Virus record (IMG/VR): IMGVR_UViG_3300030329_006583
Span: 1-64,000 of that record
DNA length: 64,000 nucleotides
Reading direction: 5' to 3' (one strand)
The translations under genes were made by a program, and so were the position numbers. The notes beneath the pieces are model-generated. The model saw only the letters and a list, made by a program, of their open reading frames with translations. It made no database searches and was not told the DNA's origin. Below are positions 1 through 64,000 of the stretch, piece after piece. The number at the start of each line of letters is the position of its first letter. Position 1 is the stretch's first letter.

Positions 1-92
1 TTACCAAATTTCTCCACTAAGGATGATAAAAATTCCAATGCATCATATGAGAATATTAACGTATCACTTTTTACATCTTTTACTTCTAGCAA
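1..92 (-). CDS. Partial CDS running off the left edge; N-terminus loosely resembles malate synthase A
   Basis: GAGG-N7-TTG at 92, just after the clpP stop (104). Translates MLEVKDVKSDTLIFSYDALEFLSSLVEKFG, open to the window edge. xxxALEFLxxLxxxF recalls the AceB N-terminal helix, but only 30 codons are visible. Confidence 0.35.
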   Translation of the reverse strand, partial: MLEVKDVKSDTLIFSYDALEFLSSLVEKFG

Positions 93-103
93 TTTTATAC
101 CTC

Positions 104-706
104 TTATTCAAAATCAATGTCAACCGTAAGTTTGACATGTAGTTTAGGGACACGTAATTGGTTGGCGAGATTGTGACTTTTTGCATCATCTGCATCCAAA
201 AACCAATCAGCATGACCTCGTTTATGCACATGTTTTAAAAAATAATCGTCTTTTTTACCGCAATTGCGTGCCATCATTGTATATACAATTTGATTCAAGC
301 GATCTGTTTCTTCTGCGCTGGCTTTTATCTCTTCCACTTTTCCGTATTCCATTGAGGAAACATCATGAATCATCACCGTTGCATTGGGATCCATGAATCT
401 CAAACCTTCCTCCCCAAATGAAAATAAAATTGCACCGCAACTCATTGCTTTCCCTTCCACAATGGTAGCCACCGGTACTTCAGAATGCTTAATCGCACTA
501 ATCATAGACATAAGGCTGTAAACCTGTCCCCCATAAGAATCAATAACCACCGGAATAACCTTTTGACCGGTGTTGTGGGCATGAGCCATGTCTAATGCAA
601 ACTTCTTAGCTGCGTCTTCATCAAATTTGTTAACCCTAATAATGGCAGGATTTTTTCTTAATTCATATTCTTTCAATAAAGGTGATACATTCATCGTCCA
701 ATGCAT
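104..706 (-). CDS. clpP: ClpP-family serine peptidase
   Basis: VIDSYGG motif, catalytic Ser in GKAMSCGA, His in PNATVMIHD, Asp in HADWFL; AGGAG SD. Confidence 0.9.
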   Translation of the reverse strand: MHWTMNVSPLLKEYELRKNPAIIRVNKFDEDAAKKFALDMAHAHNTGQKVIPVVIDSYGGQVYSLMSMISAIKHSEVPVATIVEGKAMSCGAILFSFGEEGLRFMDPNATVMIHDVSSMEYGKVEEIKASAEETDRLNQIVYTMMARNCGKKDDYFLKHVHKRGHADWFLDADDAKSHNLANQLRVPKLHVKLTVDIDFE

Positions 707-720
707 TTACAGTCTCCTAT

Positions 721-3700
721 TTAATTACACTTACTATTACCACATGCGGCACAACTTACACAACCTTCCTGATATCTCAAACTATCTTCTGCACTACAAT
801 TAGGGCATGCCGCCTTGCCTGGCTTTGTTCCATCCTGGATATAATTTTTTAAAACACGGGCAATTACCTTGGAAAAAGAAAACAGGTCTGCATCTTTATC
901 TTTTTGCAATTGCTCCACAATGTAATTGATGGGCGCACCATGGCGTAAAGCCAACGAAATAGTCCGTGTAAATCCTGCATGGTTGGGATTATCAAAGACT
1001 GCCACCACATCTTTCACTGCTAATTCATCACCATTTTTTCCAATTCTCAAATCATAACGAGAATTCTTCGTTTTATAATGATGTTTGATAATTTTTCCCT
1101 TACGGTATTTTTTTGGAATCTCTAAATAATTTTGTAAACCACCCATAACCTCATAAGGTCGGCCGCCCATCAAACCGACCAAGATTGTCCATGCCTCACC
1201 TTTGATGGTTACATGGTGTATGTGGCATCGCAGCTCATCGGGACGATCAGGAGCATCATATGTTTTAAATTCTGCATCATTATCGGAATTAACCAACACC
1301 CCTGTTCGACACCCATCCCTATATACAGTAACGCCTTTACATCCTGTCTTCCAACCTGTCATATATACGTCTTTCACTGTATCTATTGTGGTGTCAGCTG
1401 GGAGATTTGTGGTATTGGAAATTGCATGACAGATCCATTTTTGGGCCGCGGCCTGAACCTTTACTTTATTAACCCAATCAATATCATTAGAAGTTGATTT
1501 GTAATAAGGTGAATCCTCAATCTGAGTTAAACCGGTTGTTTCCATCCATTGCTTAAACCCATGGTGATATACCTCAAATTCCTGCCATCTATCACCTGAA
1601 TCATCTACAAAATCCACTCTCCCGCCTATATCATTTTCAGTGAGTTTTTTGCGACGAGTGTATTTAAGAAGATATGCCGGTTCAATACCGGATGTTGTTT
1701 GTGTTAATGTAGAAATAGACCCTGCGGGGGCGGTGGTTGTCAATGCGATATTACGACGCCCATATTTCTTGCTCATCTCCAAAATATCAGGGGCAGCCTT
1801 CCAAATTCTTTCCAGGAATGTATGGCCTTTTTCCTTTTCATGATCATGTATTTCAAATGGCCCTCTTTCTTTCGCCATTATGCAGGAAGAACGATAGGCA
1901 TTAATAGACAGTGTTTGGTAAAAGCTTTCCACAACGTCAATAGAACGTTTTGAACCATAACGAATACCCAAGGCTGCTAATGCATCACCCACCCCTGTTA
2001 CCCCCAGTCCTGTTCTTCTTCCCAGGCGCGCCATAGTTTCGATATTAAGCCAAAGATCTTTCTCAATCTTTTTGACTGTATCAGGCTCTGGATCGTTTTC
2101 TATTTTCTCAAGAATTTTTTCAACCTGCTCGATCTCAAGATCGATCATGTCATCCATTAAACGTTGGGCTTTTTGGGTGACCTCGGACATCTTTTTATAA
2201 TCAAATTCAGCATAAGGGGTAAATGGTTCCTTGACAAACGATAAAAGATTGACCACCATCAATCGACAAGAATCGTACGGCGAAAGAATAATTTCACCGC
2301 AATTTTTAACACAGACACCTGAAGATTTTACATATCCTTCCTCAAATGTCGTAATCACGTTATAATTGTGATGCTCATCAACGGTGATGTTGTAAACATC
2401 TTCGAATCCAATCTTTTTAACACTAGACACTTTGTGATTGTTAATCACCGCAGATTTAAAATTACTCCATGTGCCAAATCTAAACTTATTTCCCACAAAT
2501 TGTGGCATGCCCGTTTTCTCTGCATGTTTTTTCCACAAGGTAGGAGTAAATTTTCCACTCTCTAAAAAGATGCTTCTTCCCGCTTCGATTAACTCTTCGT
2601 TTGTATACCCAGAATATCTACCGTTTGCCTCTCCGGGGTGGGATGCAAAATATTTTTTCCACTCATCTGTCATTTTATGATATGGATTATTTATACCCAT
2701 CATTTTTTCTGCATGCAGTTTCCTGTGATCCTCATGAAGCATTAATACTAAATTATCAATATTGTCATTTTTCGAATCAAAGTCAGCATGGTGAATTGCA
2801 TATTTTTTGCAATCAGTTTCTCCATGATAAAATTTATGAATTAGCCTGTATTGTCGTCTATTTCTCTTTGCACCACCTTTCATGTCGGCGCCGGCATTGC
2901 ACACCTGACGGTATCCATTTGACTCAAACGTATTGAACGGCATTAAGGAAGTTCCCGGTTCCAGATCTTTTAACTTGATATACTCAAGATCTTTAGTGAG
3001 AATTCTGTGATCGGGTGTGGCAACTATTGACGAACCATCATCAAGTATTAATTCCCAAACCTCTTTCTTTTCACCTGTTTTCCGAGGGTTTCTGCCCATA
3101 CGAATTTCTGTTCTTCCCGTAGATGGATTCGTACAATACACAGGAACATCCACAACCTCTTCAGCTAGCTTCTTAATTGACACTGCGTTTCTACCATCAG
3201 CTACAGCAATCAGGGTTTCACCAATAACGCAAGGATTAGTTGATTGAGAACCAAACCCTTCTTCTTCATATATGTCAGAAGGCGTAAGGTTCTTGGCATT
3301 ATCCCAAAACAACAACCCAGGTTCCGCACATGCATGAGCAGACTCAATAATATCATCCCACAATTCTCTTGCATTTACCCACTCACTCACCTCGGGATTG
3401 ACGCTATCCACGGGAAACCGCAATTCAACCTTTTTTCCACGCTCAACGGCACGCATAAATTCATCAGAAAGCCTTACTGAAATATTGGCACCTGTCACCC
3501 TTGTTAAATCTCGTTTAATCTTTATAAAATCAGAAATTTGAGGATGATGAACTGAAATTGTCAACATTAATGCGCCGCGGCGACCATTTTGAGCCACCTC
3601 TCGGCATGAATTAGAAAACCGATCCATAAAAACTTCAATACCATCTGTTGTTCTAGCGCAGTTGGCAGTTGTTCTACCGCGAGGTCGAATGGTTGAAATG

Positions 3701-4104
3701 TCAAACCCCACCCCGCCGCGGCGTTTGGCAATTTGAACCAATTCCTGATCGGTCTTTAAAATACCTCCATATGAATCATAAGGTGATTCCAACACAAAGC
3801 AATTGGAAATAGATTGTACCTGGTATGGATTGCCAATTCCTGACATCGGTGATCCTTGGGGAATAACGTATGCAAAATCTTTAAAAAGACTATAAATCTC
3901 ATTTTCCGTTAAAGGATTGGGGTACTTAGATTCAATTCTGGCAAATTCTTGTGCTAACCGACGATGCATATCATCAGGAGTGATCTCATGTATATCACCC
4001 CCCTTGTCAGTTAATGCATATTTTGTTATAAAAACATTTGCCGCTAATTCATCACCATTAAAATACTGCGTTGATGCCTCAATCGCATTTTTGTAATCAA
4101 CCAT
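721..4104 (-). CDS. nrdJ: Class II (adenosylcobalamin-dependent) ribonucleotide reductase with an intein
   Basis: SNCFV, RRGGVGFD, RRGALM, TNP[intein]CGE, SCRL, RRTGLG, TTAPAGS, TTSGIEP, GCKGVTVYRDG; C-terminal TSCPD-like region and CPNC...CAAC Zn ribbon; no ATP cone seen. ORF opens at 4116 but ATG 4104 has a GGAG SD and overlaps the helicase stop. Confidence 0.9.
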   Translation of the reverse strand: MVDYKNAIEASTQYFNGDELAANVFITKYALTDKGGDIHEITPDDMHRRLAQEFARIESKYPNPLTENEIYSLFKDFAYVIPQGSPMSGIGNPYQVQSISNCFVLESPYDSYGGILKTDQELVQIAKRRGGVGFDISTIRPRGRTTANCARTTDGIEVFMDRFSNSCREVAQNGRRGALMLTISVHHPQISDFIKIKRDLTRVTGANISVRLSDEFMRAVERGKKVELRFPVDSVNPEVSEWVNARELWDDIIESAHACAEPGLLFWDNAKNLTPSDIYEEEGFGSQSTNPCVIGETLIAVADGRNAVSIKKLAEEVVDVPVYCTNPSTGRTEIRMGRNPRKTGEKKEVWELILDDGSSIVATPDHRILTKDLEYIKLKDLEPGTSLMPFNTFESNGYRQVCNAGADMKGGAKRNRRQYRLIHKFYHGETDCKKYAIHHADFDSKNDNIDNLVLMLHEDHRKLHAEKMMGINNPYHKMTDEWKKYFASHPGEANGRYSGYTNEELIEAGRSIFLESGKFTPTLWKKHAEKTGMPQFVGNKFRFGTWSNFKSAVINNHKVSSVKKIGFEDVYNITVDEHHNYNVITTFEEGYVKSSGVCVKNCGEIILSPYDSCRLMVVNLLSFVKEPFTPYAEFDYKKMSEVTQKAQRLMDDMIDLEIEQVEKILEKIENDPEPDTVKKIEKDLWLNIETMARLGRRTGLGVTGVGDALAALGIRYGSKRSIDVVESFYQTLSINAYRSSCIMAKERGPFEIHDHEKEKGHTFLERIWKAAPDILEMSKKYGRRNIALTTTAPAGSISTLTQTTSGIEPAYLLKYTRRKKLTENDIGGRVDFVDDSGDRWQEFEVYHHGFKQWMETTGLTQIEDSPYYKSTSNDIDWVNKVKVQAAAQKWICHAISNTTNLPADTTIDTVKDVYMTGWKTGCKGVTVYRDGCRTGVLVNSDNDAEFKTYDAPDRPDELRCHIHHVTIKGEAWTILVGLMGGRPYEVMGGLQNYLEIPKKYRKGKIIKHHYKTKNSRYDLRIGKNGDELAVKDVVAVFDNPNHAGFTRTISLALRHGAPINYIVEQLQKDKDADLFSFSKVIARVLKNYIQDGTKPGKAACPNCSAEDSLRYQEGCVSCAACGNSKCN
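2302..3231 (-). mobile_element. 310-aa intein with HNH homing endonuclease in the RNR active-site NP|CGE motif
   Basis: STNP|CVIGETLI ... VYNITVDEHHNY ... VCVKN|CGEII; removing it restores TNPCGE. Block B-like ATPDHRIL; internal IHHADFDSKNDNIDNLVLMLHEDHRKLH (HNH) followed by a NUMOD3-like segment. Confidence 0.92.
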
Positions 4105-5515
4105 TCTTTTCTCCAACCGCCTCTAGTTTAGTCACCTCTTTCCATTTTTCCTTTAAAAGGATTTTCATATCATTTTCGTCACTACGGACTGCCTCCTCCA
4201 ACGTTAATTCAGATTCATCAACAATCCGAATCATAGAGCGTGCAGTATCAATGTGGATGGGAAAAAGTAACCCATCCCTACCTGCGCGGTTTTTTGCCAC
4301 AAAAAGACGGCCGCCGCCCGTGGCCTTTTCAGTAGGCTTGCGAGAAAGTGATATCACCAAATCAGCAACCATGGCTTTACCGTATGCCTCCGACATATTT
4401 TCCAAACCTACAATTTCAGAATTAGCCGAATCACGATTAGCCTGACTAGCAGTCCATATGGGAATATTCATATCCATGGATAGATTACGTAATTCTTCAT
4501 AAATCAATTTCAATTCATGTCTCAAGGAATCATAACTTTTTGTAGAACGCATAATATCCGCGTAATCAATTATTATAATACTGGGAACAAACCCTCGTAA
4601 TAATAATTTTTCAATATGATTGCGAATTGTCACAACGCTGGCTGATCCTGTAGGGTATTCCTTAATGATCAGGCGACCTAATTCAGCATCTTCATATTTT
4701 TTCATTACCTCTTCTTTATGATCCTGAACTTCATTACTAGGAATATTACAAAGGTTTGAATCGTAACGAAGGCCTACTGCGTATTCACTCAGTTCAAACG
4801 TATAATGAACTACATTTTTACCATGTCGCATCGCATTGGCACCCATTGCAACCAGGTAATGACTTTTACCAACGCCGGTATTTGCTGTAACCACGCCCAA
4901 CTCCCCACGACCTAGGCCACCTTGTAAAATATCTTTTGCATCCAGGCGACCGATTCCAGTGGGACATACCTGCCTATTGACTTTAACAAACCGAGCGTCG
5001 GCATCTTCAAAAAAATCATGACCAGTAGAATGAGGCATGCCAACTGCCACCGCCGTCTTCATCAAATCCACCACACTCTCAAATTTGTCTGTTTGGATTA
5101 ATTCAACAGCCTGTTCCAGTGCCTCCTTGAACGCCTGTCTTTTACAAAAATCAAGCGATTTGTCTTTTACATACTCAATGTCATTAATATCCGGATTCAT
5201 TTTCATCCGATATAAAAACTCAACAATCTGATCTCTGAGGATTACGTCATCACCCTCACTAAGATCTTCTTTTATAATTGTCACTAGGAGTGACAAAGTG
5301 GGAAAACACTTGTATTTTTCATGGTACGTAAAATATTTTTCAGTCAAATAATGCAAATACCTAACATCAAAGAATTCAGGTACCATCACTTCACAAATTT
5401 GTGCTGCCCACCGATGATCTGTGAGCAACCCTTGAAATATTTTTTCCTGAAAAGATTTGCCATAGTGGGCAAAAGTGACATTAGTTCCAATAATATTTTC
5501 TTGCATAACCTGCAT
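4097..5515 (-). CDS. Replicative helicase (DnaB/T4 gp41-like, SF4)
   Basis: Walker A TANTGVGKS, Walker B IIIIDYAD, IWTASQANRD, VAKNRAG; DnaB-like N-terminal domain. Confidence 0.9.
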   Translation of the reverse strand: MQVMQENIIGTNVTFAHYGKSFQEKIFQGLLTDHRWAAQICEVMVPEFFDVRYLHYLTEKYFTYHEKYKCFPTLSLLVTIIKEDLSEGDDVILRDQIVEFLYRMKMNPDINDIEYVKDKSLDFCKRQAFKEALEQAVELIQTDKFESVVDLMKTAVAVGMPHSTGHDFFEDADARFVKVNRQVCPTGIGRLDAKDILQGGLGRGELGVVTANTGVGKSHYLVAMGANAMRHGKNVVHYTFELSEYAVGLRYDSNLCNIPSNEVQDHKEEVMKKYEDAELGRLIIKEYPTGSASVVTIRNHIEKLLLRGFVPSIIIIDYADIMRSTKSYDSLRHELKLIYEELRNLSMDMNIPIWTASQANRDSANSEIVGLENMSEAYGKAMVADLVISLSRKPTEKATGGGRLFVAKNRAGRDGLLFPIHIDTARSMIRIVDESELTLEEAVRSDENDMKILLKEKWKEVTKLEAVGEKNG

Positions 5516-6469
5516 CTATCTTACCACTGAATTTAAGGATGTGAAAAAAGAATCTGCGTCAAAGGTCTTGATAGATTCTCTCATTAAGATTCTCATGAAT
5601 CCGATTTTATTGCGACTTGGGGTAAAAGTATCGGTGGCGTATTCAATTTTTTTAATATGCTCACCTGATAAATTATGAATATCTAAAAACATCAATCTCC
5701 AATTACGTCTCGCAATGTCGTGGTTCTCATTAATTTCCTGGAATAATTTGAGTTTACTCCCACGAGATTTGTCCATGCTCATTTTAAGTATTTCATCCAC
5801 TGACACAAATTCCTCATCCCCCAATTGTGGGAATCTCTTTACCAAGGTCTTAAAACCGGCACCTTTAATACCTGGTAGCCCATCAGAAGGATCACCAACA
5901 AAACACCTGGCAGTACAAAAATTTTGCACCGACACGCCATATTTTTCCTTTACTGCGTCCATGGTGATAAACCTCTTTTGGCCGGGTGACCATTGTAATT
6001 TTTTTTCAGAAATTAATTGATAATAATCACGATCAGAGCTGGCGATTACACAATTATCTTGTCGAAATTTATTACGAATGAGATAACCTATCACATCATC
6101 AGCTTCGCAATCACCAACATAGATCTGGCCGGCTGGGGTGTGCTTCAATAATTCAATGCATAACGAAATTTGATAATTCCTATTTTCCACAGTATCCGGA
6201 ATATCATCACCATAATACCGGTTAAGCTTTTGAGGGCGGCGACCATTTTTATAATCTTTGAAAATAGCACGGCGGCGGGATGATCCCCCCCCTTCCCATA
6301 TTACAAATATTTGCCTAGGCTCAATTTTATCCGCTAATAACCGGATACCTTTCATAAACCCAACAATGCCACCTACATGATTACCGGTTTCACTCATGGA
6401 AGGATTCACAACAAAATGACGAGTAAAAAAATTTAAAGCATCAATCAACAGTATTGGGCGATCGTTCAC
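5516..6469 (-). CDS. 5'-3' exonuclease / flap endonuclease (T4 RNase H / Pol I N-terminal type)
   Basis: LLIDALN, YKNGR, CEADDVIG, SSDRDY, GDPSDGLPGIKGAG (helix-hairpin-helix); GTG start. Confidence 0.9.
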   Translation of the reverse strand: MNDRPILLIDALNFFTRHFVVNPSMSETGNHVGGIVGFMKGIRLLADKIEPRQIFVIWEGGGSSRRRAIFKDYKNGRRPQKLNRYYGDDIPDTVENRNYQISLCIELLKHTPAGQIYVGDCEADDVIGYLIRNKFRQDNCVIASSDRDYYQLISEKKLQWSPGQKRFITMDAVKEKYGVSVQNFCTARCFVGDPSDGLPGIKGAGFKTLVKRFPQLGDEEFVSVDEILKMSMDKSRGSKLKLFQEINENHDIARRNWRLMFLDIHNLSGEHIKKIEYATDTFTPSRNKIGFMRILMRESIKTFDADSFFTSLNSVVR

Positions 6470-6470
6470 A

Positions 6471-7658
6471 TCATGCCTCCGGATCTAGGATGGTGTCCCC
6501 TAATTGAATTGCCACTGAGCGTACCTCTTCATATGATTCTGGATCCACCATTGAATTGGAATCATCAGTTCTAACTAGTGTCAATTCCAATAATCCTTCA
6601 ACGTATGGTCCAAAAAATTCATCCTGCATAATATGTTCAAAATCTGCCTTATAAAATTTCTTCTCTTTTACAACTTCGCCTGTCTCTGCACTAGATATAG
6701 TGATGGTTTTCCAAGCCCCGCTTCCGGCGATGGCGACCTCACAACCTCCCACAACACCCGTACCTGCTTTTCTCAAAAGATCAAATACCTGTTCATGTTC
6801 CTTGATCCCTTTGCCAAAATGAATCTCAAAATTAATTGTTCTAAAAGGTGGGGACACTTTGTTTTTAATGGTCTTGGCGGAAACATGGATTCCAACCACT
6901 TCCTTGTCTTTATTTTCAATTTTTTGACCGGCACCTAATTTAATACGCACCGATGAATGAAAAGGAATAGCCTTTCCTCCAGGGGTAGTGGTAGGATCTC
7001 CATACATCACACCAATCTTAGTTCGAATCTGGTTAAGGCATACCATCAACACATTTTGATTTGCAATAATACCGGTAATCTTTCGCATTCCCTTGGAAAT
7101 TGCACGGGCCTGCAGCCCAATAGAATCTTTGTCATAATCACCAATCAATTCCGCCTTAGGAGAAGTGGCTGCCACGGAATCCCAGATAATTGTCACCGGA
7201 ACATCTTTATCCATGGCTTTTGCCTTTAAGATCGTCGATTCTGCAATTGCCAACACCTCTTCGGTACAATGGGTATCCACATACACAAACCGCTTGCTGA
7301 TATCAACCCCCAGCAAAGATAGGTTCTCTACGCTAGTTGCATTCTCTGTGTCGATATACACAACAATACCACCCATTTGCTGGGTTGATCTGGCAATTTG
7401 AATGGCTACATGTGATTTACCAATAGATGGGGGACCAAAAATCTCAATAATTCTTCCCTCTGGTAGTCCCCCGTCTCGCCTATTGGAAATAATATAATCC
7501 AATTGTTTGGAACCAGTGCTGATCCACCTTTTGACATGAGTAGGCGAAACATCATACGCCAAGTTATAAGCCACCTTGGAACCATGTTCCTTGTTAAGTG
7601 ACTGAATTAAATCTGACGTAAAATCATCTGATTCACCCTTTATTTTCTTCTTTGCCAT
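6471..7658 (-). CDS. recA: RecA/UvsX recombinase
   Basis: ISTGS, GLPEGRIIEIFGPPSIGKS (Walker A), YIDTEN, IIWDSVAA (Walker B), LNQIR, PGGKAIPFHSSVRI. Confidence 0.95.
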   Translation of the reverse strand: MAKKKIKGESDDFTSDLIQSLNKEHGSKVAYNLAYDVSPTHVKRWISTGSKQLDYIISNRRDGGLPEGRIIEIFGPPSIGKSHVAIQIARSTQQMGGIVVYIDTENATSVENLSLLGVDISKRFVYVDTHCTEEVLAIAESTILKAKAMDKDVPVTIIWDSVAATSPKAELIGDYDKDSIGLQARAISKGMRKITGIIANQNVLMVCLNQIRTKIGVMYGDPTTTPGGKAIPFHSSVRIKLGAGQKIENKDKEVVGIHVSAKTIKNKVSPPFRTINFEIHFGKGIKEHEQVFDLLRKAGTGVVGGCEVAIAGSGAWKTITISSAETGEVVKEKKFYKADFEHIMQDEFFGPYVEGLLELTLVRTDDSNSMVDPESYEEVRSVAIQLGDTILDPEA

Positions 7659-7677
7659 AAAACATCTCCTTCAGATT

Positions 7678-7706
7678 ATTCTAATAACACAATGTGTCGT
7701 GTTCAA
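7678..7706 (-). promoter_or_regulatory. Sigma70-type promoter for recA
   Basis: Minus strand TTGAAC (7706-7701), 17 nt, TAGAAT (7683-7678), then an AAGGAG SD. Confidence 0.65.
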
Positions 7707-7734
7707 AAAAAAGGCGGGTAGAAATCTACCCGCC
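7705..7734 (-). terminator. Rho-independent terminator after the SSB gene
   Basis: 9-bp stem GGCGGGTAG/CTACCCGCC with 4-nt loop and 8 U on the minus strand. Confidence 0.85.
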
Positions 7735-7757
7735 CCGATAAAACTTAAGGATTAGAC

Positions 7758-8537
7758 CTACAGATCTTCAAGATCCGCAAATGCTTCATCCAGGCTTCCA
7801 TATTTTGTGTTGGAAGTACCGGTAGTTGCAGTGTCCTTTGTTGTCGGAGTGCCCCGTGGAGTACCTACCTCACTGACGGTATCATCCCCATTCAGCCAAT
7901 CATTAACGATTTTCTCCAGCTCATCATAACTCTTCAATTGATACATATCATCAAGACTGGGGATGGATCCCATCCAATCCTTTGATTGAGTTTTCTTTTC
8001 ATGAAGAGGACTTTGCTTGCCTCTGGGGCGGACCTCTGTGGTTGCCCACTGTCTTCCCGGGGCTTTTGTACAAACCACTTTGACATCACGCCCATCGGTC
8101 GGATCTGTAATATCACCATAGTCTTCATCCAACATGATATTAAGGAGCGATTGATAAACTGTTTTACCAAAAGACCAAAGCCGGACCCCCTTGTCCTCTT
8201 CACCACGAACCACTACAGGTGCATAGCTTCGCATCTTGGGATATAGCTTTTTGGCCAGCTCATAAGATTCCTTGGAACCCTCATCACGAAGCTTGTTGAT
8301 CAATTCCTTGATGGGATCAGGCTTGCCAAACTGGTAAGGGGCCAAAAGGCCTGGGTTGTTTCCAATATTATAATAGAACCAAAGTTCCTTAAAGGGTTGT
8401 CCATCGTTGTCTGGAAATGATAGAAGTCGAACAGTCGCCTCTTCACCCTCTTGTGGGCGCCACAACATGTTCCTCTTTGAGTTATTGCCCGAAAGCTGAT
8501 TCAGCTTATTACGAATTGCATCAAAATCAATTGCCAT
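7758..8537 (-). CDS. Single-stranded DNA-binding protein (T4 gp32-like)
   Basis: LWRPQEG..TVRLL, PFKELWFYY, GVRLWSFGKTVY, DITDPTDGRD; acidic tail LDEAFADLEDL; position beside RecA. Start revised to ATG 8537 (GGAGG SD). Confidence 0.8.
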   Translation of the reverse strand: MAIDFDAIRNKLNQLSGNNSKRNMLWRPQEGEEATVRLLSFPDNDGQPFKELWFYYNIGNNPGLLAPYQFGKPDPIKELINKLRDEGSKESYELAKKLYPKMRSYAPVVVRGEEDKGVRLWSFGKTVYQSLLNIMLDEDYGDITDPTDGRDVKVVCTKAPGRQWATTEVRPRGKQSPLHEKKTQSKDWMGSIPSLDDMYQLKSYDELEKIVNDWLNGDDTVSEVGTPRGTPTTKDTATTGTSNTKYGSLDEAFADLEDL

Positions 8538-8546
8538 TTTTTCCTC

Positions 8547-8574
8547 CAAATTGCAAATTACAAATTGCAAAGTT
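8547..8574 (-). repeat. Four tandem 7-mers in the SSB leader
   Basis: + strand caaattg caaatta caaattg caaagtt, abutting the SD. Confidence 0.8.
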
Positions 8575-8591
8575 TAAATTAATATACATCA

Positions 8592-8620
8592 ACTATAGTA
8601 TTCAAAATTCAAATGTTCAA
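8592..8620 (-). promoter_or_regulatory. Sigma70-type promoter for the SSB gene
   Basis: TTGAAC (8620-8615), 17 nt, TATAGT (8597-8592). Confidence 0.65.
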
Positions 8621-8622
8621 GG

Positions 8623-8895
8623 TTACCATTTTTTTATTGGGCAGGATTTATTTGGTGCGAAAACATTCGCAGGAAAAGCACACCCACACTGATAACAAAG
8701 GGCTTTGACAATACCTTTATTAGAAACTTTGTTAGCATTACCTACCGGCCTTAAATAAGGGCACTCAATGCAAATATCGGCTCTTTTTTGTGCCAATTCT
8801 TTAATGGTTAGATCTAATTTATTTTGTTCCAAAGATGATTTAAAGTAATTTATCCACCCATCTTTAAAATCCAAGAGCCCTTTTAAATTAAACAT
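8623..8895 (-). CDS. Small Cys-rich putative Zn-binding protein
   Basis: CIECP ... CYQCGC ... CPIKKW; start revised to ATG 8895, overlapping the upstream stop. Confidence 0.6.
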   Translation of the reverse strand: MFNLKGLLDFKDGWINYFKSSLEQNKLDLTIKELAQKRADICIECPYLRPVGNANKVSNKGIVKALCYQCGCAFPANVFAPNKSCPIKKW

Positions 8896-9160
8896 CCGAT
8901 TGGCCGCCGCCAAAATCACTAAATTTTGGCTTTTTCTTTTTTTTGCGTGGTTTATTAGGATATGTAGGCCCGGTGCCGAGTGGTGTAGTAACTCCTGCTA
9001 TATTTGCAACCACACTTTGTTCGTCTGTTTCTTCCGAACCTGAATCATTATCATCCACCCCATCAGGTTCTGTTAAAAGTTTATCATTGTTTTTTTCATC
9101 AGCATCGCCCTTCATTTCCACTAACAAAAATTCCCTAATCAGTTTTCGTAAAACCGTCAT
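8888..9160 (-). CDS. Hypothetical protein (N-terminal LRKLIRE helix, acidic middle, basic tail)
   Basis: 90 aa; GAGGTGG SD; in the co-directional gene chain. Confidence 0.6.
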   Translation of the reverse strand: MTVLRKLIREFLLVEMKGDADEKNNDKLLTEPDGVDDNDSGSEETDEQSVVANIAGVTTPLGTGPTYPNKPRKKKKKPKFSDFGGGQSDV

Positions 9161-9195
9161 TGCGCCACCTCTTTTTAATATATAGGTCGCTCACA

Positions 9196-9774
9196 TTACT
9201 TAGACTTGTGAATCACCGCCTGTTTAGCCTGCTGAAGGACTAGTGCCAATGAGGGTTCATGGCTAACATAAAAACGATTTTCCTCAAAGTGAGAACCGGA
9301 TGCCAATTGAATTGCCAACCACTCATCTTTAGTTAATTTAACCCCAAATTGCTGAAGGAGGAAAAGTGTTCGATGTGAAACAGACATTTTGTTGAGTTCT
9401 TCATTGTATTTATAATACTGGCCCAATTTATCCCGATGCCAATCTGAGTCTTGTTCCACAAAATAATCAAGTTCCAAATCACCAACCTTCCCTATTTCAT
9501 GCAACAAACCAACTTTAAGGATGGAAGCAACGGGAATTTTTAAATCATATGTTTTAGCCAAAGATCTCATTAAAGCCGTCACCTCCAAGGCATGTTCAAT
9601 CACACCCCCTGGATAGCACCCATATTGATCATTACGAGGTGAAGCAGGACATGCAACCAACCTCTGGCCTAGGCCTTCTAGAAGTAAATTCAAACCATCA
9701 TCACTAAGTCGCTTACATAGCTTTTCAAATTGATTCCAATTTTTTTCAATTTGTCCAATAGTATCTTCAGACAC
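9196..9774 (-). CDS. HD-superfamily (YhaM-like) protein, apparently degenerate
   Basis: PAS...YPGGVIEHALEV and LLHEIGKVG (HD to HE); later metal ligands not evident; GGAGGTG SD. Confidence 0.75.
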   Translation of the reverse strand: MSEDTIGQIEKNWNQFEKLCKRLSDDGLNLLLEGLGQRLVACPASPRNDQYGCYPGGVIEHALEVTALMRSLAKTYDLKIPVASILKVGLLHEIGKVGDLELDYFVEQDSDWHRDKLGQYYKYNEELNKMSVSHRTLFLLQQFGVKLTKDEWLAIQLASGSHFEENRFYVSHEPSLALVLQQAKQAVIHKSK

Positions 9775-9795
9775 ACATCACCTCCGATATGATTA

Positions 9796-9824
9796 ATCAT
9801 ACCCAGCATTAATAAAAATGTACA
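9796..9824 (-). promoter_or_regulatory. Sigma70-type promoter for the HD gene
   Basis: TGTACA (9824-9819), 17 nt, TATGAT (9801-9796). Confidence 0.5.
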
Positions 9825-9825
9825 G

Positions 9826-10398
9826 TTATTCTGAGGATTTGTTTTGTTTGTTTTGCTTGGGCTTTTTCTTGGCCTTGGGTTTATTCCAACTAAATGGTTT
9901 TGGTGAAGCATAAACCAATAATGAGTTACCAACAATCTCCGATTGCACTGCATCATCAAAACGCAAAATGCCGGCATTTTTTGCGCCCCTCAATGTTTCC
10001 CTTACAAAAACCAGCGAATCCCTTGCCGGCATTTCTCCGGTTAGGGATATCCTCACCCCTTTTCGACCATAACGATCCTGGCGTTCATGGGTGTCCTTAT
10101 AAACATTCTCCATGGCGTCATTGCCTTCAATGGCTTGTGATAATAAATCAACCAACATTTCATGCTTATTATCACCACCGGCAGACTTAATGCCCAAATT
10201 CTTCATTAAGGCCATTGGATCTGAGTCAGAAAGTGCCTTTAATCCAGCCAACTCTTTTTTATAGCGGCCTGGCCCAGGACCCGTTGTTTGTTCTGTTTCT
10301 GAAGAAATAGTAATATTGGCAGGAGTTTCTTTATTTTCACCTTCTTGTTCAAGTAAAATATGGGCAATATGCCTTCTAACAAATTCTTCCATTTTCAT
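9826..10398 (-). CDS. Hypothetical protein
   Basis: 190 aa; GGGAGG SD; basic C-terminus; no family recognised. Confidence 0.65.
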   Translation of the reverse strand: MKMEEFVRRHIAHILLEQEGENKETPANITISSETEQTTGPGPGRYKKELAGLKALSDSDPMALMKNLGIKSAGGDNKHEMLVDLLSQAIEGNDAMENVYKDTHERQDRYGRKGVRISLTGEMPARDSLVFVRETLRGAKNAGILRFDDAVQSEIVGNSLLVYASPKPFSWNKPKAKKKPKQNKQNKSSE

Positions 10399-10432
10399 TT
10401 AAACATTCCTCCCATTAATTTAATTAGGTTAC

Positions 10433-11632
10433 CTAAGACGAAATAGTCTCCAGGCTTAATGGAAAATTTCCTAAATTGTCAATATTTACCCCTTTATTAC
10501 ACAAATTTTCCAAGGTGGCAATATCCTCATTTTTTACCTCCATTATCAAAGCATCATGTAATAAAAAATACGGTAGAACTTCTATATTTTCTCGCGTTAA
10601 TATATTCAATAAATTATGAAATCCACAAATTGATGCATCCACGGCAGTGGATTGTATATAGTGATTATATAAAACATGTTCACTAGGTTTTTCATCATAT
10701 ATGATAGGACGCCCAAAATAATTGGTGATTCGTTGCTGCTTTTCCCAAGAATCTTTTAATTCTGCGTTGCGATGTGGGATATTAAAATATTTTTTAATTT
10801 TGTTGACAATTTCCACGGCATTTGAAGATGGCATTAATTTTTGTAATTTCCCAATCGATACCCCATATAAACCACACAAGGTAGCCAATTTAACCTGAGA
10901 TCTGGTAACATTGCCACCAAATATTTCATCCTTTAAATATGCATATACATCATCCTGCTGAATATTCTTGGATGCTGTCAACAAGGCAATGCGAGGTTCC
11001 AAGGAAATAAAATCAACCTGAACCACCTGTGAACCTGAATTGCGAGAAACAATTACCGATCTATATTTCGATGGTAATGTTAAAATTTGAGGACCTTTCT
11101 TTATGACTGCCCTGCCTGTGATGGTTTTGCAATAATCATAATAAGGTACATCAGGGGTTCCTTCAAACGTCTTTAAAGATGACGCCGGTGAAGCGGAAGA
11201 TTCATCGTTTAAAAAAGATTGTAATTTTTTATTGTCAATGGTGGCCGGCACTAATCGACCGACCAAATCAAATATTAGGCCATGCGTTTGTAAATAATTT
11301 GAGTCTTTTAAAGTAGTATATAATTCACATAATTGTTTCAATATAATTTTTAAATTTTTCTCATATAGTGTAGATGGCATTACATAATTCCACCTTATAT
11401 CTGACGGCTTACCCCAAATTAATTTTGCAGCACGTTGATATTTTATAGGTACCAATTGAGATATGTCGTATTTAAAGATTTTAGCCGCACCTTCCAACCC
11501 AGGTTGGTTACCCTTGTACCCCCAACCCCAACTACCTTCAGGCCTGTTATTAACCCATTGGTAGGTTAAACATTCTGGATCTACCAAGAGATGTTTTTCG
11601 GTGCCCAGATAAGATCTATCTAAACAAATCAT
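10433..11632 (-). CDS. polA: Minimal family-A DNA polymerase (polymerase domain only)
   Basis: KTITGR...PQILTLP, motif A VDFISLEPRI, motif B RSQVKLATLCGLYG, TNYFGRP, NHYIQSTAVD, motif C LLHDAL; only 399 aa; no exonuclease motifs seen. Confidence 0.8.
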   Translation of the reverse strand: MICLDRSYLGTEKHLLVDPECLTYQWVNNRPEGSWGWGYKGNQPGLEGAAKIFKYDISQLVPIKYQRAAKLIWGKPSDIRWNYVMPSTLYEKNLKIILKQLCELYTTLKDSNYLQTHGLIFDLVGRLVPATIDNKKLQSFLNDESSASPASSLKTFEGTPDVPYYDYCKTITGRAVIKKGPQILTLPSKYRSVIVSRNSGSQVVQVDFISLEPRIALLTASKNIQQDDVYAYLKDEIFGGNVTRSQVKLATLCGLYGVSIGKLQKLMPSSNAVEIVNKIKKYFNIPHRNAELKDSWEKQQRITNYFGRPIIYDEKPSEHVLYNHYIQSTAVDASICGFHNLLNILTRENIEVLPYFLLHDALIMEVKNEDIATLENLCNKGVNIDNLGNFPLSLETISS

Positions 11633-11665
11633 ATTTAAATATATTAATTGCGCCTAGATGTACAA

Positions 11666-14600
11666 CTATTGGGATGTCTCACCTTCACCCAATTTAGATA
11701 AAGCAAACATTGCATCCTGTATTGTTTGTGCCAGCGTGCTCCAACTTCCGTACGCCTCTACATTAAGTAACTCAAGTGATGTTGTAAACTGACCATTTTG
11801 AATACTATGGTTAACGCTAGTAACTGCATAAACGCCGTCCGCTGTGGTGCCCGTACCAAAATCTATAAAAAACCTTTGCCCCGCCGACACTAAAGGACAT
11901 CCCATTGTGGACAAACTCAATTTAAGAGGCAATATCTGGAGTGGCACACCTCCCCCAAAATTTCCCATAGGTTTAGATAGCGAATGGCCACCTGTGTCCT
12001 GCATTGACAATGCCGCCATTTTTCCATCATTCATAGTAGATAATTTTGCATCAATAATTGCAGTTGCATTACTGCCATAAATCAAACTAGGCATATTGTA
12101 GGATACCCATCTTTTCACAGCCGCAAGATTACCTTTTAATTGATAGGGAACATTACTTACTTCCGTTGGTTGACCTTGAACATCCAGGCTCGTTTTATAT
12201 CCCTCAATAATACCCACATCCTTTGCCATAGATAGGGCATTATTAAACGCTTCAGCGTGATTTGATGGATCATTTTTAGTTTGTGATGCAGCTGTCCCAA
12301 TTACACCCATTGTGGAATCCATGGCTGCCTGTAATATTTGTTCAATTGCAAGTTGCCCGTTGCATTGGGCATCATAAATATGAACCCTTACTAATGCCCT
12401 GGGTTCTGGATTTTCTGATTCATCATCTTTATTTTCCCTTAATTGTACCGTTTCAATTTTGTATTGTAACTGAGGTTGTTTAAACACTAAATTTTCTTTA
12501 GCATTTTCATTTTCAGGAGTTGCTGTTCCATAGGCGTCTGCCAATGCCCGCTTTTTGACATTGTGCACCACGGTATCGTCTTCCTGGGCCTTTTTATTAA
12601 GAGAATAGGAACCCTTCTTTTTGTCAAACGCATAAGGGCTATTAAACCCATATGGAAAATCAGCTGCAGCGCTCACAAAATACGTGCGTAATATGGACAT
12701 CAACCGGCTTACCGGTATATCTAACCCGCCCTTACCGGCTTTAGATAAAAGAAACTTAAATCTCTCAAGGTGAATAGGATATTGGGCCAAATTAAAATTT
12801 CTTACATAACTAGCCTTGGCATTTAATGAATAAAAAATCAATTGAACCTCTGAATACTGACCCAATCCAGCCATACTGGAACCCAAATATGTCAACAATA
12901 TTTTACCTAAAGAAACATAACGAGGAGAATGGCTCGTGGTGGAAATGGGCGGATCTATTATTTTTTGTTCACTCTCAATAGGTTTTAAAAAAGGATCATA
13001 CCCATTTAACAAACCTGCTTTGGCAGCCATCAATTCAGCCACTGTATTGCGATAACTGTTGAGCTCTGCTTCTGCCATAACTGTCTTTTTTACAACCGTA
13101 GCCTTCTTTTTATTCCAAATTTTTGTCCTTGTTTTTTTACCAAAAAGTTGCTCCAATAACTCACGCAATTTTGCCACATCAGTATCTTGGGGTTTGGAGG
13201 CCAAAAATTTCATAAGTTCTTGATTGGCCATAACATTTGTGGCCAGCGCGGCAGAAGTGGACGCTGCAACATTTAACCATTGTTTGCTAGCAATTGATTT
13301 TGCAACATCATCACCGGTCCCCATGATATATTTGCGTGTTCTATTAATCGCGGTGATGATATTATCGACTGCCTTGGTCGCTTGTTGGAATGCTGGGTTT
13401 CCATCGCTTAAAGTCATGCTTAAAGCACGTGCCGCTGAGGAGGACACTAAAGAAAGATTGATATTAACGCTGCCATCTTTTTCAAAATTATATGTAGAAT
13501 TAGAAACAATATACATTTGTTCCGAATTACACCCATTTAAAAATGTTGCGTATAAATTATCGGCACCCACATTATGACCTGCAACTTTGGCTATAGCCAT
13601 TTTAGGATCATTTGTTCCACTGGCACCTGCAGGATGCGACCACCCAAATTTAATCAATAATTGTGTATCATTATAAACACCGGGTTTGATCAAAGGCGTC
13701 AATAGGTGAAGCCTTGAGCGATCATAACAGGTGATGCTTAATTCACCGGTCATTATTTTCATCTGCAAATCGCGAGACTGCACACCAATTTTAAAGGAAT
13801 TAATTCCCGCCAATGGCCTAAACCTATCAATTATCGGAACAGGCCTAGAACCACCACCCGGCGGGAGATCGTCACCTGCGGTGCTGGTTGCTGGGTTTGA
13901 TGATGCACCCATAGGCGACAAGCTATCTGACATTTCCACGTAAGGTGTGGCGGACGTCATAGTCTGTGGGCTTAAAAACATTTCCATACCAGCAGTAGAA
14001 AATGAATACCCTCTCTCGTCACCCTTATAATCAATACCGACGGAGGCATTTTGTTCGTATGCAAATAAAGAATCCAGGATTTTTACATCAGCAGCGGTGG
14101 AAATTAAAAAATCAGGGGTAGTAGTATCTTTGATTTTTATTGACCCCAATATATCCTTTGTAATACCCATAGCCACCAGGCGATTATCGTGATTCAAGGG
14201 TTGGTGTGGCGTTATAATGGAAATATCCAACATGGGTTGGCACCGACTCATTTCCAGGGTTGGAATAGCATTCATAAACACCTGGGTGGCACCGGTGAGA
14301 TTTGAGCTAGGAGTCATCCTGCAATCAAACACTTGAATAACAGATAATTTTGGTGAGGTCGCTGAAGCGGGTGCTGTAGGTGTTTTATTAATATTGGAAC
14401 TAGTCTCGCTCTGTTGGGTTGCCACGTCGCCAAGCTGTTGCCGAATTGAAACTACCTCAAACTCGCCTGGACTTCCTTGGGTGGGGGTTTTTCCTTTCCG
14501 ACCCATTGGTTGAGTTCCTTGCTGATAATCCTCACTCTCCACCCCAACGTCGTTAGGTATATGTGCCCTGGTTATCGCTTTTGATGCCGCAAGCGATGAA

Positions 14601-14914
14601 GGAATCCCTGCTTCCTCATATGTTATTTTAATTTTTTCTTCAATTAACGCCTTTGCTTTCTCCTTATCGGCATTACTAAGATAATCTTCTAATTTTTTTA
14701 ATATTAAAGAAACACCAGGTCCTGATGCTGAACCCTGCAATTCCATTATTATGGAATCAAGTTCGGGATCGGTTGTAGGTTCAAATACAGCCGATGTAAC
14801 TGTACCTGGGTTCGCTTCCTGTAAACGCCCTAAAAACTGTTGTTGATCGCCGGTAGAAGGTATACCATAATAACCTCCCAACAATTTGGTTGCGTTATCC
14901 CATGGTGTGCTCAT
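11666..14914 (-). CDS. Large baseplate hub-like protein (gp27/GpD/VgrG-N type, inferred)
   Basis: 1082 aa, directly downstream of the LysM gene; C-terminal MGCPLVSAGQRFFIDF...GVYAVTSVNHSIQNGQFTTSLEL pattern typical of hub proteins. Confidence 0.55.
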   Translation of the reverse strand: MSTPWDNATKLLGGYYGIPSTGDQQQFLGRLQEANPGTVTSAVFEPTTDPELDSIIMELQGSASGPGVSLILKKLEDYLSNADKEKAKALIEEKIKITYEEAGIPSSLAASKAITRAHIPNDVGVESEDYQQGTQPMGRKGKTPTQGSPGEFEVVSIRQQLGDVATQQSETSSNINKTPTAPASATSPKLSVIQVFDCRMTPSSNLTGATQVFMNAIPTLEMSRCQPMLDISIITPHQPLNHDNRLVAMGITKDILGSIKIKDTTTPDFLISTAADVKILDSLFAYEQNASVGIDYKGDERGYSFSTAGMEMFLSPQTMTSATPYVEMSDSLSPMGASSNPATSTAGDDLPPGGGSRPVPIIDRFRPLAGINSFKIGVQSRDLQMKIMTGELSITCYDRSRLHLLTPLIKPGVYNDTQLLIKFGWSHPAGASGTNDPKMAIAKVAGHNVGADNLYATFLNGCNSEQMYIVSNSTYNFEKDGSVNINLSLVSSSAARALSMTLSDGNPAFQQATKAVDNIITAINRTRKYIMGTGDDVAKSIASKQWLNVAASTSAALATNVMANQELMKFLASKPQDTDVAKLRELLEQLFGKKTRTKIWNKKKATVVKKTVMAEAELNSYRNTVAELMAAKAGLLNGYDPFLKPIESEQKIIDPPISTTSHSPRYVSLGKILLTYLGSSMAGLGQYSEVQLIFYSLNAKASYVRNFNLAQYPIHLERFKFLLSKAGKGGLDIPVSRLMSILRTYFVSAAADFPYGFNSPYAFDKKKGSYSLNKKAQEDDTVVHNVKKRALADAYGTATPENENAKENLVFKQPQLQYKIETVQLRENKDDESENPEPRALVRVHIYDAQCNGQLAIEQILQAAMDSTMGVIGTAASQTKNDPSNHAEAFNNALSMAKDVGIIEGYKTSLDVQGQPTEVSNVPYQLKGNLAAVKRWVSYNMPSLIYGSNATAIIDAKLSTMNDGKMAALSMQDTGGHSLSKPMGNFGGGVPLQILPLKLSLSTMGCPLVSAGQRFFIDFGTGTTADGVYAVTSVNHSIQNGQFTTSLELLNVEAYGSWSTLAQTIQDAMFALSKLGEGETSQ

Positions 14915-15207
14915 CCCACCAACCCTTCAACTTGTGAAATATTGTCTGGAATTGTTAACACAATTCCGGGAGGTACCTGAATCCCCCACCCGATACCGCT
15001 AGCGGCGGCAATCACCCACCAATACCTGCCATTACCATAATACTTACCGGCGAGTTGATCTAGGCGATCACCTTCTTTTGTCACATATTCACTAGTGCTA
15101 AGCCTACCTTCTTGTGCGGCTTTATAAAGTGGCCACATGGAACGTTGTGTACCATAATGGTGTCCCATTGCTAAACGGCTGGTTTTATTATACCTGCTAA
15201 ATGCCAT
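14911..15207 (-). CDS. LysM-like baseplate protein (T4 gp53 / P2 gpX type)
   Basis: YVTKEGDRLDQLAGKYYGNGRYWWVIAAAS...PPGIVLTIP. Confidence 0.8.
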   Translation of the reverse strand: MAFSRYNKTSRLAMGHHYGTQRSMWPLYKAAQEGRLSTSEYVTKEGDRLDQLAGKYYGNGRYWWVIAAASGIGWGIQVPPGIVLTIPDNISQVEGLVG

Positions 15208-15222
15208 GATTTATTCTCCCGT

Positions 15223-18200
15223 TTAATCTTCTTCAATACTAGGATCGGCAATACCCCGGCTTCGATTAATGGCCCTCAAGGCCTTGTCTTTATATTCTTT
15301 GTCGTATACGCTACCATGTAAATCTTTCACGACAGAACCAACTGAATGTGTTGGGGCACGAAGTGATCCATCACTAGCCAAGCCTGGAGTGATATCATGA
15401 ATCACATTAAAGGTTAAATCCACAGTTGTCCAGATAGGTGCCTTGGCACCAAACTCGTCGCCCCATGGAGCATCATTGTAACCGAAGGCCAGGCTTGTTA
15501 CCGCTCCCGCCAAACCTTTACCCATGGTTGACTCAAAAGATCTCACAATTGGGTTTGGTGTACCACCTTCTGATTCTGCCTCCTTACCGGCAAAAAATTT
15601 CTTCAATAACCCAATATTCACAGAAGAATTTAATTCTGCTGATTCACTGGCTTTATCAAAAGCAGTTGCATAAAGGGATGCTTCATCAATACTAATATTA
15701 ACCTTCTTGGGATCCAATTCGATCTCTACTTCTTCTTCATCGCCTGAAGGTAATTTAAACGAGACCTTGTATTTCATATTACCGGCTGCCAACAACAATG
15801 GGGACGCCTCATCATCCGTGTCAAACACTTTGGCGCCGATGACTTTATGAGCCTCCTTACTCAGGGAGATACCTATGTTGTCCTCACCTTTTCTGGGTAT
15901 GTTGTCCTTAACTTTGAAAAGAGTACCTGCCCGGATTTTATTGATAACCCGTGGTGAAGGGTTAGGTGTTGTAGTGGTATTATTTGTCACCTTGACGCTT
16001 TTAATGTCCTGATTTAATCGTATTCTCAGTTTTTTCATATCAGTGGGAATTGTTCCTGCATCTGGGCCGTTGCCGGCGCCAATTTGTGTTTTAATCCCAA
16101 TTATTTCTTGTGCAATACCTTCCTCCAATCCTTCTATCCCCTGGGTAATCTCATCAGCTGTCGCACTATTTCCAAATGTAGATAAAACATTTGCATCACC
16201 AAGCCCAAATAATCGACTTAAACCAAACCGGGAATAATTGGATGATACCAAATCACCGATCCTTAACCTAATTATTGGTGAAGCTGTCGGAATTTGAGAA
16301 AAGGGCATCCTAAACCTTTCGCCGCTATTGGGCCCCTGCACCATAGTTCCTGGTGACCATTGAGGATATATCATGCTCACCAGCTTGTTTACTTTATACC
16401 ACATCCCAGCCTGATCAACTGGGTTCGTGGAAGCAATCACAAATGACAATGAAAGTTGACGCGTTGTTTTCTGGAGGGTCATCACATCATCCATCCTGCC
16501 ATAGGCATCATAAGTTCCCCATGTGGGATTAAATGTTTCATTTAAATTGGTGATAAAAGCATGAAAAGATAATATTTCATTAGTCCGTAAATCATGAAAG
16601 TAAAATGGGCAAAATTCACCGTCAAGATAAGCTTCCATCCTTTTAACCAAAGCAGGATCTATGATGCCATTATTGCTGGTGGCCAACCCACCAGTGGTGC
16701 GCACATCGCCTTTATCATCATCTTCACTAAATTTGGTAAGCCCAAGACCTGCCATCAATGATGCACCAACCCCACCTGATATTTTACCGGAACCCTTTAT
16801 GTCGGCCAGTTTATAAAATGCGGTGGCAGTTTGAAGGCCACGTGGCAATAGCATCAATGAAAGAGCTTGATTACCACCCCACGCCAATTGATCGTTACCT
16901 CCACGTACCCTGGATTTTGCCAACCTATTCGCCGGTGCGGGAGGCAGGGCATTGGGATTTGTTGCATGCGGTGAAAAATAGAGGTTATCAGCATCAAGAG
17001 CCCTGTCACCCAAGGTAGCCATCACCATCACCCAACGCCACGTAGTAGAATTGACAATGGAACTCACCAAACCAAGGAGACCGCCTTGCGGGCCACCTAA
17101 AAGACCGGTCATGTCTCCCCATGCGCTTTCAATTTGGGCTGTATCACGCATAACACTTCTCATCACGCTGGCATAATACCCAGACGAAAGAAGCAGGTTT
17201 TCAGCCATGGACACTATGTTAGCCCCCAACCCTGCCACAATAAAAGTTGCAGCAGCGCCCCCACCCGGGAAAAGTGAACTTAATCCGTTCCTGCCAAACC
17301 CAAAGAAAAGTTCAATTCCACGCACGATACACCCTTCCCATGCATGATGAGTATCCGGTATACCTAACATCTTCAAGAACTTTGTCATCAAACCGGCAAA
17401 AAGACCACCGCCGGTGCTTTTATCTACCGGGGCATGTTGACCCGGGTAACCATCCCACGTAGAAGGCCTGTTACCCATTGGATTGATTCCGTTATCAGTA
17501 CCTATGGTTCCCTCCCCCAATGACGAGAAATCACCACTACCGCCAAACAAGCCTCCGATAGCCGCCGGCCCAGCAATAAGGAGTTGAATAAATTGTGCAA
17601 ACAACCACATTTGTGCCAGAGATGTGGCAGCTAACACCACCATACCTGCGGGAAATGGCCCATCAAAAGGTTCGGCCGGTGAATTGAGTTGACCAAAACT
17701 TTTGGCACCTTCTCCCACAATTTCAGAATTGGGAATCTGGAACTTGCCATCAGGACCAAACATCTCCAATCCCGTGGCTACCCCCAAAGGTAATACACCG
17801 TCAGCCCCATAAATGTCTACCTGGGTATGACCTTCCTGAACATTTGTTACATCAGTCAAGCCGTCGCTATCACCTAAACCAGTATTGGCATGACCTGTAG
17901 CATTTTGCATCATTCGCATAGCCAAATCCTGGAAATCTTGTAGCGTTGCTGCATGTAATGCATCAGAAGAAGAATATTTTCCCAATTCGCCCTGATTATA
18001 ATATAATATCGGTGAATCATCCTGTGATTTAAGTTGGTTTCCATCATCAATAAACGGTGTCTGACCGGAGGGATTAAATCGATTATATTGTAGGACAGTA
18101 CTAATATTTTCCTGTATCTTTTTTGCACCCTCGGGAAGGTCATACTGTTTTTGACCTAATAACCCACCACCCGGGGCCTGGCCGCGGTACCCACCCACTG

Positions 18201-18645
18201 GCACAAAATCTGCCAATGAAGTATTATTTGAAATATTTCGTTCAGATTTATTTATTAAAGCATCTGCATCTTCATTATTTGGGGGCCACTCGGCGCCAGG
18301 TTCCACCATGCGATTGTAACTGAAATCTGGCCCCTCGGTAGTAAAATTGTTTTGCGCTTCGGAAGGGATATTACCTAAAAATGTATCCAGGTCAGCCACA
18401 CCTGCGCCGCCGGTTTGAATAGGTGGTGTCGTTGCCGAATTGGTATTATAATCCGGTGAGGGAACATTGGCCTTGGGATCATAACTTACCTTGAAAGTGT
18501 TTGGGCTATCGCCAATTATTTTATTAAGATAATCACCCAAGGTATTCTTGGTTTCCTCAGTAAAATCTGTGGATGGTGGATCAAAGGTGGCTTTTCCATC
18601 CTTGTCCTTTGTATCTAATACCACATATTTTTTATTGTCCGCCAT
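15223..18645 (-). CDS. Baseplate / tail-tube-initiator-like protein with large extensions
   Basis: 1140 aa between tape measure and LysM gene; core PFYFHDLRTNEILSFHAF...YGRMDDV...TTRQLSLSF resembles tube-fold baseplate proteins; Gly-rich hydrophobic middle. Confidence 0.55.
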   Translation of the reverse strand: MADNKKYVVLDTKDKDGKATFDPPSTDFTEETKNTLGDYLNKIIGDSPNTFKVSYDPKANVPSPDYNTNSATTPPIQTGGAGVADLDTFLGNIPSEAQNNFTTEGPDFSYNRMVEPGAEWPPNNEDADALINKSERNISNNTSLADFVPVGGYRGQAPGGGLLGQKQYDLPEGAKKIQENISTVLQYNRFNPSGQTPFIDDGNQLKSQDDSPILYYNQGELGKYSSSDALHAATLQDFQDLAMRMMQNATGHANTGLGDSDGLTDVTNVQEGHTQVDIYGADGVLPLGVATGLEMFGPDGKFQIPNSEIVGEGAKSFGQLNSPAEPFDGPFPAGMVVLAATSLAQMWLFAQFIQLLIAGPAAIGGLFGGSGDFSSLGEGTIGTDNGINPMGNRPSTWDGYPGQHAPVDKSTGGGLFAGLMTKFLKMLGIPDTHHAWEGCIVRGIELFFGFGRNGLSSLFPGGGAAATFIVAGLGANIVSMAENLLLSSGYYASVMRSVMRDTAQIESAWGDMTGLLGGPQGGLLGLVSSIVNSTTWRWVMVMATLGDRALDADNLYFSPHATNPNALPPAPANRLAKSRVRGGNDQLAWGGNQALSLMLLPRGLQTATAFYKLADIKGSGKISGGVGASLMAGLGLTKFSEDDDKGDVRTTGGLATSNNGIIDPALVKRMEAYLDGEFCPFYFHDLRTNEILSFHAFITNLNETFNPTWGTYDAYGRMDDVMTLQKTTRQLSLSFVIASTNPVDQAGMWYKVNKLVSMIYPQWSPGTMVQGPNSGERFRMPFSQIPTASPIIRLRIGDLVSSNYSRFGLSRLFGLGDANVLSTFGNSATADEITQGIEGLEEGIAQEIIGIKTQIGAGNGPDAGTIPTDMKKLRIRLNQDIKSVKVTNNTTTTPNPSPRVINKIRAGTLFKVKDNIPRKGEDNIGISLSKEAHKVIGAKVFDTDDEASPLLLAAGNMKYKVSFKLPSGDEEEVEIELDPKKVNISIDEASLYATAFDKASESAELNSSVNIGLLKKFFAGKEAESEGGTPNPIVRSFESTMGKGLAGAVTSLAFGYNDAPWGDEFGAKAPIWTTVDLTFNVIHDITPGLASDGSLRAPTHSVGSVVKDLHGSVYDKEYKDKALRAINRSRGIADPSIEED

Positions 18646-18663
18646 CCTGCTTCATCCCCAATT

Positions 18664-18891
18664 TTATTTGCTAAAATTTCGTTTAAATTCCTCTATTTCT
18701 TTCGGGCTCATTTTGCTTAATGCATGTGCAGCTTCACTCAATATATGTGACATATGACGAACCCGTTTTTCTAGAAACTCTGCCTCTGCTTCATTTAGAT
18801 TTTCCTTAAGCCCGTCTAGCACACCTTGATTTTTCATCAAAGTATAAAGATAAGAATTGCTGTTTTCAGGTTTTTTGTTTTTGTCACTCAT
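18664..18891 (-). CDS. Hypothetical protein
   Basis: 75 aa; AGGAG SD; fills the gap between tape measure and baseplate genes. Confidence 0.6.
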   Translation of the reverse strand: MSDKNKKPENSNSYLYTLMKNQGVLDGLKENLNEAEAEFLEKRVRHMSHILSEAAHALSKMSPKEIEEFKRNFSK

Positions 18892-18917
18892 AATTTCTCC
18901 TAAGATCTCACACTATA

Positions 18918-21900
18918 TTATACCCGGGGTCCTGGGACTAATCTCAGGTTGTCTTCCTCGCGAACTTCCTCTGGTTTCTTACCACTTAAAAATGCCATAG
19001 TGTTTATCTTGTCCATGTTAACAGTAATATGAAGATTAAATTTAAAACTTCCCTTCCCAACATCTATCATATAACGATTGGCACCGGTGGCAACGGCATT
19101 AGCGAAATTATCTAACGCAACCCCAAAAGTATGATTTTCTACCTGCGCAAACATATCGTCTAGTTCTGCTATTCTTGCGACTACTTCATCAATGGCCACG
19201 AGCGCATCATCACTAACATCAGATCCGACCTTAGATAAAACCTTCCCCAGTGTCACAAAGTTCTTGCCAATCTGGGTAGCATCACTTATACCTGTCTCCA
19301 ATTGCTCTGCAACTTTACCCAAACCTTTAGGGAGTTTCATTGCTGCAATGCTTCCCAAAAGATACTCCACAGAACTGTTATTCATAACCCCATAAGGAAC
19401 AAAAAACGCAGTAACAAAATCCCGAATTAAATCAGCCTCTGTAAAAGGATCTGTTTTACCACCTGAACCAAATGCACTAGAAAGTGTTGTAATCCCATCA
19501 ATCACCGGCGCAAGATCCTTAAATGCACTGGCCATTACCTGTAAGTTCCATTTTTGTTTCTTCCCTATTTTTATGGATCCCACACTTTTAAACATGCGAT
19601 TTAACAGGCCGCCTGAGCCACCGAATTTTTCCATGAAATTGGTAATGGCGGTAATTGTTTTTTCCAGTGGTCCTCCCGTGGTTTTTCCAATAAGGCGTGC
19701 CTGGATTGCTACTACATCCATCGTAGGCCCAGAACCTGCAAATGGTCCTTTTGGATCACCAAACACCTCACCGATACTACCGACTATGCTCATCACAGAT
19801 TTAACAACGTCAAGCCTTTTAATGATAGTGTTGGGATCCTTGAAGACATCGCTACCTACCATACCAAGAAGGCCTACAACGAGGCGTCTAATCCGGGGGA
19901 GTGCACCAACAACAGAATCAACCACACCACCCACGAATGTCGTTTGTTGATCTAAGGCATGCTGAAAACGCCTGACGTTAACGTCATATGACACCTTCTT
20001 ACTCAGGAACTTTGTGGCCAGTTCAATCCCGTCACTACCCATCTTGCCAATCATTGTGATAACCTCCAAGGTAGCTAAAAACATCTTTGAGCCTGCTTTC
20101 CACACCTCGGGGCTAACATCACTTTGACCTATTGTCTTCATCATCGGTTGAAGATCATTGGCTATATCATTCACCACGGTTCCTAAATCCTTAACCACGG
20201 TATAAAACACAGAATCTTTATTGAGGTGCTCCACCAAATCCATGCCTTCCTCACGCATCGCCTCTTTAAGCCTAGCGCCGGATCTGCTTTTTTGATAATG
20301 TTCCAAATCGTCAATTAAGGGTTCTGCAAATTCTCCCATGGTATTGAGAATGGATGACAGGCCTTGAAATATTGGGCCGATAGATTCCATAAATGGACCG
20401 ATTTTTGAAAAATCCTTACCTGCGGTGGCGTGTGTAATTTGTTTAACAAACAGTCCCATTTGTACAATGATAGAATTGATAATGTGAGCTGAAGTTTCCT
20501 TAATCTCACTTACCACATCCCCCATTTCCTTCATGTCCTCGCCCCAGTTATCTGCCGCGGCCTTAAGAATTGTGGCATCGGCGGCGCTTGCACCTAACGA
20601 ACCCACCGTATCCGCCACTGCACTCATTACACCAGCTAGCGCCGTAGCAACTTGTGCACCTTCCTCTGAAATGTCTGGGAGTTTTGCTAACTGAACCATT
20701 TTATCAACAAAGGAAACTAGCCCATTTTGCAAAAGCTTATCAATGAGTATGTGCACCTGGGCCATATTACCAGCAAATGTCTCCACTTTGTCTCCAGACA
20801 TCGCGCTGGGTTTTGCCGCCTGTATCATGGTACCCACGCCTTGGATTATTCCACCCACGGAATTCAGCATGGAACTGACTGCCTCTGTGACAAGTTTGAA
20901 TTTGTTTGGATCACCGATCTTGTTGCTTACGTTTTTAATGGATTCTAGAGCTGGAACTAATTCGGATATTAATATCCCAACAAAACCGGCAATAGCTGCA
21001 AATCCTACGGCTATAATCCCGGCGCCGATACCAAATGATGCAACTGCCAGGGCACCGACCATCGCGGCAACTGGGATCACCAAGGCCATAACGCCTAGCA
21101 TCACGCCTAAACCGGTCATAAATTTACCGGTTGCCTCCAGCCTCTCTACCGATACCTCATCCAACATCCACACAATTGCGCGGCCGATGCCACCGATTGC
21201 CAACATGAATAGACCCAACAATACCATCCCGGTGGCAGTCTCCTTCAATGGAAATTTCCCAACCCAGGCAGCGGCCATGGCAGCGGCCATTCCCCCGGCG
21301 AGCATGGTTGCCATCAAGAGAGAAAAAGCCGTGACCTTTTCGGGAGTCAAGTTGTTAGCCCCATCAATAGCATCAATAAGAGGAATCATCACATATGTAG
21401 TCATCGCATACAAAAATGCGCCAATCATAACCAAATTTGCCGCCTGACCCGCTAATTGCTTACCCAGTTGAGACCAAGTCTGGCCCGCCCCTGCGGCATC
21501 TGCAGCCCCGCCGGCGGAGCTGGCCCAATCAAACATGCCGCCAATTCCACTGACTAGTCCCCCAATAAGTCTCCCAATACCCATAATAGCGGGAATCAAA
21601 ATAGGCGCTAACATCAATGCAATCCCAGCACCTAAGGCATATACTGCATATCTCACATATTCGTTATCCCACAATGATGTAATAATTTCACCAAACCATG
21701 CCTGAATCTTAGGGGCATATTCTTCCCATTTGTTTTGAAGCATGGGAAATACCACATCCCATAGCTCACCTAACGCCACCCCCAGCTCATAAAATGATGG
21801 ACCCAGAGATTCCGCCAATTGGGACCATATTGCCCCAAACATTTCTTTGGTAGCTTCCCATAGTTCACTAAACGGACCAGCAGAAGGATTTTGAATCCAG

Positions 21901-23795
21901 GCAGTAAGCCACCTAATACCCTTCGTAAGGGCTTCAGCAGCAATTTGAGCCAAACCTATAAAAATATTTTTAATGGCTGTCATAAACTCGCCAAAACCGC
22001 CCAACACATCGCCGGCGCCTCCGGTACCGCCTTTCAACCATTTCATAAAAGTGTCACTTATGCTGGATAAAAATGATTTAACCCCTTCCGGACCATCTTT
22101 TATTGCCTTGAAAAATTCCTTAAATGCCTTTTTAATCGGATCTAAAAGTTGTTTTTGAAAACGATTTTTATCAAACATCTGTGATAAACCATCCAACATC
22201 TTTTTAATACCGGGAAAAAATTCAACAAAATCCTTGCCGATTTCTCGAAACGCCCTACGTGTTCTGTGAAGAGCACCCCTGAAATTATTCATTAATTTCA
22301 TAAATGGACGACTCCAAGTAATCCCCTGGAGAAATCCTTCTTGCATTGCTTCTAGGAACGATTTGAGCGGACCACCGGCATGAACCAATTTTTTAATCTC
22401 ATCACGCAGCTCACGAAGAATATTCACAGTTTGTTCCTGTGGGGACATTGCAGCTTCGGCACCTTTCTTAAGCTCATCATAAGACTTACCTTGATTTTCA
22501 AGGGAGAAAATTGACATCATTGTGGCATCGTCCAACCCAAGTTGCTGTTGAATAAAAGCCTTTTGATGGAAATTCATATTAGATATATCTTTACCGGCAG
22601 CAAAAAACGCCCGACGATATTCTTCAATAATTTTAGAGGGATTCTCAGCCTTCATCAGTTTCTGTAAATCTAATTGAACACCCATGGCGGCGCTCAAATT
22701 AGCAACGCTGCTAGCTGCATCCTCAAAATCCAAAAATTTATCCATGATGCCCGCAAGAGCCTTAATGGATACGCCCATTTTTTTAGCATGAGCCGCCACT
22801 GCCACCTGTGTTTCTGTGCTCATGTGACCGAAGTGCAAGAAATCTTCCGCCATTTCACCCAAAGCTTTACCGATGCGTTTGGTAGAAATCCCAAATTCTG
22901 TATACATGGCATGAGCACCGTGGGATATTTTTTCCATATCCTTCACCACATCTCTTCCCATATAAAAAGACGTCTTCATCATCATGGCCTGTTGGTGTGC
23001 GGTCAAGCCAAGAATTTTCCGGTATGCCCCTATTGCCGTGGAGGTAGGTCCCTCAAATAAATGTGCCAATTTACCATATGTATCACCAAGCTCAATCCCG
23101 GTTTCAACGTTATATCTTAGAATAGACGCTAAACCCTTTTGACCAAAACCAAATACCTGGCCCAAACTTAACCCGGTTCCGGCTAGGTTTTTCGATTCTT
23201 TTCGCGCTTGCTTAACAACGCCGATCATTGCCTTACCTTCTTTCTTTGACAATGATCCAAACGTTTCACGGACCTCTTCATAGGCCTCACGTAAATCTGT
23301 CACCGCAGGACGACTACCTGCAAACTCTATTAATCCACCCAGTATCTTTAAAGGCAACATAAGTAGGGACGCGCCAAAGGTCACAATCCCTCTCACGGCG
23401 CTACCAAGGAAACCTATCACGCCCTGAATGGCACCACCAATTTTTCCAAATATAGATGATACCCCTAATAAACCCGCGGCACCTGTCACCACACCAGCTA
23501 TGGAGGAACCGAGGCCACTGCTTTGTTCTGCAGCTTCCTCTGCGGAATCTGCAATGTCATCCATCTCGTCTTTGGTTTTATTGGCTTGTTTTGCGGCGTC
23601 TTCAAGCCCATCTCGCATCTCTTTAACGCGATTGGTGGTATCAGACGGGGGGCAATTAGAAAGTGCCTTACACATCCGCTCAGATATCTTGGATTGATTT
23701 GCAAACAACTTCGCCTGCTTCTTCAGCAAACTCTCGCGTTCCTTAATCAAATCATTAATTTGTTGTTGTAATTGAAGTTGTTGTCCTAAATCCAC
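18918..23795 (-). CDS. Tail tape measure protein
   Basis: 1625 aa, Ala/Gly-rich helical composition, N-terminal coiled coil, several hydrophobic segments; downstream of tube and chaperones; GTG start. Confidence 0.85.
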   Translation of the reverse strand: MDLGQQLQLQQQINDLIKERESLLKKQAKLFANQSKISERMCKALSNCPPSDTTNRVKEMRDGLEDAAKQANKTKDEMDDIADSAEEAAEQSSGLGSSIAGVVTGAAGLLGVSSIFGKIGGAIQGVIGFLGSAVRGIVTFGASLLMLPLKILGGLIEFAGSRPAVTDLREAYEEVRETFGSLSKKEGKAMIGVVKQARKESKNLAGTGLSLGQVFGFGQKGLASILRYNVETGIELGDTYGKLAHLFEGPTSTAIGAYRKILGLTAHQQAMMMKTSFYMGRDVVKDMEKISHGAHAMYTEFGISTKRIGKALGEMAEDFLHFGHMSTETQVAVAAHAKKMGVSIKALAGIMDKFLDFEDAASSVANLSAAMGVQLDLQKLMKAENPSKIIEEYRRAFFAAGKDISNMNFHQKAFIQQQLGLDDATMMSIFSLENQGKSYDELKKGAEAAMSPQEQTVNILRELRDEIKKLVHAGGPLKSFLEAMQEGFLQGITWSRPFMKLMNNFRGALHRTRRAFREIGKDFVEFFPGIKKMLDGLSQMFDKNRFQKQLLDPIKKAFKEFFKAIKDGPEGVKSFLSSISDTFMKWLKGGTGGAGDVLGGFGEFMTAIKNIFIGLAQIAAEALTKGIRWLTAWIQNPSAGPFSELWEATKEMFGAIWSQLAESLGPSFYELGVALGELWDVVFPMLQNKWEEYAPKIQAWFGEIITSLWDNEYVRYAVYALGAGIALMLAPILIPAIMGIGRLIGGLVSGIGGMFDWASSAGGAADAAGAGQTWSQLGKQLAGQAANLVMIGAFLYAMTTYVMIPLIDAIDGANNLTPEKVTAFSLLMATMLAGGMAAAMAAAWVGKFPLKETATGMVLLGLFMLAIGGIGRAIVWMLDEVSVERLEATGKFMTGLGVMLGVMALVIPVAAMVGALAVASFGIGAGIIAVGFAAIAGFVGILISELVPALESIKNVSNKIGDPNKFKLVTEAVSSMLNSVGGIIQGVGTMIQAAKPSAMSGDKVETFAGNMAQVHILIDKLLQNGLVSFVDKMVQLAKLPDISEEGAQVATALAGVMSAVADTVGSLGASAADATILKAAADNWGEDMKEMGDVVSEIKETSAHIINSIIVQMGLFVKQITHATAGKDFSKIGPFMESIGPIFQGLSSILNTMGEFAEPLIDDLEHYQKSRSGARLKEAMREEGMDLVEHLNKDSVFYTVVKDLGTVVNDIANDLQPMMKTIGQSDVSPEVWKAGSKMFLATLEVITMIGKMGSDGIELATKFLSKKVSYDVNVRRFQHALDQQTTFVGGVVDSVVGALPRIRRLVVGLLGMVGSDVFKDPNTIIKRLDVVKSVMSIVGSIGEVFGDPKGPFAGSGPTMDVVAIQARLIGKTTGGPLEKTITAITNFMEKFGGSGGLLNRMFKSVGSIKIGKKQKWNLQVMASAFKDLAPVIDGITTLSSAFGSGGKTDPFTEADLIRDFVTAFFVPYGVMNNSSVEYLLGSIAAMKLPKGLGKVAEQLETGISDATQIGKNFVTLGKVLSKVGSDVSDDALVAIDEVVARIAELDDMFAQVENHTFGVALDNFANAVATGANRYMIDVGKGSFKFNLHITVNMDKINTMAFLSGKKPEEVREEDNLRLVPGPRV

Positions 23796-23832
23796 AACGG
23801 TAGCCCTCTACAAAATAAACTGTTCCATAAAG

Positions 23833-23839
23833 TAATTAT
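23833..23839 (-). promoter_or_regulatory. Candidate late-promoter motif ATAATTA (tape measure)
   Basis: 37 nt before the GTG; same motif class as before other virion genes. Confidence 0.45.
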
Positions 23840-23861
23840 GGCGCTGAATAATATTATGGGA

Positions 23862-24116
23862 CTAAAGTGGCCAAGAGAATCCAAAGCATTGCCTAAATTC
23901 ATTAGCTGCAATGCGTTTTTTATTGATTTTCTCCCTGACAATATCTAGCGTAGATGACTCATCATTAAGGGTTTCATATAATTGCTTTGATGCATTAACA
24001 ACATTCTCAGCAATAGAAACGGTCTTTTGATTGCCTGTGAATTGCAACCGTACCGGAGAACCCTTAATATGAGCAGCTGCCGAACCTATAAGTTTTTTTG
24101 CAAAATCTTTCTTCAT
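23862..24116 (-). CDS. Hypothetical protein in tail module
   Basis: 84 aa; AAAGGTG SD; preceded by CTATTTATA. Confidence 0.6.
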   Translation of the reverse strand: MKKDFAKKLIGSAAAHIKGSPVRLQFTGNQKTVSIAENVVNASKQLYETLNDESSTLDIVREKINKKRIAANEFRQCFGFSWPL

Positions 24117-24144
24117 AACACACCTTTATATAAATAGGCATACC

Positions 24145-24408
24145 TTAAGTAAACCTTCTTAATTTTGCCGGTACCTGTGATCTAGATCTACCTTGCAGCT
24201 CACGCCCGGAAGGCGTATTTGAATGTAGGGCACGGGAAGCATTTTGATCTTTCTTATTGGCGCGCTCTATTTCTGTATTAATGCGTTTTAAAAACCATAT
24301 ACGTTGCCATACCGGAAGTGCATAAGCCTCCATGTACGTAAAACCCATATAATACATTAAACCAAATATGTGCTCTAAAAAGAATTCTTTATTATCCGGC
24401 GTCAGGCC
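24145..24408 (-). CDS. Tail assembly chaperone distal part (gp51/T-like), probably expressed by frameshift
   Basis: ORF from ATG 24357 has no SD. Its frame stays open back through the U7 run at 24409-24415, giving FGLTPDNKEFFLEHIFGLMYYMGFTYMEAYALPVWQRIWFL. Confidence 0.65.
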   Translation of the reverse strand, partial: GLTPDNKEFFLEHIFGLMYYMGFTYMEAYALPVWQRIWFLKRINTEIERANKKDQNASRALHSNTPSGRELQGRSRSQVPAKLRRFT

Positions 24409-25258
24409 AAAAAAAGCTGGCCCCCATCGGGAGACGTACCTCCGAATGCTCCCCGCAGTGCATGCACTCCATCCATCCCTTCATGTCAATTCCTGGTTCA
24501 TTAGAATCAATGTGTTTTCTCAGGAAAAGAGAATCTCGAGCCGGCATATTACGTACAAAAAAGTTGATCTTATTTTTATCACTCACACCATCTACAGCCA
24601 CAATCTGGCGGGAGAATCTTTCCGTAACCAAGGTGTCAGTTTGCACCCCTTGCTTCTTTTTTCTCTCTGCCATCACCATCATGTCTCTTTCATCAACACC
24701 TGTCATAAAACGAAAACGGATGGTTTTTTTGGTCAATGGTAACTTCACCTCAAACAGATTGGCACCGGCTGCGACGGGAGCCAGGTTCAGTCTCTTAATT
24801 GGTAACTCAGCTAAATTAAATTCCTGCTTGCTTTTTTCATTACATGCAGGACATTCCACCTCTATGGGATATTCCGTACCATAACCCGTTACTCTCACCG
24901 CAGTCATGATTGCATTACGATCACCAACCAACATCTCATTAACATTAATATTTTTGTTAACAAGGCAAGACTTAAGTAATTCAGTGATTACAGTACCTTT
25001 TCTAATCAAAGCACGAGAAGTCAATATATCTTCCTCTCTTGCCGTCATTGCCTTAATGGAAACAGTCTCTTGACAATATAATGGAGAATCGGATTCATAT
25101 ATGACACCCATGGAAGGGAGGGGTACGTTTTCAACTGGAACTTCATACCCAAAGTCATCTTTCATAACATTACTAGTTTGGGTGCCCGGTTGTAAATCAT
25201 TGGGAACACCACTAGTAAATACTTCGTTTCTTGCCTGTCTGGACGTATCGTCTGACAT
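24392..25258 (-). CDS. Tail/baseplate assembly chaperone (T4 gp26-like)
   Basis: VPLPSMG..Y, IKAMTAREEDILTS, GDRNAIMTAVRVTGYG, CPAC and CMHC pairs, ends ...MGASFFWPDAG; immediately downstream of tail tube. Confidence 0.75.
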   Translation of the reverse strand: MSDDTSRQARNEVFTSGVPNDLQPGTQTSNVMKDDFGYEVPVENVPLPSMGVIYESDSPLYCQETVSIKAMTAREEDILTSRALIRKGTVITELLKSCLVNKNINVNEMLVGDRNAIMTAVRVTGYGTEYPIEVECPACNEKSKQEFNLAELPIKRLNLAPVAAGANLFEVKLPLTKKTIRFRFMTGVDERDMMVMAERKKKQGVQTDTLVTERFSRQIVAVDGVSDKNKINFFVRNMPARDSLFLRKHIDSNEPGIDMKGWMECMHCGEHSEVRLPMGASFFWPDAG

Positions 25259-25286
25259 CTATCACCTCATGAGTTAATAACTACTC

Positions 25287-25293
25287 TAAATAT
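25287..25293 (-). promoter_or_regulatory. Candidate late-promoter motif ATATTTA (chaperone)
   Basis: 28 nt before the ATG, just downstream of a terminator. Confidence 0.5.
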
Positions 25294-25318
25294 CATTAAA
25301 ATTTAAATTATTGTAAAC

Positions 25319-25353
25319 AAAAAAACCCCTTACCTCACATAAAGGTAAAGGGG
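25319..25353 (-). terminator. Rho-independent terminator after tail tube gene
   Basis: CCCCTT-ACCT / AGGT-A-AAGGGG stem with one bulge, followed by a U-run on the minus strand. Confidence 0.7.
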
Positions 25354-25379
25354 CTTTTGCAAATATTTGGGATCACTAA

Positions 25380-25868
25380 TTAGTATTGCAAGACGCAATT
25401 ATCAAAACGAAGTGTCAAACTAATTTCAGCAGGATCCTCTGAACCATAATCCAGATCACCAAATCCTGCGCTGGTGATAAAGCAACCTTTGATATCCCAA
25501 AGTTCAACAACCGTTCCTACAGGATCAAGAAGCTTAAGTTGACAATCCCTCTTGTAAAAATCAGCATAACCACCCCGACCTGACACAGATTCAAAATGAG
25601 TTCTAACCCATTCCATAACCTGCTGTGCACCAGAGGGTGCAATCGGATCGTGAAGAGTCACTGACATAGTTTCAAACTTTGTCTTACCCGCAAGGTAACG
25701 ATGTGAATTGATAAACGGAATTTCCTGTTCTGAAGTTGTGAACGTAGGACGTGCCGCTGTTTTCATCAAATAAGAATCAATACCTTCAATAGCAAAAACC
25801 CAACGAAATTTACGCTTTGGTTCAAACTTATTAGGTAACATATCTGTGACTGAAAGAGTCTCTGCCAT
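25380..25868 (-). CDS. Tail tube protein (T4 gp19-like)
   Basis: FEPKRKFRW..IEGI, AARP, RYLAGK, LHDPIAPSGAQQVMEW, GYADFYKRD, LDPVGTVVE, LDYGSEDP, LTLRFD. Confidence 0.9.
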   Translation of the reverse strand: MAETLSVTDMLPNKFEPKRKFRWVFAIEGIDSYLMKTAARPTFTTSEQEIPFINSHRYLAGKTKFETMSVTLHDPIAPSGAQQVMEWVRTHFESVSGRGGYADFYKRDCQLKLLDPVGTVVELWDIKGCFITSAGFGDLDYGSEDPAEISLTLRFDNCVLQY

Positions 25869-25895
25869 TTTATTCTCCTAAGTGTTTCCTTTAAC

Positions 25896-25902
25896 TAAAT
25901 AT
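25896..25902 (-). promoter_or_regulatory. Candidate late-promoter motif ATATTTA (tail tube)
   Basis: 27 nt before the ATG. Confidence 0.5.
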
Positions 25903-25938
25903 AATCCTATATTAAAAAGTTTTAGTTTGTTCCCTTAT

Positions 25939-28900
25939 TTAGAGGCCATCATTATCCAAAGTGTTAGTAACCACAAAATCAAGTGATATAAATTCAACCG
26001 AACGCGTAGGCTGTAAGAAGATTTTACCCCGAATGGTATTGTTCTCAATATCTGCCTGTGTAGTTGTGGTGGAATCAATCTGCACCTTAAATTTATCTAA
26101 ACCCTGCTGCTGCTGAATTGTTGCCAACACCGGGTTAACAGCTGCACTAAAGCGAGCCAACGTAGCCTCACGATTTGGCTCAAAAAGAATGGTGTCAGCA
26201 ATTTTCTTGACCTTTCTCCTAACATCAATCAACAACCTTCTAACATTTACCCTGTCCAGTGAACTCTGGGCTTTAAGCAAGGTTTTCTGACCCCATACAA
26301 TTGGCCCAGTGCCCACATAACTAGTGATTGGGTTAATGTCTGCTTCATATAGATTGTCAAGATTGTCTTGATTGAGAATTGTGTCTACTTCCAAGACATT
26401 GAGGAGTGCACCACGGGTAAATCCTGCAGGTGCAAACCAAGGATGCCCAATGGTATCATTCAGCGAGAAAGCTCCCATCACTGCAACACTAGGTGGCACT
26501 GTCATAATTTCATTAGTGCGTGTATCCAGCAATCTCACATCTGGGAAGTATGCCGCTGCGAAAGATGAATCTAGATTACGCTGTTGGAATCTTGTGATTG
26601 TGTTATTCACATTAACCAACCCATTAGAACTAGTTATAAAGTTGTTAAGTTCATCCTTTTCTTCAATATCCATCACCAACATTGCATCAAATCTATTCTC
26701 AACGGTAGTGATAGCATAATCTGTGATGGTTTTATGCCTAATGCCCGGAATTGAAAGAAGTTTTATATCTGCATCTGTTCTTTCACCCAAGATATCCAAT
26801 GCCTTTCTATAAGCACGGATTGTAGGCCCGTTTTCAACGCCACCTTGACCTGCTATATCATCAAACTGACGCCTCACTGAAAGGTCTGTTTGGTTGAAAT
26901 CCTGCTTGTTGAAAACATTTAGACCATTAAATCCACCCTGCATTATCATATTAAATTTAAGATAAGTTTGGGTATTCGGATCTCCAAAGTCCTTTGAAAC
27001 ATTTAGGAATCGACCTGGTTGGGTTGTGCCATCTGATTTTGTAAGATCTGCCAGCGTAGCATCACGTCGATAACGCGCTGCCTGCCAGTTTTGAGGATCA
27101 GCTTTATCTGCTGCGCTCTGGGTTACCACTTGAACCCTTTCCAACGTAAAGAGATTGTTGCAGAAGATATCTGCATCATACACAGTCCCGGACAAGGGTG
27201 CCTTACCTTCGTTGTCTCCCACCCAAGCATTTTCTATGTTTGTTTGATAATGTGGGAAATATTTTGTCCATGAATCCACACTGCTATCATGTTTAGTGGA
27301 ACGATTAGGCCTAGTAAGGCTGGATTGAACCGTGGTTTGAACACCCCAATACAATCTCTTATCCACCCTGTCAACACTAGCTTCAGTAATTGAAAGTGAT
27401 CGCCTATAAGGTACAGGGGGTTGGGTAATGGAACTAAGGGCTGTTGGAGCGCCTTCTAGGGACAATGCGGTCAGGATGCCCGGCCCTAATTGATTACATG
27501 CACCTGTCACAGCGGTAATAATGTGAGATCCAGATGTCAATAAGTGCCACGGACCCCTAAATCCAAGCGGAAGTGCTGTGGGATCCATTCCTGTTGCACC
27601 AGCATCAACTTCATCACTAACTTTAACCCTAACAAAATTAGAGACATTGGGATATTTACCTTCAATAACTAATTTTTGAGCATCCTCCGTTGTATCCCAG
27701 TGGAAATAAGCATTCATATCCCCGATTTTACGACCAATGTAATTCTCAGAAGCAGGATTTAAATCACAACCGATGAATTTTTCATACACCTTTGGATTCC
27801 TGTCATTATCATGTAAATCCCTAATGTATACATCAAAGGTACCGTATTTATTGCCTGGTTTAACACTATTTGATTTCTTAATATTAAGAATACTTATCTT
27901 AATCCTTTCAGGTGCCAAATCATTAACTGTCGAGGCATAATTACCTACGCCGTCAGACAATGCATAAAACCTGAAAAGGTTTTGCGGACCGTCGCCCATA
28001 TCTTGAGATACCACATAAGAACTAAATGCGGGTTGATAACGATCTTCGAACCCATCAAAGTTTGGCACACCGGCCTCGGAAGTATCTGGAGACCATGCCG
28101 TGTTTCCTGCAGCGGTGCCACTATTATGTGCAATAGATGCTGTCACCATAAACGCAATTTGCTGACCAGGTGCCTTTTGAACCCAGTCCGTGCTTAAGGC
28201 ATTACCACTACCCGACAAAGCGGAATGTGAACCGGTTACCACGGCAAATGCAGGTTGAATGTTCCAATGTGCATAAAGAAGGTGACCGGCTTCCTCCATT
28301 TTAAATGGATCCGTGTTCAGCATATTGGCAAAATATGCATCACCTGCCCGAGGATCAAATGAACATGTATATACGTTAGGATACCCCAAAGCCGGCTTAT
28401 GTCCATTTAAAAGCATCACAAATGCATCTTGGCCATTGGCATTCTTATTAACGTCACCAATAAATCCACCTGCATTACGCCCGGAATTATAACCGCCCCC
28501 AAATTGTGCAGCGGCGTAACCTGCTAGCCCATCTCTTCCTGTAACATATTCATAATATGCAGCCGAAGAAGATAGAGGAATATTGTTTTCATGAAGCACG
28601 CCAGATAGAGATGCAATAACACCACTAGCTGTCATTAACACACCGCGAAGAATGGGCATGGAACCGGTTGATACACTAGCAGTTTCGTACCCGTTACCCG
28701 TGGTACCCCCCAAGATCCCCGCCTCTCTAAATATCGTGGAATTGGAATTGGATTCTGACATGAAACAACCGAACAAAAATGTTCTTCCGGCAATACCATG
28801 TGTATTATTAAGCACACCAGCATATGGGTTATTTCCCATCAATCCATTCGTTTGTACCTGTTGTGCACCCACCACATAACCGGCATTTGTTACTTTTCCT

Positions 28901-29226
28901 GCATTAGGATCAGAAGGTGTTGCAGTGGTGGATCTTTTTTTACCGTCACCAACCCCTAAAACCCTCATGAATGTTCCGGAACGTGAACCATTACTAAACC
29001 ACTGTCTCATCGCCAAGGCACCAAACGTGGTTGAATCAGCATTACCAAATTTAGCTTCAAACTCGCTTAAATTAGGTACTGTTATGGGCACAAATGCCGG
29101 ACCCTTCCTTGAAACACCAATAATCCCAGCAGGGATACCTAAGGGGGATGCAGGGGTGGGACCGGTTAAATCAATTTCACGTCCGGTTACGCCTGGACTT
29201 CTAAAAGGGATAGTCTGTTCACTCAT
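25939..29226 (-). CDS. Tail sheath protein, copy 2 (gp18-like)
   Basis: FRSPGV..REIDL, GPAFVP, WFAPAGFTRG, LYEADINPI, WGQKTL, DRVNVRRLL, FEPN, IFLQPTRSVEFI. Confidence 0.92.
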   Translation of the reverse strand: MSEQTIPFRSPGVTGREIDLTGPTPASPLGIPAGIIGVSRKGPAFVPITVPNLSEFEAKFGNADSTTFGALAMRQWFSNGSRSGTFMRVLGVGDGKKRSTTATPSDPNAGKVTNAGYVVGAQQVQTNGLMGNNPYAGVLNNTHGIAGRTFLFGCFMSESNSNSTIFREAGILGGTTGNGYETASVSTGSMPILRGVLMTASGVIASLSGVLHENNIPLSSSAAYYEYVTGRDGLAGYAAAQFGGGYNSGRNAGGFIGDVNKNANGQDAFVMLLNGHKPALGYPNVYTCSFDPRAGDAYFANMLNTDPFKMEEAGHLLYAHWNIQPAFAVVTGSHSALSGSGNALSTDWVQKAPGQQIAFMVTASIAHNSGTAAGNTAWSPDTSEAGVPNFDGFEDRYQPAFSSYVVSQDMGDGPQNLFRFYALSDGVGNYASTVNDLAPERIKISILNIKKSNSVKPGNKYGTFDVYIRDLHDNDRNPKVYEKFIGCDLNPASENYIGRKIGDMNAYFHWDTTEDAQKLVIEGKYPNVSNFVRVKVSDEVDAGATGMDPTALPLGFRGPWHLLTSGSHIITAVTGACNQLGPGILTALSLEGAPTALSSITQPPVPYRRSLSITEASVDRVDKRLYWGVQTTVQSSLTRPNRSTKHDSSVDSWTKYFPHYQTNIENAWVGDNEGKAPLSGTVYDADIFCNNLFTLERVQVVTQSAADKADPQNWQAARYRRDATLADLTKSDGTTQPGRFLNVSKDFGDPNTQTYLKFNMIMQGGFNGLNVFNKQDFNQTDLSVRRQFDDIAGQGGVENGPTIRAYRKALDILGERTDADIKLLSIPGIRHKTITDYAITTVENRFDAMLVMDIEEKDELNNFITSSNGLVNVNNTITRFQQRNLDSSFAAAYFPDVRLLDTRTNEIMTVPPSVAVMGAFSLNDTIGHPWFAPAGFTRGALLNVLEVDTILNQDNLDNLYEADINPITSYVGTGPIVWGQKTLLKAQSSLDRVNVRRLLIDVRRKVKKIADTILFEPNREATLARFSAAVNPVLATIQQQQGLDKFKVQIDSTTTTQADIENNTIRGKIFLQPTRSVEFISLDFVVTNTLDNDGL

Positions 29227-29264
29227 TATTAAAGCTCCTACAGTGCTTATTAATATCTATCATC

Positions 29265-32200
29265 TTACTCAAAACTTACGCCAGTTGCAGTGATAATAAA
29301 GTCAACCGCAATAAACTCCACGGTCCTAGTTGGAACCAGGACAATTCGACCATTTAGGCGATTTCCTTCAATGTCCTCCAAGGTATTGTTGCTATCATCC
29401 ATGACAATTTTAAATTGTTCAATACCTTGCTGTGCCTGAACCAACGCCAACAATGGTGAAGCACCAGCGATAAACCTGCTTCGAGTTGCTTGATTGTTTT
29501 GTTCAAATATCAGGTTACGCGCAACCTTGAAAATCAAACGCTTAACCTCAATTAACATACGCCTTACATTAATTCTATCCAATGCTGTTTGCGCCAATTG
29601 AAGATTTTTTTGACCAAATATTACATATGTATTTGGGCCGCCTCCATTTGGGAACGTCGCAATCGGATTAATTCGCGCATCATATAAAGTATCACGATCT
29701 GCGGCAGAAAGCCTCACATCAACATTGGTCACAAATTCAAGAGAACCTCTGTTGAAGCCGGCGGGGGCAAACCATGGTTTTGCATTTTTGTCATTAAAAC
29801 CAAGTGCACCCAATGCCGCAACTGACGGTGGAACCCTTGTTATAAGGTTGTTAATATTATCCTGTATATGTACATCTGGGAAATAAACGGCGGAATAATT
29901 ATTATCAACATTCCTTAACCCAAATTCAATTGTTGTTCTCTCCACATCAGGCCTGATACCGGGACCGGCAAATACCCGATCTGAGTTTTCATCATATAAA
30001 GGAATATCCATCACATTAAATATCTGCGTATTATCACGCGCTTTATCCGCTACAAAATCTGTAACCAAAGGTGACCTAATTCCTGGAATTGCCAATATGT
30101 TAATATCTGTCACGCGATTGTCGGTCATTATCATCGCAGCCTGTCTATATGCCGCAACTATACTATTATCAATAGATGTCCCAGCAGGATTAACACTTCC
30201 GTTAGGTTGTGTGTTTAATCCAGTGTCAGTCCATGATGTTGATGCATATCCACCCCCGATATTACTGGTGGCACGATCATTCATCAAACCTTGCTCTTTA
30301 TTTAAAATATTAAGGCCATCAAAACCACCATGAAAAATATTGGTAAATTTAGCATAAGTGGTAAACCTATTAAATTCAACCGATGAAGATCCCAAAAGGG
30401 TTGCAAGGCTTATTCTACCTGGGTATGAAGTACTGACACTATCAAATGAAGTGTCCTGTAAAAGTGCCAGCCCAACTGAAGGTTGTTTGTTACGTAAATA
30501 GGCAGCACCTTTCATGTGTGTAGCAGCAGATGCGGTTAATTGTGAAATATGGCCACTTGCATCCAAGCTGTTAGGCAATGCAACGCGGGCGAGTGTAAAT
30601 TTATTGTTATTGAAAACATCCGCTCCAGTGCCGGTAACAAGGGTATCCAATTTTTGGATTCCTATAAATTTAGTGTATGCATCCACAATGCGGTTATAGG
30701 TAGTACCTTCATTTGCACGGAAGATTTCGTTTTCGCCGGCGCCAAAAGTACCTGTTGGGGCAATGCTAGTATTCATCACACCCCAATAAAACCTACTATC
30801 AGTTCTTTCATCGTTACCCGGGCGGCCAATCCAAACCGGTGAGTCTGTGGATACGGCACCACGCGTAACCTTAAAACGATACGGAAGCGGAGGAACAATA
30901 GAACCACTTTGTGACACAAGACTATTGTCCAGAACACCGTTATAACTAGCCCCCCACGCCAGGCGCATATCCCCCGTAAGAGTTGATGCCAAAGGTAATT
31001 CTGAACCTAATTTTCGCCCATCCCTCCTGATTGTCGTTGTGAGGTCATCTGTTAATGAATCTGTTGTTTTAAGCGTTGGAATACCTCTAAAACCAAACGG
31101 GGTGGCCTCTTTTGGAACTTCCCGATTGTATACCTCATCAGCCATTTGTACTCTAATTCGTGAAGATTTATTCGCAAAACGACCCGTAATGACAAGCCTT
31201 CTTTCTTCTTCTGCTTCTGCATCAAAGTTAAATGAAACCTTCTTATCACCAATAACACGACCAATAAATCGATCACTATCGCGATCTAAGTTCACATTGG
31301 GATATTTTTCTAGAATCTTTGGATCTAAATCAGTATCATAAAAATCACGAACCTGGACTTCAAATGACGGATATGGGTAAGATTCATCTACGCTGGCTAC
31401 AATGTTGGCGATAGAAATCTTGAACATTGTGTTACCAACCGCACCATCTGTTAGGGTTTCAAAATGAAATAAATCCCATTCTTTACCAGAAAACGGTTGT
31501 GAAATGAAATTTGTCGTTTTTGGCGTAGTAAATCTAGTGTCAAACCTTCCGAACAAATTCACAAAGGTCTCTGTAGGTAAACCTGAATCCCCCGAAGTAA
31601 ATGCAGAACCTGACATTAATACAACTGAAGGTGATTGTATCGTACCAAAGACGCCAGGAGGATCACCTGTGGGAATTGCTAATTGGGCCACCTCTGTATC
31701 AACCGGAAAATCTACGTACAATAGGTGTTTCTTTTGTTGAAATTTTGACGGTTCTGTATTTAAAATCTTGGATATATAATTATCACTCTGTGGATCGAGG
31801 CTAGCCGTGAATATCTTTAAGCCGGGTAAACCATCTGCCTCACCAAAATCTGCACCATCTGAATTTGATAATATCAACTTAAAACTAAATGCCGGCATGC
31901 TGCCTATTGCACTGTCGTTTGGATTGGCGGACATCGGACCTGGAGTGGAGCCGTAGAAGGTGCGCCATGTAGCGTAATCTGTGCGTGGTGTTAACACCTG
32001 AAACTGGGTGCCCGAGGCTGTCATCAACACTGCCCGAAGCAACCTAACATGATCATCGCCGCCAGCTGTGCCTATGCAACTTTCGTTATCACTAAATATC
32101 GGGAAACCAATTCCCTCCAATGATGCAGAAGCAAATTGTCGGGTACATAAAAATTGGATGTTACCAACCGGCTGGGGCATTGGCTCGCCTACTTTTTGGG

Positions 32201-32546
32201 TGCCTGTTAACACAAACCCAGCGCTATTGCAAATACCTGCCTTCTCAAAATTTTCAATCTGTGCAGTGGTTTTATTAAGCCCGGTACCTAGCACCCTCAT
32301 AAAAGTGCACGCCTGGCGATTTTTCAAAAATTCCCTAACTGCATAAGGACCAAATTTACCAGGTTGCAATGTCCCAAATCGGGTTTGGAAATCTCCAAAA
32401 TCACCTACAGTCACGGGGACAAATGCAGGTCCCATTTCAGCAGTACCAATGACACCCGCGGGAATACCAGAAGGGGAAGTCTGTCGTTGAGACAGATCAA
32501 TTTCCCTATCAAAAAATCCGGGTGAACGAAATGTTTGCTCAGCCAT
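29265..32546 (-). CDS. Tail sheath protein, copy 1 (gp18-like)
   Basis: FRSPGF..REIDL, GPAFVP, WFAPAGFNRG, LYDARINPI, FGQKNL, DRINVRRML, LVPTRTVEFI. Confidence 0.92.
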   Translation of the reverse strand: MAEQTFRSPGFFDREIDLSQRQTSPSGIPAGVIGTAEMGPAFVPVTVGDFGDFQTRFGTLQPGKFGPYAVREFLKNRQACTFMRVLGTGLNKTTAQIENFEKAGICNSAGFVLTGTQKVGEPMPQPVGNIQFLCTRQFASASLEGIGFPIFSDNESCIGTAGGDDHVRLLRAVLMTASGTQFQVLTPRTDYATWRTFYGSTPGPMSANPNDSAIGSMPAFSFKLILSNSDGADFGEADGLPGLKIFTASLDPQSDNYISKILNTEPSKFQQKKHLLYVDFPVDTEVAQLAIPTGDPPGVFGTIQSPSVVLMSGSAFTSGDSGLPTETFVNLFGRFDTRFTTPKTTNFISQPFSGKEWDLFHFETLTDGAVGNTMFKISIANIVASVDESYPYPSFEVQVRDFYDTDLDPKILEKYPNVNLDRDSDRFIGRVIGDKKVSFNFDAEAEEERRLVITGRFANKSSRIRVQMADEVYNREVPKEATPFGFRGIPTLKTTDSLTDDLTTTIRRDGRKLGSELPLASTLTGDMRLAWGASYNGVLDNSLVSQSGSIVPPLPYRFKVTRGAVSTDSPVWIGRPGNDERTDSRFYWGVMNTSIAPTGTFGAGENEIFRANEGTTYNRIVDAYTKFIGIQKLDTLVTGTGADVFNNNKFTLARVALPNSLDASGHISQLTASAATHMKGAAYLRNKQPSVGLALLQDTSFDSVSTSYPGRISLATLLGSSSVEFNRFTTYAKFTNIFHGGFDGLNILNKEQGLMNDRATSNIGGGYASTSWTDTGLNTQPNGSVNPAGTSIDNSIVAAYRQAAMIMTDNRVTDINILAIPGIRSPLVTDFVADKARDNTQIFNVMDIPLYDENSDRVFAGPGIRPDVERTTIEFGLRNVDNNYSAVYFPDVHIQDNINNLITRVPPSVAALGALGFNDKNAKPWFAPAGFNRGSLEFVTNVDVRLSAADRDTLYDARINPIATFPNGGGPNTYVIFGQKNLQLAQTALDRINVRRMLIEVKRLIFKVARNLIFEQNNQATRSRFIAGASPLLALVQAQQGIEQFKIVMDDSNNTLEDIEGNRLNGRIVLVPTRTVEFIAVDFIITATGVSFE

Positions 32547-32578
32547 GTAGCTCTCCTCTGTTCAAGCTCCTCGAACAA

Positions 32579-32585
32579 TAAATAT
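32579..32585 (-). promoter_or_regulatory. Candidate late-promoter motif ATATTTA (sheath)
   Basis: 32 nt before the ATG. Confidence 0.5.
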
Positions 32586-32640
32586 TAGGTGTACTTTCAA
32601 ATATACCTTTACAGCGCATGAATAATTTAAAGCGCCTCTA

Positions 32641-33966
32641 TCACACATCCATCTGCGGTAAAACTTCTACATCTGTAATTACTTCACCGGTGGATAAATC
32701 TTTATAAGTTGTCTCGCCTTGGTTTGTCGTAACATTACTCTCGAGGGGCACATCAAATTTTTTGCCAGTTAAGGGATTTTCACCCAAAGTCTGGGATTTA
32801 AATTTTAAACTACCGGCTTTGGCACCACCAAGATTAACATCCAATTTTGGTGAAATTTGATTGTTTTCATTTTCACCATCCACTAAAACTGCAGCTGTTC
32901 CATCTTTACCAACCAACTCAGATGCAACAAATCCGTCCCCTACGCCCTCTAAATCTTGTAATACATATTTTGCAGGATCACCAGAAGGCAATCCTGCCTG
33001 ATTAACAGCTATCATATCACCCTTGGGTTGTAAGGTGTCAAATATAATTTCAGTAGCAGTCGTAAAAGATCTTAAGGCATTAGGGGCCCCGGGAAATGAA
33101 GGATTAACAATATATGCCGGGACGTCAATTGTAAAAGTATACCTGATTATTCTTTCACTATCTGCAAAGTCATCAAAATTACTATTTGATTCTAACCCAC
33201 TGGCAACATATGCCACAAACCAATAACCTTTTGATGTTTCCAACCGAAATGTTCTTTGATGCATATTTTGATATGCTGACATCATTGCCGTTAAGAGATC
33301 ATTCATTTGTTGGGTATATTGTGACCACAATGTCACTTCATAACGTGCATTATAATATTTAACAGGGGGTACAGTGATTACCTCATAGATGTTATTGCCA
33401 TCCAACTGTGATGTTAGCAGCTTTCCCTGCTGCACCTCTAAGGTCGGTTGGGGTTGTGAACGTCGACTGGCTATTTTACCTGCTTTTGCACGGGTATCAT
33501 TTGGGGAATTAGAAAAATGTTTAGGGCTAGCTGCGCTATCCTGATTTTGAAGGCCCGCTTTATTCACCAATCGCTGATAAACTGCATCACTTTTGTCTAG
33601 GCGTTTTTTTATCACCAATGGCGCTGTTTGACCTGGGCCTGTGCCCTTTTCCACCACTTGATCTATACCTGTTCTCATTATTGACACCAAGGGAAGAATT
33701 AAAGTACCCCCTTTGTCACGTAATGGTTTTCTACGACGTAGGATAGCAAATCTCTCACCGGTGGCAAATATTACCGGTACCCTCCTTGAATCCTTTTTTA
33801 TACGATAAAAAAACGGAATTTCTTCATTAAACAAATTAAAAATAGCCCTATCAACATCCTCAATGGAACATGAAGGAATGGAAAAATCATCTGGAATGTT
33901 TGTTCCTTCATACCCTTGATCTAGCATATTAGAATCGGTTTCTGTTTTAGAAAACCTAGTTGACAT
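32641..33966 (-). CDS. Tail terminator / sheath stabiliser (T4 gp15-like)
   Basis: SIEDVDRAI, VPVIFATGERF, LILPLVSIMR, YEVTLWSQYTQQMN, ERIIRYTFTIDVPAY; between neck and sheath genes. Confidence 0.7.
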   Translation of the reverse strand: MSTRFSKTETDSNMLDQGYEGTNIPDDFSIPSCSIEDVDRAIFNLFNEEIPFFYRIKKDSRRVPVIFATGERFAILRRRKPLRDKGGTLILPLVSIMRTGIDQVVEKGTGPGQTAPLVIKKRLDKSDAVYQRLVNKAGLQNQDSAASPKHFSNSPNDTRAKAGKIASRRSQPQPTLEVQQGKLLTSQLDGNNIYEVITVPPVKYYNARYEVTLWSQYTQQMNDLLTAMMSAYQNMHQRTFRLETSKGYWFVAYVASGLESNSNFDDFADSERIIRYTFTIDVPAYIVNPSFPGAPNALRSFTTATEIIFDTLQPKGDMIAVNQAGLPSGDPAKYVLQDLEGVGDGFVASELVGKDGTAAVLVDGENENNQISPKLDVNLGGAKAGSLKFKSQTLGENPLTGKKFDVPLESNVTTNQGETTYKDLSTGEVITDVEVLPQMDV

Positions 33967-33979
33967 TTAAAATCCCCTT

Positions 33980-34663
33980 TTAAGAATCAGCATAAAAAGC
34001 CGAATCAATCATCCCTATTTCGTCCTCTGCCCCATCACCACCTTTTGGTGAAACCTCGGCTGGACCTGATATTGGTTTTGTTAATACCCCTTTCTCTTGT
34101 AATGATCTCACATCCCCAGTTGGGCCTTCTGCATTTTCTGCGAATCCACGTTGTTGTACAAATGTTTCTTGAATTGCATCATCATCAGAATAACTTTCAT
34201 CTGTTGGGCCTTCCGGTACCTTATCAATTAATCCTATACGTGCCTGTTTACCTTGCAACATCACCCCGGTAGTGTGTTCAATTTGGCCATATATAGTGCC
34301 TTGCGTAACGACAGATGTTATCTCAAAAAATGTATCACCATAACTAAAAAAATCACCTGCTAATGCGTTTATTTCCTTGTCCAACAAATCCCTACTTTGT
34401 AAATACACCTCTATGCTATAATAGTATTCCATCCCAAATTTGTCAGTGGTTACATCCGAAGGTTCCCAATTAACCCTGGCGTCAATTTCGATAGGGGGAT
34501 CAAAAACCTTGTTGACAGCTTCTTCATATACGTCGTGAATTTCAGACAGATCTTCTCTAACGTGATAATAATATATTTTTTGTCCAATGATATCTTTGAC
34601 AATCTCTTTATTAATGTCAGCAATAAAATCAATTTCCCGCGGAGTAATAAATAATCTAGCCAT
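33980..34663 (-). CDS. Neck / head-completion protein (T4 gp14-like)
   Basis: LFITPREIDF, IGQKIYYY, DVYEEA, GDFFSYGDTFFEI; position after gp13-like gene. Confidence 0.7.
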   Translation of the reverse strand: MARLFITPREIDFIADINKEIVKDIIGQKIYYYHVREDLSEIHDVYEEAVNKVFDPPIEIDARVNWEPSDVTTDKFGMEYYYSIEVYLQSRDLLDKEINALAGDFFSYGDTFFEITSVVTQGTIYGQIEHTTGVMLQGKQARIGLIDKVPEGPTDESYSDDDAIQETFVQQRGFAENAEGPTGDVRSLQEKGVLTKPISGPAEVSPKGGDGAEDEIGMIDSAFYADS

Positions 34664-34672
34664 TTTTTACCC

Positions 34673-35869
34673 CTAACCCATAATAATTGCTTTGCCATTA
34701 GGAACTGGAATGTTTCTTAAAATACGCTGTAAATTATCTGCTTCATTTGCCTCCGCTTCTATCATTTTACCATATGTCATGCTATCTAGCATTTCCTTCA
34801 ATTCAGTGCGTAAATTTGTTTTTTCTTCCTGACCTTGTGTAACCAATTCAGTCCCATTTAAATCCAGGGTGGAATCGGCAATAGGGACACTGGAAAATTT
34901 GGAACGAATATATCCTAACAATTCTTTGCATGAAGCCAAACAATATTGCCTAATCCATTGGCGCCCAATACTATTGATTCGCTGAAATTGCAGATTGCCA
35001 AATGGTATATTGGAAAGATTTGATACCCCATATATTGAATCATCCTGATATGCAGGTTTAAATGGATCTGGACTAAATGCAACATTTATCCACAATTTCC
35101 TAGGATTGTCTTGCGTTGGTTGTGGATATATTCTTATTTTGGTACCAATAATCCTGTATGAATAATTAGAGCGCCTTACCCGACTAGACAAATCAAGCTG
35201 CCCAGCACGAAGCACATCTTCAAACACTGGCAAAACGTAAAATACTGTTTCTGGGGTGAATGATTCAAAAGAAAATTCATTATTTAAGTAATTAATTGCA
35301 CTAGTGGTATCAAAAAACCTATATGCAGCCTGAGGGCTGAAATGAAACACCTCCATTATCTTAAGCCTAGATTTAGGGGTGTTGGCATCATTATCAAAAA
35401 TAAGGTTGCCCTCTGTGTCTTTTAAATCTTGGTATATATCATAATCCTGTTTCTTTTTTTGTAGTTGGATAGATCCTGACATAAAATTATAAGATCCACC
35501 CATACCACCGTCCATGGCATAAGGCTCTGCCTGACGAAGGGGAAACTCATTGTTTTCCCTAGGTAACATTTGTTCAAATCCATTAGGACCTATATCAAAC
35601 GAACCGGAAAGTGAGCTACCGGTAGGAAATCCCATCAAATTCATTAATTGGGATTGTGCCTGATATTGATTAACTATGGAACCATATTCCATCAGCGACT
35701 CTTCAAGACAGGCCCATATTTGTTTTTTTGTAAGTTCAACACTAAGAATATCATCGCCTAATTTACGTTTCACAAACGTAACCATGGAATCCGCCTCGGA
35801 AATAAAGGCACTATCCGAATTAAACAAGCCAAAAGGCGTTGGATTAAGTGTTCTTGCAAATGTAGACAT
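34673..35869 (-). CDS. Neck protein (T4 gp13-like head-tail adaptor)
   Basis: VKRKLGDDILSVELT, QWIRQYCLASCKELLGYIRSKF, LNGTELVTQGQEEK. Confidence 0.8.
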   Translation of the reverse strand: MSTFARTLNPTPFGLFNSDSAFISEADSMVTFVKRKLGDDILSVELTKKQIWACLEESLMEYGSIVNQYQAQSQLMNLMGFPTGSSLSGSFDIGPNGFEQMLPRENNEFPLRQAEPYAMDGGMGGSYNFMSGSIQLQKKKQDYDIYQDLKDTEGNLIFDNDANTPKSRLKIMEVFHFSPQAAYRFFDTTSAINYLNNEFSFESFTPETVFYVLPVFEDVLRAGQLDLSSRVRRSNYSYRIIGTKIRIYPQPTQDNPRKLWINVAFSPDPFKPAYQDDSIYGVSNLSNIPFGNLQFQRINSIGRQWIRQYCLASCKELLGYIRSKFSSVPIADSTLDLNGTELVTQGQEEKTNLRTELKEMLDSMTYGKMIEAEANEADNLQRILRNIPVPNGKAIIMG

Positions 35870-35895
35870 GAAAATCTCCAGTCATCAACCTAAAA

Positions 35896-35902
35896 TAAAT
35901 AT
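35896..35902 (-). promoter_or_regulatory. Candidate late-promoter motif ATATTTA (neck operon)
   Basis: 26 nt before the gp13-like ATG. Confidence 0.5.
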
Positions 35903-35906
35903 TGAA

Positions 35907-36236
35907 TCAACCCATTACTTTCAAGGCCCATGAAAAAAACGCCATCCCAAATTGAACAACGGCAAACACGGTAATGGCCCTAGTTTTAAAAATCTTTAAA
36001 CCTTCAACTTCGCCAATTATTTCTTTTAACTGGGTCGGGGAACATATTTCATCCATGGAGGCCTTCCAATTTCGAAGTTCATCAACACGATCTTCCCTTT
36101 CTCGCATACGGGCAATCTCTTGTTTAAGTTCTTGAACCTCGTCACGAAGGCTCTCAATACCTGAGCCTAAAGTTTCCAATTCTTTTAAAACCAGACGTGA
36201 ATATTCATTCCACCCATTTTGATTACCATTACTCAT
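35907..36236 (-). CDS. Coiled-coil protein with a single C-terminal transmembrane helix
   Basis: Heptad-rich N-terminal ~85 aa, then AITVFAVVQFGMAFFSWALKV; start overlaps the PAS gene stop (ATGAGTAA). Confidence 0.7.
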   Translation of the reverse strand: MSNGNQNGWNEYSRLVLKELETLGSGIESLRDEVQELKQEIARMREREDRVDELRNWKASMDEICSPTQLKEIIGEVEGLKIFKTRAITVFAVVQFGMAFFSWALKVMG

Positions 36237-36792
36237 CTAGCATCCCCCGCTCTTTCAATAATTTCCTTAAACGACTAGCATCCAAGGCATCCTGTAAAGC
36301 TGCCGCTGCACTATGCGTATTACCAGAATTATCAATGATTTCCTTTGCCTTTTGAATATTATGCAACATAATAGAATTAGAAGTAATATCCCACGCTATT
36401 CCTAAAATTCCCGCGATATTATTTTCAACCTTTCTAGGTACTAATTTGCACCAAAAAAGTTTTGTTTCATATTTAACAAAATAAGTTACCACCTCATCAT
36501 TAAATGCTTGTTCATGACGTTTAATAGATTCATCCCTTAATTCCGGGCATTCAAACATCTCCTCCAAGGTGGCCGGCGACTGGCACGTAAATGCATTTCC
36601 ATGTTTCGATAAAACTGTATGATCTTTGCCAATGAACCACATCGTCACAGGTACCGGAAAATTTGAGAAAAAATCTTCAAACATCCTAAAGTCTCGTTTT
36701 AATTGATCATCCCTGTCATTAAGTTGATCACATAACCGACGAAGCTTTTCAATATTTTTATTAGGTTTTGTTTTTTTTGATGAAAGTTCCAT
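36229..36792 (-). CDS. Stand-alone PAS-domain protein
   Basis: Coiled-coil leader, FEDFFSNFPVPVTMW, C-terminal strand NIAGILGIAWDIT (hallmark PAS D-I-T end), then a helical tail. Start revised to ATG 36792 because the longer ORF runs into a terminator. Confidence 0.75.
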   Translation of the reverse strand: MELSSKKTKPNKNIEKLRRLCDQLNDRDDQLKRDFRMFEDFFSNFPVPVTMWFIGKDHTVLSKHGNAFTCQSPATLEEMFECPELRDESIKRHEQAFNDEVVTYFVKYETKLFWCKLVPRKVENNIAGILGIAWDITSNSIMLHNIQKAKEIIDNSGNTHSAAAALQDALDASRLRKLLKERGMLDE

Positions 36793-36797
36793 GAAGA

Positions 36798-36804
36798 TAA
36801 ATAT
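36798..36804 (-). promoter_or_regulatory. Candidate late-promoter motif ATATTTA (PAS gene), only 5 nt before ATG
   Basis: ATATTTA-TCTTC-ATG with no SD; suggests a leaderless transcript. Confidence 0.45.
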
Positions 36805-36817
36805 GGAACTCAAAACG

Positions 36818-36853
36818 AAAAAAAAGTGCGGTGGTAAAAAATTACCACCGCAC
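36818..36853 (-). terminator. Rho-independent terminator after the paralog triplet
   Basis: Perfect 12-bp stem GTGCGGTGGTAA/TTACCACCGCAC, 4-nt loop, 8 U. Confidence 0.9.
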
Positions 36854-36869
36854 ATTATTAACTTGAATG

Positions 36870-37358
36870 TTAAACGGCTAAAATTGCATTGGCATTGGTA
36901 GATTGAGAAGTGACAATATAATTTGTACCATCACTATATAATGTTGCCATATCACCGGCAACACTTGGTGCAGAAACATCAAACCTAAGGGTTTGATTCC
37001 CTGTTAGGCCGTCGGAATTAGCTCCCCCAACAATATTAATTGTAATAAAATTATTGGTAGTTGTTGTTTCTTCAACATCTAAATCATTGCCCGGTACAGC
37101 GGTAAGCATGATCGAACAATGAAAACCAGGAACTGCACTAGCCAGGGGCAATTTTATTTTCTGCGAAGCTGCATTACCTGAAACGCTGACAATACAACCA
37201 CTATCTCCAGCACCTAAGGTTAAATCACCACTAGTGGCGGTATGACTAAAAACCTTTGCGGTTCCCCCTTTCACAACAGTGTTACCGAAGTCGATACCGG
37301 TTCCTGCTTGTGTATACAAACCCTTTTTAGACGAATATTTTACTTTTACATTTGGCAT
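36870..37358 (-). CDS. Putative capsid decoration / head-fibre protein, paralog 3
   Basis: MPNVKVKYSSKKGLYTQAGTGIDFG; LGAGDSG...KLPLA...GDMATLYSDGTNY; GGAG SD. Confidence 0.6.
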   Translation of the reverse strand: MPNVKVKYSSKKGLYTQAGTGIDFGNTVVKGGTAKVFSHTATSGDLTLGAGDSGCIVSVSGNAASQKIKLPLASAVPGFHCSIMLTAVPGNDLDVEETTTTNNFITINIVGGANSDGLTGNQTLRFDVSAPSVAGDMATLYSDGTNYIVTSQSTNANAILAV

Positions 37359-37371
37359 TTTTTATCTCCTG

Positions 37372-37851
37372 TTAAGCTGCTGTAATATTAGAGCCAGCAC
37401 TTGAACCGGCTTGGACATAGTAAAGTGTTCCATCGCAGAAAATCCTGGCTCTATCACCAGCCACCGCTGCGGCTGTGGCAAATGTAAGTGTCGTACCTGA
37501 ATCTGACGCCTCTGTCGCTGCACCACCATCTATACAGATCACTTTAAAGGTACCACCGGTAAATGTTACATTACCGCCCGGGGTGTCCGCTGCATAACAT
37601 ACGTCACAATACCATCCTGCACCTGCTGTTGTTGCGGATGGTAAAACACAAGCGACGCCGCCTGTTGAACTGGCTATAGAAATAATTATTCCTGAATCTC
37701 CTGCGCCGAATGTAATACCGCTAGCGGCATCTGCAGTCGTAATTGAGCGCACTGGTCTCAACATACCGCTCATACTATTACCCCCAAATTCAATCCCACT
37801 ACCTGCTTCTTGATAAAGGCCTTTTGACGCGCTATATTTTACTTTTGGCAT
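37372..37851 (-). CDS. Putative capsid decoration / head-fibre protein, paralog 2
   Basis: MPKVKYSASKGLYQEAGSGIEFGG; FGAGDSG...VLPSA...AGWYCD...GDRARIFCDGTLYYV; GAGGAG SD. Confidence 0.6.
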   Translation of the reverse strand: MPKVKYSASKGLYQEAGSGIEFGGNSMSGMLRPVRSITTADAASGITFGAGDSGIIISIASSTGGVACVLPSATTAGAGWYCDVCYAADTPGGNVTFTGGTFKVICIDGGAATEASDSGTTLTFATAAAVAGDRARIFCDGTLYYVQAGSSAGSNITAA

Positions 37852-37900
37852 GATCTTTCTCCTCGTTTTTATATTTTAGTTTTGGCATTTCAAATTACCA

Positions 37901-38386
37901 TTAAGATGCTGTAATAATGCCAGCAGCTGTAGCTGATGCCATCACATAATAAAATGTACCATCACACCAAACGCGTGCCATATCACCAGCAGTACCACCA
38001 CCTGCCATTGAGAGAGTGGTGCCAGAATCTGGGGCATTTGTGGATGTGCCACCATCAACTTGTATCACTTTAAACGTTGACGCAGGACTAGTGGTTGCAA
38101 TCACATTACCACCCAATGAAGTAGCTGCGTAACATATATCACAATGCCACCCTGCACCCGCTGTTTCTGCGGATGGCAAAACAATGGCAACATTTCCCGC
38201 AGCACTAACCAATGACACAATAATCCCACTATCGGCGGCACTAAGTGTGACACCGGCTGAAGAATCTGCAGATGTAATTGAACGAACAGCCTTCAATCCA
38301 CCGGACATATTGTTCCCGCCTAATTCAATACCGCTACCTGATTCTTGATAAAGGCCTCGCGAGGGTTTATATTTTAATTTTGGCAT
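37901..38386 (-). CDS. Putative capsid decoration / head-fibre protein, paralog 1
   Basis: MPKLKYKPSRGLYQESGSGIELGG; LSAADSG...VLPSA...AGWHCD...GDMARVWCDGTFYYV; start revised to 38386 (AAGGAG SD); directly downstream of MCP. Confidence 0.6.
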   Translation of the reverse strand: MPKLKYKPSRGLYQESGSGIELGGNNMSGGLKAVRSITSADSSAGVTLSAADSGIIVSLVSAAGNVAIVLPSAETAGAGWHCDICYAATSLGGNVIATTSPASTFKVIQVDGGTSTNAPDSGTTLSMAGGGTAGDMARVWCDGTFYYVMASATAAGIITAS

Positions 38387-38499
38387 AATCTTTCTCCTTG
38401 CTCCCAATGATTCCGGTTTCTCGTGGGTGTCGAGCGATTATATTAAACCGGGCCTGCGTATAATTAGTTAACCCAACCAGGGACTTACCTTCAAATAAT

Positions 38500-38530
38500 A
38501 AAAAAAAGGGGTGGCCATTGGCCACCCCTT
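38500..38530 (-). terminator. Rho-independent terminator after major capsid gene
   Basis: AAGGGGTGGCC/GGCCACCCCTT stem with U-run on the minus strand. Confidence 0.9.
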
Positions 38531-38552
38531 ATGTTCCACTATCTAATATGAA

Positions 38553-40505
38553 TTAGATGATGTTAAGGTCAAGAACCGTAACAGTACCGTAGAAATCGCT
38601 GCGAACCATCTTCTTACCGTAGCGAGTCATGACACCCTTACGTGGGGTGAAGTCCTCAGGAGCGAAGATAGTAGGTGTAACGATGAGCGGTACATACGGA
38701 GCGTAAACATAACCTGTCTCAAGATAGCTACCGCCCTTGAACCCAACAAGTACCTTGTTGCGAGGGAAGTAAGGATCTTTGTAAACCGTGAAACGATTGC
38801 TCAGTGTACCAACCTTCTCGGCACCGAGTGAGAACGGAGCACTGACCTGGCCTTCACCATCAAGGGTGTAAGCAGGACGATAGAGCACCGAAGCCTCAAG
38901 CATGGTAGCCACATCAGGTGAAACCACGATAAAGTTGGCAGAACCACGCAGTGTCAGGCGATGAATCTCATTGGCAACATCAATGATTGTCTCAACAAGA
39001 GTCTCGTACCACTCACGGACGGTGCCTGTGAAGGCGGGTCCCGGTGAGAGTGAGGAAGCTTTATCAACCGCAATACCTGTGGTGCGATTAACAAACTTGC
39101 CCGGAGCACGTGACCAGTAACGCTGTGTCTTCGCCTGTGTAAGAAGATCATTGAGGATTTCACGATCAATCTCGAGAGCAATCTGCTCGGAGAGGATCTG
39201 TGTAAGCTCAACTTCCGCATCCAGACTGTGATACGCATTCAAGTCCTGTGCAAGTTCCGGAGACCAGCGAGCACGGAGCTTACGGGTCACAGCAGTAACT
39301 GCAAGAGACTCAACCTTGATGTCAATATCCGGAATTGCCGGTGACGGTGTAGCACCGAAGTTAGACTCAAAGGCAGGAATGGTCAGTGTATCCCCATCTG
39401 CACCCACACTAAGTGCAGGATCAACCGGGAATGCCAAAGTCAAACCGGAATCAAATGAAGGAGAGGCATGGGTTGCATCAACACCATTACCGGAACAAAT
39501 CATAAGCAACGCGGTAGTGGCTGCAGCAGGATCTGCCATGGCATCAGGGGTAAATGTAGTACCATCCCATGTACCAATTTGGTTCAAACGTCGAACATTA
39601 AGCAGGTTGGTGCTAGCTTGCACAGCATTAGCGCCTACATTGGTCACGAATTTGAATCCTGTACCGCCGGCGACGGGGGCAACACCGTCATTTACGTAAA
39701 GACCGAAGTCCTTCACCATAGTCCAGTCAGCAACACCACCGTTGGCACTATCACCGCTAGCATCAAAATTCGCAGTCCTTGCGAGAACAGCGATGTATGA
39801 CGCGGGGCTGTTCGGGCCACCAACATCTTCAATGCGCGAAGTAAGTTGAGGATCAAACTGTAACAGTTTACCATCAGAACCTGTGGCCCTGAGGAATGTT
39901 CCATTTAAACCACCGCCTGTGATAGTGCTACCATCTCCGTATGCACCAGATACCACTAGATCAGCTGTGTCCATTGCGGCTGAATCATATACCCGTGAGT
40001 AACCAGAACCGGCCAGGTTATACTGCCCACCAATTCCTAAAGAACCTGATTGCACACCTTTACCTGTGGGCTCATTATATATGGAAGTACCACTAGCATA
40101 CACTGCGGCGCCCTGGGAGTTCCCTGGGAGTGCGGCAGTTGAACCATAAGTGTAATCAAGATAAAAGAGCAGGCCAGAAGGCAGGCTCATAGGCTGGATT
40201 GAAACCAGCTCATTTGCAACAAGGCCACCAAAAACGCGTCGAACGATTGGAAAAGCAATGTTGCTAAAACCACGAAGGTCACCAGAGGAAGTCATGGCAC
40301 CCCCACCGGTAGAAATGGAGCTTTGCTCCCTAAGTACTTGGCCAGCTTGGTTTTCAAGCATGCGTGACATGTTCTCTCTTTTGACTCCATCGAGTCCACG
40401 GAGAAGACCTGTGCGCGCCCACTTTTCAACTAGCCGACGGTTTTGGGAACCCAAGTGCCGTTGGCGGATTCCCTCTGTCAGTTGATCAAGTGAAAAATTC
40501 TTCAT
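38553..40505 (-). CDS. Major capsid protein (T4 gp23-like)
   Basis: LVEKW..TGLL, MLENQ, FPIVRRVF..LVANELVSIQPM..PSGL.FYLD, TRKLRARWSPELAQDL.A.H.LDAE.EL, EIDREI, YAPYVPL, PRKGVMTRYG. Confidence 0.97.
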   Translation of the reverse strand: MKNFSLDQLTEGIRQRHLGSQNRRLVEKWARTGLLRGLDGVKRENMSRMLENQAGQVLREQSSISTGGGAMTSSGDLRGFSNIAFPIVRRVFGGLVANELVSIQPMSLPSGLLFYLDYTYGSTAALPGNSQGAAVYASGTSIYNEPTGKGVQSGSLGIGGQYNLAGSGYSRVYDSAAMDTADLVVSGAYGDGSTITGGGLNGTFLRATGSDGKLLQFDPQLTSRIEDVGGPNSPASYIAVLARTANFDASGDSANGGVADWTMVKDFGLYVNDGVAPVAGGTGFKFVTNVGANAVQASTNLLNVRRLNQIGTWDGTTFTPDAMADPAAATTALLMICSGNGVDATHASPSFDSGLTLAFPVDPALSVGADGDTLTIPAFESNFGATPSPAIPDIDIKVESLAVTAVTRKLRARWSPELAQDLNAYHSLDAEVELTQILSEQIALEIDREILNDLLTQAKTQRYWSRAPGKFVNRTTGIAVDKASSLSPGPAFTGTVREWYETLVETIIDVANEIHRLTLRGSANFIVVSPDVATMLEASVLYRPAYTLDGEGQVSAPFSLGAEKVGTLSNRFTVYKDPYFPRNKVLVGFKGGSYLETGYVYAPYVPLIVTPTIFAPEDFTPRKGVMTRYGKKMVRSDFYGTVTVLDLNII

Positions 40506-40544
40506 TTTTTATTCTCCTATAAATAAAAATTGATTTAAATCGAG

Positions 40545-42233
40545 TTAGTTCTTGTTCGAAATTCCCGCAAGAACAGCCCATCGATCTACCTCATTTCCAT
40601 TGTTGGTCGCGCTTGCTGACCGGATTGATCTGGAAGACGAACCGAGCGTCCTAGCATTACGTCCCTCAGCCAACGACTTCTTGGAAGATCGCTTGTTCAG
40701 GGAAGTAGTCAAGCTCTTGTAAAGCAACTTTGCCTCACGAAGAGTTTTTGCATTATCCAATGCCTCAACAATTGCTCGTTGCTGCTTGGTGTTGAGATTC
40801 CTATTCTGCATTAACTTGTTAACATAAAGAAGCTTTGCATTAAACAGATTCATCTCAGTAAGTTGGGTCTTGAGGGTACCAACAGCCTTGCGGTACTCAA
40901 CCAACTTACGCTTAAGAGCACGATTGGTGCGGCTCTCATTCATTCTTTTTTGCCGACGAGATTCAACAACAGGTTCCGGCACATCATCGGGACCCAATTC
41001 ATCAGCCAAGGCATTAATGAGATCTTCCTCATCAATATCCAATATTACATCGCCAAGATCTTCAGCAGGTGATGGTACAAAAGTATCCACTGCCTCTTCT
41101 TGCTCACGAAGTTTACGCATGCGGTGTAATTCCCTGCGAAGAACGGCTTCATCGATTTCCAGGACTTCTTCTTCCTCGACATCAATTTCAATTTCCTCTT
41201 CACCGGCGGCTTCAGCTGAAACGTCTAGGCCTAGTGCATCACCAAGATCCTCAATGGCATCCTCGATATCTGCAACAGGCACAACTTCGCCAACGTCCTC
41301 AATGGGACTAGCCTCAACCTCAACCTCTTCCTCTTCAACTTCAACTTCCTCGTCTTGCTCCAAGAGCTCCTGCAAGTAAGCCTCCATTACCTCATCAGAA
41401 ACTTCCTCTTCGGCGGCGCCTTCCTCGTCCTGAACGACTACGTCAACGTCCAAGTCCTCTAGGCTAGCCGAATCCTCCACTCCCAATGCCTCAATGTCAT
41501 CTTCATCGAAAACAACATCGAACTCATCTAGATCTTTGTGATCACCTTCATATTGGCCTTCGAAAAGCCTATCAAACAAAGTGTTAGTTCGTCGTTTTGA
41601 CATTTTTTTTATCTCCTTAACGATATAATTGTATTTCAAACGAATTTCCTCAGTATTCGCCGTACCTTCAGTAAGTATTACGTCTTGACGTAAACTTATC
41701 ATTTCTTTTATCAACTGTGTGTAATATTTACGCACAGTCTCACGTAATGCGGAATTTTCACCAACATTCCCGATGTGTTTTACAAGGCGCTGTAAAACTT
41801 TGACATTACCAGATATTTTATCTAACGCCTCAGAAAGCCCGGTGGGACCATTCAATCTAGATGGATTCCTGATTAGTGAGGCCAATGCCCTTGCAGATTC
41901 TGCATTTAAATTCAAAAGTAAATCATCGTCCACTTCTTCATCACCTGTGTCATTTTCTACTTCCATATCACCGGTGGTCACTGCAATGCTAGCATCACCA
42001 TCAACATTAATGTTAACAGTTTGAGAAGAATCGTCAACATCGGTCTCATCTTCTTCTATATCTAGCGCATCTTCTATGTGCCCATATATTTCTTCATCTC
42101 CCATTAATTCATTTTCAATTAAAGAACGAATCTTGGGTGCCATTGCATCTATGATTTTGTTTTTTGCATTTTGCTCAGCCAATTCCTTAAGCTTTTTAGC
42201 ATCCGCAATTGCTTCATCGAACATTGTTGACAT
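40545..42233 (-). CDS. Prohead core scaffold protein (gp22-like)
   Basis: Very acidic, coiled-coil; C-terminal EMNLFNAKLLYVNKL...IVEALDNAKTLREAKLLY; immediately upstream of MCP. Confidence 0.8.
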   Translation of the reverse strand: MSTMFDEAIADAKKLKELAEQNAKNKIIDAMAPKIRSLIENELMGDEEIYGHIEDALDIEEDETDVDDSSQTVNINVDGDASIAVTTGDMEVENDTGDEEVDDDLLLNLNAESARALASLIRNPSRLNGPTGLSEALDKISGNVKVLQRLVKHIGNVGENSALRETVRKYYTQLIKEMISLRQDVILTEGTANTEEIRLKYNYIVKEIKKMSKRRTNTLFDRLFEGQYEGDHKDLDEFDVVFDEDDIEALGVEDSASLEDLDVDVVVQDEEGAAEEEVSDEVMEAYLQELLEQDEEVEVEEEEVEVEASPIEDVGEVVPVADIEDAIEDLGDALGLDVSAEAAGEEEIEIDVEEEEVLEIDEAVLRRELHRMRKLREQEEAVDTFVPSPAEDLGDVILDIDEEDLINALADELGPDDVPEPVVESRRQKRMNESRTNRALKRKLVEYRKAVGTLKTQLTEMNLFNAKLLYVNKLMQNRNLNTKQQRAIVEALDNAKTLREAKLLYKSLTTSLNKRSSKKSLAEGRNARTLGSSSRSIRSASATNNGNEVDRWAVLAGISNKN

Positions 42234-42255
42234 TAGTGTCTCCTCGTTTTAAAAG

Positions 42256-42262
42256 TAAATAT
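42256..42262 (-). promoter_or_regulatory. Candidate late-promoter motif ATATTTA (scaffold-MCP)
   Basis: 22 nt before the scaffold ATG. Confidence 0.5.
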
Positions 42263-42281
42263 AACAATAAAAACGTTTAAT

Positions 42282-42512
42282 TCATTTACTTTTTTTTGTT
42301 TGTTCCCTCTGGTACCTTCTTTTACCGGCATGTTTTTTCCGCCGGCGCCGTTCGCCCTTGGGTATAAAAAAACGTCGATCCGTGACTTCTTTCACTATCC
42401 CCTCTTCTTTGCATTTTTTTATAAACCGCCTAATAAGCTGTTCCTGGGTCCTTATTTTACCACCCAATTTCACGCTTACATTCACCGGTGTTTTTTTCCC
42501 CACAACTACCAC
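42282..42512 (-). CDS. rpsU: Ribosomal protein bS21
   Basis: LIRRFIKKCKEEGIVKEVTDRRFFIPKGERRRRKKHAGKRR matches the bS21 pattern (LxRFKxxxxxxGxxxExxxRxxxxxP/KxxxRxxxK). Alternative GTG start at 42503 has AGGTGG upstream. Confidence 0.85.
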   Translation of the reverse strand: MVVVGKKTPVNVSVKLGGKIRTQEQLIRRFIKKCKEEGIVKEVTDRRFFIPKGERRRRKKHAGKRRYQREQTKKSK

Positions 42513-42534
42513 CTGTTTAAAATACTGTTAATGT

Positions 42535-43167
42535 TTAAATATTTTGTGTGTTTTGATCATGTATTCTTTGCATTATTTTTTCTATTTTAGCCAAAGTCAT
42601 TTCATCATCACTTAAAATATCCTGTAATCTATATGCACCAATGCCTTCATCATAATCAACCGCAATCTGAGAGGGTGGAGGGGCGTGTGAATACCCTTGT
42701 TCAGTACCTGTACGTTTAGCCGCTGCAGGATCAATTGAAGGATTAGTTGAAGAGCCACCTGAAATTGCCTGTATTTTTTTACTCCACCCCGGAAAGGGAA
42801 CAATACTATTTTTCATATATGGAAGCGAAGACTCTGAAACGCCCCCTATACCCGGAGTATTTCCTGCAACAAAATAAAAAGGATCTGTTTTATTTTTTGC
42901 CAAAGAATCAACCGGTAAATAACCCATGTTAATTTTCTTTACAAATACGTCCAATTCATCTTCATCCATGCTAGTTACGTCTTCACCATCCTCATAAAGA
43001 TCTGGTGCCATATAAGGAAAATCAGAACCTGCATTCCTAGGTGCATTAAAACCGGTTGGATATAATTGACCATAACCTAACCCTTTTCTGTCGTCATAAA
43101 ATACCGGGCTATGGTTTCGATAGGTACCATTAATATTTACCTTTGCTTTTTTTGGAATGTGGGGCAT
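42535..43167 (-). CDS. Hypothetical protein in head module
   Basis: Start revised to MPHIPKK (ATG 43167), directly after the upstream stop; Gly/Pro/Asp-rich. Confidence 0.65.
   Translation of the reverse strand: MPHIPKKAKVNINGTYRNHSPVFYDDRKGLGYGQLYPTGFNAPRNAGSDFPYMAPDLYEDGEDVTSMDEDELDVFVKKINMGYLPVDSLAKNKTDPFYFVAGNTPGIGGVSESSLPYMKNSIVPFPGWSKKIQAISGGSSTNPSIDPAAAKRTGTEQGYSHAPPPSQIAVDYDEGIGAYRLQDILSDDEMTLAKIEKIMQRIHDQNTQNI
42536..42542 (-). promoter_or_regulatory. Candidate late-promoter motif ATATTTA (bS21)
   Basis: Overlaps the stop of the upstream gene; 23 nt before GTG 42512. Confidence 0.45.
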
Positions 43168-43168
43168 C

Positions 43169-43810
43169 TTACCCAACCTCGGGTGGTGATGTAGGTTCAA
43201 GTGTCATGCCAGATTTACCTTTTAAATACGTACCCAAAACATCCGGTGGTGCTTCATGATCTTGATAATTTTCCTGAAGTGACCAGCCAGGTGTACCTGG
43301 ATGGAATGGATTAACAATTCTTTGTGCACCATCATGTGGGCTCACATTTGTTCCCTCACCTACAAAAGGTGATGATCCTATTTTTGCTGGTGAATTGGCG
43401 TCTTCTTTTTGTTCATCATTAGGGGCAGGTTGTGTATAAGGATCTGCGTTAGGAGCACTATTGAGGTTTGGAACAAATGAACTAAATGGATCACCTGCTT
43501 GGTACACATATGTATCACCGAGCCCAAAATCATAAGAAGGTGCACCTTTGTAATCGCGACTATATGGCACCGGGAAACCCCAATAAGAAGTAGATTCAGG
43601 CACATCACCCCTCATCACTTCTTTTGTAAATTTCAGGCTAACACTTACGTCAGTAAGATTATTCGTATTGCTAATATTGGGGTCACCATTAATGGGGCTG
43701 GCTGGAAATTGTTCTGAAAGCGCTGTGGAATTAGAGGTGGAATAACCATTAACCGGCCCTAAACTGGCTGCATCGGTTGGGTTATCAATTTCCACCACAC
43801 CATGCTTCAT
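43169..43810 (-). CDS. Pro/Gly-rich hypothetical protein, paralog B
   Basis: Shares LGPVNGYSxSNxxxLS..F..SPI, GDP.S..VPN..S and LG.YL with the adjacent gene. Confidence 0.7.
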   Translation of the reverse strand: MKHGVVEIDNPTDAASLGPVNGYSTSNSTALSEQFPASPINGDPNISNTNNLTDVSVSLKFTKEVMRGDVPESTSYWGFPVPYSRDYKGAPSYDFGLGDTYVYQAGDPFSSFVPNLNSAPNADPYTQPAPNDEQKEDANSPAKIGSSPFVGEGTNVSPHDGAQRIVNPFHPGTPGWSLQENYQDHEAPPDVLGTYLKGKSGMTLEPTSPPEVG

Positions 43811-43815
43811 TTATC

Positions 43816-44340
43816 CTATCCATCCGTATAGAGTGACTGGCCAGGTTGATCGGCAGGGGAGAGGTAATCCCCTAATTTAACGCTGGCAATTGCGTTCGAT
43901 GTTTTAGATGGGTTCTCAGTACCAGCACCCTTACCAAACGTTCCGTTAGTGGGTTGTTGACCAAATCCTTCTGGCGGAGCCGGTATATCTGTTGGGTTTG
44001 TTGATCCTGGGCCTGGTGATGCTGGATTTGGAACGTACGGAGAAGCGGGATCGCCACCGCCGCCGGTCTTCACATTGTCCATGTCTGGCGCGCCACCAAA
44101 TTTAGGATCAAATTCAGGAAAATCAGGATTAGAGCCTTTCCATGCAGATGAAGGTTTTTGCAGCACCGTCTCAAATTCGCCGGTAGCCTCATTATCATCA
44201 TAGGTAATTGTCTTTCCAATAATCGGTGAAAATGTAAAAATCTTGCTCAGGGTTTCTGTATTAGATTGTGAATAACCATTCACCGGACCAAGGCCGCCTT
44301 CACCTTTATTAGGTTCCAGCATAGTTTGTTTTGAAGACAT
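43816..44340 (-). CDS. Pro/Gly-rich hypothetical protein, paralog A
   Basis: LGPVNGYSQSNTETLSKIFTFSPI, GDPASPYVPNPAS, LGDYL; GGGAG SD. Confidence 0.7.
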   Translation of the reverse strand: MSSKQTMLEPNKGEGGLGPVNGYSQSNTETLSKIFTFSPIIGKTITYDDNEATGEFETVLQKPSSAWKGSNPDFPEFDPKFGGAPDMDNVKTGGGGDPASPYVPNPASPGPGSTNPTDIPAPPEGFGQQPTNGTFGKGAGTENPSKTSNAIASVKLGDYLSPADQPGQSLYTDG

Positions 44341-44361
44341 TTCTTTCTCCCGAAATTTAAA

Positions 44362-44640
44362 TTAAAGTTTCTTAATAATTCTTTTACGTAATTTTTGTTT
44401 AGCCTCTATAATTCGATTGAGGCGTTTCTTGAGTTTTCCTTCCTTGATTTTCAAAGCTGACATCCACTCAACGTCATTCTCTAGGGAATCTGCCAACTCA
44501 TCAGCAGGTACTTCTTCTACTTTGTCAGCAACATCAATAGAATCTTCTTCACCTGTTTCGAGAACTTCCATCATCTTTTTCTTTTCTTCCAACACCAATT
44601 TCTTAAGTAATGCCGGGGTTAGTTTTGTTTTCTTAGCCAT
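44362..44640 (-). CDS. Small head-module protein (LKKLVLEE helix, acidic core, basic coiled tail)
   Basis: 92 aa; GGAGGAG SD. Confidence 0.7.
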   Translation of the reverse strand: MAKKTKLTPALLKKLVLEEKKKMMEVLETGEEDSIDVADKVEEVPADELADSLENDVEWMSALKIKEGKLKKRLNRIIEAKQKLRKRIIKKL

Positions 44641-44715
44641 TCCCTATCTCCTCCAATGAAAAAGCTATATGCATATACATATTTCGTTGAAAAAGTTTCT
44701 TTCTGTATTTTTTAA

Positions 44716-45129
44716 TTATGGGAGTTTCTTCTCGGCGAATGCCAACGTTGCCCAATTCCCTGCAACGTCACCAAATGCATCTAATGATTCCCCAGAAGGT
44801 CCTGGGCCGGAGCCCATCATTTGTGAAGACATTCCTGGGTAACTCTCTGCAGATGTTTGTTCTTGCAGTGTGGTAACAGCAGTATCAGCTAATATTGATG
44901 CCATAACAGGATCATCGGTGATTTGCCCAACGGTGGATTGCACCTTTTTCTCAAATTTAATATTGTCAAGCGCTTGAGTTCGCCTAAGGTGTTGGTTTTC
45001 TAATTCAAGTTGTTTTTGTTCACGAAGGTGTGATTTTTTGATTTTATTTTCACCAATACCCTCTGATAGAATCTCAACCAGACATTCCTTAACAAGCGAT
45101 TTTAACATTTTTCTAGAAAGCTTTGCCAT
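44716..45129 (-). CDS. Small head-module protein (LKSLVKECLVEIL helix)
   Basis: 137 aa, directly after the prohead protease. Confidence 0.7.
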   Translation of the reverse strand: MAKLSRKMLKSLVKECLVEILSEGIGENKIKKSHLREQKQLELENQHLRRTQALDNIKFEKKVQSTVGQITDDPVMASILADTAVTTLQEQTSAESYPGMSSQMMGSGPGPSGESLDAFGDVAGNWATLAFAEKKLP

Positions 45130-45138
45130 TTTATTATT

Positions 45139-45747
45139 TTATTTCCAATCCAATATATCGTTAAATAGACGATCAACCCGATCGGTTTGATTAAAAACCT
45201 TTTTAAGATCTTCCCTTCTTACCTCACGGCCTTCTTTCATCATAAATGCGCCAGGAGTTGATGGTTCTGAAACAAAATCCCAACATATCAATTGGAAATC
45301 ATCTTGTACGATATCATAATCGCCTTGCTGGTTTGTGGAACCAACACCTCGTGAAGATATACCTAATGTTACCCCAGATTCAACAAGGCTTTTGAGTATT
45401 TTGCCACAAGGGGTATCCAACAGTTCAACCACCCCGTAAACAACATCACCCTCCATATACGCCTCACGAATGATATGAGAAACGTTTTTTAATTCTACAA
45501 CAGAACTATCTGGGTGATCGCATTCTCCTAGTGCACGATTTTCACGAATAAACTTTTGGTAGTTTCTAATTTCTCTCTCTAAAATCTCGCGTGGATAAAC
45601 ACGGCCATTTTGATTTAGGGTTTCCGCCTTTTGGAGAACACCTTTCATCATAATCTTACCATTGTTTTTTTCCATTGACTCCTTTATCATATCTTTGTTA
45701 TATTCAAAAGGCGACCAGTCGGTAATTACTTTTAAATTAGCACTCAC
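45139..45747 (-). CDS. Prohead core protease (T4 gp21-like)
   Basis: GVLQKAETLNQNGRVYP, ALGECDHP, NVSHII, LGISSRGVGS, WDFVSEPSTPGAFM. Confidence 0.95.
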   Translation of the reverse strand: MSANLKVITDWSPFEYNKDMIKESMEKNNGKIMMKGVLQKAETLNQNGRVYPREILEREIRNYQKFIRENRALGECDHPDSSVVELKNVSHIIREAYMEGDVVYGVVELLDTPCGKILKSLVESGVTLGISSRGVGSTNQQGDYDIVQDDFQLICWDFVSEPSTPGAFMMKEGREVRREDLKKVFNQTDRVDRLFNDILDWK

Positions 45748-46606
45748 TTTGATTCTCCAAAAGTTCCTGTTTCAAACTTGATATAGTTAATAGGCGAGAA
45801 ACGGTAGCATCATCAATTCTCTTTACCTGAAAATTTTCAATCTTTTTTATAACATTGCCTACTTTTTCATTTAATACTTCGTTCTTGCATGTTAAAGCAA
45901 ATTCACGAATCTCATCAACAGCCAATTTTTTAAGAGTATTGTATTTTTCAATTTTTGCAGGATCATTTAATGATGTCTCAAACACGTATTGTTTAATAAT
46001 ACCTTTCTGTTCCTCATTTAAAGACTCACCATATTTTTTATTGAATTTTTCATTCATAATTTTAAGTGTCAATACGTTAATATCTTTATTGTCGTAATCC
46101 GGTGTTACAGAACCAGAGGTAGTACCCTCTGCTAGTAACCAATTTATGACATCATTTTCATATTTAACAACCCTGGCAATGTCTGCATGTTCCCTCAATC
46201 TCCAATCATTTAATAATGTTTGGATTGTGGCATAACTACGATATTCCTTAATACGTTGGTTATAAAAATTGGAATCATCCAGCGTATGATTAATTTTTTT
46301 AATTAACGCGGATTTTTCATGCCTAAGTTTATTACCGTCAAATTTTCTAGATGCATTTCTAGCATCCTCAAGAATCCTATTAGCCAATGCCTCCCGGGGA
46401 ACACGGGTTTTTACTAGTGCATTAAACAATCTAAATTCACGATATAATTGACTCCCCGGTTTAAAACATTCTCTAATTATTCTCAACGTTATCCTGGCTT
46501 TTACATAATCTTTTTCAAGCACAGCTTTGGACATATATTTTGTTAATTGTTCAAATATGATCCCGACATTTCGTTTTTTATTGTGAGATCCTTTACTCAT
46601 TTTCAT
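45737..46606 (-). CDS. Hypothetical helical protein between portal and protease
   Basis: 289 aa, overlapping both neighbours; N-terminal HNKKRNVGIIFEQL. Confidence 0.7.
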   Translation of the reverse strand: MKMSKGSHNKKRNVGIIFEQLTKYMSKAVLEKDYVKARITLRIIRECFKPGSQLYREFRLFNALVKTRVPREALANRILEDARNASRKFDGNKLRHEKSALIKKINHTLDDSNFYNQRIKEYRSYATIQTLLNDWRLREHADIARVVKYENDVINWLLAEGTTSGSVTPDYDNKDINVLTLKIMNEKFNKKYGESLNEEQKGIIKQYVFETSLNDPAKIEKYNTLKKLAVDEIREFALTCKNEVLNEKVGNVIKKIENFQVKRIDDATVSRLLTISSLKQELLENQSEC

Positions 46607-48548
46607 TCTCTCCGTCTGTGGCTACATCTTCCGCCAACAATGATGATACCTTTTTTTTCAATCCAAGTTTTTTCCCAAGATTTCCTAAAGTATTCTCCAA
46701 TTCAAAAGTCATTTTTGCGTTTTGACCAATCTTAGTATCTAAATAAGTATTCATAAAAGAATCTTCCAATCCCTCCCCAAACGGATTTTTCAAAGACTCT
46801 GCATCATAAGGCTGATTCATCGAATCTTGTTTCCTGGCAGGACCGCCAACACTGGCCATTTTTGCAAGATTAGGCATATGGGTAGAGGCCGGTCCGGAAG
46901 TTACTTTTCGGCTTTTCCTAAGAGGCTCGTTAAAAACATTTCTAATCTGTTTCTCAGCCTTGGCAGGTGCGTCTAAATCGCCTAAGGACAATTTAAGGAT
47001 ATCATCATCATCTTCCTCATCATCTGTCTCGTCGGTTTCATTAATTTCTTCCGACGATTTTGCTATCAATAATTGACCTTGTGGTTCATCAGCCGAGAAT
47101 AGGCCTCCGCCTGCTTCTCCTTCTGGTTCAGGGGCACCGGCTTCAGGTGATTCAGCTGAAACATTCTCTAATTCTGAATCTCTTACTTTATCTTCTTCAC
47201 GACCTTCTTCAATCCTTTCTACCTCGAGATCTGTAAGGCCCATAACATTTTTGCGTATCCAGTATCTGTCTACCACACCTTCAGGTGCTGCGGCGGCAAT
47301 TTCAAATCTTGTCCTGATCAATTCCAATTTTTGTTGTTGGGCAATTGATGAAGGATTAGATAATGCCAATTCAAAATCAATCAAGTCATCCCCTTCATAA
47401 CCATGACAATAAAGGTGAATCATTGCTAATTTATTAAGTTCAGAAATAACCGTTTTTTGAATACGTTGTATTGAACGTGAAAAACGAATGTCTTCCTGTG
47501 CCAAGGTTGCCTTGGCACCGACTTCTTCATCATAACCTAAATATGCCCTAGGGATTTTAAGTGCAGCAAAAAGCTTTTTCTGAATATATTCCACATCCTC
47601 GATGGCGGCGGTGTTTTGACCACCCGCCAATGTATCAATCCTTGTTCCTGATTCACCGCCACGAACGGGAAGAAAATAATCTTCATCTACACTAAGCGGA
47701 TTGTATCTTAAATCAACCTTGCCCGTTGTTTTATCCACCACCTGACTACGTTTAAGACTTGTTTGTGCCTGTTGTAAATAAGTCGCAACATCCTCAGGTG
47801 GGACGTTACCAACATCAATATAAAAAACACGCCGTTCAGGTGCACGAATAACACGATAAACCAACATGGCATCTTCAATCAAGATAAGCTGACGCCAAAT
47901 TCTACGCGCTGATTCCAGAACGCTTGTACCATACGGAAGAAAAGCATCGTTACCTAAAAGCCTAAAATGACTAACTTGCCAATTCTCCAATACTGTATTT
48001 CCCTGAGTCATCCACCTAAAACGCACAGCCGCGGGGTTGTTGGGATCAAAATTTTCTTCCCTTTCAATCTCTGAAATGGCAATTGGAAATGCATTAATAA
48101 CCCCATATTCAGGTGAGATATCATTAAAAAGAAAAAAGTCTCCATATTTACACAGGTTTCTAACCCACATAACCAAATTGAATTCAACATTTAGGATGTC
48201 ATAAAAAAGATTGTCCAGCAATTCATGAATACGCCTGTTTTCCGAGTATATATGCAAAACTCGTCCGCGTTCATCAGGAGAAACAGTTTCCTCGGAGTAT
48301 ATGTCAAGTGCAGAAGCAATCTCAGGTGTAGCCTCCATTTCACTGAAGTCACTATACCTTGACATTCTATCAAAAGCACCATAGGCACTTAAGGTACTAT
48401 TATAAACATCGCTGTGAGCGCGCTGGAATAATTCAAGGGCTGTACTAGCACCTGGTTCGGCAAAATTACGTACTTTACGTTTAATTATCGGGCCGGCACG
48501 AAATAATTGTGTCAACCTCTGAAATAGGTTTTGGGTTTGTCTTGGCAT
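46593..48548 (-). CDS. Portal protein (T4 gp20-like)
   Basis: MEATPEIASALDI, VRNLCKYGD, YGTSVLESARRIWRQL.L.EDAML.YR..RAPERRVFYIDVGN, EDYFLPVRG, IDTLAGG, LKIPRAYL, AQEDIRF; long acidic C-terminal extension. Confidence 0.95.
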   Translation of the reverse strand: MPRQTQNLFQRLTQLFRAGPIIKRKVRNFAEPGASTALELFQRAHSDVYNSTLSAYGAFDRMSRYSDFSEMEATPEIASALDIYSEETVSPDERGRVLHIYSENRRIHELLDNLFYDILNVEFNLVMWVRNLCKYGDFFLFNDISPEYGVINAFPIAISEIEREENFDPNNPAAVRFRWMTQGNTVLENWQVSHFRLLGNDAFLPYGTSVLESARRIWRQLILIEDAMLVYRVIRAPERRVFYIDVGNVPPEDVATYLQQAQTSLKRSQVVDKTTGKVDLRYNPLSVDEDYFLPVRGGESGTRIDTLAGGQNTAAIEDVEYIQKKLFAALKIPRAYLGYDEEVGAKATLAQEDIRFSRSIQRIQKTVISELNKLAMIHLYCHGYEGDDLIDFELALSNPSSIAQQQKLELIRTRFEIAAAAPEGVVDRYWIRKNVMGLTDLEVERIEEGREEDKVRDSELENVSAESPEAGAPEPEGEAGGGLFSADEPQGQLLIAKSSEEINETDETDDEEDDDDILKLSLGDLDAPAKAEKQIRNVFNEPLRKSRKVTSGPASTHMPNLAKMASVGGPARKQDSMNQPYDAESLKNPFGEGLEDSFMNTYLDTKIGQNAKMTFELENTLGNLGKKLGLKKKVSSLLAEDVATDGENENE

Positions 48549-48566
48549 CTCTTTCCTCTTAAACCA

Positions 48567-48573
48567 TAACTAT
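48567..48573 (-). promoter_or_regulatory. Candidate late-promoter motif ATAGTTA (portal)
   Basis: 18 nt before the ATG. Confidence 0.4.
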
Positions 48574-48601
48574 TTTACTTATATTGCAAAATATTTAAAC
48601 C

Positions 48602-50203
48602 TTAAACTAACCAGGATAAATCTCCATATACAGGATGATAACTACCACTAACCGGTGCAGGCGTTTCATTCAATATAACGGGAAGGAATGGATTCAATCT
48701 TTTCTGTACCCATGGACTCTCATGTGATACTTGATTTTGTGTCTCATTAACCTTCATTGCATCTAACATGGCTTTGTTAACATCAACCGTGTATTTATTG
48801 TAAGAAGGTGTGGTATCATATAACCAAACCCCAATAGCGACTGACATTACAAGATCATCATTTTTTCCTTTTTGTGCCTGTGCCTTTGCACCTTTCCAAA
48901 CAAATGTTTTTAATTCTTCATATAATCGGGAGGAAGGAATTTTAAGTTGACGGTTTCTTATCACTTCCTCCAATTTGGTAAGAATCTGGTTACGGCTTTG
49001 GCCCGAGGTGGTAAAACCTATTTTGTGTAAATTGCTTTCCCCTGAATACATGCTAGCATAACGATCTTTTTGTTTCTTAAAATATAAATTAGGATATCCT
49101 AATTCTTGCAATTTCATAATAACCGCATAGCCGTAGGTGTTATTTTCAGGACACATTAATGCCTTATTATAGCGCATACCAGCTTCATTTAAAAGCAATG
49201 CAAACTGATCAGGGGGTAATTTACCTTTATATTCTGCAACAATCTCAGATTCCATCGTGTCAATTACATGAAACGCAGAATAATCTGCGGCATCCCCACG
49301 TGCAATATCTGCAGAAATAATATACCTGTGCTCTGTTAATGCATATTTCCAAACCCATACCCCCATATCAGGGCCCCATTTTTCCAGCGGGTTCTTGACA
49401 CCCACCCTAATGTATTCAAGGTCATCGGCGGTTAGAAATGTATCACCACTGGCTGAAAAATCACATAAAAATTCTTGAGCCACTTGCTTTTTAGAAAAAC
49501 TTTTGGATTCATTTTCAAACCATTCTTCATCATGTTCCGGATGAACCCACCATGGTAATTTAATAGGGTTAAACTCATTTTCTCCGGCTTCAGCTTTTAC
49601 ATATAATTCATGGTATTGTCCTCCCACACCATTAGGGGTGGATAAAACAATAGACCTACCACCTGTTGAGATTGTAGGATATAAACCCATCCATAACTCA
49701 TCAAAATTTCTAACAAAAGCTGCCTCATCCACAATCAATAATGATAACGCCTCTGAACGACCTGCATCATCTGAGGTAGGTACCGCTTTAATTTGTGAAC
49801 CATTACTGAATTCCAACGATTGTTTATTATTGGAAACTATTTGTGGAAGAACCAACCATGGTGGCAGGTTTTTTAATGCAACCTTAACTTTTTTAATGAA
49901 ATTTTGTGCAACTGCCAATTTAGTTGCAATGATTAAAATATTCTTATCTTTATAAAAAATAGCCAACCAAACAGCATATGCAGCAGAAAGAGTTGAAATA
50001 CCTAATTGCCTAGATTTCAAAATAATATTGAATCGATGATCAACAAAATCCTTGAGACAATCATTCTGAAAACTGTATGTTTTAAAGGGAATAAGCCCCC
50101 TTGTGGGGTGCTGAATTTGTACATATTTATTTAAAAAATAAACAGGATCCTTACCACATTTGAGTATCTCTTTTACTTGGCGTTGTTTGGTAGTCAAAGC
50201 CAT
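48602..50203 (-). CDS. terL: Terminase large subunit (gp17-like)
   Basis: ILKSRQLGIST, LLIVDEAAF, LSTPNG, QEFLCDF, ISADIARGDAADYSAF, PENN, NDDLVMS; TAATG overlap with upstream gene. Confidence 0.95.
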   Translation of the reverse strand: MALTTKQRQVKEILKCGKDPVYFLNKYVQIQHPTRGLIPFKTYSFQNDCLKDFVDHRFNIILKSRQLGISTLSAAYAVWLAIFYKDKNILIIATKLAVAQNFIKKVKVALKNLPPWLVLPQIVSNNKQSLEFSNGSQIKAVPTSDDAGRSEALSLLIVDEAAFVRNFDELWMGLYPTISTGGRSIVLSTPNGVGGQYHELYVKAEAGENEFNPIKLPWWVHPEHDEEWFENESKSFSKKQVAQEFLCDFSASGDTFLTADDLEYIRVGVKNPLEKWGPDMGVWVWKYALTEHRYIISADIARGDAADYSAFHVIDTMESEIVAEYKGKLPPDQFALLLNEAGMRYNKALMCPENNTYGYAVIMKLQELGYPNLYFKKQKDRYASMYSGESNLHKIGFTTSGQSRNQILTKLEEVIRNRQLKIPSSRLYEELKTFVWKGAKAQAQKGKNDDLVMSVAIGVWLYDTTPSYNKYTVDVNKAMLDAMKVNETQNQVSHESPWVQKRLNPFLPVILNETPAPVSGSYHPVYGDLSWLV

Positions 50204-50577
50204 TATGCATCAACCTGAATATCTGCAAATCTCCTATAATACGCAATTTTTCTCGGTGAATTGGTGGTTGCCTGTATCAATTCCAGATCATCACGATTTG
50301 ATAATTCCTTTGTATTAAGATCATCACCGGTTTGATTTTTAAATTCATCCTTAAGAAGTTTTAAAACATTCTTCAATCTTTGCATAGACTCATCAACTAA
50401 AACCACCGTCTGATCACGCATACTGCGTTCACTGGCAAAATGAACAATTGTTGAAAACCTTAGGGACAACATATCACCTTGTAACGTATAGGTGATACCA
50501 CTCTGTCCATCACCACCTTTACCTACAGAAAAATCCAGTATGTTCCCAATCGCGTTAATTTGTTCGTTATTTAACAT
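50203..50577 (-). CDS. Hypothetical protein translationally coupled to terL
   Basis: 124 aa; AGGGAG SD; stop overlaps the terL ATG. Confidence 0.7.
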   Translation of the reverse strand: MLNNEQINAIGNILDFSVGKGGDGQSGITYTLQGDMLSLRFSTIVHFASERSMRDQTVVLVDESMQRLKNVLKLLKDEFKNQTGDDLNTKELSNRDDLELIQATTNSPRKIAYYRRFADIQVDA

Positions 50578-50596
50578 TTTTCTCTCCCTATGCGTA

Positions 50597-50603
50597 TAAT
50601 TAT
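50597..50603 (-). promoter_or_regulatory. Candidate late-promoter motif ATAATTA (terminase unit)
   Basis: 19 nt before ATG 50577. Confidence 0.45.
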
Positions 50604-50614
50604 CACATCATACA

Positions 50615-50947
50615 TCACTTTATCCTATATGTTGGTTGATTCATGAGAAAGTTCACATGTTCATCCACTTGTTCCTTTGTTGGGCGCCATCCATCCATCC
50701 ACGCATGCCTATTGCCTTGTGCCCATTGAAACATGCAACTTTGACAACATTTATATTTATCGTAGGAAATTGTATCATTAATATCTTTCATCAAAAAACC
50801 GCATATGCTACAATCCACCACAAAATCAACTATGATCTCTTGACCTTTAATTATTTTAATGTTTGGAGATACTTCCTTTATTATTCTACCACCAAAATAT
50901 GTATTCCATTCCTCACTCATAAACAATCTTTGCATCCTTACCGACAC
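50615..50947 (-). CDS. Small CxxC...CxxC putative Zn-finger protein
   Basis: CSICGF ... CCQSC; overlaps the end of the SbcCD gene; exact start uncertain. Confidence 0.6.
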   Translation of the reverse strand: MSVRMQRLFMSEEWNTYFGGRIIKEVSPNIKIIKGQEIIVDFVVDCSICGFLMKDINDTISYDKYKCCQSCMFQWAQGNRHAWMDGWRPTKEQVDEHVNFLMNQPTYRIK

Positions 50948-53900
50948 TGGTTATATCTAATACATTATCCACCGCGTCCTTAACTGCATCAACATGTGAT
51001 ATAACCATAATATTTTTAAACCACTTCTTTAAAGAATTCAATAAACGATTGCATGCTTCAACATTCATTTCATCCAAAGCACCGAACCCTTCATCAATAA
51101 TAAGCATATTAGTCTTAGGTAAACATGAAATATTTATTAACGCAACCCGAATGGCCAGACTAGCCATCATCTTTTCCATTCCTGATGCACATTCAATTAT
51201 GCGTTGAGAATCCCCGTAATTAATAACAATATCCATATCATTTGAACCGGATTCAGAACTTAGCTCAACCGTAAAGCCCACAACGCCTTGTAGGATTTTA
51301 GATATCTCTGCATTAATAATAGGTAATTGAGATGTTATAATTTGCAACGGTATACCTTTTTTGGAAAATGCACCCATCATAATATCATAGCAACGCCATT
51401 CCTCGTACAATTTCCCGTATTTGATCTTTTCGCTCTGTGAAGTTTTTATTTCCTTTTGCAGAAGTGCAATAGATTCAGAGGCAGATATCCTTTTGGCGTC
51501 AAGTTTTGCTATTTTATCACGCAAAGCCTGAATCTTTCGGCGTAAACTGGAAACTGCTTTGGCATTTGAATCAGAGGAAACGCGTAATTTCATACTAGAC
51601 AAATTGTTTTCAGATTCTGACAATAATTTACCGGCTTTGCTTTTTTGTGTCAACAATTGATTAAACAACATTTCGTCCCTTGAATCCTCTAATAATAATT
51701 CTGCCTCTTGCTTTAAAACATCATCATATTTATCAATTTTTACCTGTAATTGCTGGTCTTCTATTTTTTTCAGTGCACGCCTACTAGCCCTTACGTTGGA
51801 TATTAATTCATTCACTGCCTTTTGTTGTGATTCCATCAAAGACTTGTTGGAATGTGAATCCTTAATAAATTTACACGTAGGGTATTTATCCCCGCACGGT
51901 ACCTCGCCCAATCTTTTTACGGATTTTTTTTGCTCTTTTAAGATTGTTTTTTCTTTTTCGTGAACATGTTCCAATTCTAATAAACTCTTCTCCAAATCTC
52001 GTTGGATCTCTAGTTGTTCCTTCAGTTCATTTATTGGAAATTGTTCCTTAAGGGTGCTGATTCTTTCAATTTTTAAAAGATTTTCCTCCCTTCTTTTTTC
52101 CATCGCCTGTATTTTTTCATTAGAAATAGCTAACGTAGAATTAATCTTTTCAATTTTTTTTACCTGATCGTCAACATCCCGTTGGGTAACGGCATCTTTA
52201 TCTTTGTGTGTTGCCAAAGTGATGTTTAATTCCTCCAAATTGGCACGGGCATCTGCATATTGACTATCTAGCTCTTCCTTCCGTAATTGTTTGTTTATTA
52301 CCCTATCTTCTTTTTCAGCAATTAAGGTATCCCAATCTTTATCAGGCACATTTTTTAGCATCCCTTTAATATCCGCAGAATCTTCTTTTGCAAGGTATGC
52401 CATCTTCTCAAATACATCAAGATCCAAAAATTTATTTAGAATTGCCTTTCTTTGTGTTGCACGATTCTTGATAAAGGTATTCATCTCACCCTGGCTAGCA
52501 AGTGATGTAAGAAGAAAATCATCTGCAGTCCCAACCAAAGTTCTCATTGTTTTTTCAGTTTCACGACGCTGTTCACCATTTAAATCCTGGATAACTTCAC
52601 CGGCAGAATTCAATCTAGACAAATTAAGGTGTGTAACAGCATGAACTTTACCTGCCCTGGTTTGGTGTTTAACAGATTGACGCTCAGCCCTATATAGATT
52701 ACCGTTCACCACAAAATCCACTTCCCCGAGACAATGACCTTTTCGGGAATTTATAACATGTAAATTTTTGATAGGACCACGATCTGTGGTATTAAATAAG
52801 GTGTACATCAGCGCGCCTGCAATGGATGATTTACCCGATCTGTTTTTACCAAAAATACCGGTGATCCCATTTAAATTATCAAAATTTACTACATTCTCTT
52901 TACCATAAAGAAATAAGTTGTCAAATTGCAATCTCTTAATTGAAAAACGTGTATTCCTAACAGTCGATTCTTGGGTTGCTAATTGATTAACGTATTTAGT
53001 GACTAGCTTTTCAATTCTTTCCCATGTATCTAGAGATATATCACTTTCTGAATAATAATTCTTTAAAAGCTTGACATGTGTTTTGGGATCACGTAAATCC
53101 TCATGAAATATTTCACCATCAGCAGTTTGAATTGCAGAACGGAATTCATCATGTTGTTCATATTTAAAAACAATCTCGTAAGGCTTTTTTTCCTTTTTTA
53201 ATGCAGCATACAGTTGTTTAATTTCAGCCTGTGATATCAAATCATTAGCACGAATACGGTACCGTGATTCATTAGGGTGTTGACGCGCTGCATCCAATAT
53301 AGTCTCCGCGTCGCCGTCCCAATCCAATGTCACAAATGGGTGTTTATGAATGACGGGATAAAACGTGCTTTTAAAATTATCCCTATCATCAATCTCCCAA
53401 TATAAAAACCCTTTTCCAGGATCTTCTCCGTAATTCTGTTGGATTGTACTCCCGCAATATGCAATACGTTTTTCGTCATCCAGATATTGAACTTTGTGAA
53501 TATCTCCCAAGAATGCAAAATCAAAGCCGTCAAAAAAAGCTGCGTCAACCTCACCATCTATTTGCCAATCAATATCAGTTGCAGAACCTTGCACACCACC
53601 ATGGTACAAGGCGATATTGATTTCACCTTTCACCGGTTTTACATCTTCCCAGCCTTCTTCGTCAAAACACGAAAACACCCCCCAGTTAATTCCGGCAATT
53701 CCGGTTGGGTATATACCAGACTTTTTGTAAAGATGAATTCTAGGGTTATCTAGTGCCTTGATAATAGGTGTAATTGCATCCTGGCGGTGTTTATTGAGAA
53801 CCAGGCCGTCATGATTGCCCAAGATAACATGAGTGGGTGCCAATTCAGCCAAACCTGTAAACCACCAATTCAAGATATCGATCAATTCAGGTGAAATCCC

Positions 53901-54059
53901 CTGGGTTTTTGAATGTACAATGTCACCACCCACATAAATGACATCAGGTTTCAATTCTGCAACTTGACGAAACATATCCTCAAAAGATTCCCGGTATTCC
54001 TTATGCCGAGTTAATCCTCTAAAATGTACGTCTGCTATGTGTACACAACTAAATTTCAT
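50913..54059 (-). CDS. Fused SbcD-SbcC (T4 gp47-gp46; Mre11-Rad50-like) nuclease/ATPase
   Basis: HIADVH, GGDIVH, LGNHD, LGDIH phosphoesterase motifs; then GKNRSGKSS Walker A, SQG Q-loop, coiled coil with central CGDKYPTC, ASGMEK signature, IIDEGFGALD Walker B, ISH. Start revised to ATG 54059 (AGGA SD). Confidence 0.92.
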   Translation of the reverse strand: MKFSCVHIADVHFRGLTRHKEYRESFEDMFRQVAELKPDVIYVGGDIVHSKTQGISPELIDILNWWFTGLAELAPTHVILGNHDGLVLNKHRQDAITPIIKALDNPRIHLYKKSGIYPTGIAGINWGVFSCFDEEGWEDVKPVKGEINIALYHGGVQGSATDIDWQIDGEVDAAFFDGFDFAFLGDIHKVQYLDDEKRIAYCGSTIQQNYGEDPGKGFLYWEIDDRDNFKSTFYPVIHKHPFVTLDWDGDAETILDAARQHPNESRYRIRANDLISQAEIKQLYAALKKEKKPYEIVFKYEQHDEFRSAIQTADGEIFHEDLRDPKTHVKLLKNYYSESDISLDTWERIEKLVTKYVNQLATQESTVRNTRFSIKRLQFDNLFLYGKENVVNFDNLNGITGIFGKNRSGKSSIAGALMYTLFNTTDRGPIKNLHVINSRKGHCLGEVDFVVNGNLYRAERQSVKHQTRAGKVHAVTHLNLSRLNSAGEVIQDLNGEQRRETEKTMRTLVGTADDFLLTSLASQGEMNTFIKNRATQRKAILNKFLDLDVFEKMAYLAKEDSADIKGMLKNVPDKDWDTLIAEKEDRVINKQLRKEELDSQYADARANLEELNITLATHKDKDAVTQRDVDDQVKKIEKINSTLAISNEKIQAMEKRREENLLKIERISTLKEQFPINELKEQLEIQRDLEKSLLELEHVHEKEKTILKEQKKSVKRLGEVPCGDKYPTCKFIKDSHSNKSLMESQQKAVNELISNVRASRRALKKIEDQQLQVKIDKYDDVLKQEAELLLEDSRDEMLFNQLLTQKSKAGKLLSESENNLSSMKLRVSSDSNAKAVSSLRRKIQALRDKIAKLDAKRISASESIALLQKEIKTSQSEKIKYGKLYEEWRCYDIMMGAFSKKGIPLQIITSQLPIINAEISKILQGVVGFTVELSSESGSNDMDIVINYGDSQRIIECASGMEKMMASLAIRVALINISCLPKTNMLIIDEGFGALDEMNVEACNRLLNSLKKWFKNIMVISHVDAVKDAVDNVLDITSVGKDAKIVYE

Positions 54060-54066
54060 ATTAATC

Positions 54067-55038
54067 CTAAAATATTGTACCACTCTTGATTTTGCTGATC
54101 ATGTGATAAAGCCGATCGGCGCGCTTCCAGGCAGGAGCGATTTTTCTTCTTTCTTCAAATATTTTCTTTGTCATGGAGCCTACATCATCATATCCTGTCA
54201 CATCCATCATTCTAACTGTTACACCAAATTCACTTAACAATTTCGCAAATTGATGTGATTTTTTTGCAGCATCCGGATCCAATGCCAATAAAACCGGTGT
54301 TTGGTTTTTAACAATTTTCTGAAATATTGCGTGATCCTGTTGAAAACTAGATCCTAGGATGCATGTGGCATTTTTATTACATTTCATTAAATCAAATGGA
54401 CCTTCAACTAAAGTTAATTCATTATCCCAGTCTATATTAAGATCATTAAAGATAACCTTTTTTTTAGGAATTTTAGAATTAAGATATTTCATAGCCGAAG
54501 TGACGTCAATTGTCCTTGCCACCGTGTAATTAAGTTCGCCTTCACTATCAAAAGAAGGCATAATCAAACGCCGACGATAGCGGCCACGCAAGCATGTACC
54601 TAATTTATAATACCACAGGTCTCTCTCTTCCAGATCACGAGAAACAGCGTATTTCAAAACAGCCAATGCATCAGGATCAATGCACCGATGGGAAACCACA
54701 TCCGTCAAAGGAACAAACCCGTTAGGTAATTCAACACTGAATTCAGGATCAATGTCATCATTCTTTGATAACCTTAGTTTTCCCCCAAAAACACTTAAAC
54801 ATTCATTAACCAAAGCCGGTTTGTATTTGCGGATTAAATTGACAGGTGCACGCCCCTTAACGTCACATACCCAACAATGATAATCACCTGTATCCAATTT
54901 AAAAACAAGCTTTTTTTTATTACTACCTTGCTTACAACAATTTGGGCATTTGAAGGCATAATTAATACCATCATAGCTTCGATCATTTTGCCCAAATGCC
55001 TTACGTAAAAAAGAAAGCCTGGAATTTACATCTGTCAT
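54067..55038 (-). CDS. DNA primase (T4 gp61/DnaG-like)
   Basis: N-terminal Zn finger CPNC...HCWVC; RRLIMPS; TOPRIM LVEGPFD...ALDPDA...DDVG. Confidence 0.85.
   Translation of the reverse strand: MTDVNSRLSFLRKAFGQNDRSYDGINYAFKCPNCCKQGSNKKKLVFKLDTGDYHCWVCDVKGRAPVNLIRKYKPALVNECLSVFGGKLRLSKNDDIDPEFSVELPNGFVPLTDVVSHRCIDPDALAVLKYAVSRDLEERDLWYYKLGTCLRGRYRRRLIMPSFDSEGELNYTVARTIDVTSAMKYLNSKIPKKKVIFNDLNIDWDNELTLVEGPFDLMKCNKNATCILGSSFQQDHAIFQKIVKNQTPVLLALDPDAAKKSHQFAKLLSEFGVTVRMMDVTGYDDVGSMTKKIFEERRKIAPAWKRADRLYHMISKIKSGTIF
54074..54082 (-). promoter_or_regulatory. Extended -10 promoter candidate for sbcCD
   Basis: TGG-TACAAT, 14 nt before the ATG; no clear -35. Confidence 0.4.
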
Positions 55039-55044
55039 CTTATA

Positions 55045-55073
55045 AAGATAAACTATTTTTTTTATATGTTCAA
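55045..55073 (-). promoter_or_regulatory. Sigma70-type promoter for primase, probably leaderless
   Basis: TTGAAC (55073-55068), 17 nt, TATCTT (55050-55045), 6 nt, ATG; no SD. Confidence 0.55.
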
Positions 55074-55631
55074 ATCATAAGTGGTGGCAACTGCTATCAC
55101 ATATGCATCTGCCATGTCAAAAACGGAATTATCAAAAACAACCTCACCTTTTCTCGGGCCATTCTTTAACGTTTTCATCGGCCATTGGTAACCCGGCTGT
55201 TCTCTCTCAATTCGATCTGAAACCCAGTCATGAATTTGGTTTTTGGTTGGTTTTCCACCGTGATTTTTTCTAATAATACGGATTCCCAATGTTTTTCTAG
55301 CTGCATTAACATTAAGGTGACGCGGCTTTAAACCGAAAACCTGGTAGCTCAACAAAGAAACTATCCCATTAAACCGCGCTAACACCGAAAGTGTTTTGGC
55401 TGATGATAAACCCGGCCTAAATGCCTGTAAGTTTTCCTCAATCGATACCCATTTAATCTTGTATTTTTTTACCAACCCACGAAGACATTTTTCCACCGCG
55501 TCGGCCTTTTGATACGTATCCTTGATTTTATGAAGTGGTATACTACCAATGTCGACCATCTTTCCGGAGGGTTCCACAATGCACCAACCCGTACAAGAGG
55601 TGCTTACATCTAATCCTAATATTAAATCCAT
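55062..55631 (-). CDS. ruvC: RuvC-like Holliday junction resolvase
   Basis: ILGLDVSTSCTGW, VSIEE, FDMADAYVIA; TGATG overlap with the upstream virion gene. Confidence 0.8.
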   Translation of the reverse strand: MDLILGLDVSTSCTGWCIVEPSGKMVDIGSIPLHKIKDTYQKADAVEKCLRGLVKKYKIKWVSIEENLQAFRPGLSSAKTLSVLARFNGIVSLLSYQVFGLKPRHLNVNAARKTLGIRIIRKNHGGKPTKNQIHDWVSDRIEREQPGYQWPMKTLKNGPRKGEVVFDNSVFDMADAYVIAVATTYDLNI

Positions 55632-58600
55632 CAGAAATCTATTTTGACCCTAAAAAATAATTTATCATTATCTCTCTTGATCACCGGCTGAGCAAGATTT
55701 GTTCTTGCTATAATATTAAAGTTATCATCATGAAAGTTTAAACTGGTGATGTAGGTGAAATTTAAATTTTCATCACTTACATGATCCGAAGGTAATAATG
55801 ATTCATAGGTTGGGTTGGAAGATGAGGCAAACATATGTGCCGGCGCAGGGATCATTACCTCCAAAACGTGCACATTTCTTTCACCTTCAAATTCCAAACG
55901 AAATTGTTCTCCAGGCGCAATTTGTGTACCCCCGCCACCTTCTCCAGGGGTCTCATCACCCGGTAAAAACCCAATTATTTCACTAAATTGAGCACCATTT
56001 CTTCCCAATGTATATAAGTGAGGTGATTTTATTACCGCGAGGCCTTCTTCATATATAATGTCCCCAACATTATTCCATGTAGCATGAGGAGTCTTGCAAT
56101 CAGCCCTGTAAATGTTTCCATGACCATCATCCTTGAGGGTAACCGATAAGGTGTTTTTAAAATCTGCATTCACCGTAGACTTCACTAATCCCACCCTACC
56201 GGTGATTGTCATTGATTTTTTCCTTACCCTGTCACCATAATACAATTGTGGTATTATGAAAAATGTAACCATATTACTACTGGTGTCAAGTAATTCATAA
56301 CCAACAGATGTTATAATACCACCCTTTTTTTCAAATCCTATCAATGCATCATCTGGGTTTGGACCATAGCCTAATCCGCTAATAAAACCAACTGGAAATA
56401 GATTTGTTAAAAAAGGTGTTGGACCTGCTAACGAAGATAAATTTGCCCATTTTTCTGCATCTGATAATTCAGGTAAGCCACTTTGTTTTAACAGCATATT
56501 ATAACGTTGCAACATTTTATTACCCGGGGGTTGCCACATTAATTCACCTAGATTAATCAAACTTAAATCTAGATATCCGGCATCAGTGGTGTATTTATCA
56601 AGCATGCTTCCTGAAAGTGGCTTGAGGTATTGGGTTGTGTAATCCAAAAAGTGTTGTTGCTCATTTGTTAACCCAAGTTGCCTAGTTATAGAACCGGTCA
56701 ACAATAAGTTAAAATCGGGCCTAAAATAACCATTGTCATTTGGCATAAGCAACCCATTGGCTTTTGCAACGCGTTCCACCGTTGCCGGTAGATTAGAACT
56801 GTCTCCCATACCTAATAATGTGTGATATGGAAGCGCATAAGGGCCCGCCAGGCCGGCAGGCCTGGATATCCAGGTGCCAAACCCATCTGAATAATATGTA
56901 CCGCCTGATGGGCTAGCCTCTGTGGTAGGCCAGTTTCCTTCCTGATTAATTGATGCAGTAAGATTATAAAGGCGTGGATATATCCCTTTACGTAAATTTG
57001 GTAAACCTTCACATGCAAAATTTCTCACAAAATTCTGTAAATTGATTTGCAGGATATTGTTCGTTAATGACAAAGGTGCATTAAATGGATCAATTGTAGT
57101 TTGAATCGGCATACCTGTTTTCATTTTAAGGGGTACAGTACCTGCATTATAAAACGGGGTAATTGGTATGTAACGATATGGTGATTCCTTTACAAAAAGA
57201 ACGGGTAAATAAAACAAAAGTGTAGCCCATGTACTAAAATCATTTTCATCGAAACCCCTAGGACGCGTGCTCACATTTGTTTTACCCTTCACAATGTATG
57301 CAGAAACCTGTGATAAAGATTGACGATTAAGCGTAGAATGACTGGGCCCGAATTGGCTCCTAAAGCCCCTATTCCAAATTCTTATTTCGTGAACTTCAGC
57401 ACGAAGATCGTGGCGGAAACCAAAATTAGAAGGATCTGCAGTTGCCGGGGTGGCCTGTATAATCCCTTCGCCTCGGGCTACGCGACTATTGAAAAAATCT
57501 GCAATTTGATTCCCTTCTACCGAATTATTAGGCCCTTCATAAAAATTGCCCAAAAATAGTGCATCAGGATCAGAACGATAATTATTGCTGGGTCTTTTTA
57601 CTGCAAATGTTGTTGTGACATTTAAACTCTTTGAAGGAATAAAAAATTTAGAATCTACATTTCCATCAATAACAAAAGAACCCATCCTTCTATTGGTTTG
57701 GGTATCCCAATTAATGGAAATGTGATGCCAGTGATTGTGTTTAAGTGAAGCACTAGACTCAAATATAAGATCATTCGGAAAAGAGCGTGTTGTTCCCCCG
57801 CTGTTGTTAGCAGCGCCCAACGTAACGGATGATGGTGCAATTTCAGCACTGTGACTTAATTGTAAGAGCAATTTAAAACGTGATGGTTTATTTTCTAAAT
57901 CCCTCTCACTTCCTGTTACCAAGGATACCGCATAACACGAAGACATATGTAATATGGTTCCAGCCTTGAAATGACCCGTATGATCTAAATCATTATAACG
58001 AGGATTAATCCAGAATTCAAAATTAAAACCACTCGATATAGTCCTGTAAGGTGCTGCAAAAACACCACCTGTAGCTACTGATGATGTAAAAGCAGGATAA
58101 ATTAAGGCTGTTCCATTAGTGGGATCTGAGAGACTTTCATGAAGACCATGGGCAGCATTTAATGAACTAGTGAAAAAATTCAAAGAATTGTAGTTTGTAT
58201 AAGCCCAGTTTAAATTATGATACTGGTGCTTATAATCCTCATATAATATCTTCCTAATGTTATTTTTGGCCAAACTAGCAGACGAAAAATTAGGGGTAGG
58301 CCTAGATAGTGCTATTTCTACCTGTTGTTGTTTTCTAGAAGCTGGGCCTTGAATTTTCACCAATTCCAGGTAATTTTCCAACAACGTTGATATATCTGTA
58401 CCATCCGGAATAGGATCTGGTAATAAACCCATAGCCTTCAATGTTTCCAAAATGGTGGTTAAATTATCTGCCCCAAAATACACATTATCGGCGTCCTCCA
58501 CCGTATAATCGGCATCCTTTTCAATATCAGAACGCTGAGCATACACATAAATCGAACCGGTTACCCCAACGGAACTGGAGGCAAACATTCTTTTTGGATT

Positions 58601-58654
58601 CACCTGTAATGTTACAGTATCAAAATTTTTAGGGGCTAACCCAATAACTGACAT
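55631..58654 (-). CDS. Virion protein with LamG/concanavalin-like domain and baseplate-attachment-type C-terminus
   Basis: FNFEFWINP...WHHISINWD...FVIDG...LFLG...EVHEIRIWN (LamG); C-terminal SSNPTY...YITSLNFHDDNFNIIARTNLAQPVIK...FRVKIDF. Confidence 0.7.
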   Translation of the reverse strand: MSVIGLAPKNFDTVTLQVNPKRMFASSSVGVTGSIYVYAQRSDIEKDADYTVEDADNVYFGADNLTTILETLKAMGLLPDPIPDGTDISTLLENYLELVKIQGPASRKQQQVEIALSRPTPNFSSASLAKNNIRKILYEDYKHQYHNLNWAYTNYNSLNFFTSSLNAAHGLHESLSDPTNGTALIYPAFTSSVATGGVFAAPYRTISSGFNFEFWINPRYNDLDHTGHFKAGTILHMSSCYAVSLVTGSERDLENKPSRFKLLLQLSHSAEIAPSSVTLGAANNSGGTTRSFPNDLIFESSASLKHNHWHHISINWDTQTNRRMGSFVIDGNVDSKFFIPSKSLNVTTTFAVKRPSNNYRSDPDALFLGNFYEGPNNSVEGNQIADFFNSRVARGEGIIQATPATADPSNFGFRHDLRAEVHEIRIWNRGFRSQFGPSHSTLNRQSLSQVSAYIVKGKTNVSTRPRGFDENDFSTWATLLFYLPVLFVKESPYRYIPITPFYNAGTVPLKMKTGMPIQTTIDPFNAPLSLTNNILQINLQNFVRNFACEGLPNLRKGIYPRLYNLTASINQEGNWPTTEASPSGGTYYSDGFGTWISRPAGLAGPYALPYHTLLGMGDSSNLPATVERVAKANGLLMPNDNGYFRPDFNLLLTGSITRQLGLTNEQQHFLDYTTQYLKPLSGSMLDKYTTDAGYLDLSLINLGELMWQPPGNKMLQRYNMLLKQSGLPELSDAEKWANLSSLAGPTPFLTNLFPVGFISGLGYGPNPDDALIGFEKKGGIITSVGYELLDTSSNMVTFFIIPQLYYGDRVRKKSMTITGRVGLVKSTVNADFKNTLSVTLKDDGHGNIYRADCKTPHATWNNVGDIIYEEGLAVIKSPHLYTLGRNGAQFSEIIGFLPGDETPGEGGGGTQIAPGEQFRLEFEGERNVHVLEVMIPAPAHMFASSSNPTYESLLPSDHVSDENLNFTYITSLNFHDDNFNIIARTNLAQPVIKRDNDKLFFRVKIDF

Positions 58655-58678
58655 TATATCACATGCCTTGTAAATACA

Positions 58679-59932
58679 CTAGAAATCTAATCTCACCCTA
58701 AAAGTTATATCCTTTTGATCATTTTTCTCCACTGGGCGTGATAATTTTGCTACCGCCAACAATGTATCAGATGCATCATACAAACCAATTGTAGTTGGCA
58801 TTGTAAATGCACGTGTAGTTGGATCATTGGCGTCTAACACTACTATGTTATTTACACTATCCACGTATGTAGGATTGGCAGAGTAATTAAATTCATCTGC
58901 TGATGCACGGCAAAATATTAAAGTAGAGTTTATGGTAGTTTGATTTTGGAATGTCATTGCAGTTAAAGCAGAACCTGATTGAAATCTGCACCCTGCAAAA
59001 TGATCAAGTATGTTATCCATGGATGCAGATACCATGAAATCAGGAATAAATTTTGACGCAGGATTATTGGCTGTAACACCCATTACTGTTTTTCCGGCAG
59101 CAATGGAGGCACCGTCAATTGTCTGTGCGGCAGAAATTGCATCAATAGAACCACTGCAACGTTGACTACCTGAAATTACCTTTGCCATATCTAAGATGGC
59201 ACAACCTTGGTCATAATATACCAACCCAACACTGTTCGATGCATTAGATGAATCCACAAGTCGGCCGACGCGGCCACCAAACACACTTTGCTGCTTGTTT
59301 TGTGAAGAACCGACATCGGTAATTATCATGGCGCTACCGGTTGACGTACTGTCAATATTACCACCAATTGTCTCGCCTGCACCGAATGGTGCCAATCCAC
59401 CAGCAACAGATGCAGTAGAAAATAATTTCAGTGCAAACGTTTCTGGTTTAATGCTATCACGAGCAAACAATCTTTTAAAACTTAAAAATAATGCATTATC
59501 AACCCTATCGCTGGTTGTGGTTGAGTTATAAGGCGCATAAAATGCATTATTAGCGTTTCCTAAAAGGTTTTGCGCAAATTGCCTGTAAACATCAACTTTT
59601 TCACGCATCATTAATGATGTAGAAGGAAATAACAGTTTACCGTTTGCATCCTGTCCTGTCGAGGCAGTTAAAACAGTACTGCCTGAATAGTAAAGACCCA
59701 TGGTAATATCAAAAATTGCATTGGCTGTTTGCAACGTATAATTTTGATCATATATTGTTTGAAAAAGCGAAGAAGTAACACCAGGCCCCAAACCACCTGT
59801 AACAAAAACTTGTGCTTTTTTACGGGTGGTACTTCCTGATATATCAGCCTGAACTATATCAATAAGTTGGTTAAGCGTAGATCTTGAGGCTTTGATATCA
59901 CTACCAGGTTTCAACGGTTTAAAAATTGCCAT
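58679..59932 (-). CDS. Baseplate/fibre-associated virion protein
   Basis: C-terminal EFNYSANPTY...TTIGLYDASDTLLAVAKLSRPVEK...FRVRLDF, homologous to the C-terminus of the next gene. Confidence 0.7.
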   Translation of the reverse strand: MAIFKPLKPGSDIKASRSTLNQLIDIVQADISGSTTRKKAQVFVTGGLGPGVTSSLFQTIYDQNYTLQTANAIFDITMGLYYSGSTVLTASTGQDANGKLLFPSTSLMMREKVDVYRQFAQNLLGNANNAFYAPYNSTTTSDRVDNALFLSFKRLFARDSIKPETFALKLFSTASVAGGLAPFGAGETIGGNIDSTSTGSAMIITDVGSSQNKQQSVFGGRVGRLVDSSNASNSVGLVYYDQGCAILDMAKVISGSQRCSGSIDAISAAQTIDGASIAAGKTVMGVTANNPASKFIPDFMVSASMDNILDHFAGCRFQSGSALTAMTFQNQTTINSTLIFCRASADEFNYSANPTYVDSVNNIVVLDANDPTTRAFTMPTTIGLYDASDTLLAVAKLSRPVEKNDQKDITFRVRLDF

Positions 59933-59952
59933 TCTATATTCCTTTCTTTATC

Positions 59953-60663
59953 TTATGCAGCTGTTGTGTTCCGGATTTGTACCTCAATGTTGGCTTGAGC
60001 ACCGGTGAAAAACCCTTTTGCATTAATGTAGGTTCTTATCATATTCGTATCGTTATATGTTGCATAAACATTAAATTGATTAATGGGACGCGTTGCCACG
60101 GAAAAAGTGACCCTGCTCCCTCTTTGACTAGTTGGTTGCCCTCCGGCATTTAATAAATATGTTGCAATATTATCAGTATCAACTACCGGTGTTTGGCCGG
60201 GAATATATAAAAATCTATTTTGCATTTTAATTTCATATAATCCATCATATAACTCCGGGCCAATTGCCGCAGATGTGGACATTGATTGTGCAATTTGGAC
60301 GGACCTTTTATTTGCTGACACATCCGAGGCAACTGTCATTGACAATAGGGAGGTATTTCCTTCCAATGTTACCTGTAATGACGGCAATCTAATCAAGGTG
60401 TTAGAACTCAGGCTTAATAATTTATGCTTTATCGCCAAATTACCATGAGTCTGTGCTTCAAATACGGGGGTATTTTTTATAATTTTCTCTTTTCCCACCG
60501 TGGTACCAAATTTTTTAATTATGGTGTAATCAACTTCATCATCGCCTAAAGCAAATTTAGTAATAGCAAACGATCCATTATTTAAAGCCATGGCTCGACG
60601 ACCTGCATCTGTTAAAACCGCGTCTATTAAAACATTATTGGTTGAATTATCTAAAAATCCCAT
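59953..60663 (-). CDS. Baseplate/fibre-associated virion protein
   Basis: N-terminal DAVLTDAGRRAMA...AITKFALGDDEVDY, like the start of tail-collar-fibre (P2 gpH N-terminal type) domains; AGGAG SD. Confidence 0.65.
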   Translation of the reverse strand: MGFLDNSTNNVLIDAVLTDAGRRAMALNNGSFAITKFALGDDEVDYTIIKKFGTTVGKEKIIKNTPVFEAQTHGNLAIKHKLLSLSSNTLIRLPSLQVTLEGNTSLLSMTVASDVSANKRSVQIAQSMSTSAAIGPELYDGLYEIKMQNRFLYIPGQTPVVDTDNIATYLLNAGGQPTSQRGSRVTFSVATRPINQFNVYATYNDTNMIRTYINAKGFFTGAQANIEVQIRNTTAA

Positions 60664-60686
60664 TTAATTCTCCTACATACTGACAA

Positions 60687-60693
60687 TAATTAT
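60687..60693 (-). promoter_or_regulatory. Candidate promoter (ATAATTA late motif, overlapping a TTGAGG-N17-TATAAT sigma70-like match)
   Basis: 23 nt before ATG 60663; both readings fit the sequence. Confidence 0.45.
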
Positions 60694-60787
60694 ACACCAA
60701 ATAAATTCAAGCCTCAATTGTTAAGATAAGCTATAAAAAAACAAAAGTTAATAGACTTTAAAAACCCTTAAGGCCACATAAGCTGTT

Positions 60788-62944
60788 TTATGTGATGCTA
60801 TCAAATTTTCTGACATATAATTCCAATGCTTGTGTTTGATGCCTATCAACATTTGTGATTTGCATAATATATCTTCCAAAAGCATCGCTTTCTGTTTGTG
60901 CATCTTCCTCTATTTCTTGGTATACAACATGTTGTAAAGATTCCCCGTCAACTGTTACGTCCATACAATCCGGATCAAATCCCACAAACATTTGATCATA
61001 ATTACTCACTGATATTAAGTCTGTCGTTAAATTAGTCACCCCGGGAAGTGTGCTAACATTTTCTCTCACAAACCAATTTGGGTACGGTTCAGGGGCATCG
61101 ATTGGTGACATTAACTCCACTTTCAATTTATTTGTAAACCTGTCAAATGATACCACATATTGCGCCGAATAATTACTGAAACTCCCAAATAAATCACCTG
61201 CCACCACAGCGTATATATAGGTGCTATCCATATCAAATTCAGTATCCACATAAAAAGTTTGAGGAAATTTCATTTTTTTAATCAATGAAGGCCTAATCCA
61301 TGCCGTGACAGGTATTTTCTGTGAACCACACCAGCCCATGGGACTAAAATCATAAAACGCCAACAATTGAAATGGTTCTGCCAAGGTTTTTCTTCTATAG
61401 ACCTTAAAATATGCAACATCCCCCTGGCGTTCGGGCGGAAATCCCCAATGAAAAGTTAACTCATCACGATAATAATCCCACACAAATTTAAGATCCCTGG
61501 GTGCTTGTGGGGGAGGATCAAACTTAGAAGGTTTAGAACAATCCACAATCATTGCATAACCTGGTTTTGACATAACCAGAATGCGTTGTAAATATAAACC
61601 ACCTGACACTACATCATATATGGGCGCATCAATTAATGCCAATGTTCTAGGCCTGTATAAATAAATTGCACCCACCTTTATTTTTGCATCAATTCCCTGC
61701 AGGTGATAAGGTGAGCCAAATACGACAGTATCCCTCCTTTGCCATGCAGTACCTACCAATGCACCGTCTTGAGACAAGAGTTCCACTAGTTCAAATTTTT
61801 CTATCAAATAACCTGCAGCTTGAAATTTCCATTCCAATGGTGTGCCCGGAGGCAGTTGGCCTATAACCTGGGTTTTGTATTTATCTTCTAACAGATCCTG
61901 AATCAAGGGAATCTGTAAATCATATTCTGCTAAATTCATCTGCTCAGGATTAAAAAATGCACGAGCATTTGTTTGAAATTGAGACAAAAATTGCAAATCA
62001 TCACAGATCACATTTGAAAATGGGCCCGAAGGTTTAGATGACATACGATTGGCAATTTGGTGCGCAAATTTTCCATTAAGCTGCCCATAATGCACAACAC
62101 GAGAAAACGTTTCTTCCTCTGCCAAATAGTCGCCGTTTTCAGGATCCCAAATTTTGACATTAGGATTTGACATAGCTGCATTAGTGGCATTATCAACAAA
62201 TGCAGCAGTTGTTTCTAACTCATCGTTGGCCAAAGTATGCTCTTTATCTGACGTTTTAAGATCAGCTACTAAATCTTCCAGGCCGGTTTTGGGATCACCT
62301 GCTTCACCTAGCAAATACTTTATTTCACCACCCATAACCGCCAATTCAATCAATTCTTGTGCCGCGTTATTATCTTGCAATGCAAAAGAAGTATAAGGAA
62401 CACCGGAATAACCTAATTTTGAAAAATATGATTCATCAACCAAGGTATCAAAATTGGCACGTATAAGTGCCTCCATTGACTCAACGGTAATTTGAGCGGG
62501 TTCATTAGGCATAGGTAAAAAATCAATACTAAGATCTTGAGCCGGTGTGCCAAAATTGAATAACACAAATCTAGGAACAAATGAAAGAAAATCCACTAGA
62601 TTAATAATGGGTTCACCATTTTCCGGAATAAGGTAACCGGAGAAATCAAGCACCGTATCACCACCGGATAAACCCAGTGCTTCCTGTAACGCCAGTGATT
62701 TTGGTGTTCCATCAAATAAACCGGAATCATTTTCACATTCATCCTCTGTATGTTTATTATAAAACCACTCTGCACTAAATCCTTTTGGTTTAGGTATCTC
62801 TAGGACATTAAGAGGAATTCCGGGAAATGAAGTTGCATTTATATAATCTTCATTTACATATCCGTCAGCAACTGCATCCGGGCCTATAAAGCCTGCCTTG
62901 ATACCCGCCAATACGGCCGCTGCTACTTTTGGAGGTGTTGTCAT
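60788..62944 (-). CDS. Large hypothetical virion-type protein with an Fn3-like segment
   Basis: 718 aa; PPQAPRDLKF...LTFHWGFP...VAYFKVYRR...YIYAVVAGDLFG...SNYS resembles fibronectin type III. Confidence 0.55.
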   Translation of the reverse strand: MTTPPKVAAAVLAGIKAGFIGPDAVADGYVNEDYINATSFPGIPLNVLEIPKPKGFSAEWFYNKHTEDECENDSGLFDGTPKSLALQEALGLSGGDTVLDFSGYLIPENGEPIINLVDFLSFVPRFVLFNFGTPAQDLSIDFLPMPNEPAQITVESMEALIRANFDTLVDESYFSKLGYSGVPYTSFALQDNNAAQELIELAVMGGEIKYLLGEAGDPKTGLEDLVADLKTSDKEHTLANDELETTAAFVDNATNAAMSNPNVKIWDPENGDYLAEEETFSRVVHYGQLNGKFAHQIANRMSSKPSGPFSNVICDDLQFLSQFQTNARAFFNPEQMNLAEYDLQIPLIQDLLEDKYKTQVIGQLPPGTPLEWKFQAAGYLIEKFELVELLSQDGALVGTAWQRRDTVVFGSPYHLQGIDAKIKVGAIYLYRPRTLALIDAPIYDVVSGGLYLQRILVMSKPGYAMIVDCSKPSKFDPPPQAPRDLKFVWDYYRDELTFHWGFPPERQGDVAYFKVYRRKTLAEPFQLLAFYDFSPMGWCGSQKIPVTAWIRPSLIKKMKFPQTFYVDTEFDMDSTYIYAVVAGDLFGSFSNYSAQYVVSFDRFTNKLKVELMSPIDAPEPYPNWFVRENVSTLPGVTNLTTDLISVSNYDQMFVGFDPDCMDVTVDGESLQHVVYQEIEEDAQTESDAFGRYIMQITNVDRHQTQALELYVRKFDSIT

Positions 62945-63997
62945 TTATATACCCCACATCGGGTTTTGGTGTATTTGTTCCACTTTATCTTTTTCCACCA
63001 ATGATATTGTTACAAAATATTGATCCGCTAAAAGATTGTCTTGACCAGCCCCAAATTGTGAATGTTTATAAACATATATAGTCTCATCCGGATAAATTGA
63101 TTCATATGCGCTAACCGCTATTGTGTCATCAATTAATACATTTTTTACATTTTCAATTATACCATCAGTCACATAGGATGTAATTACATCCGGATCATTT
63201 TGGGACTCACGAATTATAAATCTATCTACATCCACGGGAATAGCAAACACCCTATCAAATATCTTCATTGAAGTGGCTTGAGAAAATAGGTTGGTGGATT
63301 GAAAAGCAGCAGATGAAAGCATTAACTTAATATTGTCAAATTTCGCAGTAGTGAGATTCGTTGCCGGGCCTAAAACATTGTGATTTGCCAATTTAACCGG
63401 ATGCAATAATTTTGATTTATCAACTACACTGTTCCATTCTGGGGATACCCCTGGATATTCAGGATCTGCGTTGCTGCCTGCACCTTTGTGATTCTCACCG
63501 GCCAGTGCGGCAGGTATACTGGGTATATATACAGCTGTTGAGAATGGGTGTGCCATTAATGTAGAGGGAAAAATTTCACCGGTGGACACCATATTTGCAA
63601 AATCCTTCGGGGTACCTTGTTCACCAGGTGCCGGAAGTGCATTACCTTTTGCAACCTGCGTCAAAAATGCCACTGCATCAGTTGTCACATTTAAACCGTT
63701 TGAAAAATCATCATATGCATGTGTATATGTCATCTCATCCAATTCCATACCATACATCGAACGATAATACCTACCAAGTAATTCACTTACAATGTGATTT
63801 TTTAACAGTGATTGTTTATTGGTAGAACTCAACATATCCCAATATTGCTGAAACAAGAAATCCTTTTGATACATTGAAGTACCGGTTGGATTATTAAGTA
63901 AATTATTCCCCAAACCTGTTCCTGATACCCCACCAAAGTTATTGACAAAGTTAGGGGATCCACCTGCAAATGTGAAATCCGACGTCGGTTGTGTCAT
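62945..63997 (-). CDS. Hypothetical protein (start at window edge, unverified)
   Basis: 350 aa; stop abuts the next ATG; upstream context cut off by the window. Confidence 0.6.
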   Translation of the reverse strand: MTQPTSDFTFAGGSPNFVNNFGGVSGTGLGNNLLNNPTGTSMYQKDFLFQQYWDMLSSTNKQSLLKNHIVSELLGRYYRSMYGMELDEMTYTHAYDDFSNGLNVTTDAVAFLTQVAKGNALPAPGEQGTPKDFANMVSTGEIFPSTLMAHPFSTAVYIPSIPAALAGENHKGAGSNADPEYPGVSPEWNSVVDKSKLLHPVKLANHNVLGPATNLTTAKFDNIKLMLSSAAFQSTNLFSQATSMKIFDRVFAIPVDVDRFIIRESQNDPDVITSYVTDGIIENVKNVLIDDTIAVSAYESIYPDETIYVYKHSQFGAGQDNLLADQYFVTISLVEKDKVEQIHQNPMWGI

Positions 63998-64000
63998 CGG

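What the first reader, a model, noticed from the sequence alone, without database searches (positions are those of the whole stretch)
10433..11632. 399-aa exonuclease-less family-A polymerase with Leu at the 762-equivalent position
Seen: motifs A, B and C are present, with both catalytic Asp. Counting from the motif-B Lys (K-L-A-T-L-C-G-L-Y-G) puts Leu at the E. coli 762 position. Motif C is HDA, there is no 3'-5' exonuclease domain and only about 160 aa precede the polymerase core. A separate 5'-3' exonuclease lies 4 kb away. Known: phage PolAs are grouped as Phe/Tyr/Leu762 and normally carry proofreading. Inference: too small to be the replicase; perhaps a gap-filling partner of the flap nuclease (a split Pol I) or a specialised/mutagenic polymerase.
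Basis: partly seen in the sequence, partly recalled or inferred. Interest (0 to 1): 0.6.

Follow-up and report, generated by a model that had tools for sequence, protein, structure and literature searches.

The report
Minimal exonuclease-less PolA beside phage DnaE
This gene in a marine jumbo phage encodes a stripped-down family-A DNA polymerase with no proofreading domain, most likely a Pol I-type helper to a separate DnaE replicase, and it belongs to a large virus-only subfamily that I did not find described in the held literature.

Summary
It encodes 399 aa and passes Pfam DNA_pol_A. An AlphaFold2 model (pLDDT 94) matches Klenow, Taq and Bst large fragments at Z 21-23. The TGR motif and motifs A and B are intact, and both catalytic Asp are present. 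Position 762 is Leu (Leu/Ile/Met across the family). Motif C is HDA, with Ala in 76 of 82 related loci. There is no exonuclease domain. Residues 1-45 form a small beta stub that aligns with the first strand of the exonuclease domain and has no conserved acidic residues.

The window is part of a 267-kb marine myovirus contig. That contig also encodes a 1200-aa DnaE1-type Pol III alpha with a PHP domain, DnaB, a DnaG-like primase, gp32-type SSB, RecA and a Pol I-type 5' nuclease. It has no PolB and no detectable DEDD exonuclease.

At least 548 IMG/VR loci carry the same roughly 350-410-aa protein in the same gene order. DnaE co-occurs in the larger relatives. A distant cultured relative, Microcystis phage Mel-JY01, pairs a degenerate copy with PolB.

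Best reading: an accessory, non-proofreading, Pol I-like gap-filling polymerase, not the replicase. It is a new variant of a known kind. Its function is inferred, not shown.

The parts
10433..11632 (-). Mini-PolA gene, 399 aa (P0001): a complete family-A polymerase domain (thumb, palm, fingers) with no 3'-5' exonuclease domain.
   Evidence: ORF and translation. PF00476 above its cut-off. AF2 pLDDT 94.2. Z 21-23 to Bst, Taq, Klenow and T7.
11498..11632 (-). N-terminal beta stub, aa 1-45. It is structurally equivalent to the first strands of the PolA exonuclease domain and lacks conserved Exo I-III acidic residues. The 347-352-aa subfamily does not have it.
   Evidence: Strands at aa 2-4, 14-18, 23-27 and 35-37. 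Model residue 1 aligns to Klenow 351, Taq 305, Bst 316 and T7 residue 2 (only the ends of the aligned ranges are reported). D5 is not conserved and the short forms start at about aa 46.
11111..11119 (-). TGR motif (T172, G173, R174; equivalent to Klenow R668).
   Evidence: G173 and R174 are invariant in 50 homologs. Coordinates.
10991..11014 (-). Motif A, DFISLEPR. It holds catalytic D207 (Klenow D705) and E212 (Klenow E710, the steric gate).
   Evidence: D207, E212 and P213 are invariant. Aligned to Taq DYSQIELR.
10862..10903 (-). Motif B, RSQVKLATLCGLYG: R244, K248, L252 (position 762), Y256, G257.
   Evidence: R244, K248, Y256 and G257 are invariant. Position 252 is L 28 / I 22 and L 51 / I 22 / M 5 in 82 loci. 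Aligned to Taq RRAAKTINFGVLYG.
10550..10558 (-). Motif C, HDA: H359, catalytic D360, and A361 in place of the usual Glu (Klenow E883).
   Evidence: H and D are present in 49 of 50, Ala in 41 of 50. Ala in 76 of 82 loci.
9826..10398 (-). Conserved 190-aa ORF directly downstream (P0091), function unknown. It is not an exonuclease and no family or fold could be assigned.
   Evidence: A homolog lies within -32..+44 bp of the pol stop codon in 45 of 81 loci, and 727 bp away in one more. No hit in Pfam, PHROGs or NCBIfam. AF2 pLDDT 89; best PDB match Z 6.5, which is in the noise range.
9196..9774 (-). HD/HDIG-domain phosphohydrolase, a conserved neighbour.
   Evidence: PF01966 at 22.4 bits. TIGR00277. 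Present in 66 of 82 loci.
7758..8570 (-). gp32-type single-strand DNA-binding protein.
   Evidence: PF08804 at 41 bits and phrog_1192. Present in 74 of 82 loci.
6471..7658 (-). RecA/UvsX-type recombinase.
   Evidence: PF00154 at 216 bits. Present in 71 of 82 loci.
5516..6469 (-). Pol I-type 5'-3' exonuclease / flap endonuclease. This is the proposed other half of a split Pol I.
   Evidence: PF02739 at 92 bits plus PF01367. Best NCBIfam matches are the N-terminal 256 positions of the Pol I models: NF004397 at 113.7 bits and TIGR00593 at 103.5 bits. Present in 68 of 82 loci.
4097..5515 (-). DnaB-type replicative helicase.
   Evidence: PF03796 at 69 bits and phrog_19 at E 1.7e-70.
54067..55038 (-). 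DnaG-like DNA primase with an N-terminal zinc ribbon. It shows that the phage has its own primase.
   Evidence: phrog_47 at E 8.8e-33. TIGR01391 at E 1e-7. Weak PF08275 hit.

Best explanation
P0001 is a catalytically competent, non-proofreading, minimal family-A DNA polymerase. It has a complete thumb-palm-fingers polymerase domain and a vestigial stub of about 45 aa where the 3'-5' exonuclease domain used to be.

It is not the replicase of this marine jumbo myovirus. That role falls to the DnaE1-type Pol III alpha with a PHP domain encoded elsewhere on the same contig.

The mini-PolA most likely does the polymerase half of the Pol I job:
- short-patch, template-directed gap filling when RNA primers are removed from Okazaki fragments by the separately encoded Pol I-type 5' nuclease;
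- repair or recombination-associated synthesis with the neighbouring SSB and RecA, and with the Fpg/Nei glycosylase.

Shown here: the fold, the motifs, the absence of an exonuclease domain, the presence of DnaE, conserved gene order across hundreds of loci, and restriction to viruses.

Inferred: enzymatic activity, and the gap-filling role together with the flap nuclease.
For: 1. PolA identity and completeness.
- PF00476 scores above its cut-off.
- AF2 pLDDT 94.2.
- VIA-align Z 21-23.4 over model residues 1-399 to Bst, Taq, Klenow, T7, Pol nu and Pol theta.

2. The active site is under selection.
- Invariant across about 30%-identical homologs: G173, R174, D207, E212, R244, K248, Y256, G257, R308, Q327 and S328. 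H359 and D360 are present in 49 of 50.

3. No exonuclease.
- ORF length is 387-416 aa in every complete locus and never longer.
- Five DEDD Pfam models find nothing in the 267-kb record.
- The conserved downstream ORF shows no exonuclease fold.

4. A separate replicase exists.
- DnaE, 1200 aa, carries PHP, NTPase, finger and HhH domains.
- It scores 582 bits to the DnaE1 model against 337 bits to the error-prone DnaE2 model.
- The PHP motif residues HxH, D, H, E, H, C and DxH are visible in the sequence.
- There is no PolB.

5. Co-occurrence.
- DnaE is present in 8 of 13 large relatives, including all five at 40-87% completeness. PolB is present in none of the 13.
- Mel-JY01 has PolB plus a syntenic mini-PolA homolog.

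6. Pol I logic.
- The flap nuclease matches the Pol I N-terminal domain best.
- It lies in the same conserved module, in the order pol - (P0091) - HD - SSB - RecA - FEN - DnaB.

7. Precedents from the literature.
- An engineered Klenow sub-fragment without the exonuclease domain is folded and active (PMC6457538).
- About half of bacterial Pol I orthologs have disrupted 3'-5' exonuclease motifs, and the 5' nuclease is the indispensable part (PMC12926913).
Against: - No biochemical or expression data. No RNA run holds the locus.
- Motif C is HDA rather than HDE. From my own knowledge, the equivalent Klenow E883 belongs to the carboxylate triad and its loss lowers activity, so the enzyme may be slow or may use metals differently.
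- The flap nuclease lies 4 kb away, not next to the polymerase. No interaction between the two was tested.
- No DNA ligase, sliding clamp or clamp loader was detected in the record. The maturation pathway is therefore incomplete as seen, although the record is only 78% complete.
- In Mel-JY01 the homolog has lost the equivalents of R754, E710 and H881. In some lineages the gene is thus kept for something other than standard catalysis.
Confidence: 0.6

Rival explanations
1. It is a true replisome polymerase that shares the fork with DnaE, for example by extending primers or synthesising one strand. This would be analogous to the two-polymerase forks of Bacillus (PolC and DnaE).
For: - It is the first gene of the conserved replication module, next to SSB, RecA, DnaB and RNR.
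- It is retained in hundreds of loci.
- No clamp or clamp loader for DnaE was found, so the replisome is unconventional.
- Iyer et al. proposed two cooperating polymerases for other jumbo phages (PMC7824862).
Against: - It has no proofreading, no recognisable processivity element and no detectable partner.
- The replicase is swapped between relatives (DnaE, or PolB in Mel-JY01) while the mini-PolA stays, and in Mel-JY01 it degenerates. That pattern fits an accessory enzyme better than a core fork enzyme.
Confidence: 0.14
2. It is a specialised repair, translesion or mutagenic polymerase. It would resemble Pol nu or Pol theta in lacking proofreading, and would be used for UV or oxidative damage in surface-ocean phage DNA rather than for Okazaki-fragment maturation.
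For: - No exonuclease domain, and an altered motif C (HDA).
- The genome encodes Fpg/Nei glycosylase, an Mre11-Rad50 fusion, RuvC and RecA.
- The bacterial auxiliary PolAs APEX and CHEAP also carry Leu at position B3, and an APEX deletion pointed to a DNA-repair role (PMC10201439).
- Pol nu is among the good profile and fold matches.
Against: - The residues that check fidelity and the minor groove are strictly conserved: the equivalents of R668, Q849, H881, E710 and Y766.
- There are no lesion-bypass insertions like those of Pol theta or Pol nu in this compact 399-aa model.
- The gene sits in the replication module, not with the glycosylase, which is about 250 kb away.
Confidence: 0.14
3. It has lost efficient catalysis and serves mainly as a DNA-binding or scaffolding component of the replication/recombination machinery.
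For: - The third carboxylate of motif C is Ala across the family.
- The Mel-JY01 homolog keeps the gene in the same position but has lost several substrate-binding residues.
Against: In the marine lineage both catalytic Asp and all dNTP- and primer-binding residues are invariant over roughly 70% sequence divergence. That is hard to explain without catalysis.
Confidence: 0.07
4. Together with the conserved downstream 190-aa protein it forms a priming complex, like the exonuclease-truncated CCPol with MP of staphylococcal SCC elements.
For: - The exonuclease domain is truncated.
- A small conserved ORF follows the pol gene, overlapping or tightly abutting it in 45 of 81 loci.
- CCPol-MP has priming activity (PMC10201439).
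Against: - The phage has its own DnaG-like primase.
- The small ORF is absent from 35 of 81 loci, where the HD gene often follows directly.
- It has no MP-like beta-barrel. The model is an alpha/beta domain with no informative match.
Confidence: 0.03

Closest known systems
Bacterial DNA polymerase I large fragment (Klenow, KlenTaq, Bst BF), Pol I / PolA1 group
   Same: - Same fold: Z 21-23.4 with 350-387 residues aligned.
- Best profile scores among solved structures: Taq 60 bits, Bst 56, Klenow 52.
- Same TGR, A and B motifs.
- Taq and Bst also lack proofreading.
- The accompanying flap nuclease is Pol I-type.
- The inferred gap-filling role is the same.
   Different: - No 5' nuclease domain fused to it; that domain is a separate gene 4 kb away.
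- The roughly 190-aa exonuclease or exonuclease-like domain is reduced to a stub of about 45 aa.
- Motif C is HDA, not HDE.
- Position 762 is Leu/Ile, not Phe.
- Sequence identity is only 13-16%.
- No hit to the Pol I equivalog models.
- The family is restricted to viruses.
S-SBP1-like split T7-type PolA (cluster #5 of Czernecki et al. 2023, PMC10201439)
   Same: A stand-alone phage PolA polymerase domain without an exonuclease domain in the same polypeptide.
   Different: - There, an exo gene lies directly upstream, produced by a recent frameshift, and is predicted to re-associate with pol. Position B3 is Tyr, and the enzyme is the replicase.
- Here, no exonuclease gene is detectable anywhere. 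The upstream gene is a 1082-aa protein that closes the tail-gene block; it has no family assignment, only a sub-threshold tail-protein match. Position B3 is Leu/Ile. A DnaE replicase is present.
CCPol-MP of staphylococcal SCC elements (near the CHEAP cluster; PMC10201439)
   Same: A PolA with a truncated exonuclease domain, Leu-type B3 relatives, a small conserved gene next to it, and a helicase in the neighbourhood.
   Different: - CCPol keeps three exonuclease helices that bind the beta-barrel protein MP, and it primes DNA synthesis.
- Here the remnant is a beta stub. The neighbouring ORF is optional (46 of 81 loci) and is not a beta-barrel. A DnaG-like primase is present.
HoLaMa, an engineered Klenow sub-fragment without the exonuclease domain (PMC6457538)
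   Same: A polymerase domain alone. It shows that such a protein folds and polymerises, with about 10-fold lower catalytic efficiency.
   Different: HoLaMa is artificial. P0001 is a natural, conserved family with its own motif C variant and N-terminal stub.
Leu762 virioplankton PolAs (Schmidt 2014; Nasko 2018, PMC6302109) and the Leu-B3 clusters SPO2-like, KPP25-like, phiJL001-like, APEX and CHEAP (PMC10201439)
   Same: A non-aromatic residue at position 762 / B3. Marine viral origin for some of them. APEX and CHEAP are auxiliary enzymes rather than replicases, and APEX 1 has an inactive exonuclease.
   Different: - Those enzymes are 600 aa or longer and carry an exonuclease domain.
- None is reported as a 350-410-aa form with HDA.
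- The best NCBIfam hit of P0001 is to an actinobacterial bifunctional exonuclease/polymerase model, at only 33 bits against a cut-off of 389.

Membership tests
Family A DNA polymerase (PF00476, Klenow-fold polymerase domain) | Sequence match above the curated Pfam threshold | tested here: met
   39.8 bits against a cut-off of 34.3, E 3.6e-10. The precomputed PF00476 assignment is present in nearly all 90 homologs.
Family A DNA polymerase (PF00476, Klenow-fold polymerase domain) | Right-hand thumb/palm/fingers fold superimposable on solved PolAs | tested here: met
   AF2 pLDDT 94.2. Foldseek E 1e-13. VIA-align Z 23.4, rmsd 4.4-4.7 Å, 360-380 residues aligned.
Family A DNA polymerase (PF00476, Klenow-fold polymerase domain) | TGR motif; motif A Asp; motif B R..K...x...YG; motif C Asp | tested here: met
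   G173, R174, D207, R244, K248, Y256 and G257 are invariant; T172 is present in 47 of 50 and D360 in 49 of 50. Alignment to Taq.
Family A DNA polymerase (PF00476, Klenow-fold polymerase domain) | Glu following the motif C Asp (HDE) | tested here: not met
   Ala in P0001, in 41 of 50 homologs and in 76 of 82 loci. This is a variant feature. It does not remove the protein from the family, but it sets the subfamily apart.
Family A DNA polymerase (PF00476, Klenow-fold polymerase domain) | Template-directed DNA polymerase activity | not testable with these tools
   Needs a primer-extension assay.
Bacterial Pol I ortholog (PolA1; TIGR00593 / NF004397) | N-terminal 5' nuclease domain fused to the polymerase | tested here: not met
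   The 5' nuclease is a separate 317-aa gene at 5516-6469.
Bacterial Pol I ortholog (PolA1; TIGR00593 / NF004397) | Central 3'-5' exonuclease or exonuclease-like domain of about 190 aa | tested here: not met
   Only aa 1-45 precede the polymerase domain. PF01612 and PF22619 give no hit.
Bacterial Pol I ortholog (PolA1; TIGR00593 / NF004397) | Score above the equivalog cut-off | tested here: not met
   The Pol I models do not hit P0001 at all. The best NCBIfam hit is NF011538 at 33 bits against a cut-off of 389.
   Only about 45 aa are available. D5 is followed by R and S and is not conserved in the family. There are no invariant acidic residues before position 165.
Split exo/pol T7-like PolA (S-SBP1 type) | Adjacent gene encoding the matching 3'-5' exonuclease | tested here: not met
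   Upstream lies a 1082-aa protein at the end of the tail-gene block with only sub-threshold tail-protein matches. Downstream lies a 190-aa alpha/beta protein of unknown fold. No DEDD hit anywhere in the genome.
Split exo/pol T7-like PolA (S-SBP1 type) | Tyr at position B3 (762) | tested here: not met
   Leu, Ile or Met.
CCPol-MP primase-polymerase (SCC elements) | Small beta-barrel partner (MP) bound to the remaining exonuclease helices | tested here: inconclusive
   The neighbouring ORF P0091 is an alpha/beta domain, not a barrel, and is absent from 35 of 81 loci. The complex prediction gave no answer, which is not evidence either way.
CCPol-MP primase-polymerase (SCC elements) | Replaces a conventional primase | tested here: not met
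   A DnaG-like primase is encoded at 54067-55038.
Leu762 group of virioplankton PolAs | Leu at the E. coli 762 position | tested here: met
   L252 aligns to Taq F667. The family has L, I or M at this position.
Leu762 group of virioplankton PolAs | Membership in one of the described Leu-B3 clades by phylogeny | not tested
   No reference set of the 19 clusters was at hand, and identity to any solved PolA is 11-17%.

The most novel reading that the evidence does not exclude
These 350-410-aa proteins form a distinct, virus-only PolA subfamily outside the 19 described clusters, and would be the smallest natural family-A polymerases. They are also an obligatory second polymerase of a DnaE-based phage replisome: a clamp-less, two-polymerase fork in which the exonuclease-less PolA extends primers or D-loops and hands over to DnaE. 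On this reading the family-wide HDA motif C marks an altered catalytic or metal-use mechanism.
Probability: 0.15. Interest if true: 0.7.

Novelty: new variant of a known kind. Interest (0 to 1): 0.5.

Why it matters
- Family-A polymerases without any proofreading domain were only recently noted as rarities: the split T7-like pol and CCPol. This finding shows a large natural family of them, with at least 548 IMG/VR loci and 29 of the 30 nearest ESM Atlas clusters, each of 50 or more members. The family is confined to big marine and freshwater myoviruses.
- It gives a concrete, testable picture of how DnaE-carrying jumbo phages may be organised. The picture is a bacterial-style toolkit (DnaE, DnaB, DnaG-like primase) in which Pol I is broken into separate genes and its exonuclease domain has been deleted. 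DnaE is the signature gene of the poorly understood PGC_A group of marine jumbo phages (PMC9123017).
- A naturally minimal, well-folded 350-400-aa PolA with an unusual HDA motif and Leu/Ile at position 762 would be useful for studying what the exonuclease domain and the third carboxylate contribute. It may also be useful as a compact enzyme scaffold.
- The annotation of a cultured phage, Mel-JY01, can be improved. Its mini-PolA homolog is labelled 'hypothetical protein' and its flap nuclease is labelled 'DNA polymerase I'.

Tried and rejected
- Plus-strand reading of 10433-11632 is full of stop codons. The gene is on the minus strand.
- phmmer of the single sequence against PDB found nothing. 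tblastn against 50,697 phage records found nothing at E 1e-3. The profile search and a relaxed tblastn were needed.
- Complex prediction of P0001 with the conserved downstream protein P0091 returned 'no answer' (score 0.00). This is not evidence for or against binding. I did not test the pair with the flap nuclease or with SSB, because only one job is allowed.
- P0091 as the missing exonuclease or as an MP-like partner: no family hit, no Atlas lead, no viral-structure match, and best PDB Z 6.5, within the noise range. Rejected as an exonuclease; its function stays unknown.
- The upstream 1082-aa ORF as a carrier of the exonuclease domain: it has only a weak tail-protein hit at its C-terminus, and it follows the tape-measure, sheath, tube and hub genes. 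Rejected.
- 'No primase, therefore PolA primes': Toprim_2 and Prim-Pol searches were blank, but PHROGs and NCBIfam identify a primase at 54067-55038. Rejected.
- Searches of the 267-kb record for a sliding clamp, NAD- or ATP-dependent ligase, PolB, and PF13482 / PF10108 / PF22619 exonucleases were all blank. The record is 78% complete, so absence is not proven.
- The genome-contig scan with the 50-sequence alignment failed for lack of a conserved stretch. It worked with a 12-sequence alignment.
- One mistyped call and two malformed literature queries returned errors.
- The promoter/terminator scan around the gene found nothing above shuffled expectation.
No alternative genetic code was needed.
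- I did not attempt a phylogeny against the 19 published PolA clusters. No reference set was available and identity is about 15%.
Full report
**What is there**

The interval 10433..11632 holds one open reading frame on the minus strand (ATG start, 399 aa, P0001). The plus strand is full of stop codons. Pfam assigns it to DNA_pol_A at 39.8 bits against a cut-off of 34.3, covering aa 181-382 and profile positions 126-357. PHROGs assigns it to the general DNA polymerase family.

A 50-sequence alignment of homologs (A1) shows which positions are fixed over sequences only about 30% identical:
- G173 and R174 of the TGR motif;
- D207 and E212 of motif A;
- R244, K248, Y256 and G257 of motif B;
- R308, Q327 and S328;
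- H359 and D360 of motif C, each present in 49 of 50.

A profile alignment to Taq polymerase puts K248 on Taq K663 and L252 on Taq F667, the residue equivalent to E. coli F762. Across the family the position is Leu, Ile or Met. The residue after the motif C Asp is Ala in 76 of 82 independent loci. Motif coordinates were verified by translation.

**Architecture**

An AlphaFold2 model built on the alignment is very confident (mean pLDDT 94.2, pTM 0.92). Foldseek and VIA-align match it over its whole length to Bst, Taq, Klenow, T7, Pol nu and Pol theta polymerases (Z 21-23.4, 350-387 residues aligned, 11-17% identity).

The profile alignment to Bst starts inside the thumb (profile position 120). 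It runs to the C-terminus without large gaps. The 'about 160 aa before the core' are therefore the ordinary N-terminal palm and thumb. What is missing is the exonuclease domain.

The first 45 residues form a small beta meander. In every structural alignment, model residue 1 is paired with the first strand of the exonuclease or exonuclease-like domain: Klenow 351, Taq 305, Bst 316, T7 residue 2 (only the ends of the ranges are reported). I read this stub as a relic of the exonuclease domain. It has no conserved acidic residue (D5 is variable), and a 347-352-aa subfamily lacks it altogether.

**The genome around it**

The window is the first 64 kb of a 267,118-bp IMG/VR virus record. CheckV estimates it at 78% complete. 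G+C is 40%, and about 270 of 294 ORFs lie on one strand.

Upstream of the gene lies a myovirus tail block: tape measure, two sheath paralogs, tube and hub. It is followed by two large proteins with no family assignment.

Downstream lies a replication/recombination module:
- a conserved 190-aa ORF (P0091);
- an HD phosphohydrolase;
- gp32-type SSB;
- RecA/UvsX;
- a 5'-3' exonuclease;
- DnaB;
- an intein-containing ribonucleotide reductase.

Further along the window are a DnaG-like primase, a RuvC-like resolvase, an Mre11-Rad50 fusion, the large terminase and a T4-type portal.

Six-frame family searches of the whole record gave these results:
- exactly one PolA;
- no PolB;
- one family-C polymerase, a 1200-aa DnaE with PHP, NTPase, finger and HhH domains at G000 255274..258876.

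The DnaE scores 582 bits to the DnaE1 model and 337 bits to the error-prone DnaE2 model. Its PHP motif residues appear intact by eye; whether the PHP domain is active is an inference.

Five DEDD-exonuclease models found nothing: PF01612, PF00929, PF13482, PF22619 and PF10108. No clamp or ligase was found either. Because the record is incomplete, these absences are provisional.

**Relatives**

The word-based protein search returned 90 homologs. Nearly all are 345-431 aa (four shorter entries run from 225 to 327 aa), and they sit on contigs up to 289 kb.

A pattern scan of IMG/VR found at least 548 loci encoding a relative. In the 82 loci I examined, complete ORFs are 387-416 aa and never longer.

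In the ESM Atlas, 29 of the 30 nearest clusters carry the PolA assignment. The clusters shown are virus-dominated (95-100%) and about 400 aa long. The one cluster without a Pfam label is a 349-aa viral group.

Only two hits appeared among 185,579 prokaryotic species genomes. Both are on short contigs of Bacteroidota MAGs. The family is therefore viral.

Gene order is conserved across about 30% identity. The neighbours found in the 82 loci are listed below.

| Neighbour | Loci with it (of 82) |
|---|---|
| Upstream 1082-aa protein | 72 |
| HD phosphohydrolase | 66 |
| SSB | 74 |
| RecA | 71 |
| Flap nuclease | 68 |
| DnaB | 60 |

The short subfamily shows the same order.

DnaE is present in 8 of 13 large IMG/VR relatives, including all five estimated at 40-87% complete. 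PolB is present in none of them.

By portal similarity, the nearest cultured phages are:
- Microcystis phage Mel-JY01, 43% identity;
- Flavobacterium phage immuto, 39%;
- Rhodothermus phage RM378, 34%.

Mel-JY01 has the same module: gp32, RecA, a flap nuclease mislabelled 'DNA polymerase I', and a helicase. In the syntenic position it has a 408-aa 'hypothetical protein' that is a remote homolog of the family (hhalign probability 97.6%). That copy has lost the equivalents of R754, E710 and H881. The phage carries PolB and no DnaE.

Phage immuto instead has a full-length 777-aa PolA. RM378 has no match to the family profile.

So the replicase differs between these related phages, while the mini-PolA, where it is present, accompanies a replicase rather than standing in for one.

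**How it most likely works**

The phage brings a bacterial-style toolkit: a DnaE1-like polymerase, DnaB and a DnaG-like primase. In bacteria such a replisome depends on Pol I to remove RNA primers and fill the gaps.

Here the Pol I functions are present as separate genes. The flap nuclease scores best against the N-terminal 256 positions of the bacterial Pol I models (113.7 and 103.5 bits). It scores only 71-76 bits against stand-alone 5' nuclease models. P0001 supplies a complete polymerase domain.

The strict conservation of several residue classes argues for accurate, DNA-templated dNTP incorporation (inference from established Klenow and Taq biochemistry):
- both metal-binding Asp;
- the dNTP-binding Arg, Lys and Tyr;
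- the steric-gate Glu;
- the minor-groove readers (equivalents of R668, Q849 and H881).

Lack of proofreading is compatible with a Pol I-type job. Roughly half of bacterial Pol I orthologs have disrupted exonuclease motifs (PMC12926913). An engineered Klenow without its exonuclease domain is folded and active, at about 10-fold lower efficiency (PMC6457538).

I therefore rate 'accessory gap-filling/repair polymerase working beside DnaE, functionally a split Pol I' at about 0.6. Identity, architecture, context and co-occurrence are shown. Activity, and partnership with the flap nuclease, are inferred.

**Rivals**

- A genuine second fork polymerase: 0.14.
- A specialised translesion or mutagenic enzyme: 0.14.
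- A catalytically weakened scaffold, suggested by HDA and by the degenerate Mel-JY01 copy: 0.07.
- A CCPol-MP-like priming complex with the downstream ORF: 0.03. It is weakened by the presence of a primase and by the absence of that ORF from 35 of 81 loci.

The downstream ORF is tightly linked to the pol gene. In 45 of 81 loci its start lies within -32..+44 bp of the pol stop codon, and in one more locus it lies 727 bp away. It has no family hit and no informative fold match (pLDDT 89, best Z 6.5). The single complex prediction gave no answer, which counts neither way.

**Comparison with what is known**

PolAs without an exonuclease domain are known in two settings (PMC10201439).
- The S-SBP1-like T7-type pol has its exonuclease encoded by the adjacent gene after a recent fission.
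- The staphylococcal CCPol keeps three exonuclease helices, binds MP, and primes DNA synthesis.

The present family differs from both:
- no exonuclease gene is detectable;
- it has a beta-stub remnant, or none at all;
- position B3 is Leu, Ile or Met;
- motif C is HDA across the family;
- it is always 350-416 aa;
- it is linked to DnaE-carrying large myoviruses.

DnaE (PF07733) is already known as the signature of the mostly metagenomic PGC_A group of marine jumbo phages (PMC9123017). It is also the signature of 'group 3.2' jumbo phages (PMC7824862). Neither paper, nor the virioplankton PolA surveys (PMC6302109), mentions a companion mini-PolA. My literature searches found no description of it.

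The protein works like the polymerase domain of Pol I, but it fails the membership tests for a Pol I ortholog: no fused 5' nuclease, no exonuclease domain, and no equivalog score. I file it as a family-A polymerase of a new, minimal variant. Whether it forms a separate cluster in the published 19-cluster scheme was not tested.

**Occurrence**

The stretch is held by marine metagenome runs from four studies, two of which may be its own source. No RNA run holds it. Host hints are weak:
- three Bacteroidota MAG bins contain family members;
- there is no Shine-Dalgarno-like sequence upstream of the gene.

**Verdict**

- Observation: confirmed, with the strand corrected to minus.
- Novelty: new variant of a known kind.
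- Interest: about 0.5.

Noticed in passing
window 9826-10398 (-): A conserved 190-aa ORF (P0091) lies directly after the pol gene, overlapping or abutting it in 45 of 81 related loci. It has a confident alpha/beta model (pLDDT 89) but no family, Atlas or PDB match (best Z 6.5). Function unknown.
   Followed up: yes
L087 (Microcystis phage Mel-JY01, PP395634.1) 7581-8807 and 12976-14016: In this cultured phage, a 408-aa protein annotated 'hypothetical protein' is a remote, partly degenerate homolog of the mini-PolA (motif C YDA; equivalents of R754 and E710 lost). The gene annotated 'DNA polymerase I' is only the 5'-3' exonuclease. The phage carries PolB and no DnaE.
   Followed up: partly
window 721-4116 (-): The ribonucleotide reductase large subunit (1131 aa) is interrupted by an intein with an HNH endonuclease. 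Relatives have uninterrupted genes of 812-828 aa.
   Followed up: no
window 25939-29226 and 29265-32546 (-): Two tandem tail-sheath paralogs of about 1095 aa each, far longer than usual sheath proteins. The sheath homology is confined to their C-terminal third.
   Followed up: no
window 50913-54083 (-): A single 1056-aa ORF fuses an Mre11/SbcD-type phosphoesterase to a Rad50/SbcC-type ATPase. It is followed by a DnaG-like primase (54067-55038) and a RuvC-like resolvase (55062-55631).
   Followed up: partly
outside the window: L005 5265-6257, 14976-15710, 12887-13690 (G000 252383-253375, 262094-262828, 260005-260808): The phage encodes both ThyA and ThyX thymidylate synthases. It also encodes an Fpg/Nei-type DNA glycosylase close to the DnaE gene.
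   Followed up: no
whole record G000 (267 kb); window 62945-64000 and beyond: Roughly 270 of 294 ORFs lie on one strand. A 2250-aa ORF (62945..69697) runs out of the window. No sliding clamp, clamp loader or DNA ligase was detected in the 78%-complete record.
   Followed up: partly
L003 19807-21188 and L004 19635-21203; window 104-706 (-): Relatives carry NifU-type and Fe-S cluster assembly genes and a ClpP-like protease right after the RNR gene. The window's first ORF is the ClpP-like (head maturation) protease.
   Followed up: no
window 11633-11665 (upstream of the pol start); L089, L090: There is no Shine-Dalgarno-like sequence before the pol start codon; the leader is A/T-rich. The only hits in prokaryotic genome bins are short contigs in Bacteroidota MAGs. 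Together these are a weak hint of a Bacteroidota host.
   Followed up: partly
L095 7855-10188 (Flavobacterium phage immuto, MW353176.1): This structurally related cultured phage (portal 39% identical) has a full-length 777-aa PolA instead of DnaE plus mini-PolA. The replicase type has therefore been exchanged repeatedly within this group of myoviruses.
   Followed up: partly

What the first reader, a model, noticed from the sequence alone, without database searches (positions are those of the whole stretch)
42282..42542. Ribosomal protein bS21 directly upstream of scaffold and capsid genes in a strongly SD-led late region
Seen: bS21 has its own late-type motif and sits beside scaffold and MCP; late genes carry strong AGGAG/GAGGAG SDs (MCP, scaffold, tube, sheath 1, paralogs). 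Known: bS21 occurs among structural genes of large phages and is expressed late; in Bacteroidia the host bS21 C-terminus helps occlude the anti-SD. Inference: phage bS21, with an Arg/Lys-rich C-terminal helix more like SD-using bacteria, could swap into ribosomes and favour SD-led phage mRNA. The NrdJ N-terminus looks Bacteroidota-like to me from memory, but the host is not established.
Basis: partly seen in the sequence, partly recalled or inferred. Interest (0 to 1): 0.6.

Follow-up and report, generated by a model that had tools for sequence, protein, structure and literature searches.

The report
Phage ribosomal protein bS21 in head operon
A large marine T4-like phage carries its own copy of ribosomal protein bS21 inside its capsid-gene operon, a known kind of phage gene, but its genome points to a host that already reads Shine-Dalgarno (SD) sites, so it probably supports late protein synthesis and does not unlock a blocked ribosome.

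Summary
A real bS21 gene (42282-42503, minus strand, 73 aa; Pfam PF01165 above cut-off) lies 48 nt upstream of the scaffold gene and then the gp23-type capsid gene. It has an ATATTTA late-type motif 30 nt upstream and an AGGTGG Shine-Dalgarno (SD) site.

The gene is old and vertically inherited. About 35 marine viral contigs, Microcystis phage Mel-JY01 and huge phage LR756508.1 all carry bS21 in the same slot.

The proposed mechanism is not supported.
- SDs are genome-wide: 52% of genes against 9% in the control.
- SDs are strongest on genes behind sigma70-type early promoters (GTGCAAA-N-TGnTATAAT), so SD-led translation works before any late bS21 is made.
- Flavobacterium phage immuto, from the same lineage, has almost no SDs (4-5%).
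- LR756508.1 carries bS21 in the slot but has only 6% SDs.
- The basic C-terminus is confirmed (pI 11.9).
- The position matching F. johnsoniae Tyr54 is Arg. The window's Tyr lies two residues later and is unique to this protein within the family.

The host is unidentified but is probably not Bacteroidia. The best reading is a late-made bS21 that supplements or replaces host bS21 on 30S subunits. This is a new member of a known kind, of modest interest.

The parts
42282..42503 (-). bS21 (rpsU-like) coding sequence, 73 aa plus TGA stop. An alternative in-frame GTG lies at 42512.
   Evidence: Pfam PF01165 at 33.9 bits against a cut-off of 27. The closest homologues are 73 aa and start MGKK. dN is 0.16 with saturated dS against L002. 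The AF2 model has helices at 23-36 and 52-75.
42509..42514 (-). AGGTGG Shine-Dalgarno site, 5 nt upstream of the GTG start at 42503
   Evidence: Duplex dG with CACCUCCUUU is -7.3; the GTG at 42512 gives +0.6. Coordinates were checked.
42536..42542 (-). ATATTTA late-type promoter motif, overlapping the TAA stop of the upstream gene
   Evidence: It lies 30 nt upstream of the ORF start. The same motif lies 29-39 nt upstream of 9 gene starts (Poisson P 3e-8 to 2e-3). The motif also precedes late genes of immuto and Mel-JY01. It is not conserved upstream of bS21 in the relatives.
42535..43200 (-). Conserved head-module protein of about 221 aa, function unknown, directly upstream of bS21
   Evidence: No Pfam family. 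It is found next to bS21 in the related contigs.
43169..44340 (-). Two paralogous Pro/Gly/Asn-rich proteins (213 and 174 aa) that share an N-terminal GPVNGYS motif. They may be prohead core or internal proteins.
   Evidence: ORF translations. They are conserved in the slot between protease and bS21.
40545..42233 (-). Scaffold (gp22-like, acidic, 562 aa), with GAGGAG SD at 42240-42245 and ATATTTA at 42256-42262
   Evidence: Position, composition and conservation. SD dG is -8.7.
38553..40505 (-). Major capsid protein (gp23 family), with AGGAG SD at 40514-40518 and TATTTAT at 40519-40525
   Evidence: Pfam PF07068 at 256.8 bits. SD dG is -7.3. Coordinates were checked.
38506..38530 (-). Strong intrinsic terminator (11-bp stem with 8 GC pairs, then a T run) that closes the head operon after the capsid gene
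   Evidence: No comparable minus-strand terminator lies between the portal gene and the capsid gene.
45139..45747 (-). Prohead core protease (gp21 family)
   Evidence: Pfam PF03420 at 93.7 bits.
46593..48548 (-). Portal protein (gp20 family)
   Evidence: Pfam PF07230 at 265.9 bits.
48602..50203 (-). Large terminase (T4 type)
   Evidence: Pfam PF03237 at 50.6 bits.

Best explanation
This is a genuine phage-encoded ribosomal protein bS21. It is a long-standing, vertically inherited gene of the late head operon (portal, protease, core proteins, bS21, scaffold, capsid) in a marine far-T4-like jumbo phage. The record is 267 kb and about 78% complete.

The gene is transcribed with the scaffold and capsid genes, by read-through of the operon and possibly also from its own ATATTTA late motif. 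It is translated from a GTG start with an AGGTGG SD.

The protein keeps the bS21 core and a very basic C-terminal helix, as in SD-using bacteria. It most likely binds host 30S subunits in place of, or in addition to, host bS21. bS21 is a loosely bound, exchangeable, late-assembling protein that supports SD/anti-SD-dependent initiation. The phage copy would keep ribosomes competent for initiation when late structural proteins are made in bulk.

The host already reads SDs. No unlocking of a sequestered anti-SD is involved.

Shown here: gene identity, position, conservation, purifying selection, genome-wide SD use and the basic C-terminus. Inferred: late timing, ribosome incorporation and the benefit to the phage.
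For: - Identity: Pfam above cut-off. PDB sequence matches to bacterial and plastid bS21 reach E 4.8e-10 with the family profile. The model has the two-helix layout.
- Conservation: the order portal-p289-protease-p137-p92-p174-p221-bS21-scaffold-MCP recurs in about 35 IMG/VR contigs at 38-80% bS21 identity. It also recurs in metagenome contigs, in Mel-JY01, where the gene is annotated RpsU, and in LR756508.1.
- Selection: dN is 0.16 with saturated dS against the closest relative.
- Operon: all genes are co-oriented with short gaps, and the one strong terminator lies after the capsid gene.
- Late motif.
- SD-using host: a GGAG/GAGG peak lies at -13 to -9, and 52% of genes have an SD against 9% in the control. 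Early-promoter genes have the strongest SDs. The Flavobacterium phage immuto control has 4-5% (Fisher P 1.5e-20).
- Literature: the bS21 of phage HTVC008M enters E. coli ribosomes (PMC6375957). bS21 is transcribed with late genes in other phage clades (PMC9723584). bS21 is exchangeable and acts in initiation (PMC9578407).
Against: No expression data exist for this phage. The one metatranscriptome from a sample that holds it shows nothing usable. Ribosome binding is untested, and the host is unidentified. Ribosomes carrying the HTVC008M bS21 were nearly inactive in an E. coli in vitro assay (PMC6375957), so a simple 'more bS21 is better' reading is not established. The ATATTTA motif is not conserved upstream of bS21 in relatives. 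The phage family has no close bacterial counterpart, which may indicate a specialised function and not a like-for-like replacement.
Confidence: 0.55

Rival explanations
1. Selective hijack. The phage bS21 replaces host bS21 and biases initiation toward phage leaders over host mRNAs. The bias would come from clade-specific N-terminal features: a short basic extension and a 3-4 residue insertion ahead of helix 1, the region that lies over the SD/anti-SD helix.
For: Alignment with bacterial bS21 shows a conserved N-terminal extension (KKxPxNVSV) and the insertion (LGGKIRT) in the phage family. The same idea was proposed for other phages (PMC7162821, PMC9723584). Francisella bS21 paralogues change the translation of subsets of mRNAs (PMC9578407).
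Against: Phage leaders here carry ordinary AGGAG-type SDs, which host mRNAs of an SD-using bacterium would share. No phage-specific leader element was found beyond the SD and the promoter motifs.
Confidence: 0.2
2. Packaged internal protein. The small, extremely basic protein, encoded among prohead core genes, is loaded into the capsid. It would then either be injected to act on ribosomes from the start of infection or serve as a DNA-neutralising head protein.
For: The gene sits between the protease and core-like genes and the scaffold, where T4 encodes prohead core proteins (established T4 gene order). Whole-protein pI is 11.4. Chen et al. raise virion delivery as a possibility (PMC9723584). 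Delivery with the DNA would also explain why early genes can be SD-led if the host were SD-blind.
Against: I saw no N-terminal targeting or cleavage signal in the sequence (by eye, not tested). The whole length aligns to canonical bS21. The ribosome-binding core residues are conserved across the family.
Confidence: 0.1
3. The host is a Bacteroidota with a sequestered anti-SD. The phage bS21 lacks the occluding C-terminus, displaces host bS21, frees the anti-SD and switches ribosomes to SD-led late phage mRNAs.
For: The C-terminal domain is very basic and the Tyr54-equivalent residue is Arg. F. johnsoniae ribosomes that lack bS21 or its C-terminal helix do favour SD-led mRNA (PMC9976891, PMC13000457). 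The nearest cultured relatives by capsid and portal include a Flavobacterium phage and a Rhodothermus phage.
Against: SDs are genome-wide and strongest on early-promoter genes. Early promoters are of the TGnTATAAT type with a GTGCAA -35 element, unlike the Bacteroidota TAnnTTTG consensus (established knowledge). Flavobacterium phage immuto, of the same lineage, has 4-5% SDs and no bS21. LR756508.1 has bS21 in the slot and 6% SDs. 33 of 35 related bS21 loci are SD-rich.
Confidence: 0.04
4. Non-ribosomal moonlighting. The protein acts off the ribosome as an RNA-binding regulator or as a decoy, for example against a host defence that targets translation.
For: bS21 has been reported as a component of a non-ribosomal RNP (PMC12054373). 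Chen et al. mention countering a host stall of phage translation (PMC9723584).
Against: Nothing in the sequence or its context points to this. The conserved positions are those of the ribosomal family.
Confidence: 0.06

Closest known systems
bS21-encoding phages of freshwater Bacteroidetes (Chen et al. 2022, PMC9723584)
   Same: These are large myoviruses, up to 331 kb, with bS21 embedded in the conserved TerL/portal/protease/MCP block. They carry chaperones. The proposed role is late-stage substitution into host ribosomes.
   Different: In those phages bS21 is on the opposite strand to the structural genes, resembles Flavobacteriia bS21 and keeps an aromatic residue at Tyr54. Here it is co-oriented, not detectably similar to F. 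johnsoniae bS21 and has Arg at the equivalent position. This phage is marine and SD-rich.
Microcystis phage Mel-JY01 RpsU (PP395634.1)
   Same: It belongs to the same far-T4 lineage (capsid 45%, portal 43% identical). bS21 lies in the same slot between protease and scaffold/capsid. Its genome is SD-rich (42-55%) and carries the same (A)TATTTAT late motif.
   Different: Its bS21 is only 26% identical and has a canonical KPS motif and a less basic C-terminal domain (pI 10.3). The genome is smaller, at 190 kb.
Uncultured huge phage LR756508.1 (484 kb; LR-series accession, which I take from memory to be the Al-Shayeb et al. 2020 set, not verified)
   Same: It has the closest capsid protein in the phage collection (49.7%). 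bS21 lies immediately upstream of scaffold and capsid.
   Different: Its genes are almost SD-free (6%). Its bS21 is of a different type: no Cys, Met at position 54, and weak matches to Borrelia-like and Bacteroidia-like chains.
Pelagibacter phage HTVC008M bS21 (Mizuno et al. 2019, PMC6375957)
   Same: It is a T4-like marine myovirus that encodes bS21, and the only phage bS21 shown to enter ribosomes (of E. coli).
   Different: That gene is 54% identical to the bS21 of its host, which suggests a recent capture. The window's family has no bacterial relative above about 45% identity in what was searched. A tblastn search against the phage collection gave no match.
Flavobacterium johnsoniae bS21 (7JIL; Jha et al. 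2021, McNutt et al. 2023)
   Same: Same protein family and the same two-helix layout.
   Different: The F. johnsoniae protein has a much less basic C-terminal domain and the signature Tyr54, which stacks on A1534 to sequester the anti-SD. The phage protein has neither.
Flavobacterium phage vB_FspM_immuto (NC_055915.1)
   Same: It belongs to the same lineage. The head module and the replication module (PolA, gp32, RecA, exonuclease, DnaB, RNR) are in the same order. It has the same late motif and a GroEL.
   Different: It has no bS21 in the slot and essentially no SDs.

Membership tests
Ribosomal protein bS21 (Pfam PF01165) | Sequence matches the family model above the curated threshold | tested here: met
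   33.9 bits against a cut-off of 27. 36.3 bits in the six-frame search.
Ribosomal protein bS21 (Pfam PF01165) | Small (about 55-90 aa), highly basic, two alpha-helices joined by a coil | tested here: met
   73 aa with pI 11.4. The AF2 model has helices at 23-36 and 52-75 and mean pLDDT 78.6. The Foldseek search was uninformative.
Ribosomal protein bS21 (Pfam PF01165) | Conserved core (L-R-R-F-K-x-x-C-x-K-x-G) and a KPS/T motif before the C-terminal helix | tested here: inconclusive
   The core is present as LIRRFIKKCKEEG. The KPS/T motif is replaced by IPKG in the window protein, while more distant family members keep KPS.
Ribosomal protein bS21 (Pfam PF01165) | Incorporation into the 30S subunit near the 3' end of 16S rRNA | not testable with these tools
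   This needs ribosome purification or cryo-EM from infected cells.
Bacteroidia-type, anti-SD-sequestering bS21 | Signature Tyr54, 12 residues after S42 of the KPS motif | tested here: not met
   The equivalent residue is Arg. The window's Tyr lies at +14, equivalent to E. coli H56 and Acinetobacter Y56, and is unique to this protein among about 36 family members.
Bacteroidia-type, anti-SD-sequestering bS21 | [quoted passage not shown] | tested here: not met
   The C-terminal domain has pI 11.9 with 13 K/R and 2 D/E in 23 residues. The family median is 11.8. The definition comes from PMC7797042.
Bacteroidia-type, anti-SD-sequestering bS21 | Detectable sequence similarity to F. johnsoniae bS21 (7jil_z) | tested here: not met
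   7jil_z is absent from the PDB hits of the protein (E <= 1) and of the family profile (E <= 10). Gammaproteobacterial, plastid and Firmicute bS21 chains are found. The chain is in the library, because it matches the LR756508.1 bS21.
bS21 phage clades of Chen et al. 2022 | bS21 inside the conserved TerL/portal/protease/MCP block | tested here: met
bS21 phage clades of Chen et al. 2022 | bS21 on the strand opposite to the structural genes | tested here: not met
   It is on the same (minus) strand as all its neighbours. The paper's statement is quoted.
bS21 phage clades of Chen et al. 2022 | Bacteroidetes host (CRISPR spacer, gene affinities) and Bacteroidetes-like bS21 | tested here: not met
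   The genome is SD-rich with TATAAT-type early promoters, and its bS21 is unlike the Bacteroidia type. The host itself was not identified.
bS21 phage clades of Chen et al. 2022 | bS21 transcribed together with late structural genes | not testable with these tools
   No RNA run holds the region. Only the operon structure and the late motif support this.
T4-like head morphogenesis module | gp20 portal, gp21 protease, gp22-like scaffold, gp23 capsid and T4-type TerL, in order | tested here: met
   Pfam PF07230, PF03420, PF07068 and PF03237. The scaffold is assigned by position and composition only.

The most novel reading that the evidence does not exclude
The host is, after all, an SD-blind member of the Bacteroidota or the wider FCB group. 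The phage bS21, which has Arg in place of Tyr54 and a highly basic C-terminal helix, is delivered with the virion or made very early. It displaces host bS21, frees the anti-SD and converts the ribosome pool into one that prefers the SD-led mRNAs of the phage, early and late alike. This would be ribosome reprogramming by a single swapped protein.
Probability: 0.04. Interest if true: 0.85.

Novelty: new member of a known kind. Interest (0 to 1): 0.3.

Why it matters
Phage-encoded bS21 is the most common ribosomal protein in viruses, and its role is still untested in any natural phage-host pair. This window adds a marine clade, apparently distinct from those described, in which bS21 holds a fixed slot in the head operon. 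The gene is co-oriented with the structural genes and has diverged far from any bacterial bS21 that was searched.

The comparison inside one phage lineage may be useful:
- SD-rich genomes with bS21: this phage and Mel-JY01.
- An SD-free genome with bS21: LR756508.1.
- An SD-free genome without bS21: the Flavobacterium phage immuto.

Within this small sample, carrying bS21 does not track SD usage. That argues against explanations centred on the SD and narrows what an experiment should test. It does not open a new mechanism.

Tried and rejected
- DNA and tblastn searches of the phage collection with the region and with bS21 gave no match. The low-complexity filter probably masks the basic protein.
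- A genome-contig scan for bacterial bS21 with the family motif IRRFIKKC found none.
- The second genome-contig scan, with the phage PEPCK, gave only hits at 49% identity or less in scattered phyla. It also gave a 120-aa fragment at 62% in a Neomarinimicrobiota MAG contig. None of this supports a host call.
- The nearest DnaK relatives (71-92%) are phage genes of the same clade. Bacterial ones are about 65% or less, and look-ups gave no organism names.
- Sampling 61 Marinisomatota and 201 Pseudomonadota genomes with the phage bS21 gave 45% identity or less and about 27 bits in both, so there is no donor signal.
- The tools give no taxonomy for genomes reached this way, and I could not reach a Bacteroidota or cyanobacterial genome.
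- RNA evidence: no RNA run holds the region. Laying a metatranscriptome from the same sample gave only three short pieces 90-95% alike in the capsid gene.
- The Foldseek search of the AF2 model gave nothing significant, as expected for an extended ribosomal protein.
- A promoter control in immuto was inconclusive. Neither TGnTATAAT nor TAnnTTTG is enriched in its first 50 kb, so the promoter argument for the host rests on established knowledge and not on this control.
- The supplement of Chen et al. gave no usable bS21 alignment.
Full report
WHAT IS THERE

The window is the first 64 kb of a 267,118-bp IMG/VR virus record. CheckV estimates it at 78% complete. It has 40% GC and 8 tRNAs, and nearly every gene is on the minus strand. 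DNA runs that hold the region are marine metagenomes.

At 42282-42512 (-) there is an ORF that matches Pfam Ribosomal_S21 above the curated cut-off: 33.9 bits against 27, and 36.3 bits. Its closest homologues are 79-81% identical, 73 aa long and begin MGKK. The first GTG has no SD (dG +0.6). The second GTG, at 42503, has AGGTGG 5 nt upstream (dG -7.3). I therefore place the gene at 42282-42503.

CONTEXT

The neighbours form a T4-type head module on the same strand:
- TerL, 48602-50203
- gp20 portal, 46593-48548
- a 289-aa protein
- gp21 protease, 45139-45747
- five small conserved proteins, two of which are paralogues
- bS21
- an acidic 562-aa scaffold, 40545-42233
- gp23 capsid protein, 38553-40505

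Gaps are short: 22 nt before bS21 and 48 nt after it. The only strong minus-strand terminator lies just past the capsid gene, at 38506-38530. bS21 is therefore inside the head operon.

LATE MOTIF

ATATTTA lies 30 nt upstream of the bS21 ORF and 29 nt upstream of the scaffold start. It lies 29-39 nt upstream of 9 gene starts in the genome. Between 0.65 and 2.7 would be expected by chance, depending on the background used. TATTTAT abuts the SD of the capsid gene.

The same (A)TATTTAT motif precedes 7 of 20 late genes in Flavobacterium phage immuto and 5 of 20 in Microcystis phage Mel-JY01. It is a plausible late promoter core for the whole lineage, analogous to TATAAATA in T4. It is not conserved upstream of bS21 in the related contigs. 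A dedicated bS21 promoter is thus possible for this phage, but it is not a feature of the clade.

CONSERVATION

A pattern scan of IMG/VR found 35 loci that encode a relative. In essentially all of those long enough to show it, the order portal-p289-protease-...-p221-bS21-scaffold-capsid is the same. Every word-search homologue whose context I examined is also a phage gene in this slot.

Mel-JY01 has an annotated RpsU in the slot (Pfam 45 bits). The 484-kb uncultured phage LR756508.1, which has the closest capsid protein in the phage collection, has a bS21 ORF directly upstream of its scaffold and capsid genes. Flavobacterium phage immuto shares the head-module and replication-module order with the window phage, but has an unrelated acidic 75-aa ORF in the slot.

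Against the closest relative, dN is 0.16 and synonymous sites are saturated. The gene is old, under purifying selection and inherited with the head module.

No bacterial genome among about 185,000 species carries the family motif IRRFIKKC. Sampled Marinisomatota and Pseudomonadota bS21 genes reach at most about 45% identity.

SHINE-DALGARNO USE

I used my own ORF calls and duplex energies against CACCUCCUUU.
- 52% of genes whose first start is ATG have dG <= -6 in the -18 to -4 stretch, against 9% of internal ATG controls. GGAG/GAGG peaks sharply at -13 to -9.
- The head/tail block (1-48.6 kb) is indeed SD-rich at 74%. The region 137-242 kb reaches 57%.
- That second region holds about 20 copies of a clear promoter, GCGTGCAAA-N14-15-TGnTATAAT. 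Each is followed by an AAGGAGG-type leader.
- Genes directly behind these sigma70-type promoters have stronger SDs (median -8.2, 78% at or below -6, n = 18) than genes behind the late motif (median -5.9, 50%, n = 18). Mann-Whitney P is 0.027.

SD-led initiation is therefore a property of the whole genome. It is needed before any late-expressed bS21 could act.

CONTROLS WITHIN THE LINEAGE

| Phage or locus set | Host as recorded | bS21 in slot | Genes with SD |
|---|---|---|---|
| Immuto | Flavobacterium | no | 1 of 20 in the head region; 4% of 85 in its first 50 kb; A-rich leaders |
| Mel-JY01 | Microcystis elabens | yes | 42-55% |
| 33 of 35 related bS21 loci | unknown | yes | 33-83% (controls 0-29%) |
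| L017 (29% GC) and L035 | unknown | yes | 9-10% |
| LR756508.1 | unknown | yes | 6% |

Two conclusions follow. These phages mirror the SD habit of their hosts, and the window phage's host reads SDs. Having bS21 in the slot is not coupled to SD use.

THE C-TERMINUS

Jha et al. define the Bacteroidetes type by two features: a C-terminal domain (after S42 of the KPS motif) that is much less basic than in other phyla, and Tyr54.

The window protein's C-terminal domain has 13 K/R and 2 D/E in 23 residues, with pI 11.9. The family median is 11.8. AF2 predicts a helix at residues 52-75 with high confidence.

To place Tyr54, I chained ungapped alignments:
- window to Acinetobacter bS21 (offset 11);
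- E. coli to the LR756508.1 bS21 (1-59 to 1-59);
- 7jil_z to the LR756508.1 bS21, both ending at residue 53;
- the KPS anchor.

By this chain Tyr54 corresponds to an Arg in the window protein. The window's single Tyr sits two residues later, at the position of E. coli H56 and Acinetobacter Y56. Among about 36 family members it is Tyr only in this protein.

The F. johnsoniae chain 7jil_z is not found by the protein or by the family profile even at E <= 10. Acinetobacter, Psychrobacter, Pseudomonas, E. coli, plastid and Firmicute bS21 chains are found.

HOST

The host is not identified.
- The phage encodes DnaK, GroEL, PEPCK, PrkA, DnaE, peptide deformylase and a sigma70-family factor.
- Their nearest relatives are either phage genes of the same clade or bacterial genes too distant to inform a host call.
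- TATAAT-type early promoters argue against Bacteroidota, whose consensus is TAnnTTTG (established knowledge).
- A caveat applies: the phage's own sigma factor might read these promoters.
- My attempted promoter control in immuto was inconclusive.
- The case for an SD-using host rests mainly on the SD statistics and the immuto control.

HOW IT MOST LIKELY WORKS

bS21 is made with the scaffold and capsid proteins. It most likely joins host 30S subunits as a supplement to, or replacement for, host bS21, and so sustains SD-dependent initiation during bulk late synthesis. bS21 is loosely bound, exchangeable and involved in initiation (PMC9578407). One phage bS21 has been shown to enter E. coli ribosomes (PMC6375957). 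Late co-transcription has been seen in other clades (PMC9723584). All functional steps for this phage are inferred.

Rivals are:
- selective translation through the clade-specific N-terminal extension and insertion;
- packaging as a head internal protein;
- an off-ribosome role.

COMPARISON AND VERDICT

This is the known phenomenon of phage bS21 among late structural genes (Mizuno 2019, Al-Shayeb 2020, Chen 2022). It differs from the Chen clades in several ways: the gene is co-oriented and not on the opposite strand, it is not Bacteroidetes-like, it has no aromatic residue at position 54, and the phage is marine and SD-rich.

I file it as a new member of a known kind.

Noticed in passing
G000 138-241 kb (outside the window), e.g. 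161258, 154593, 153705, 191621, 177407: About 20 copies of a well-defined promoter, GCGTGCAAA-N14-15-TGnTATAAT, lie on the coding strand. Each is followed by an AAGGAGG-type leader and clusters of small ORFs. They are probably the early promoters. Whether host sigma70 or the phage's own sigma factor reads them is open.
   Followed up: partly
G000 229725-230507 (L052:5725-6507, minus strand): The phage encodes a sigma70-family factor with regions 1.2, 2 and 3 and only a weak region 4. It lies between GroEL (230814-232424) and peptide deformylase (228157-228630) and DnaK (226030-227925). The same cluster occurs in a related 201-kb contig (L067).
   Followed up: partly
window 721-4116 (-): The large subunit of ribonucleotide reductase is interrupted by an intein with an HNH endonuclease domain, and carries a C-terminal TSCPD domain.
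   Followed up: no
L085:26714-26950 (LR756508.1 169713-169949): The 484-kb uncultured phage with the closest capsid protein has a bS21 ORF in the same slot. Its genes are almost SD-free (6%), and its bS21 is of a different sequence type: no Cys, Met at position 54. This could be a replacement allele or long divergence.
   Followed up: partly
L017 (IMGVR_UViG_3300015607_004829) and L035: These two related bS21-bearing contigs are SD-poor (9-10%). L017 has only 29% GC. They may infect a different kind of host from the rest of the clade.
   Followed up: no
L073-L076 (Marinisomatota genomes G001, G056, G044, G055): The bacterial rpsU genes of these Marinisomatota carry extended SDs (AAGGAGGTGA or GGGAGGTGA) about 7-9 nt upstream of the start. 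This resembles the rpsU-specific SD of Flavobacteriales. I did not check whether it is general SD use or rpsU autoregulation.
   Followed up: no
window 43169-43810 and 43816-44340 (-): Two paralogous low-complexity proteins share an N-terminal GPVNGYS-SN-T-LS motif. They are conserved between protease and bS21 across the clade and are candidates for prohead core or internal proteins.
   Followed up: no
window 25939-29226 and 29265-32546 (-): Two tandem tail-sheath paralogues of about 1095 aa each. Both have sheath domains only in the C-terminal third.
   Followed up: no
window 50913-54083 (-): A single 1056-aa ORF combines an Mre11-like phosphoesterase domain with Rad50/SbcC-like ATPase motifs. 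T4 encodes these as two separate genes, gp47 and gp46.
   Followed up: no
G000 217843-219312, 127777-129759, 255274-258876, 164460-173507: Host-like metabolic and stress genes are present: ATP-dependent PEP carboxykinase, PrkA kinase, a DnaE-type Pol III alpha subunit and several large proteins with MopE-like metal-binding repeats.
   Followed up: partly
bS21 starts in L002, L010, L011, L012, L020, L026, L027 and the window: bS21 begins with GTG or TTG in many clade members, while the neighbouring capsid and scaffold genes use ATG. This may keep bS21 output below that of the structural proteins.
   Followed up: no
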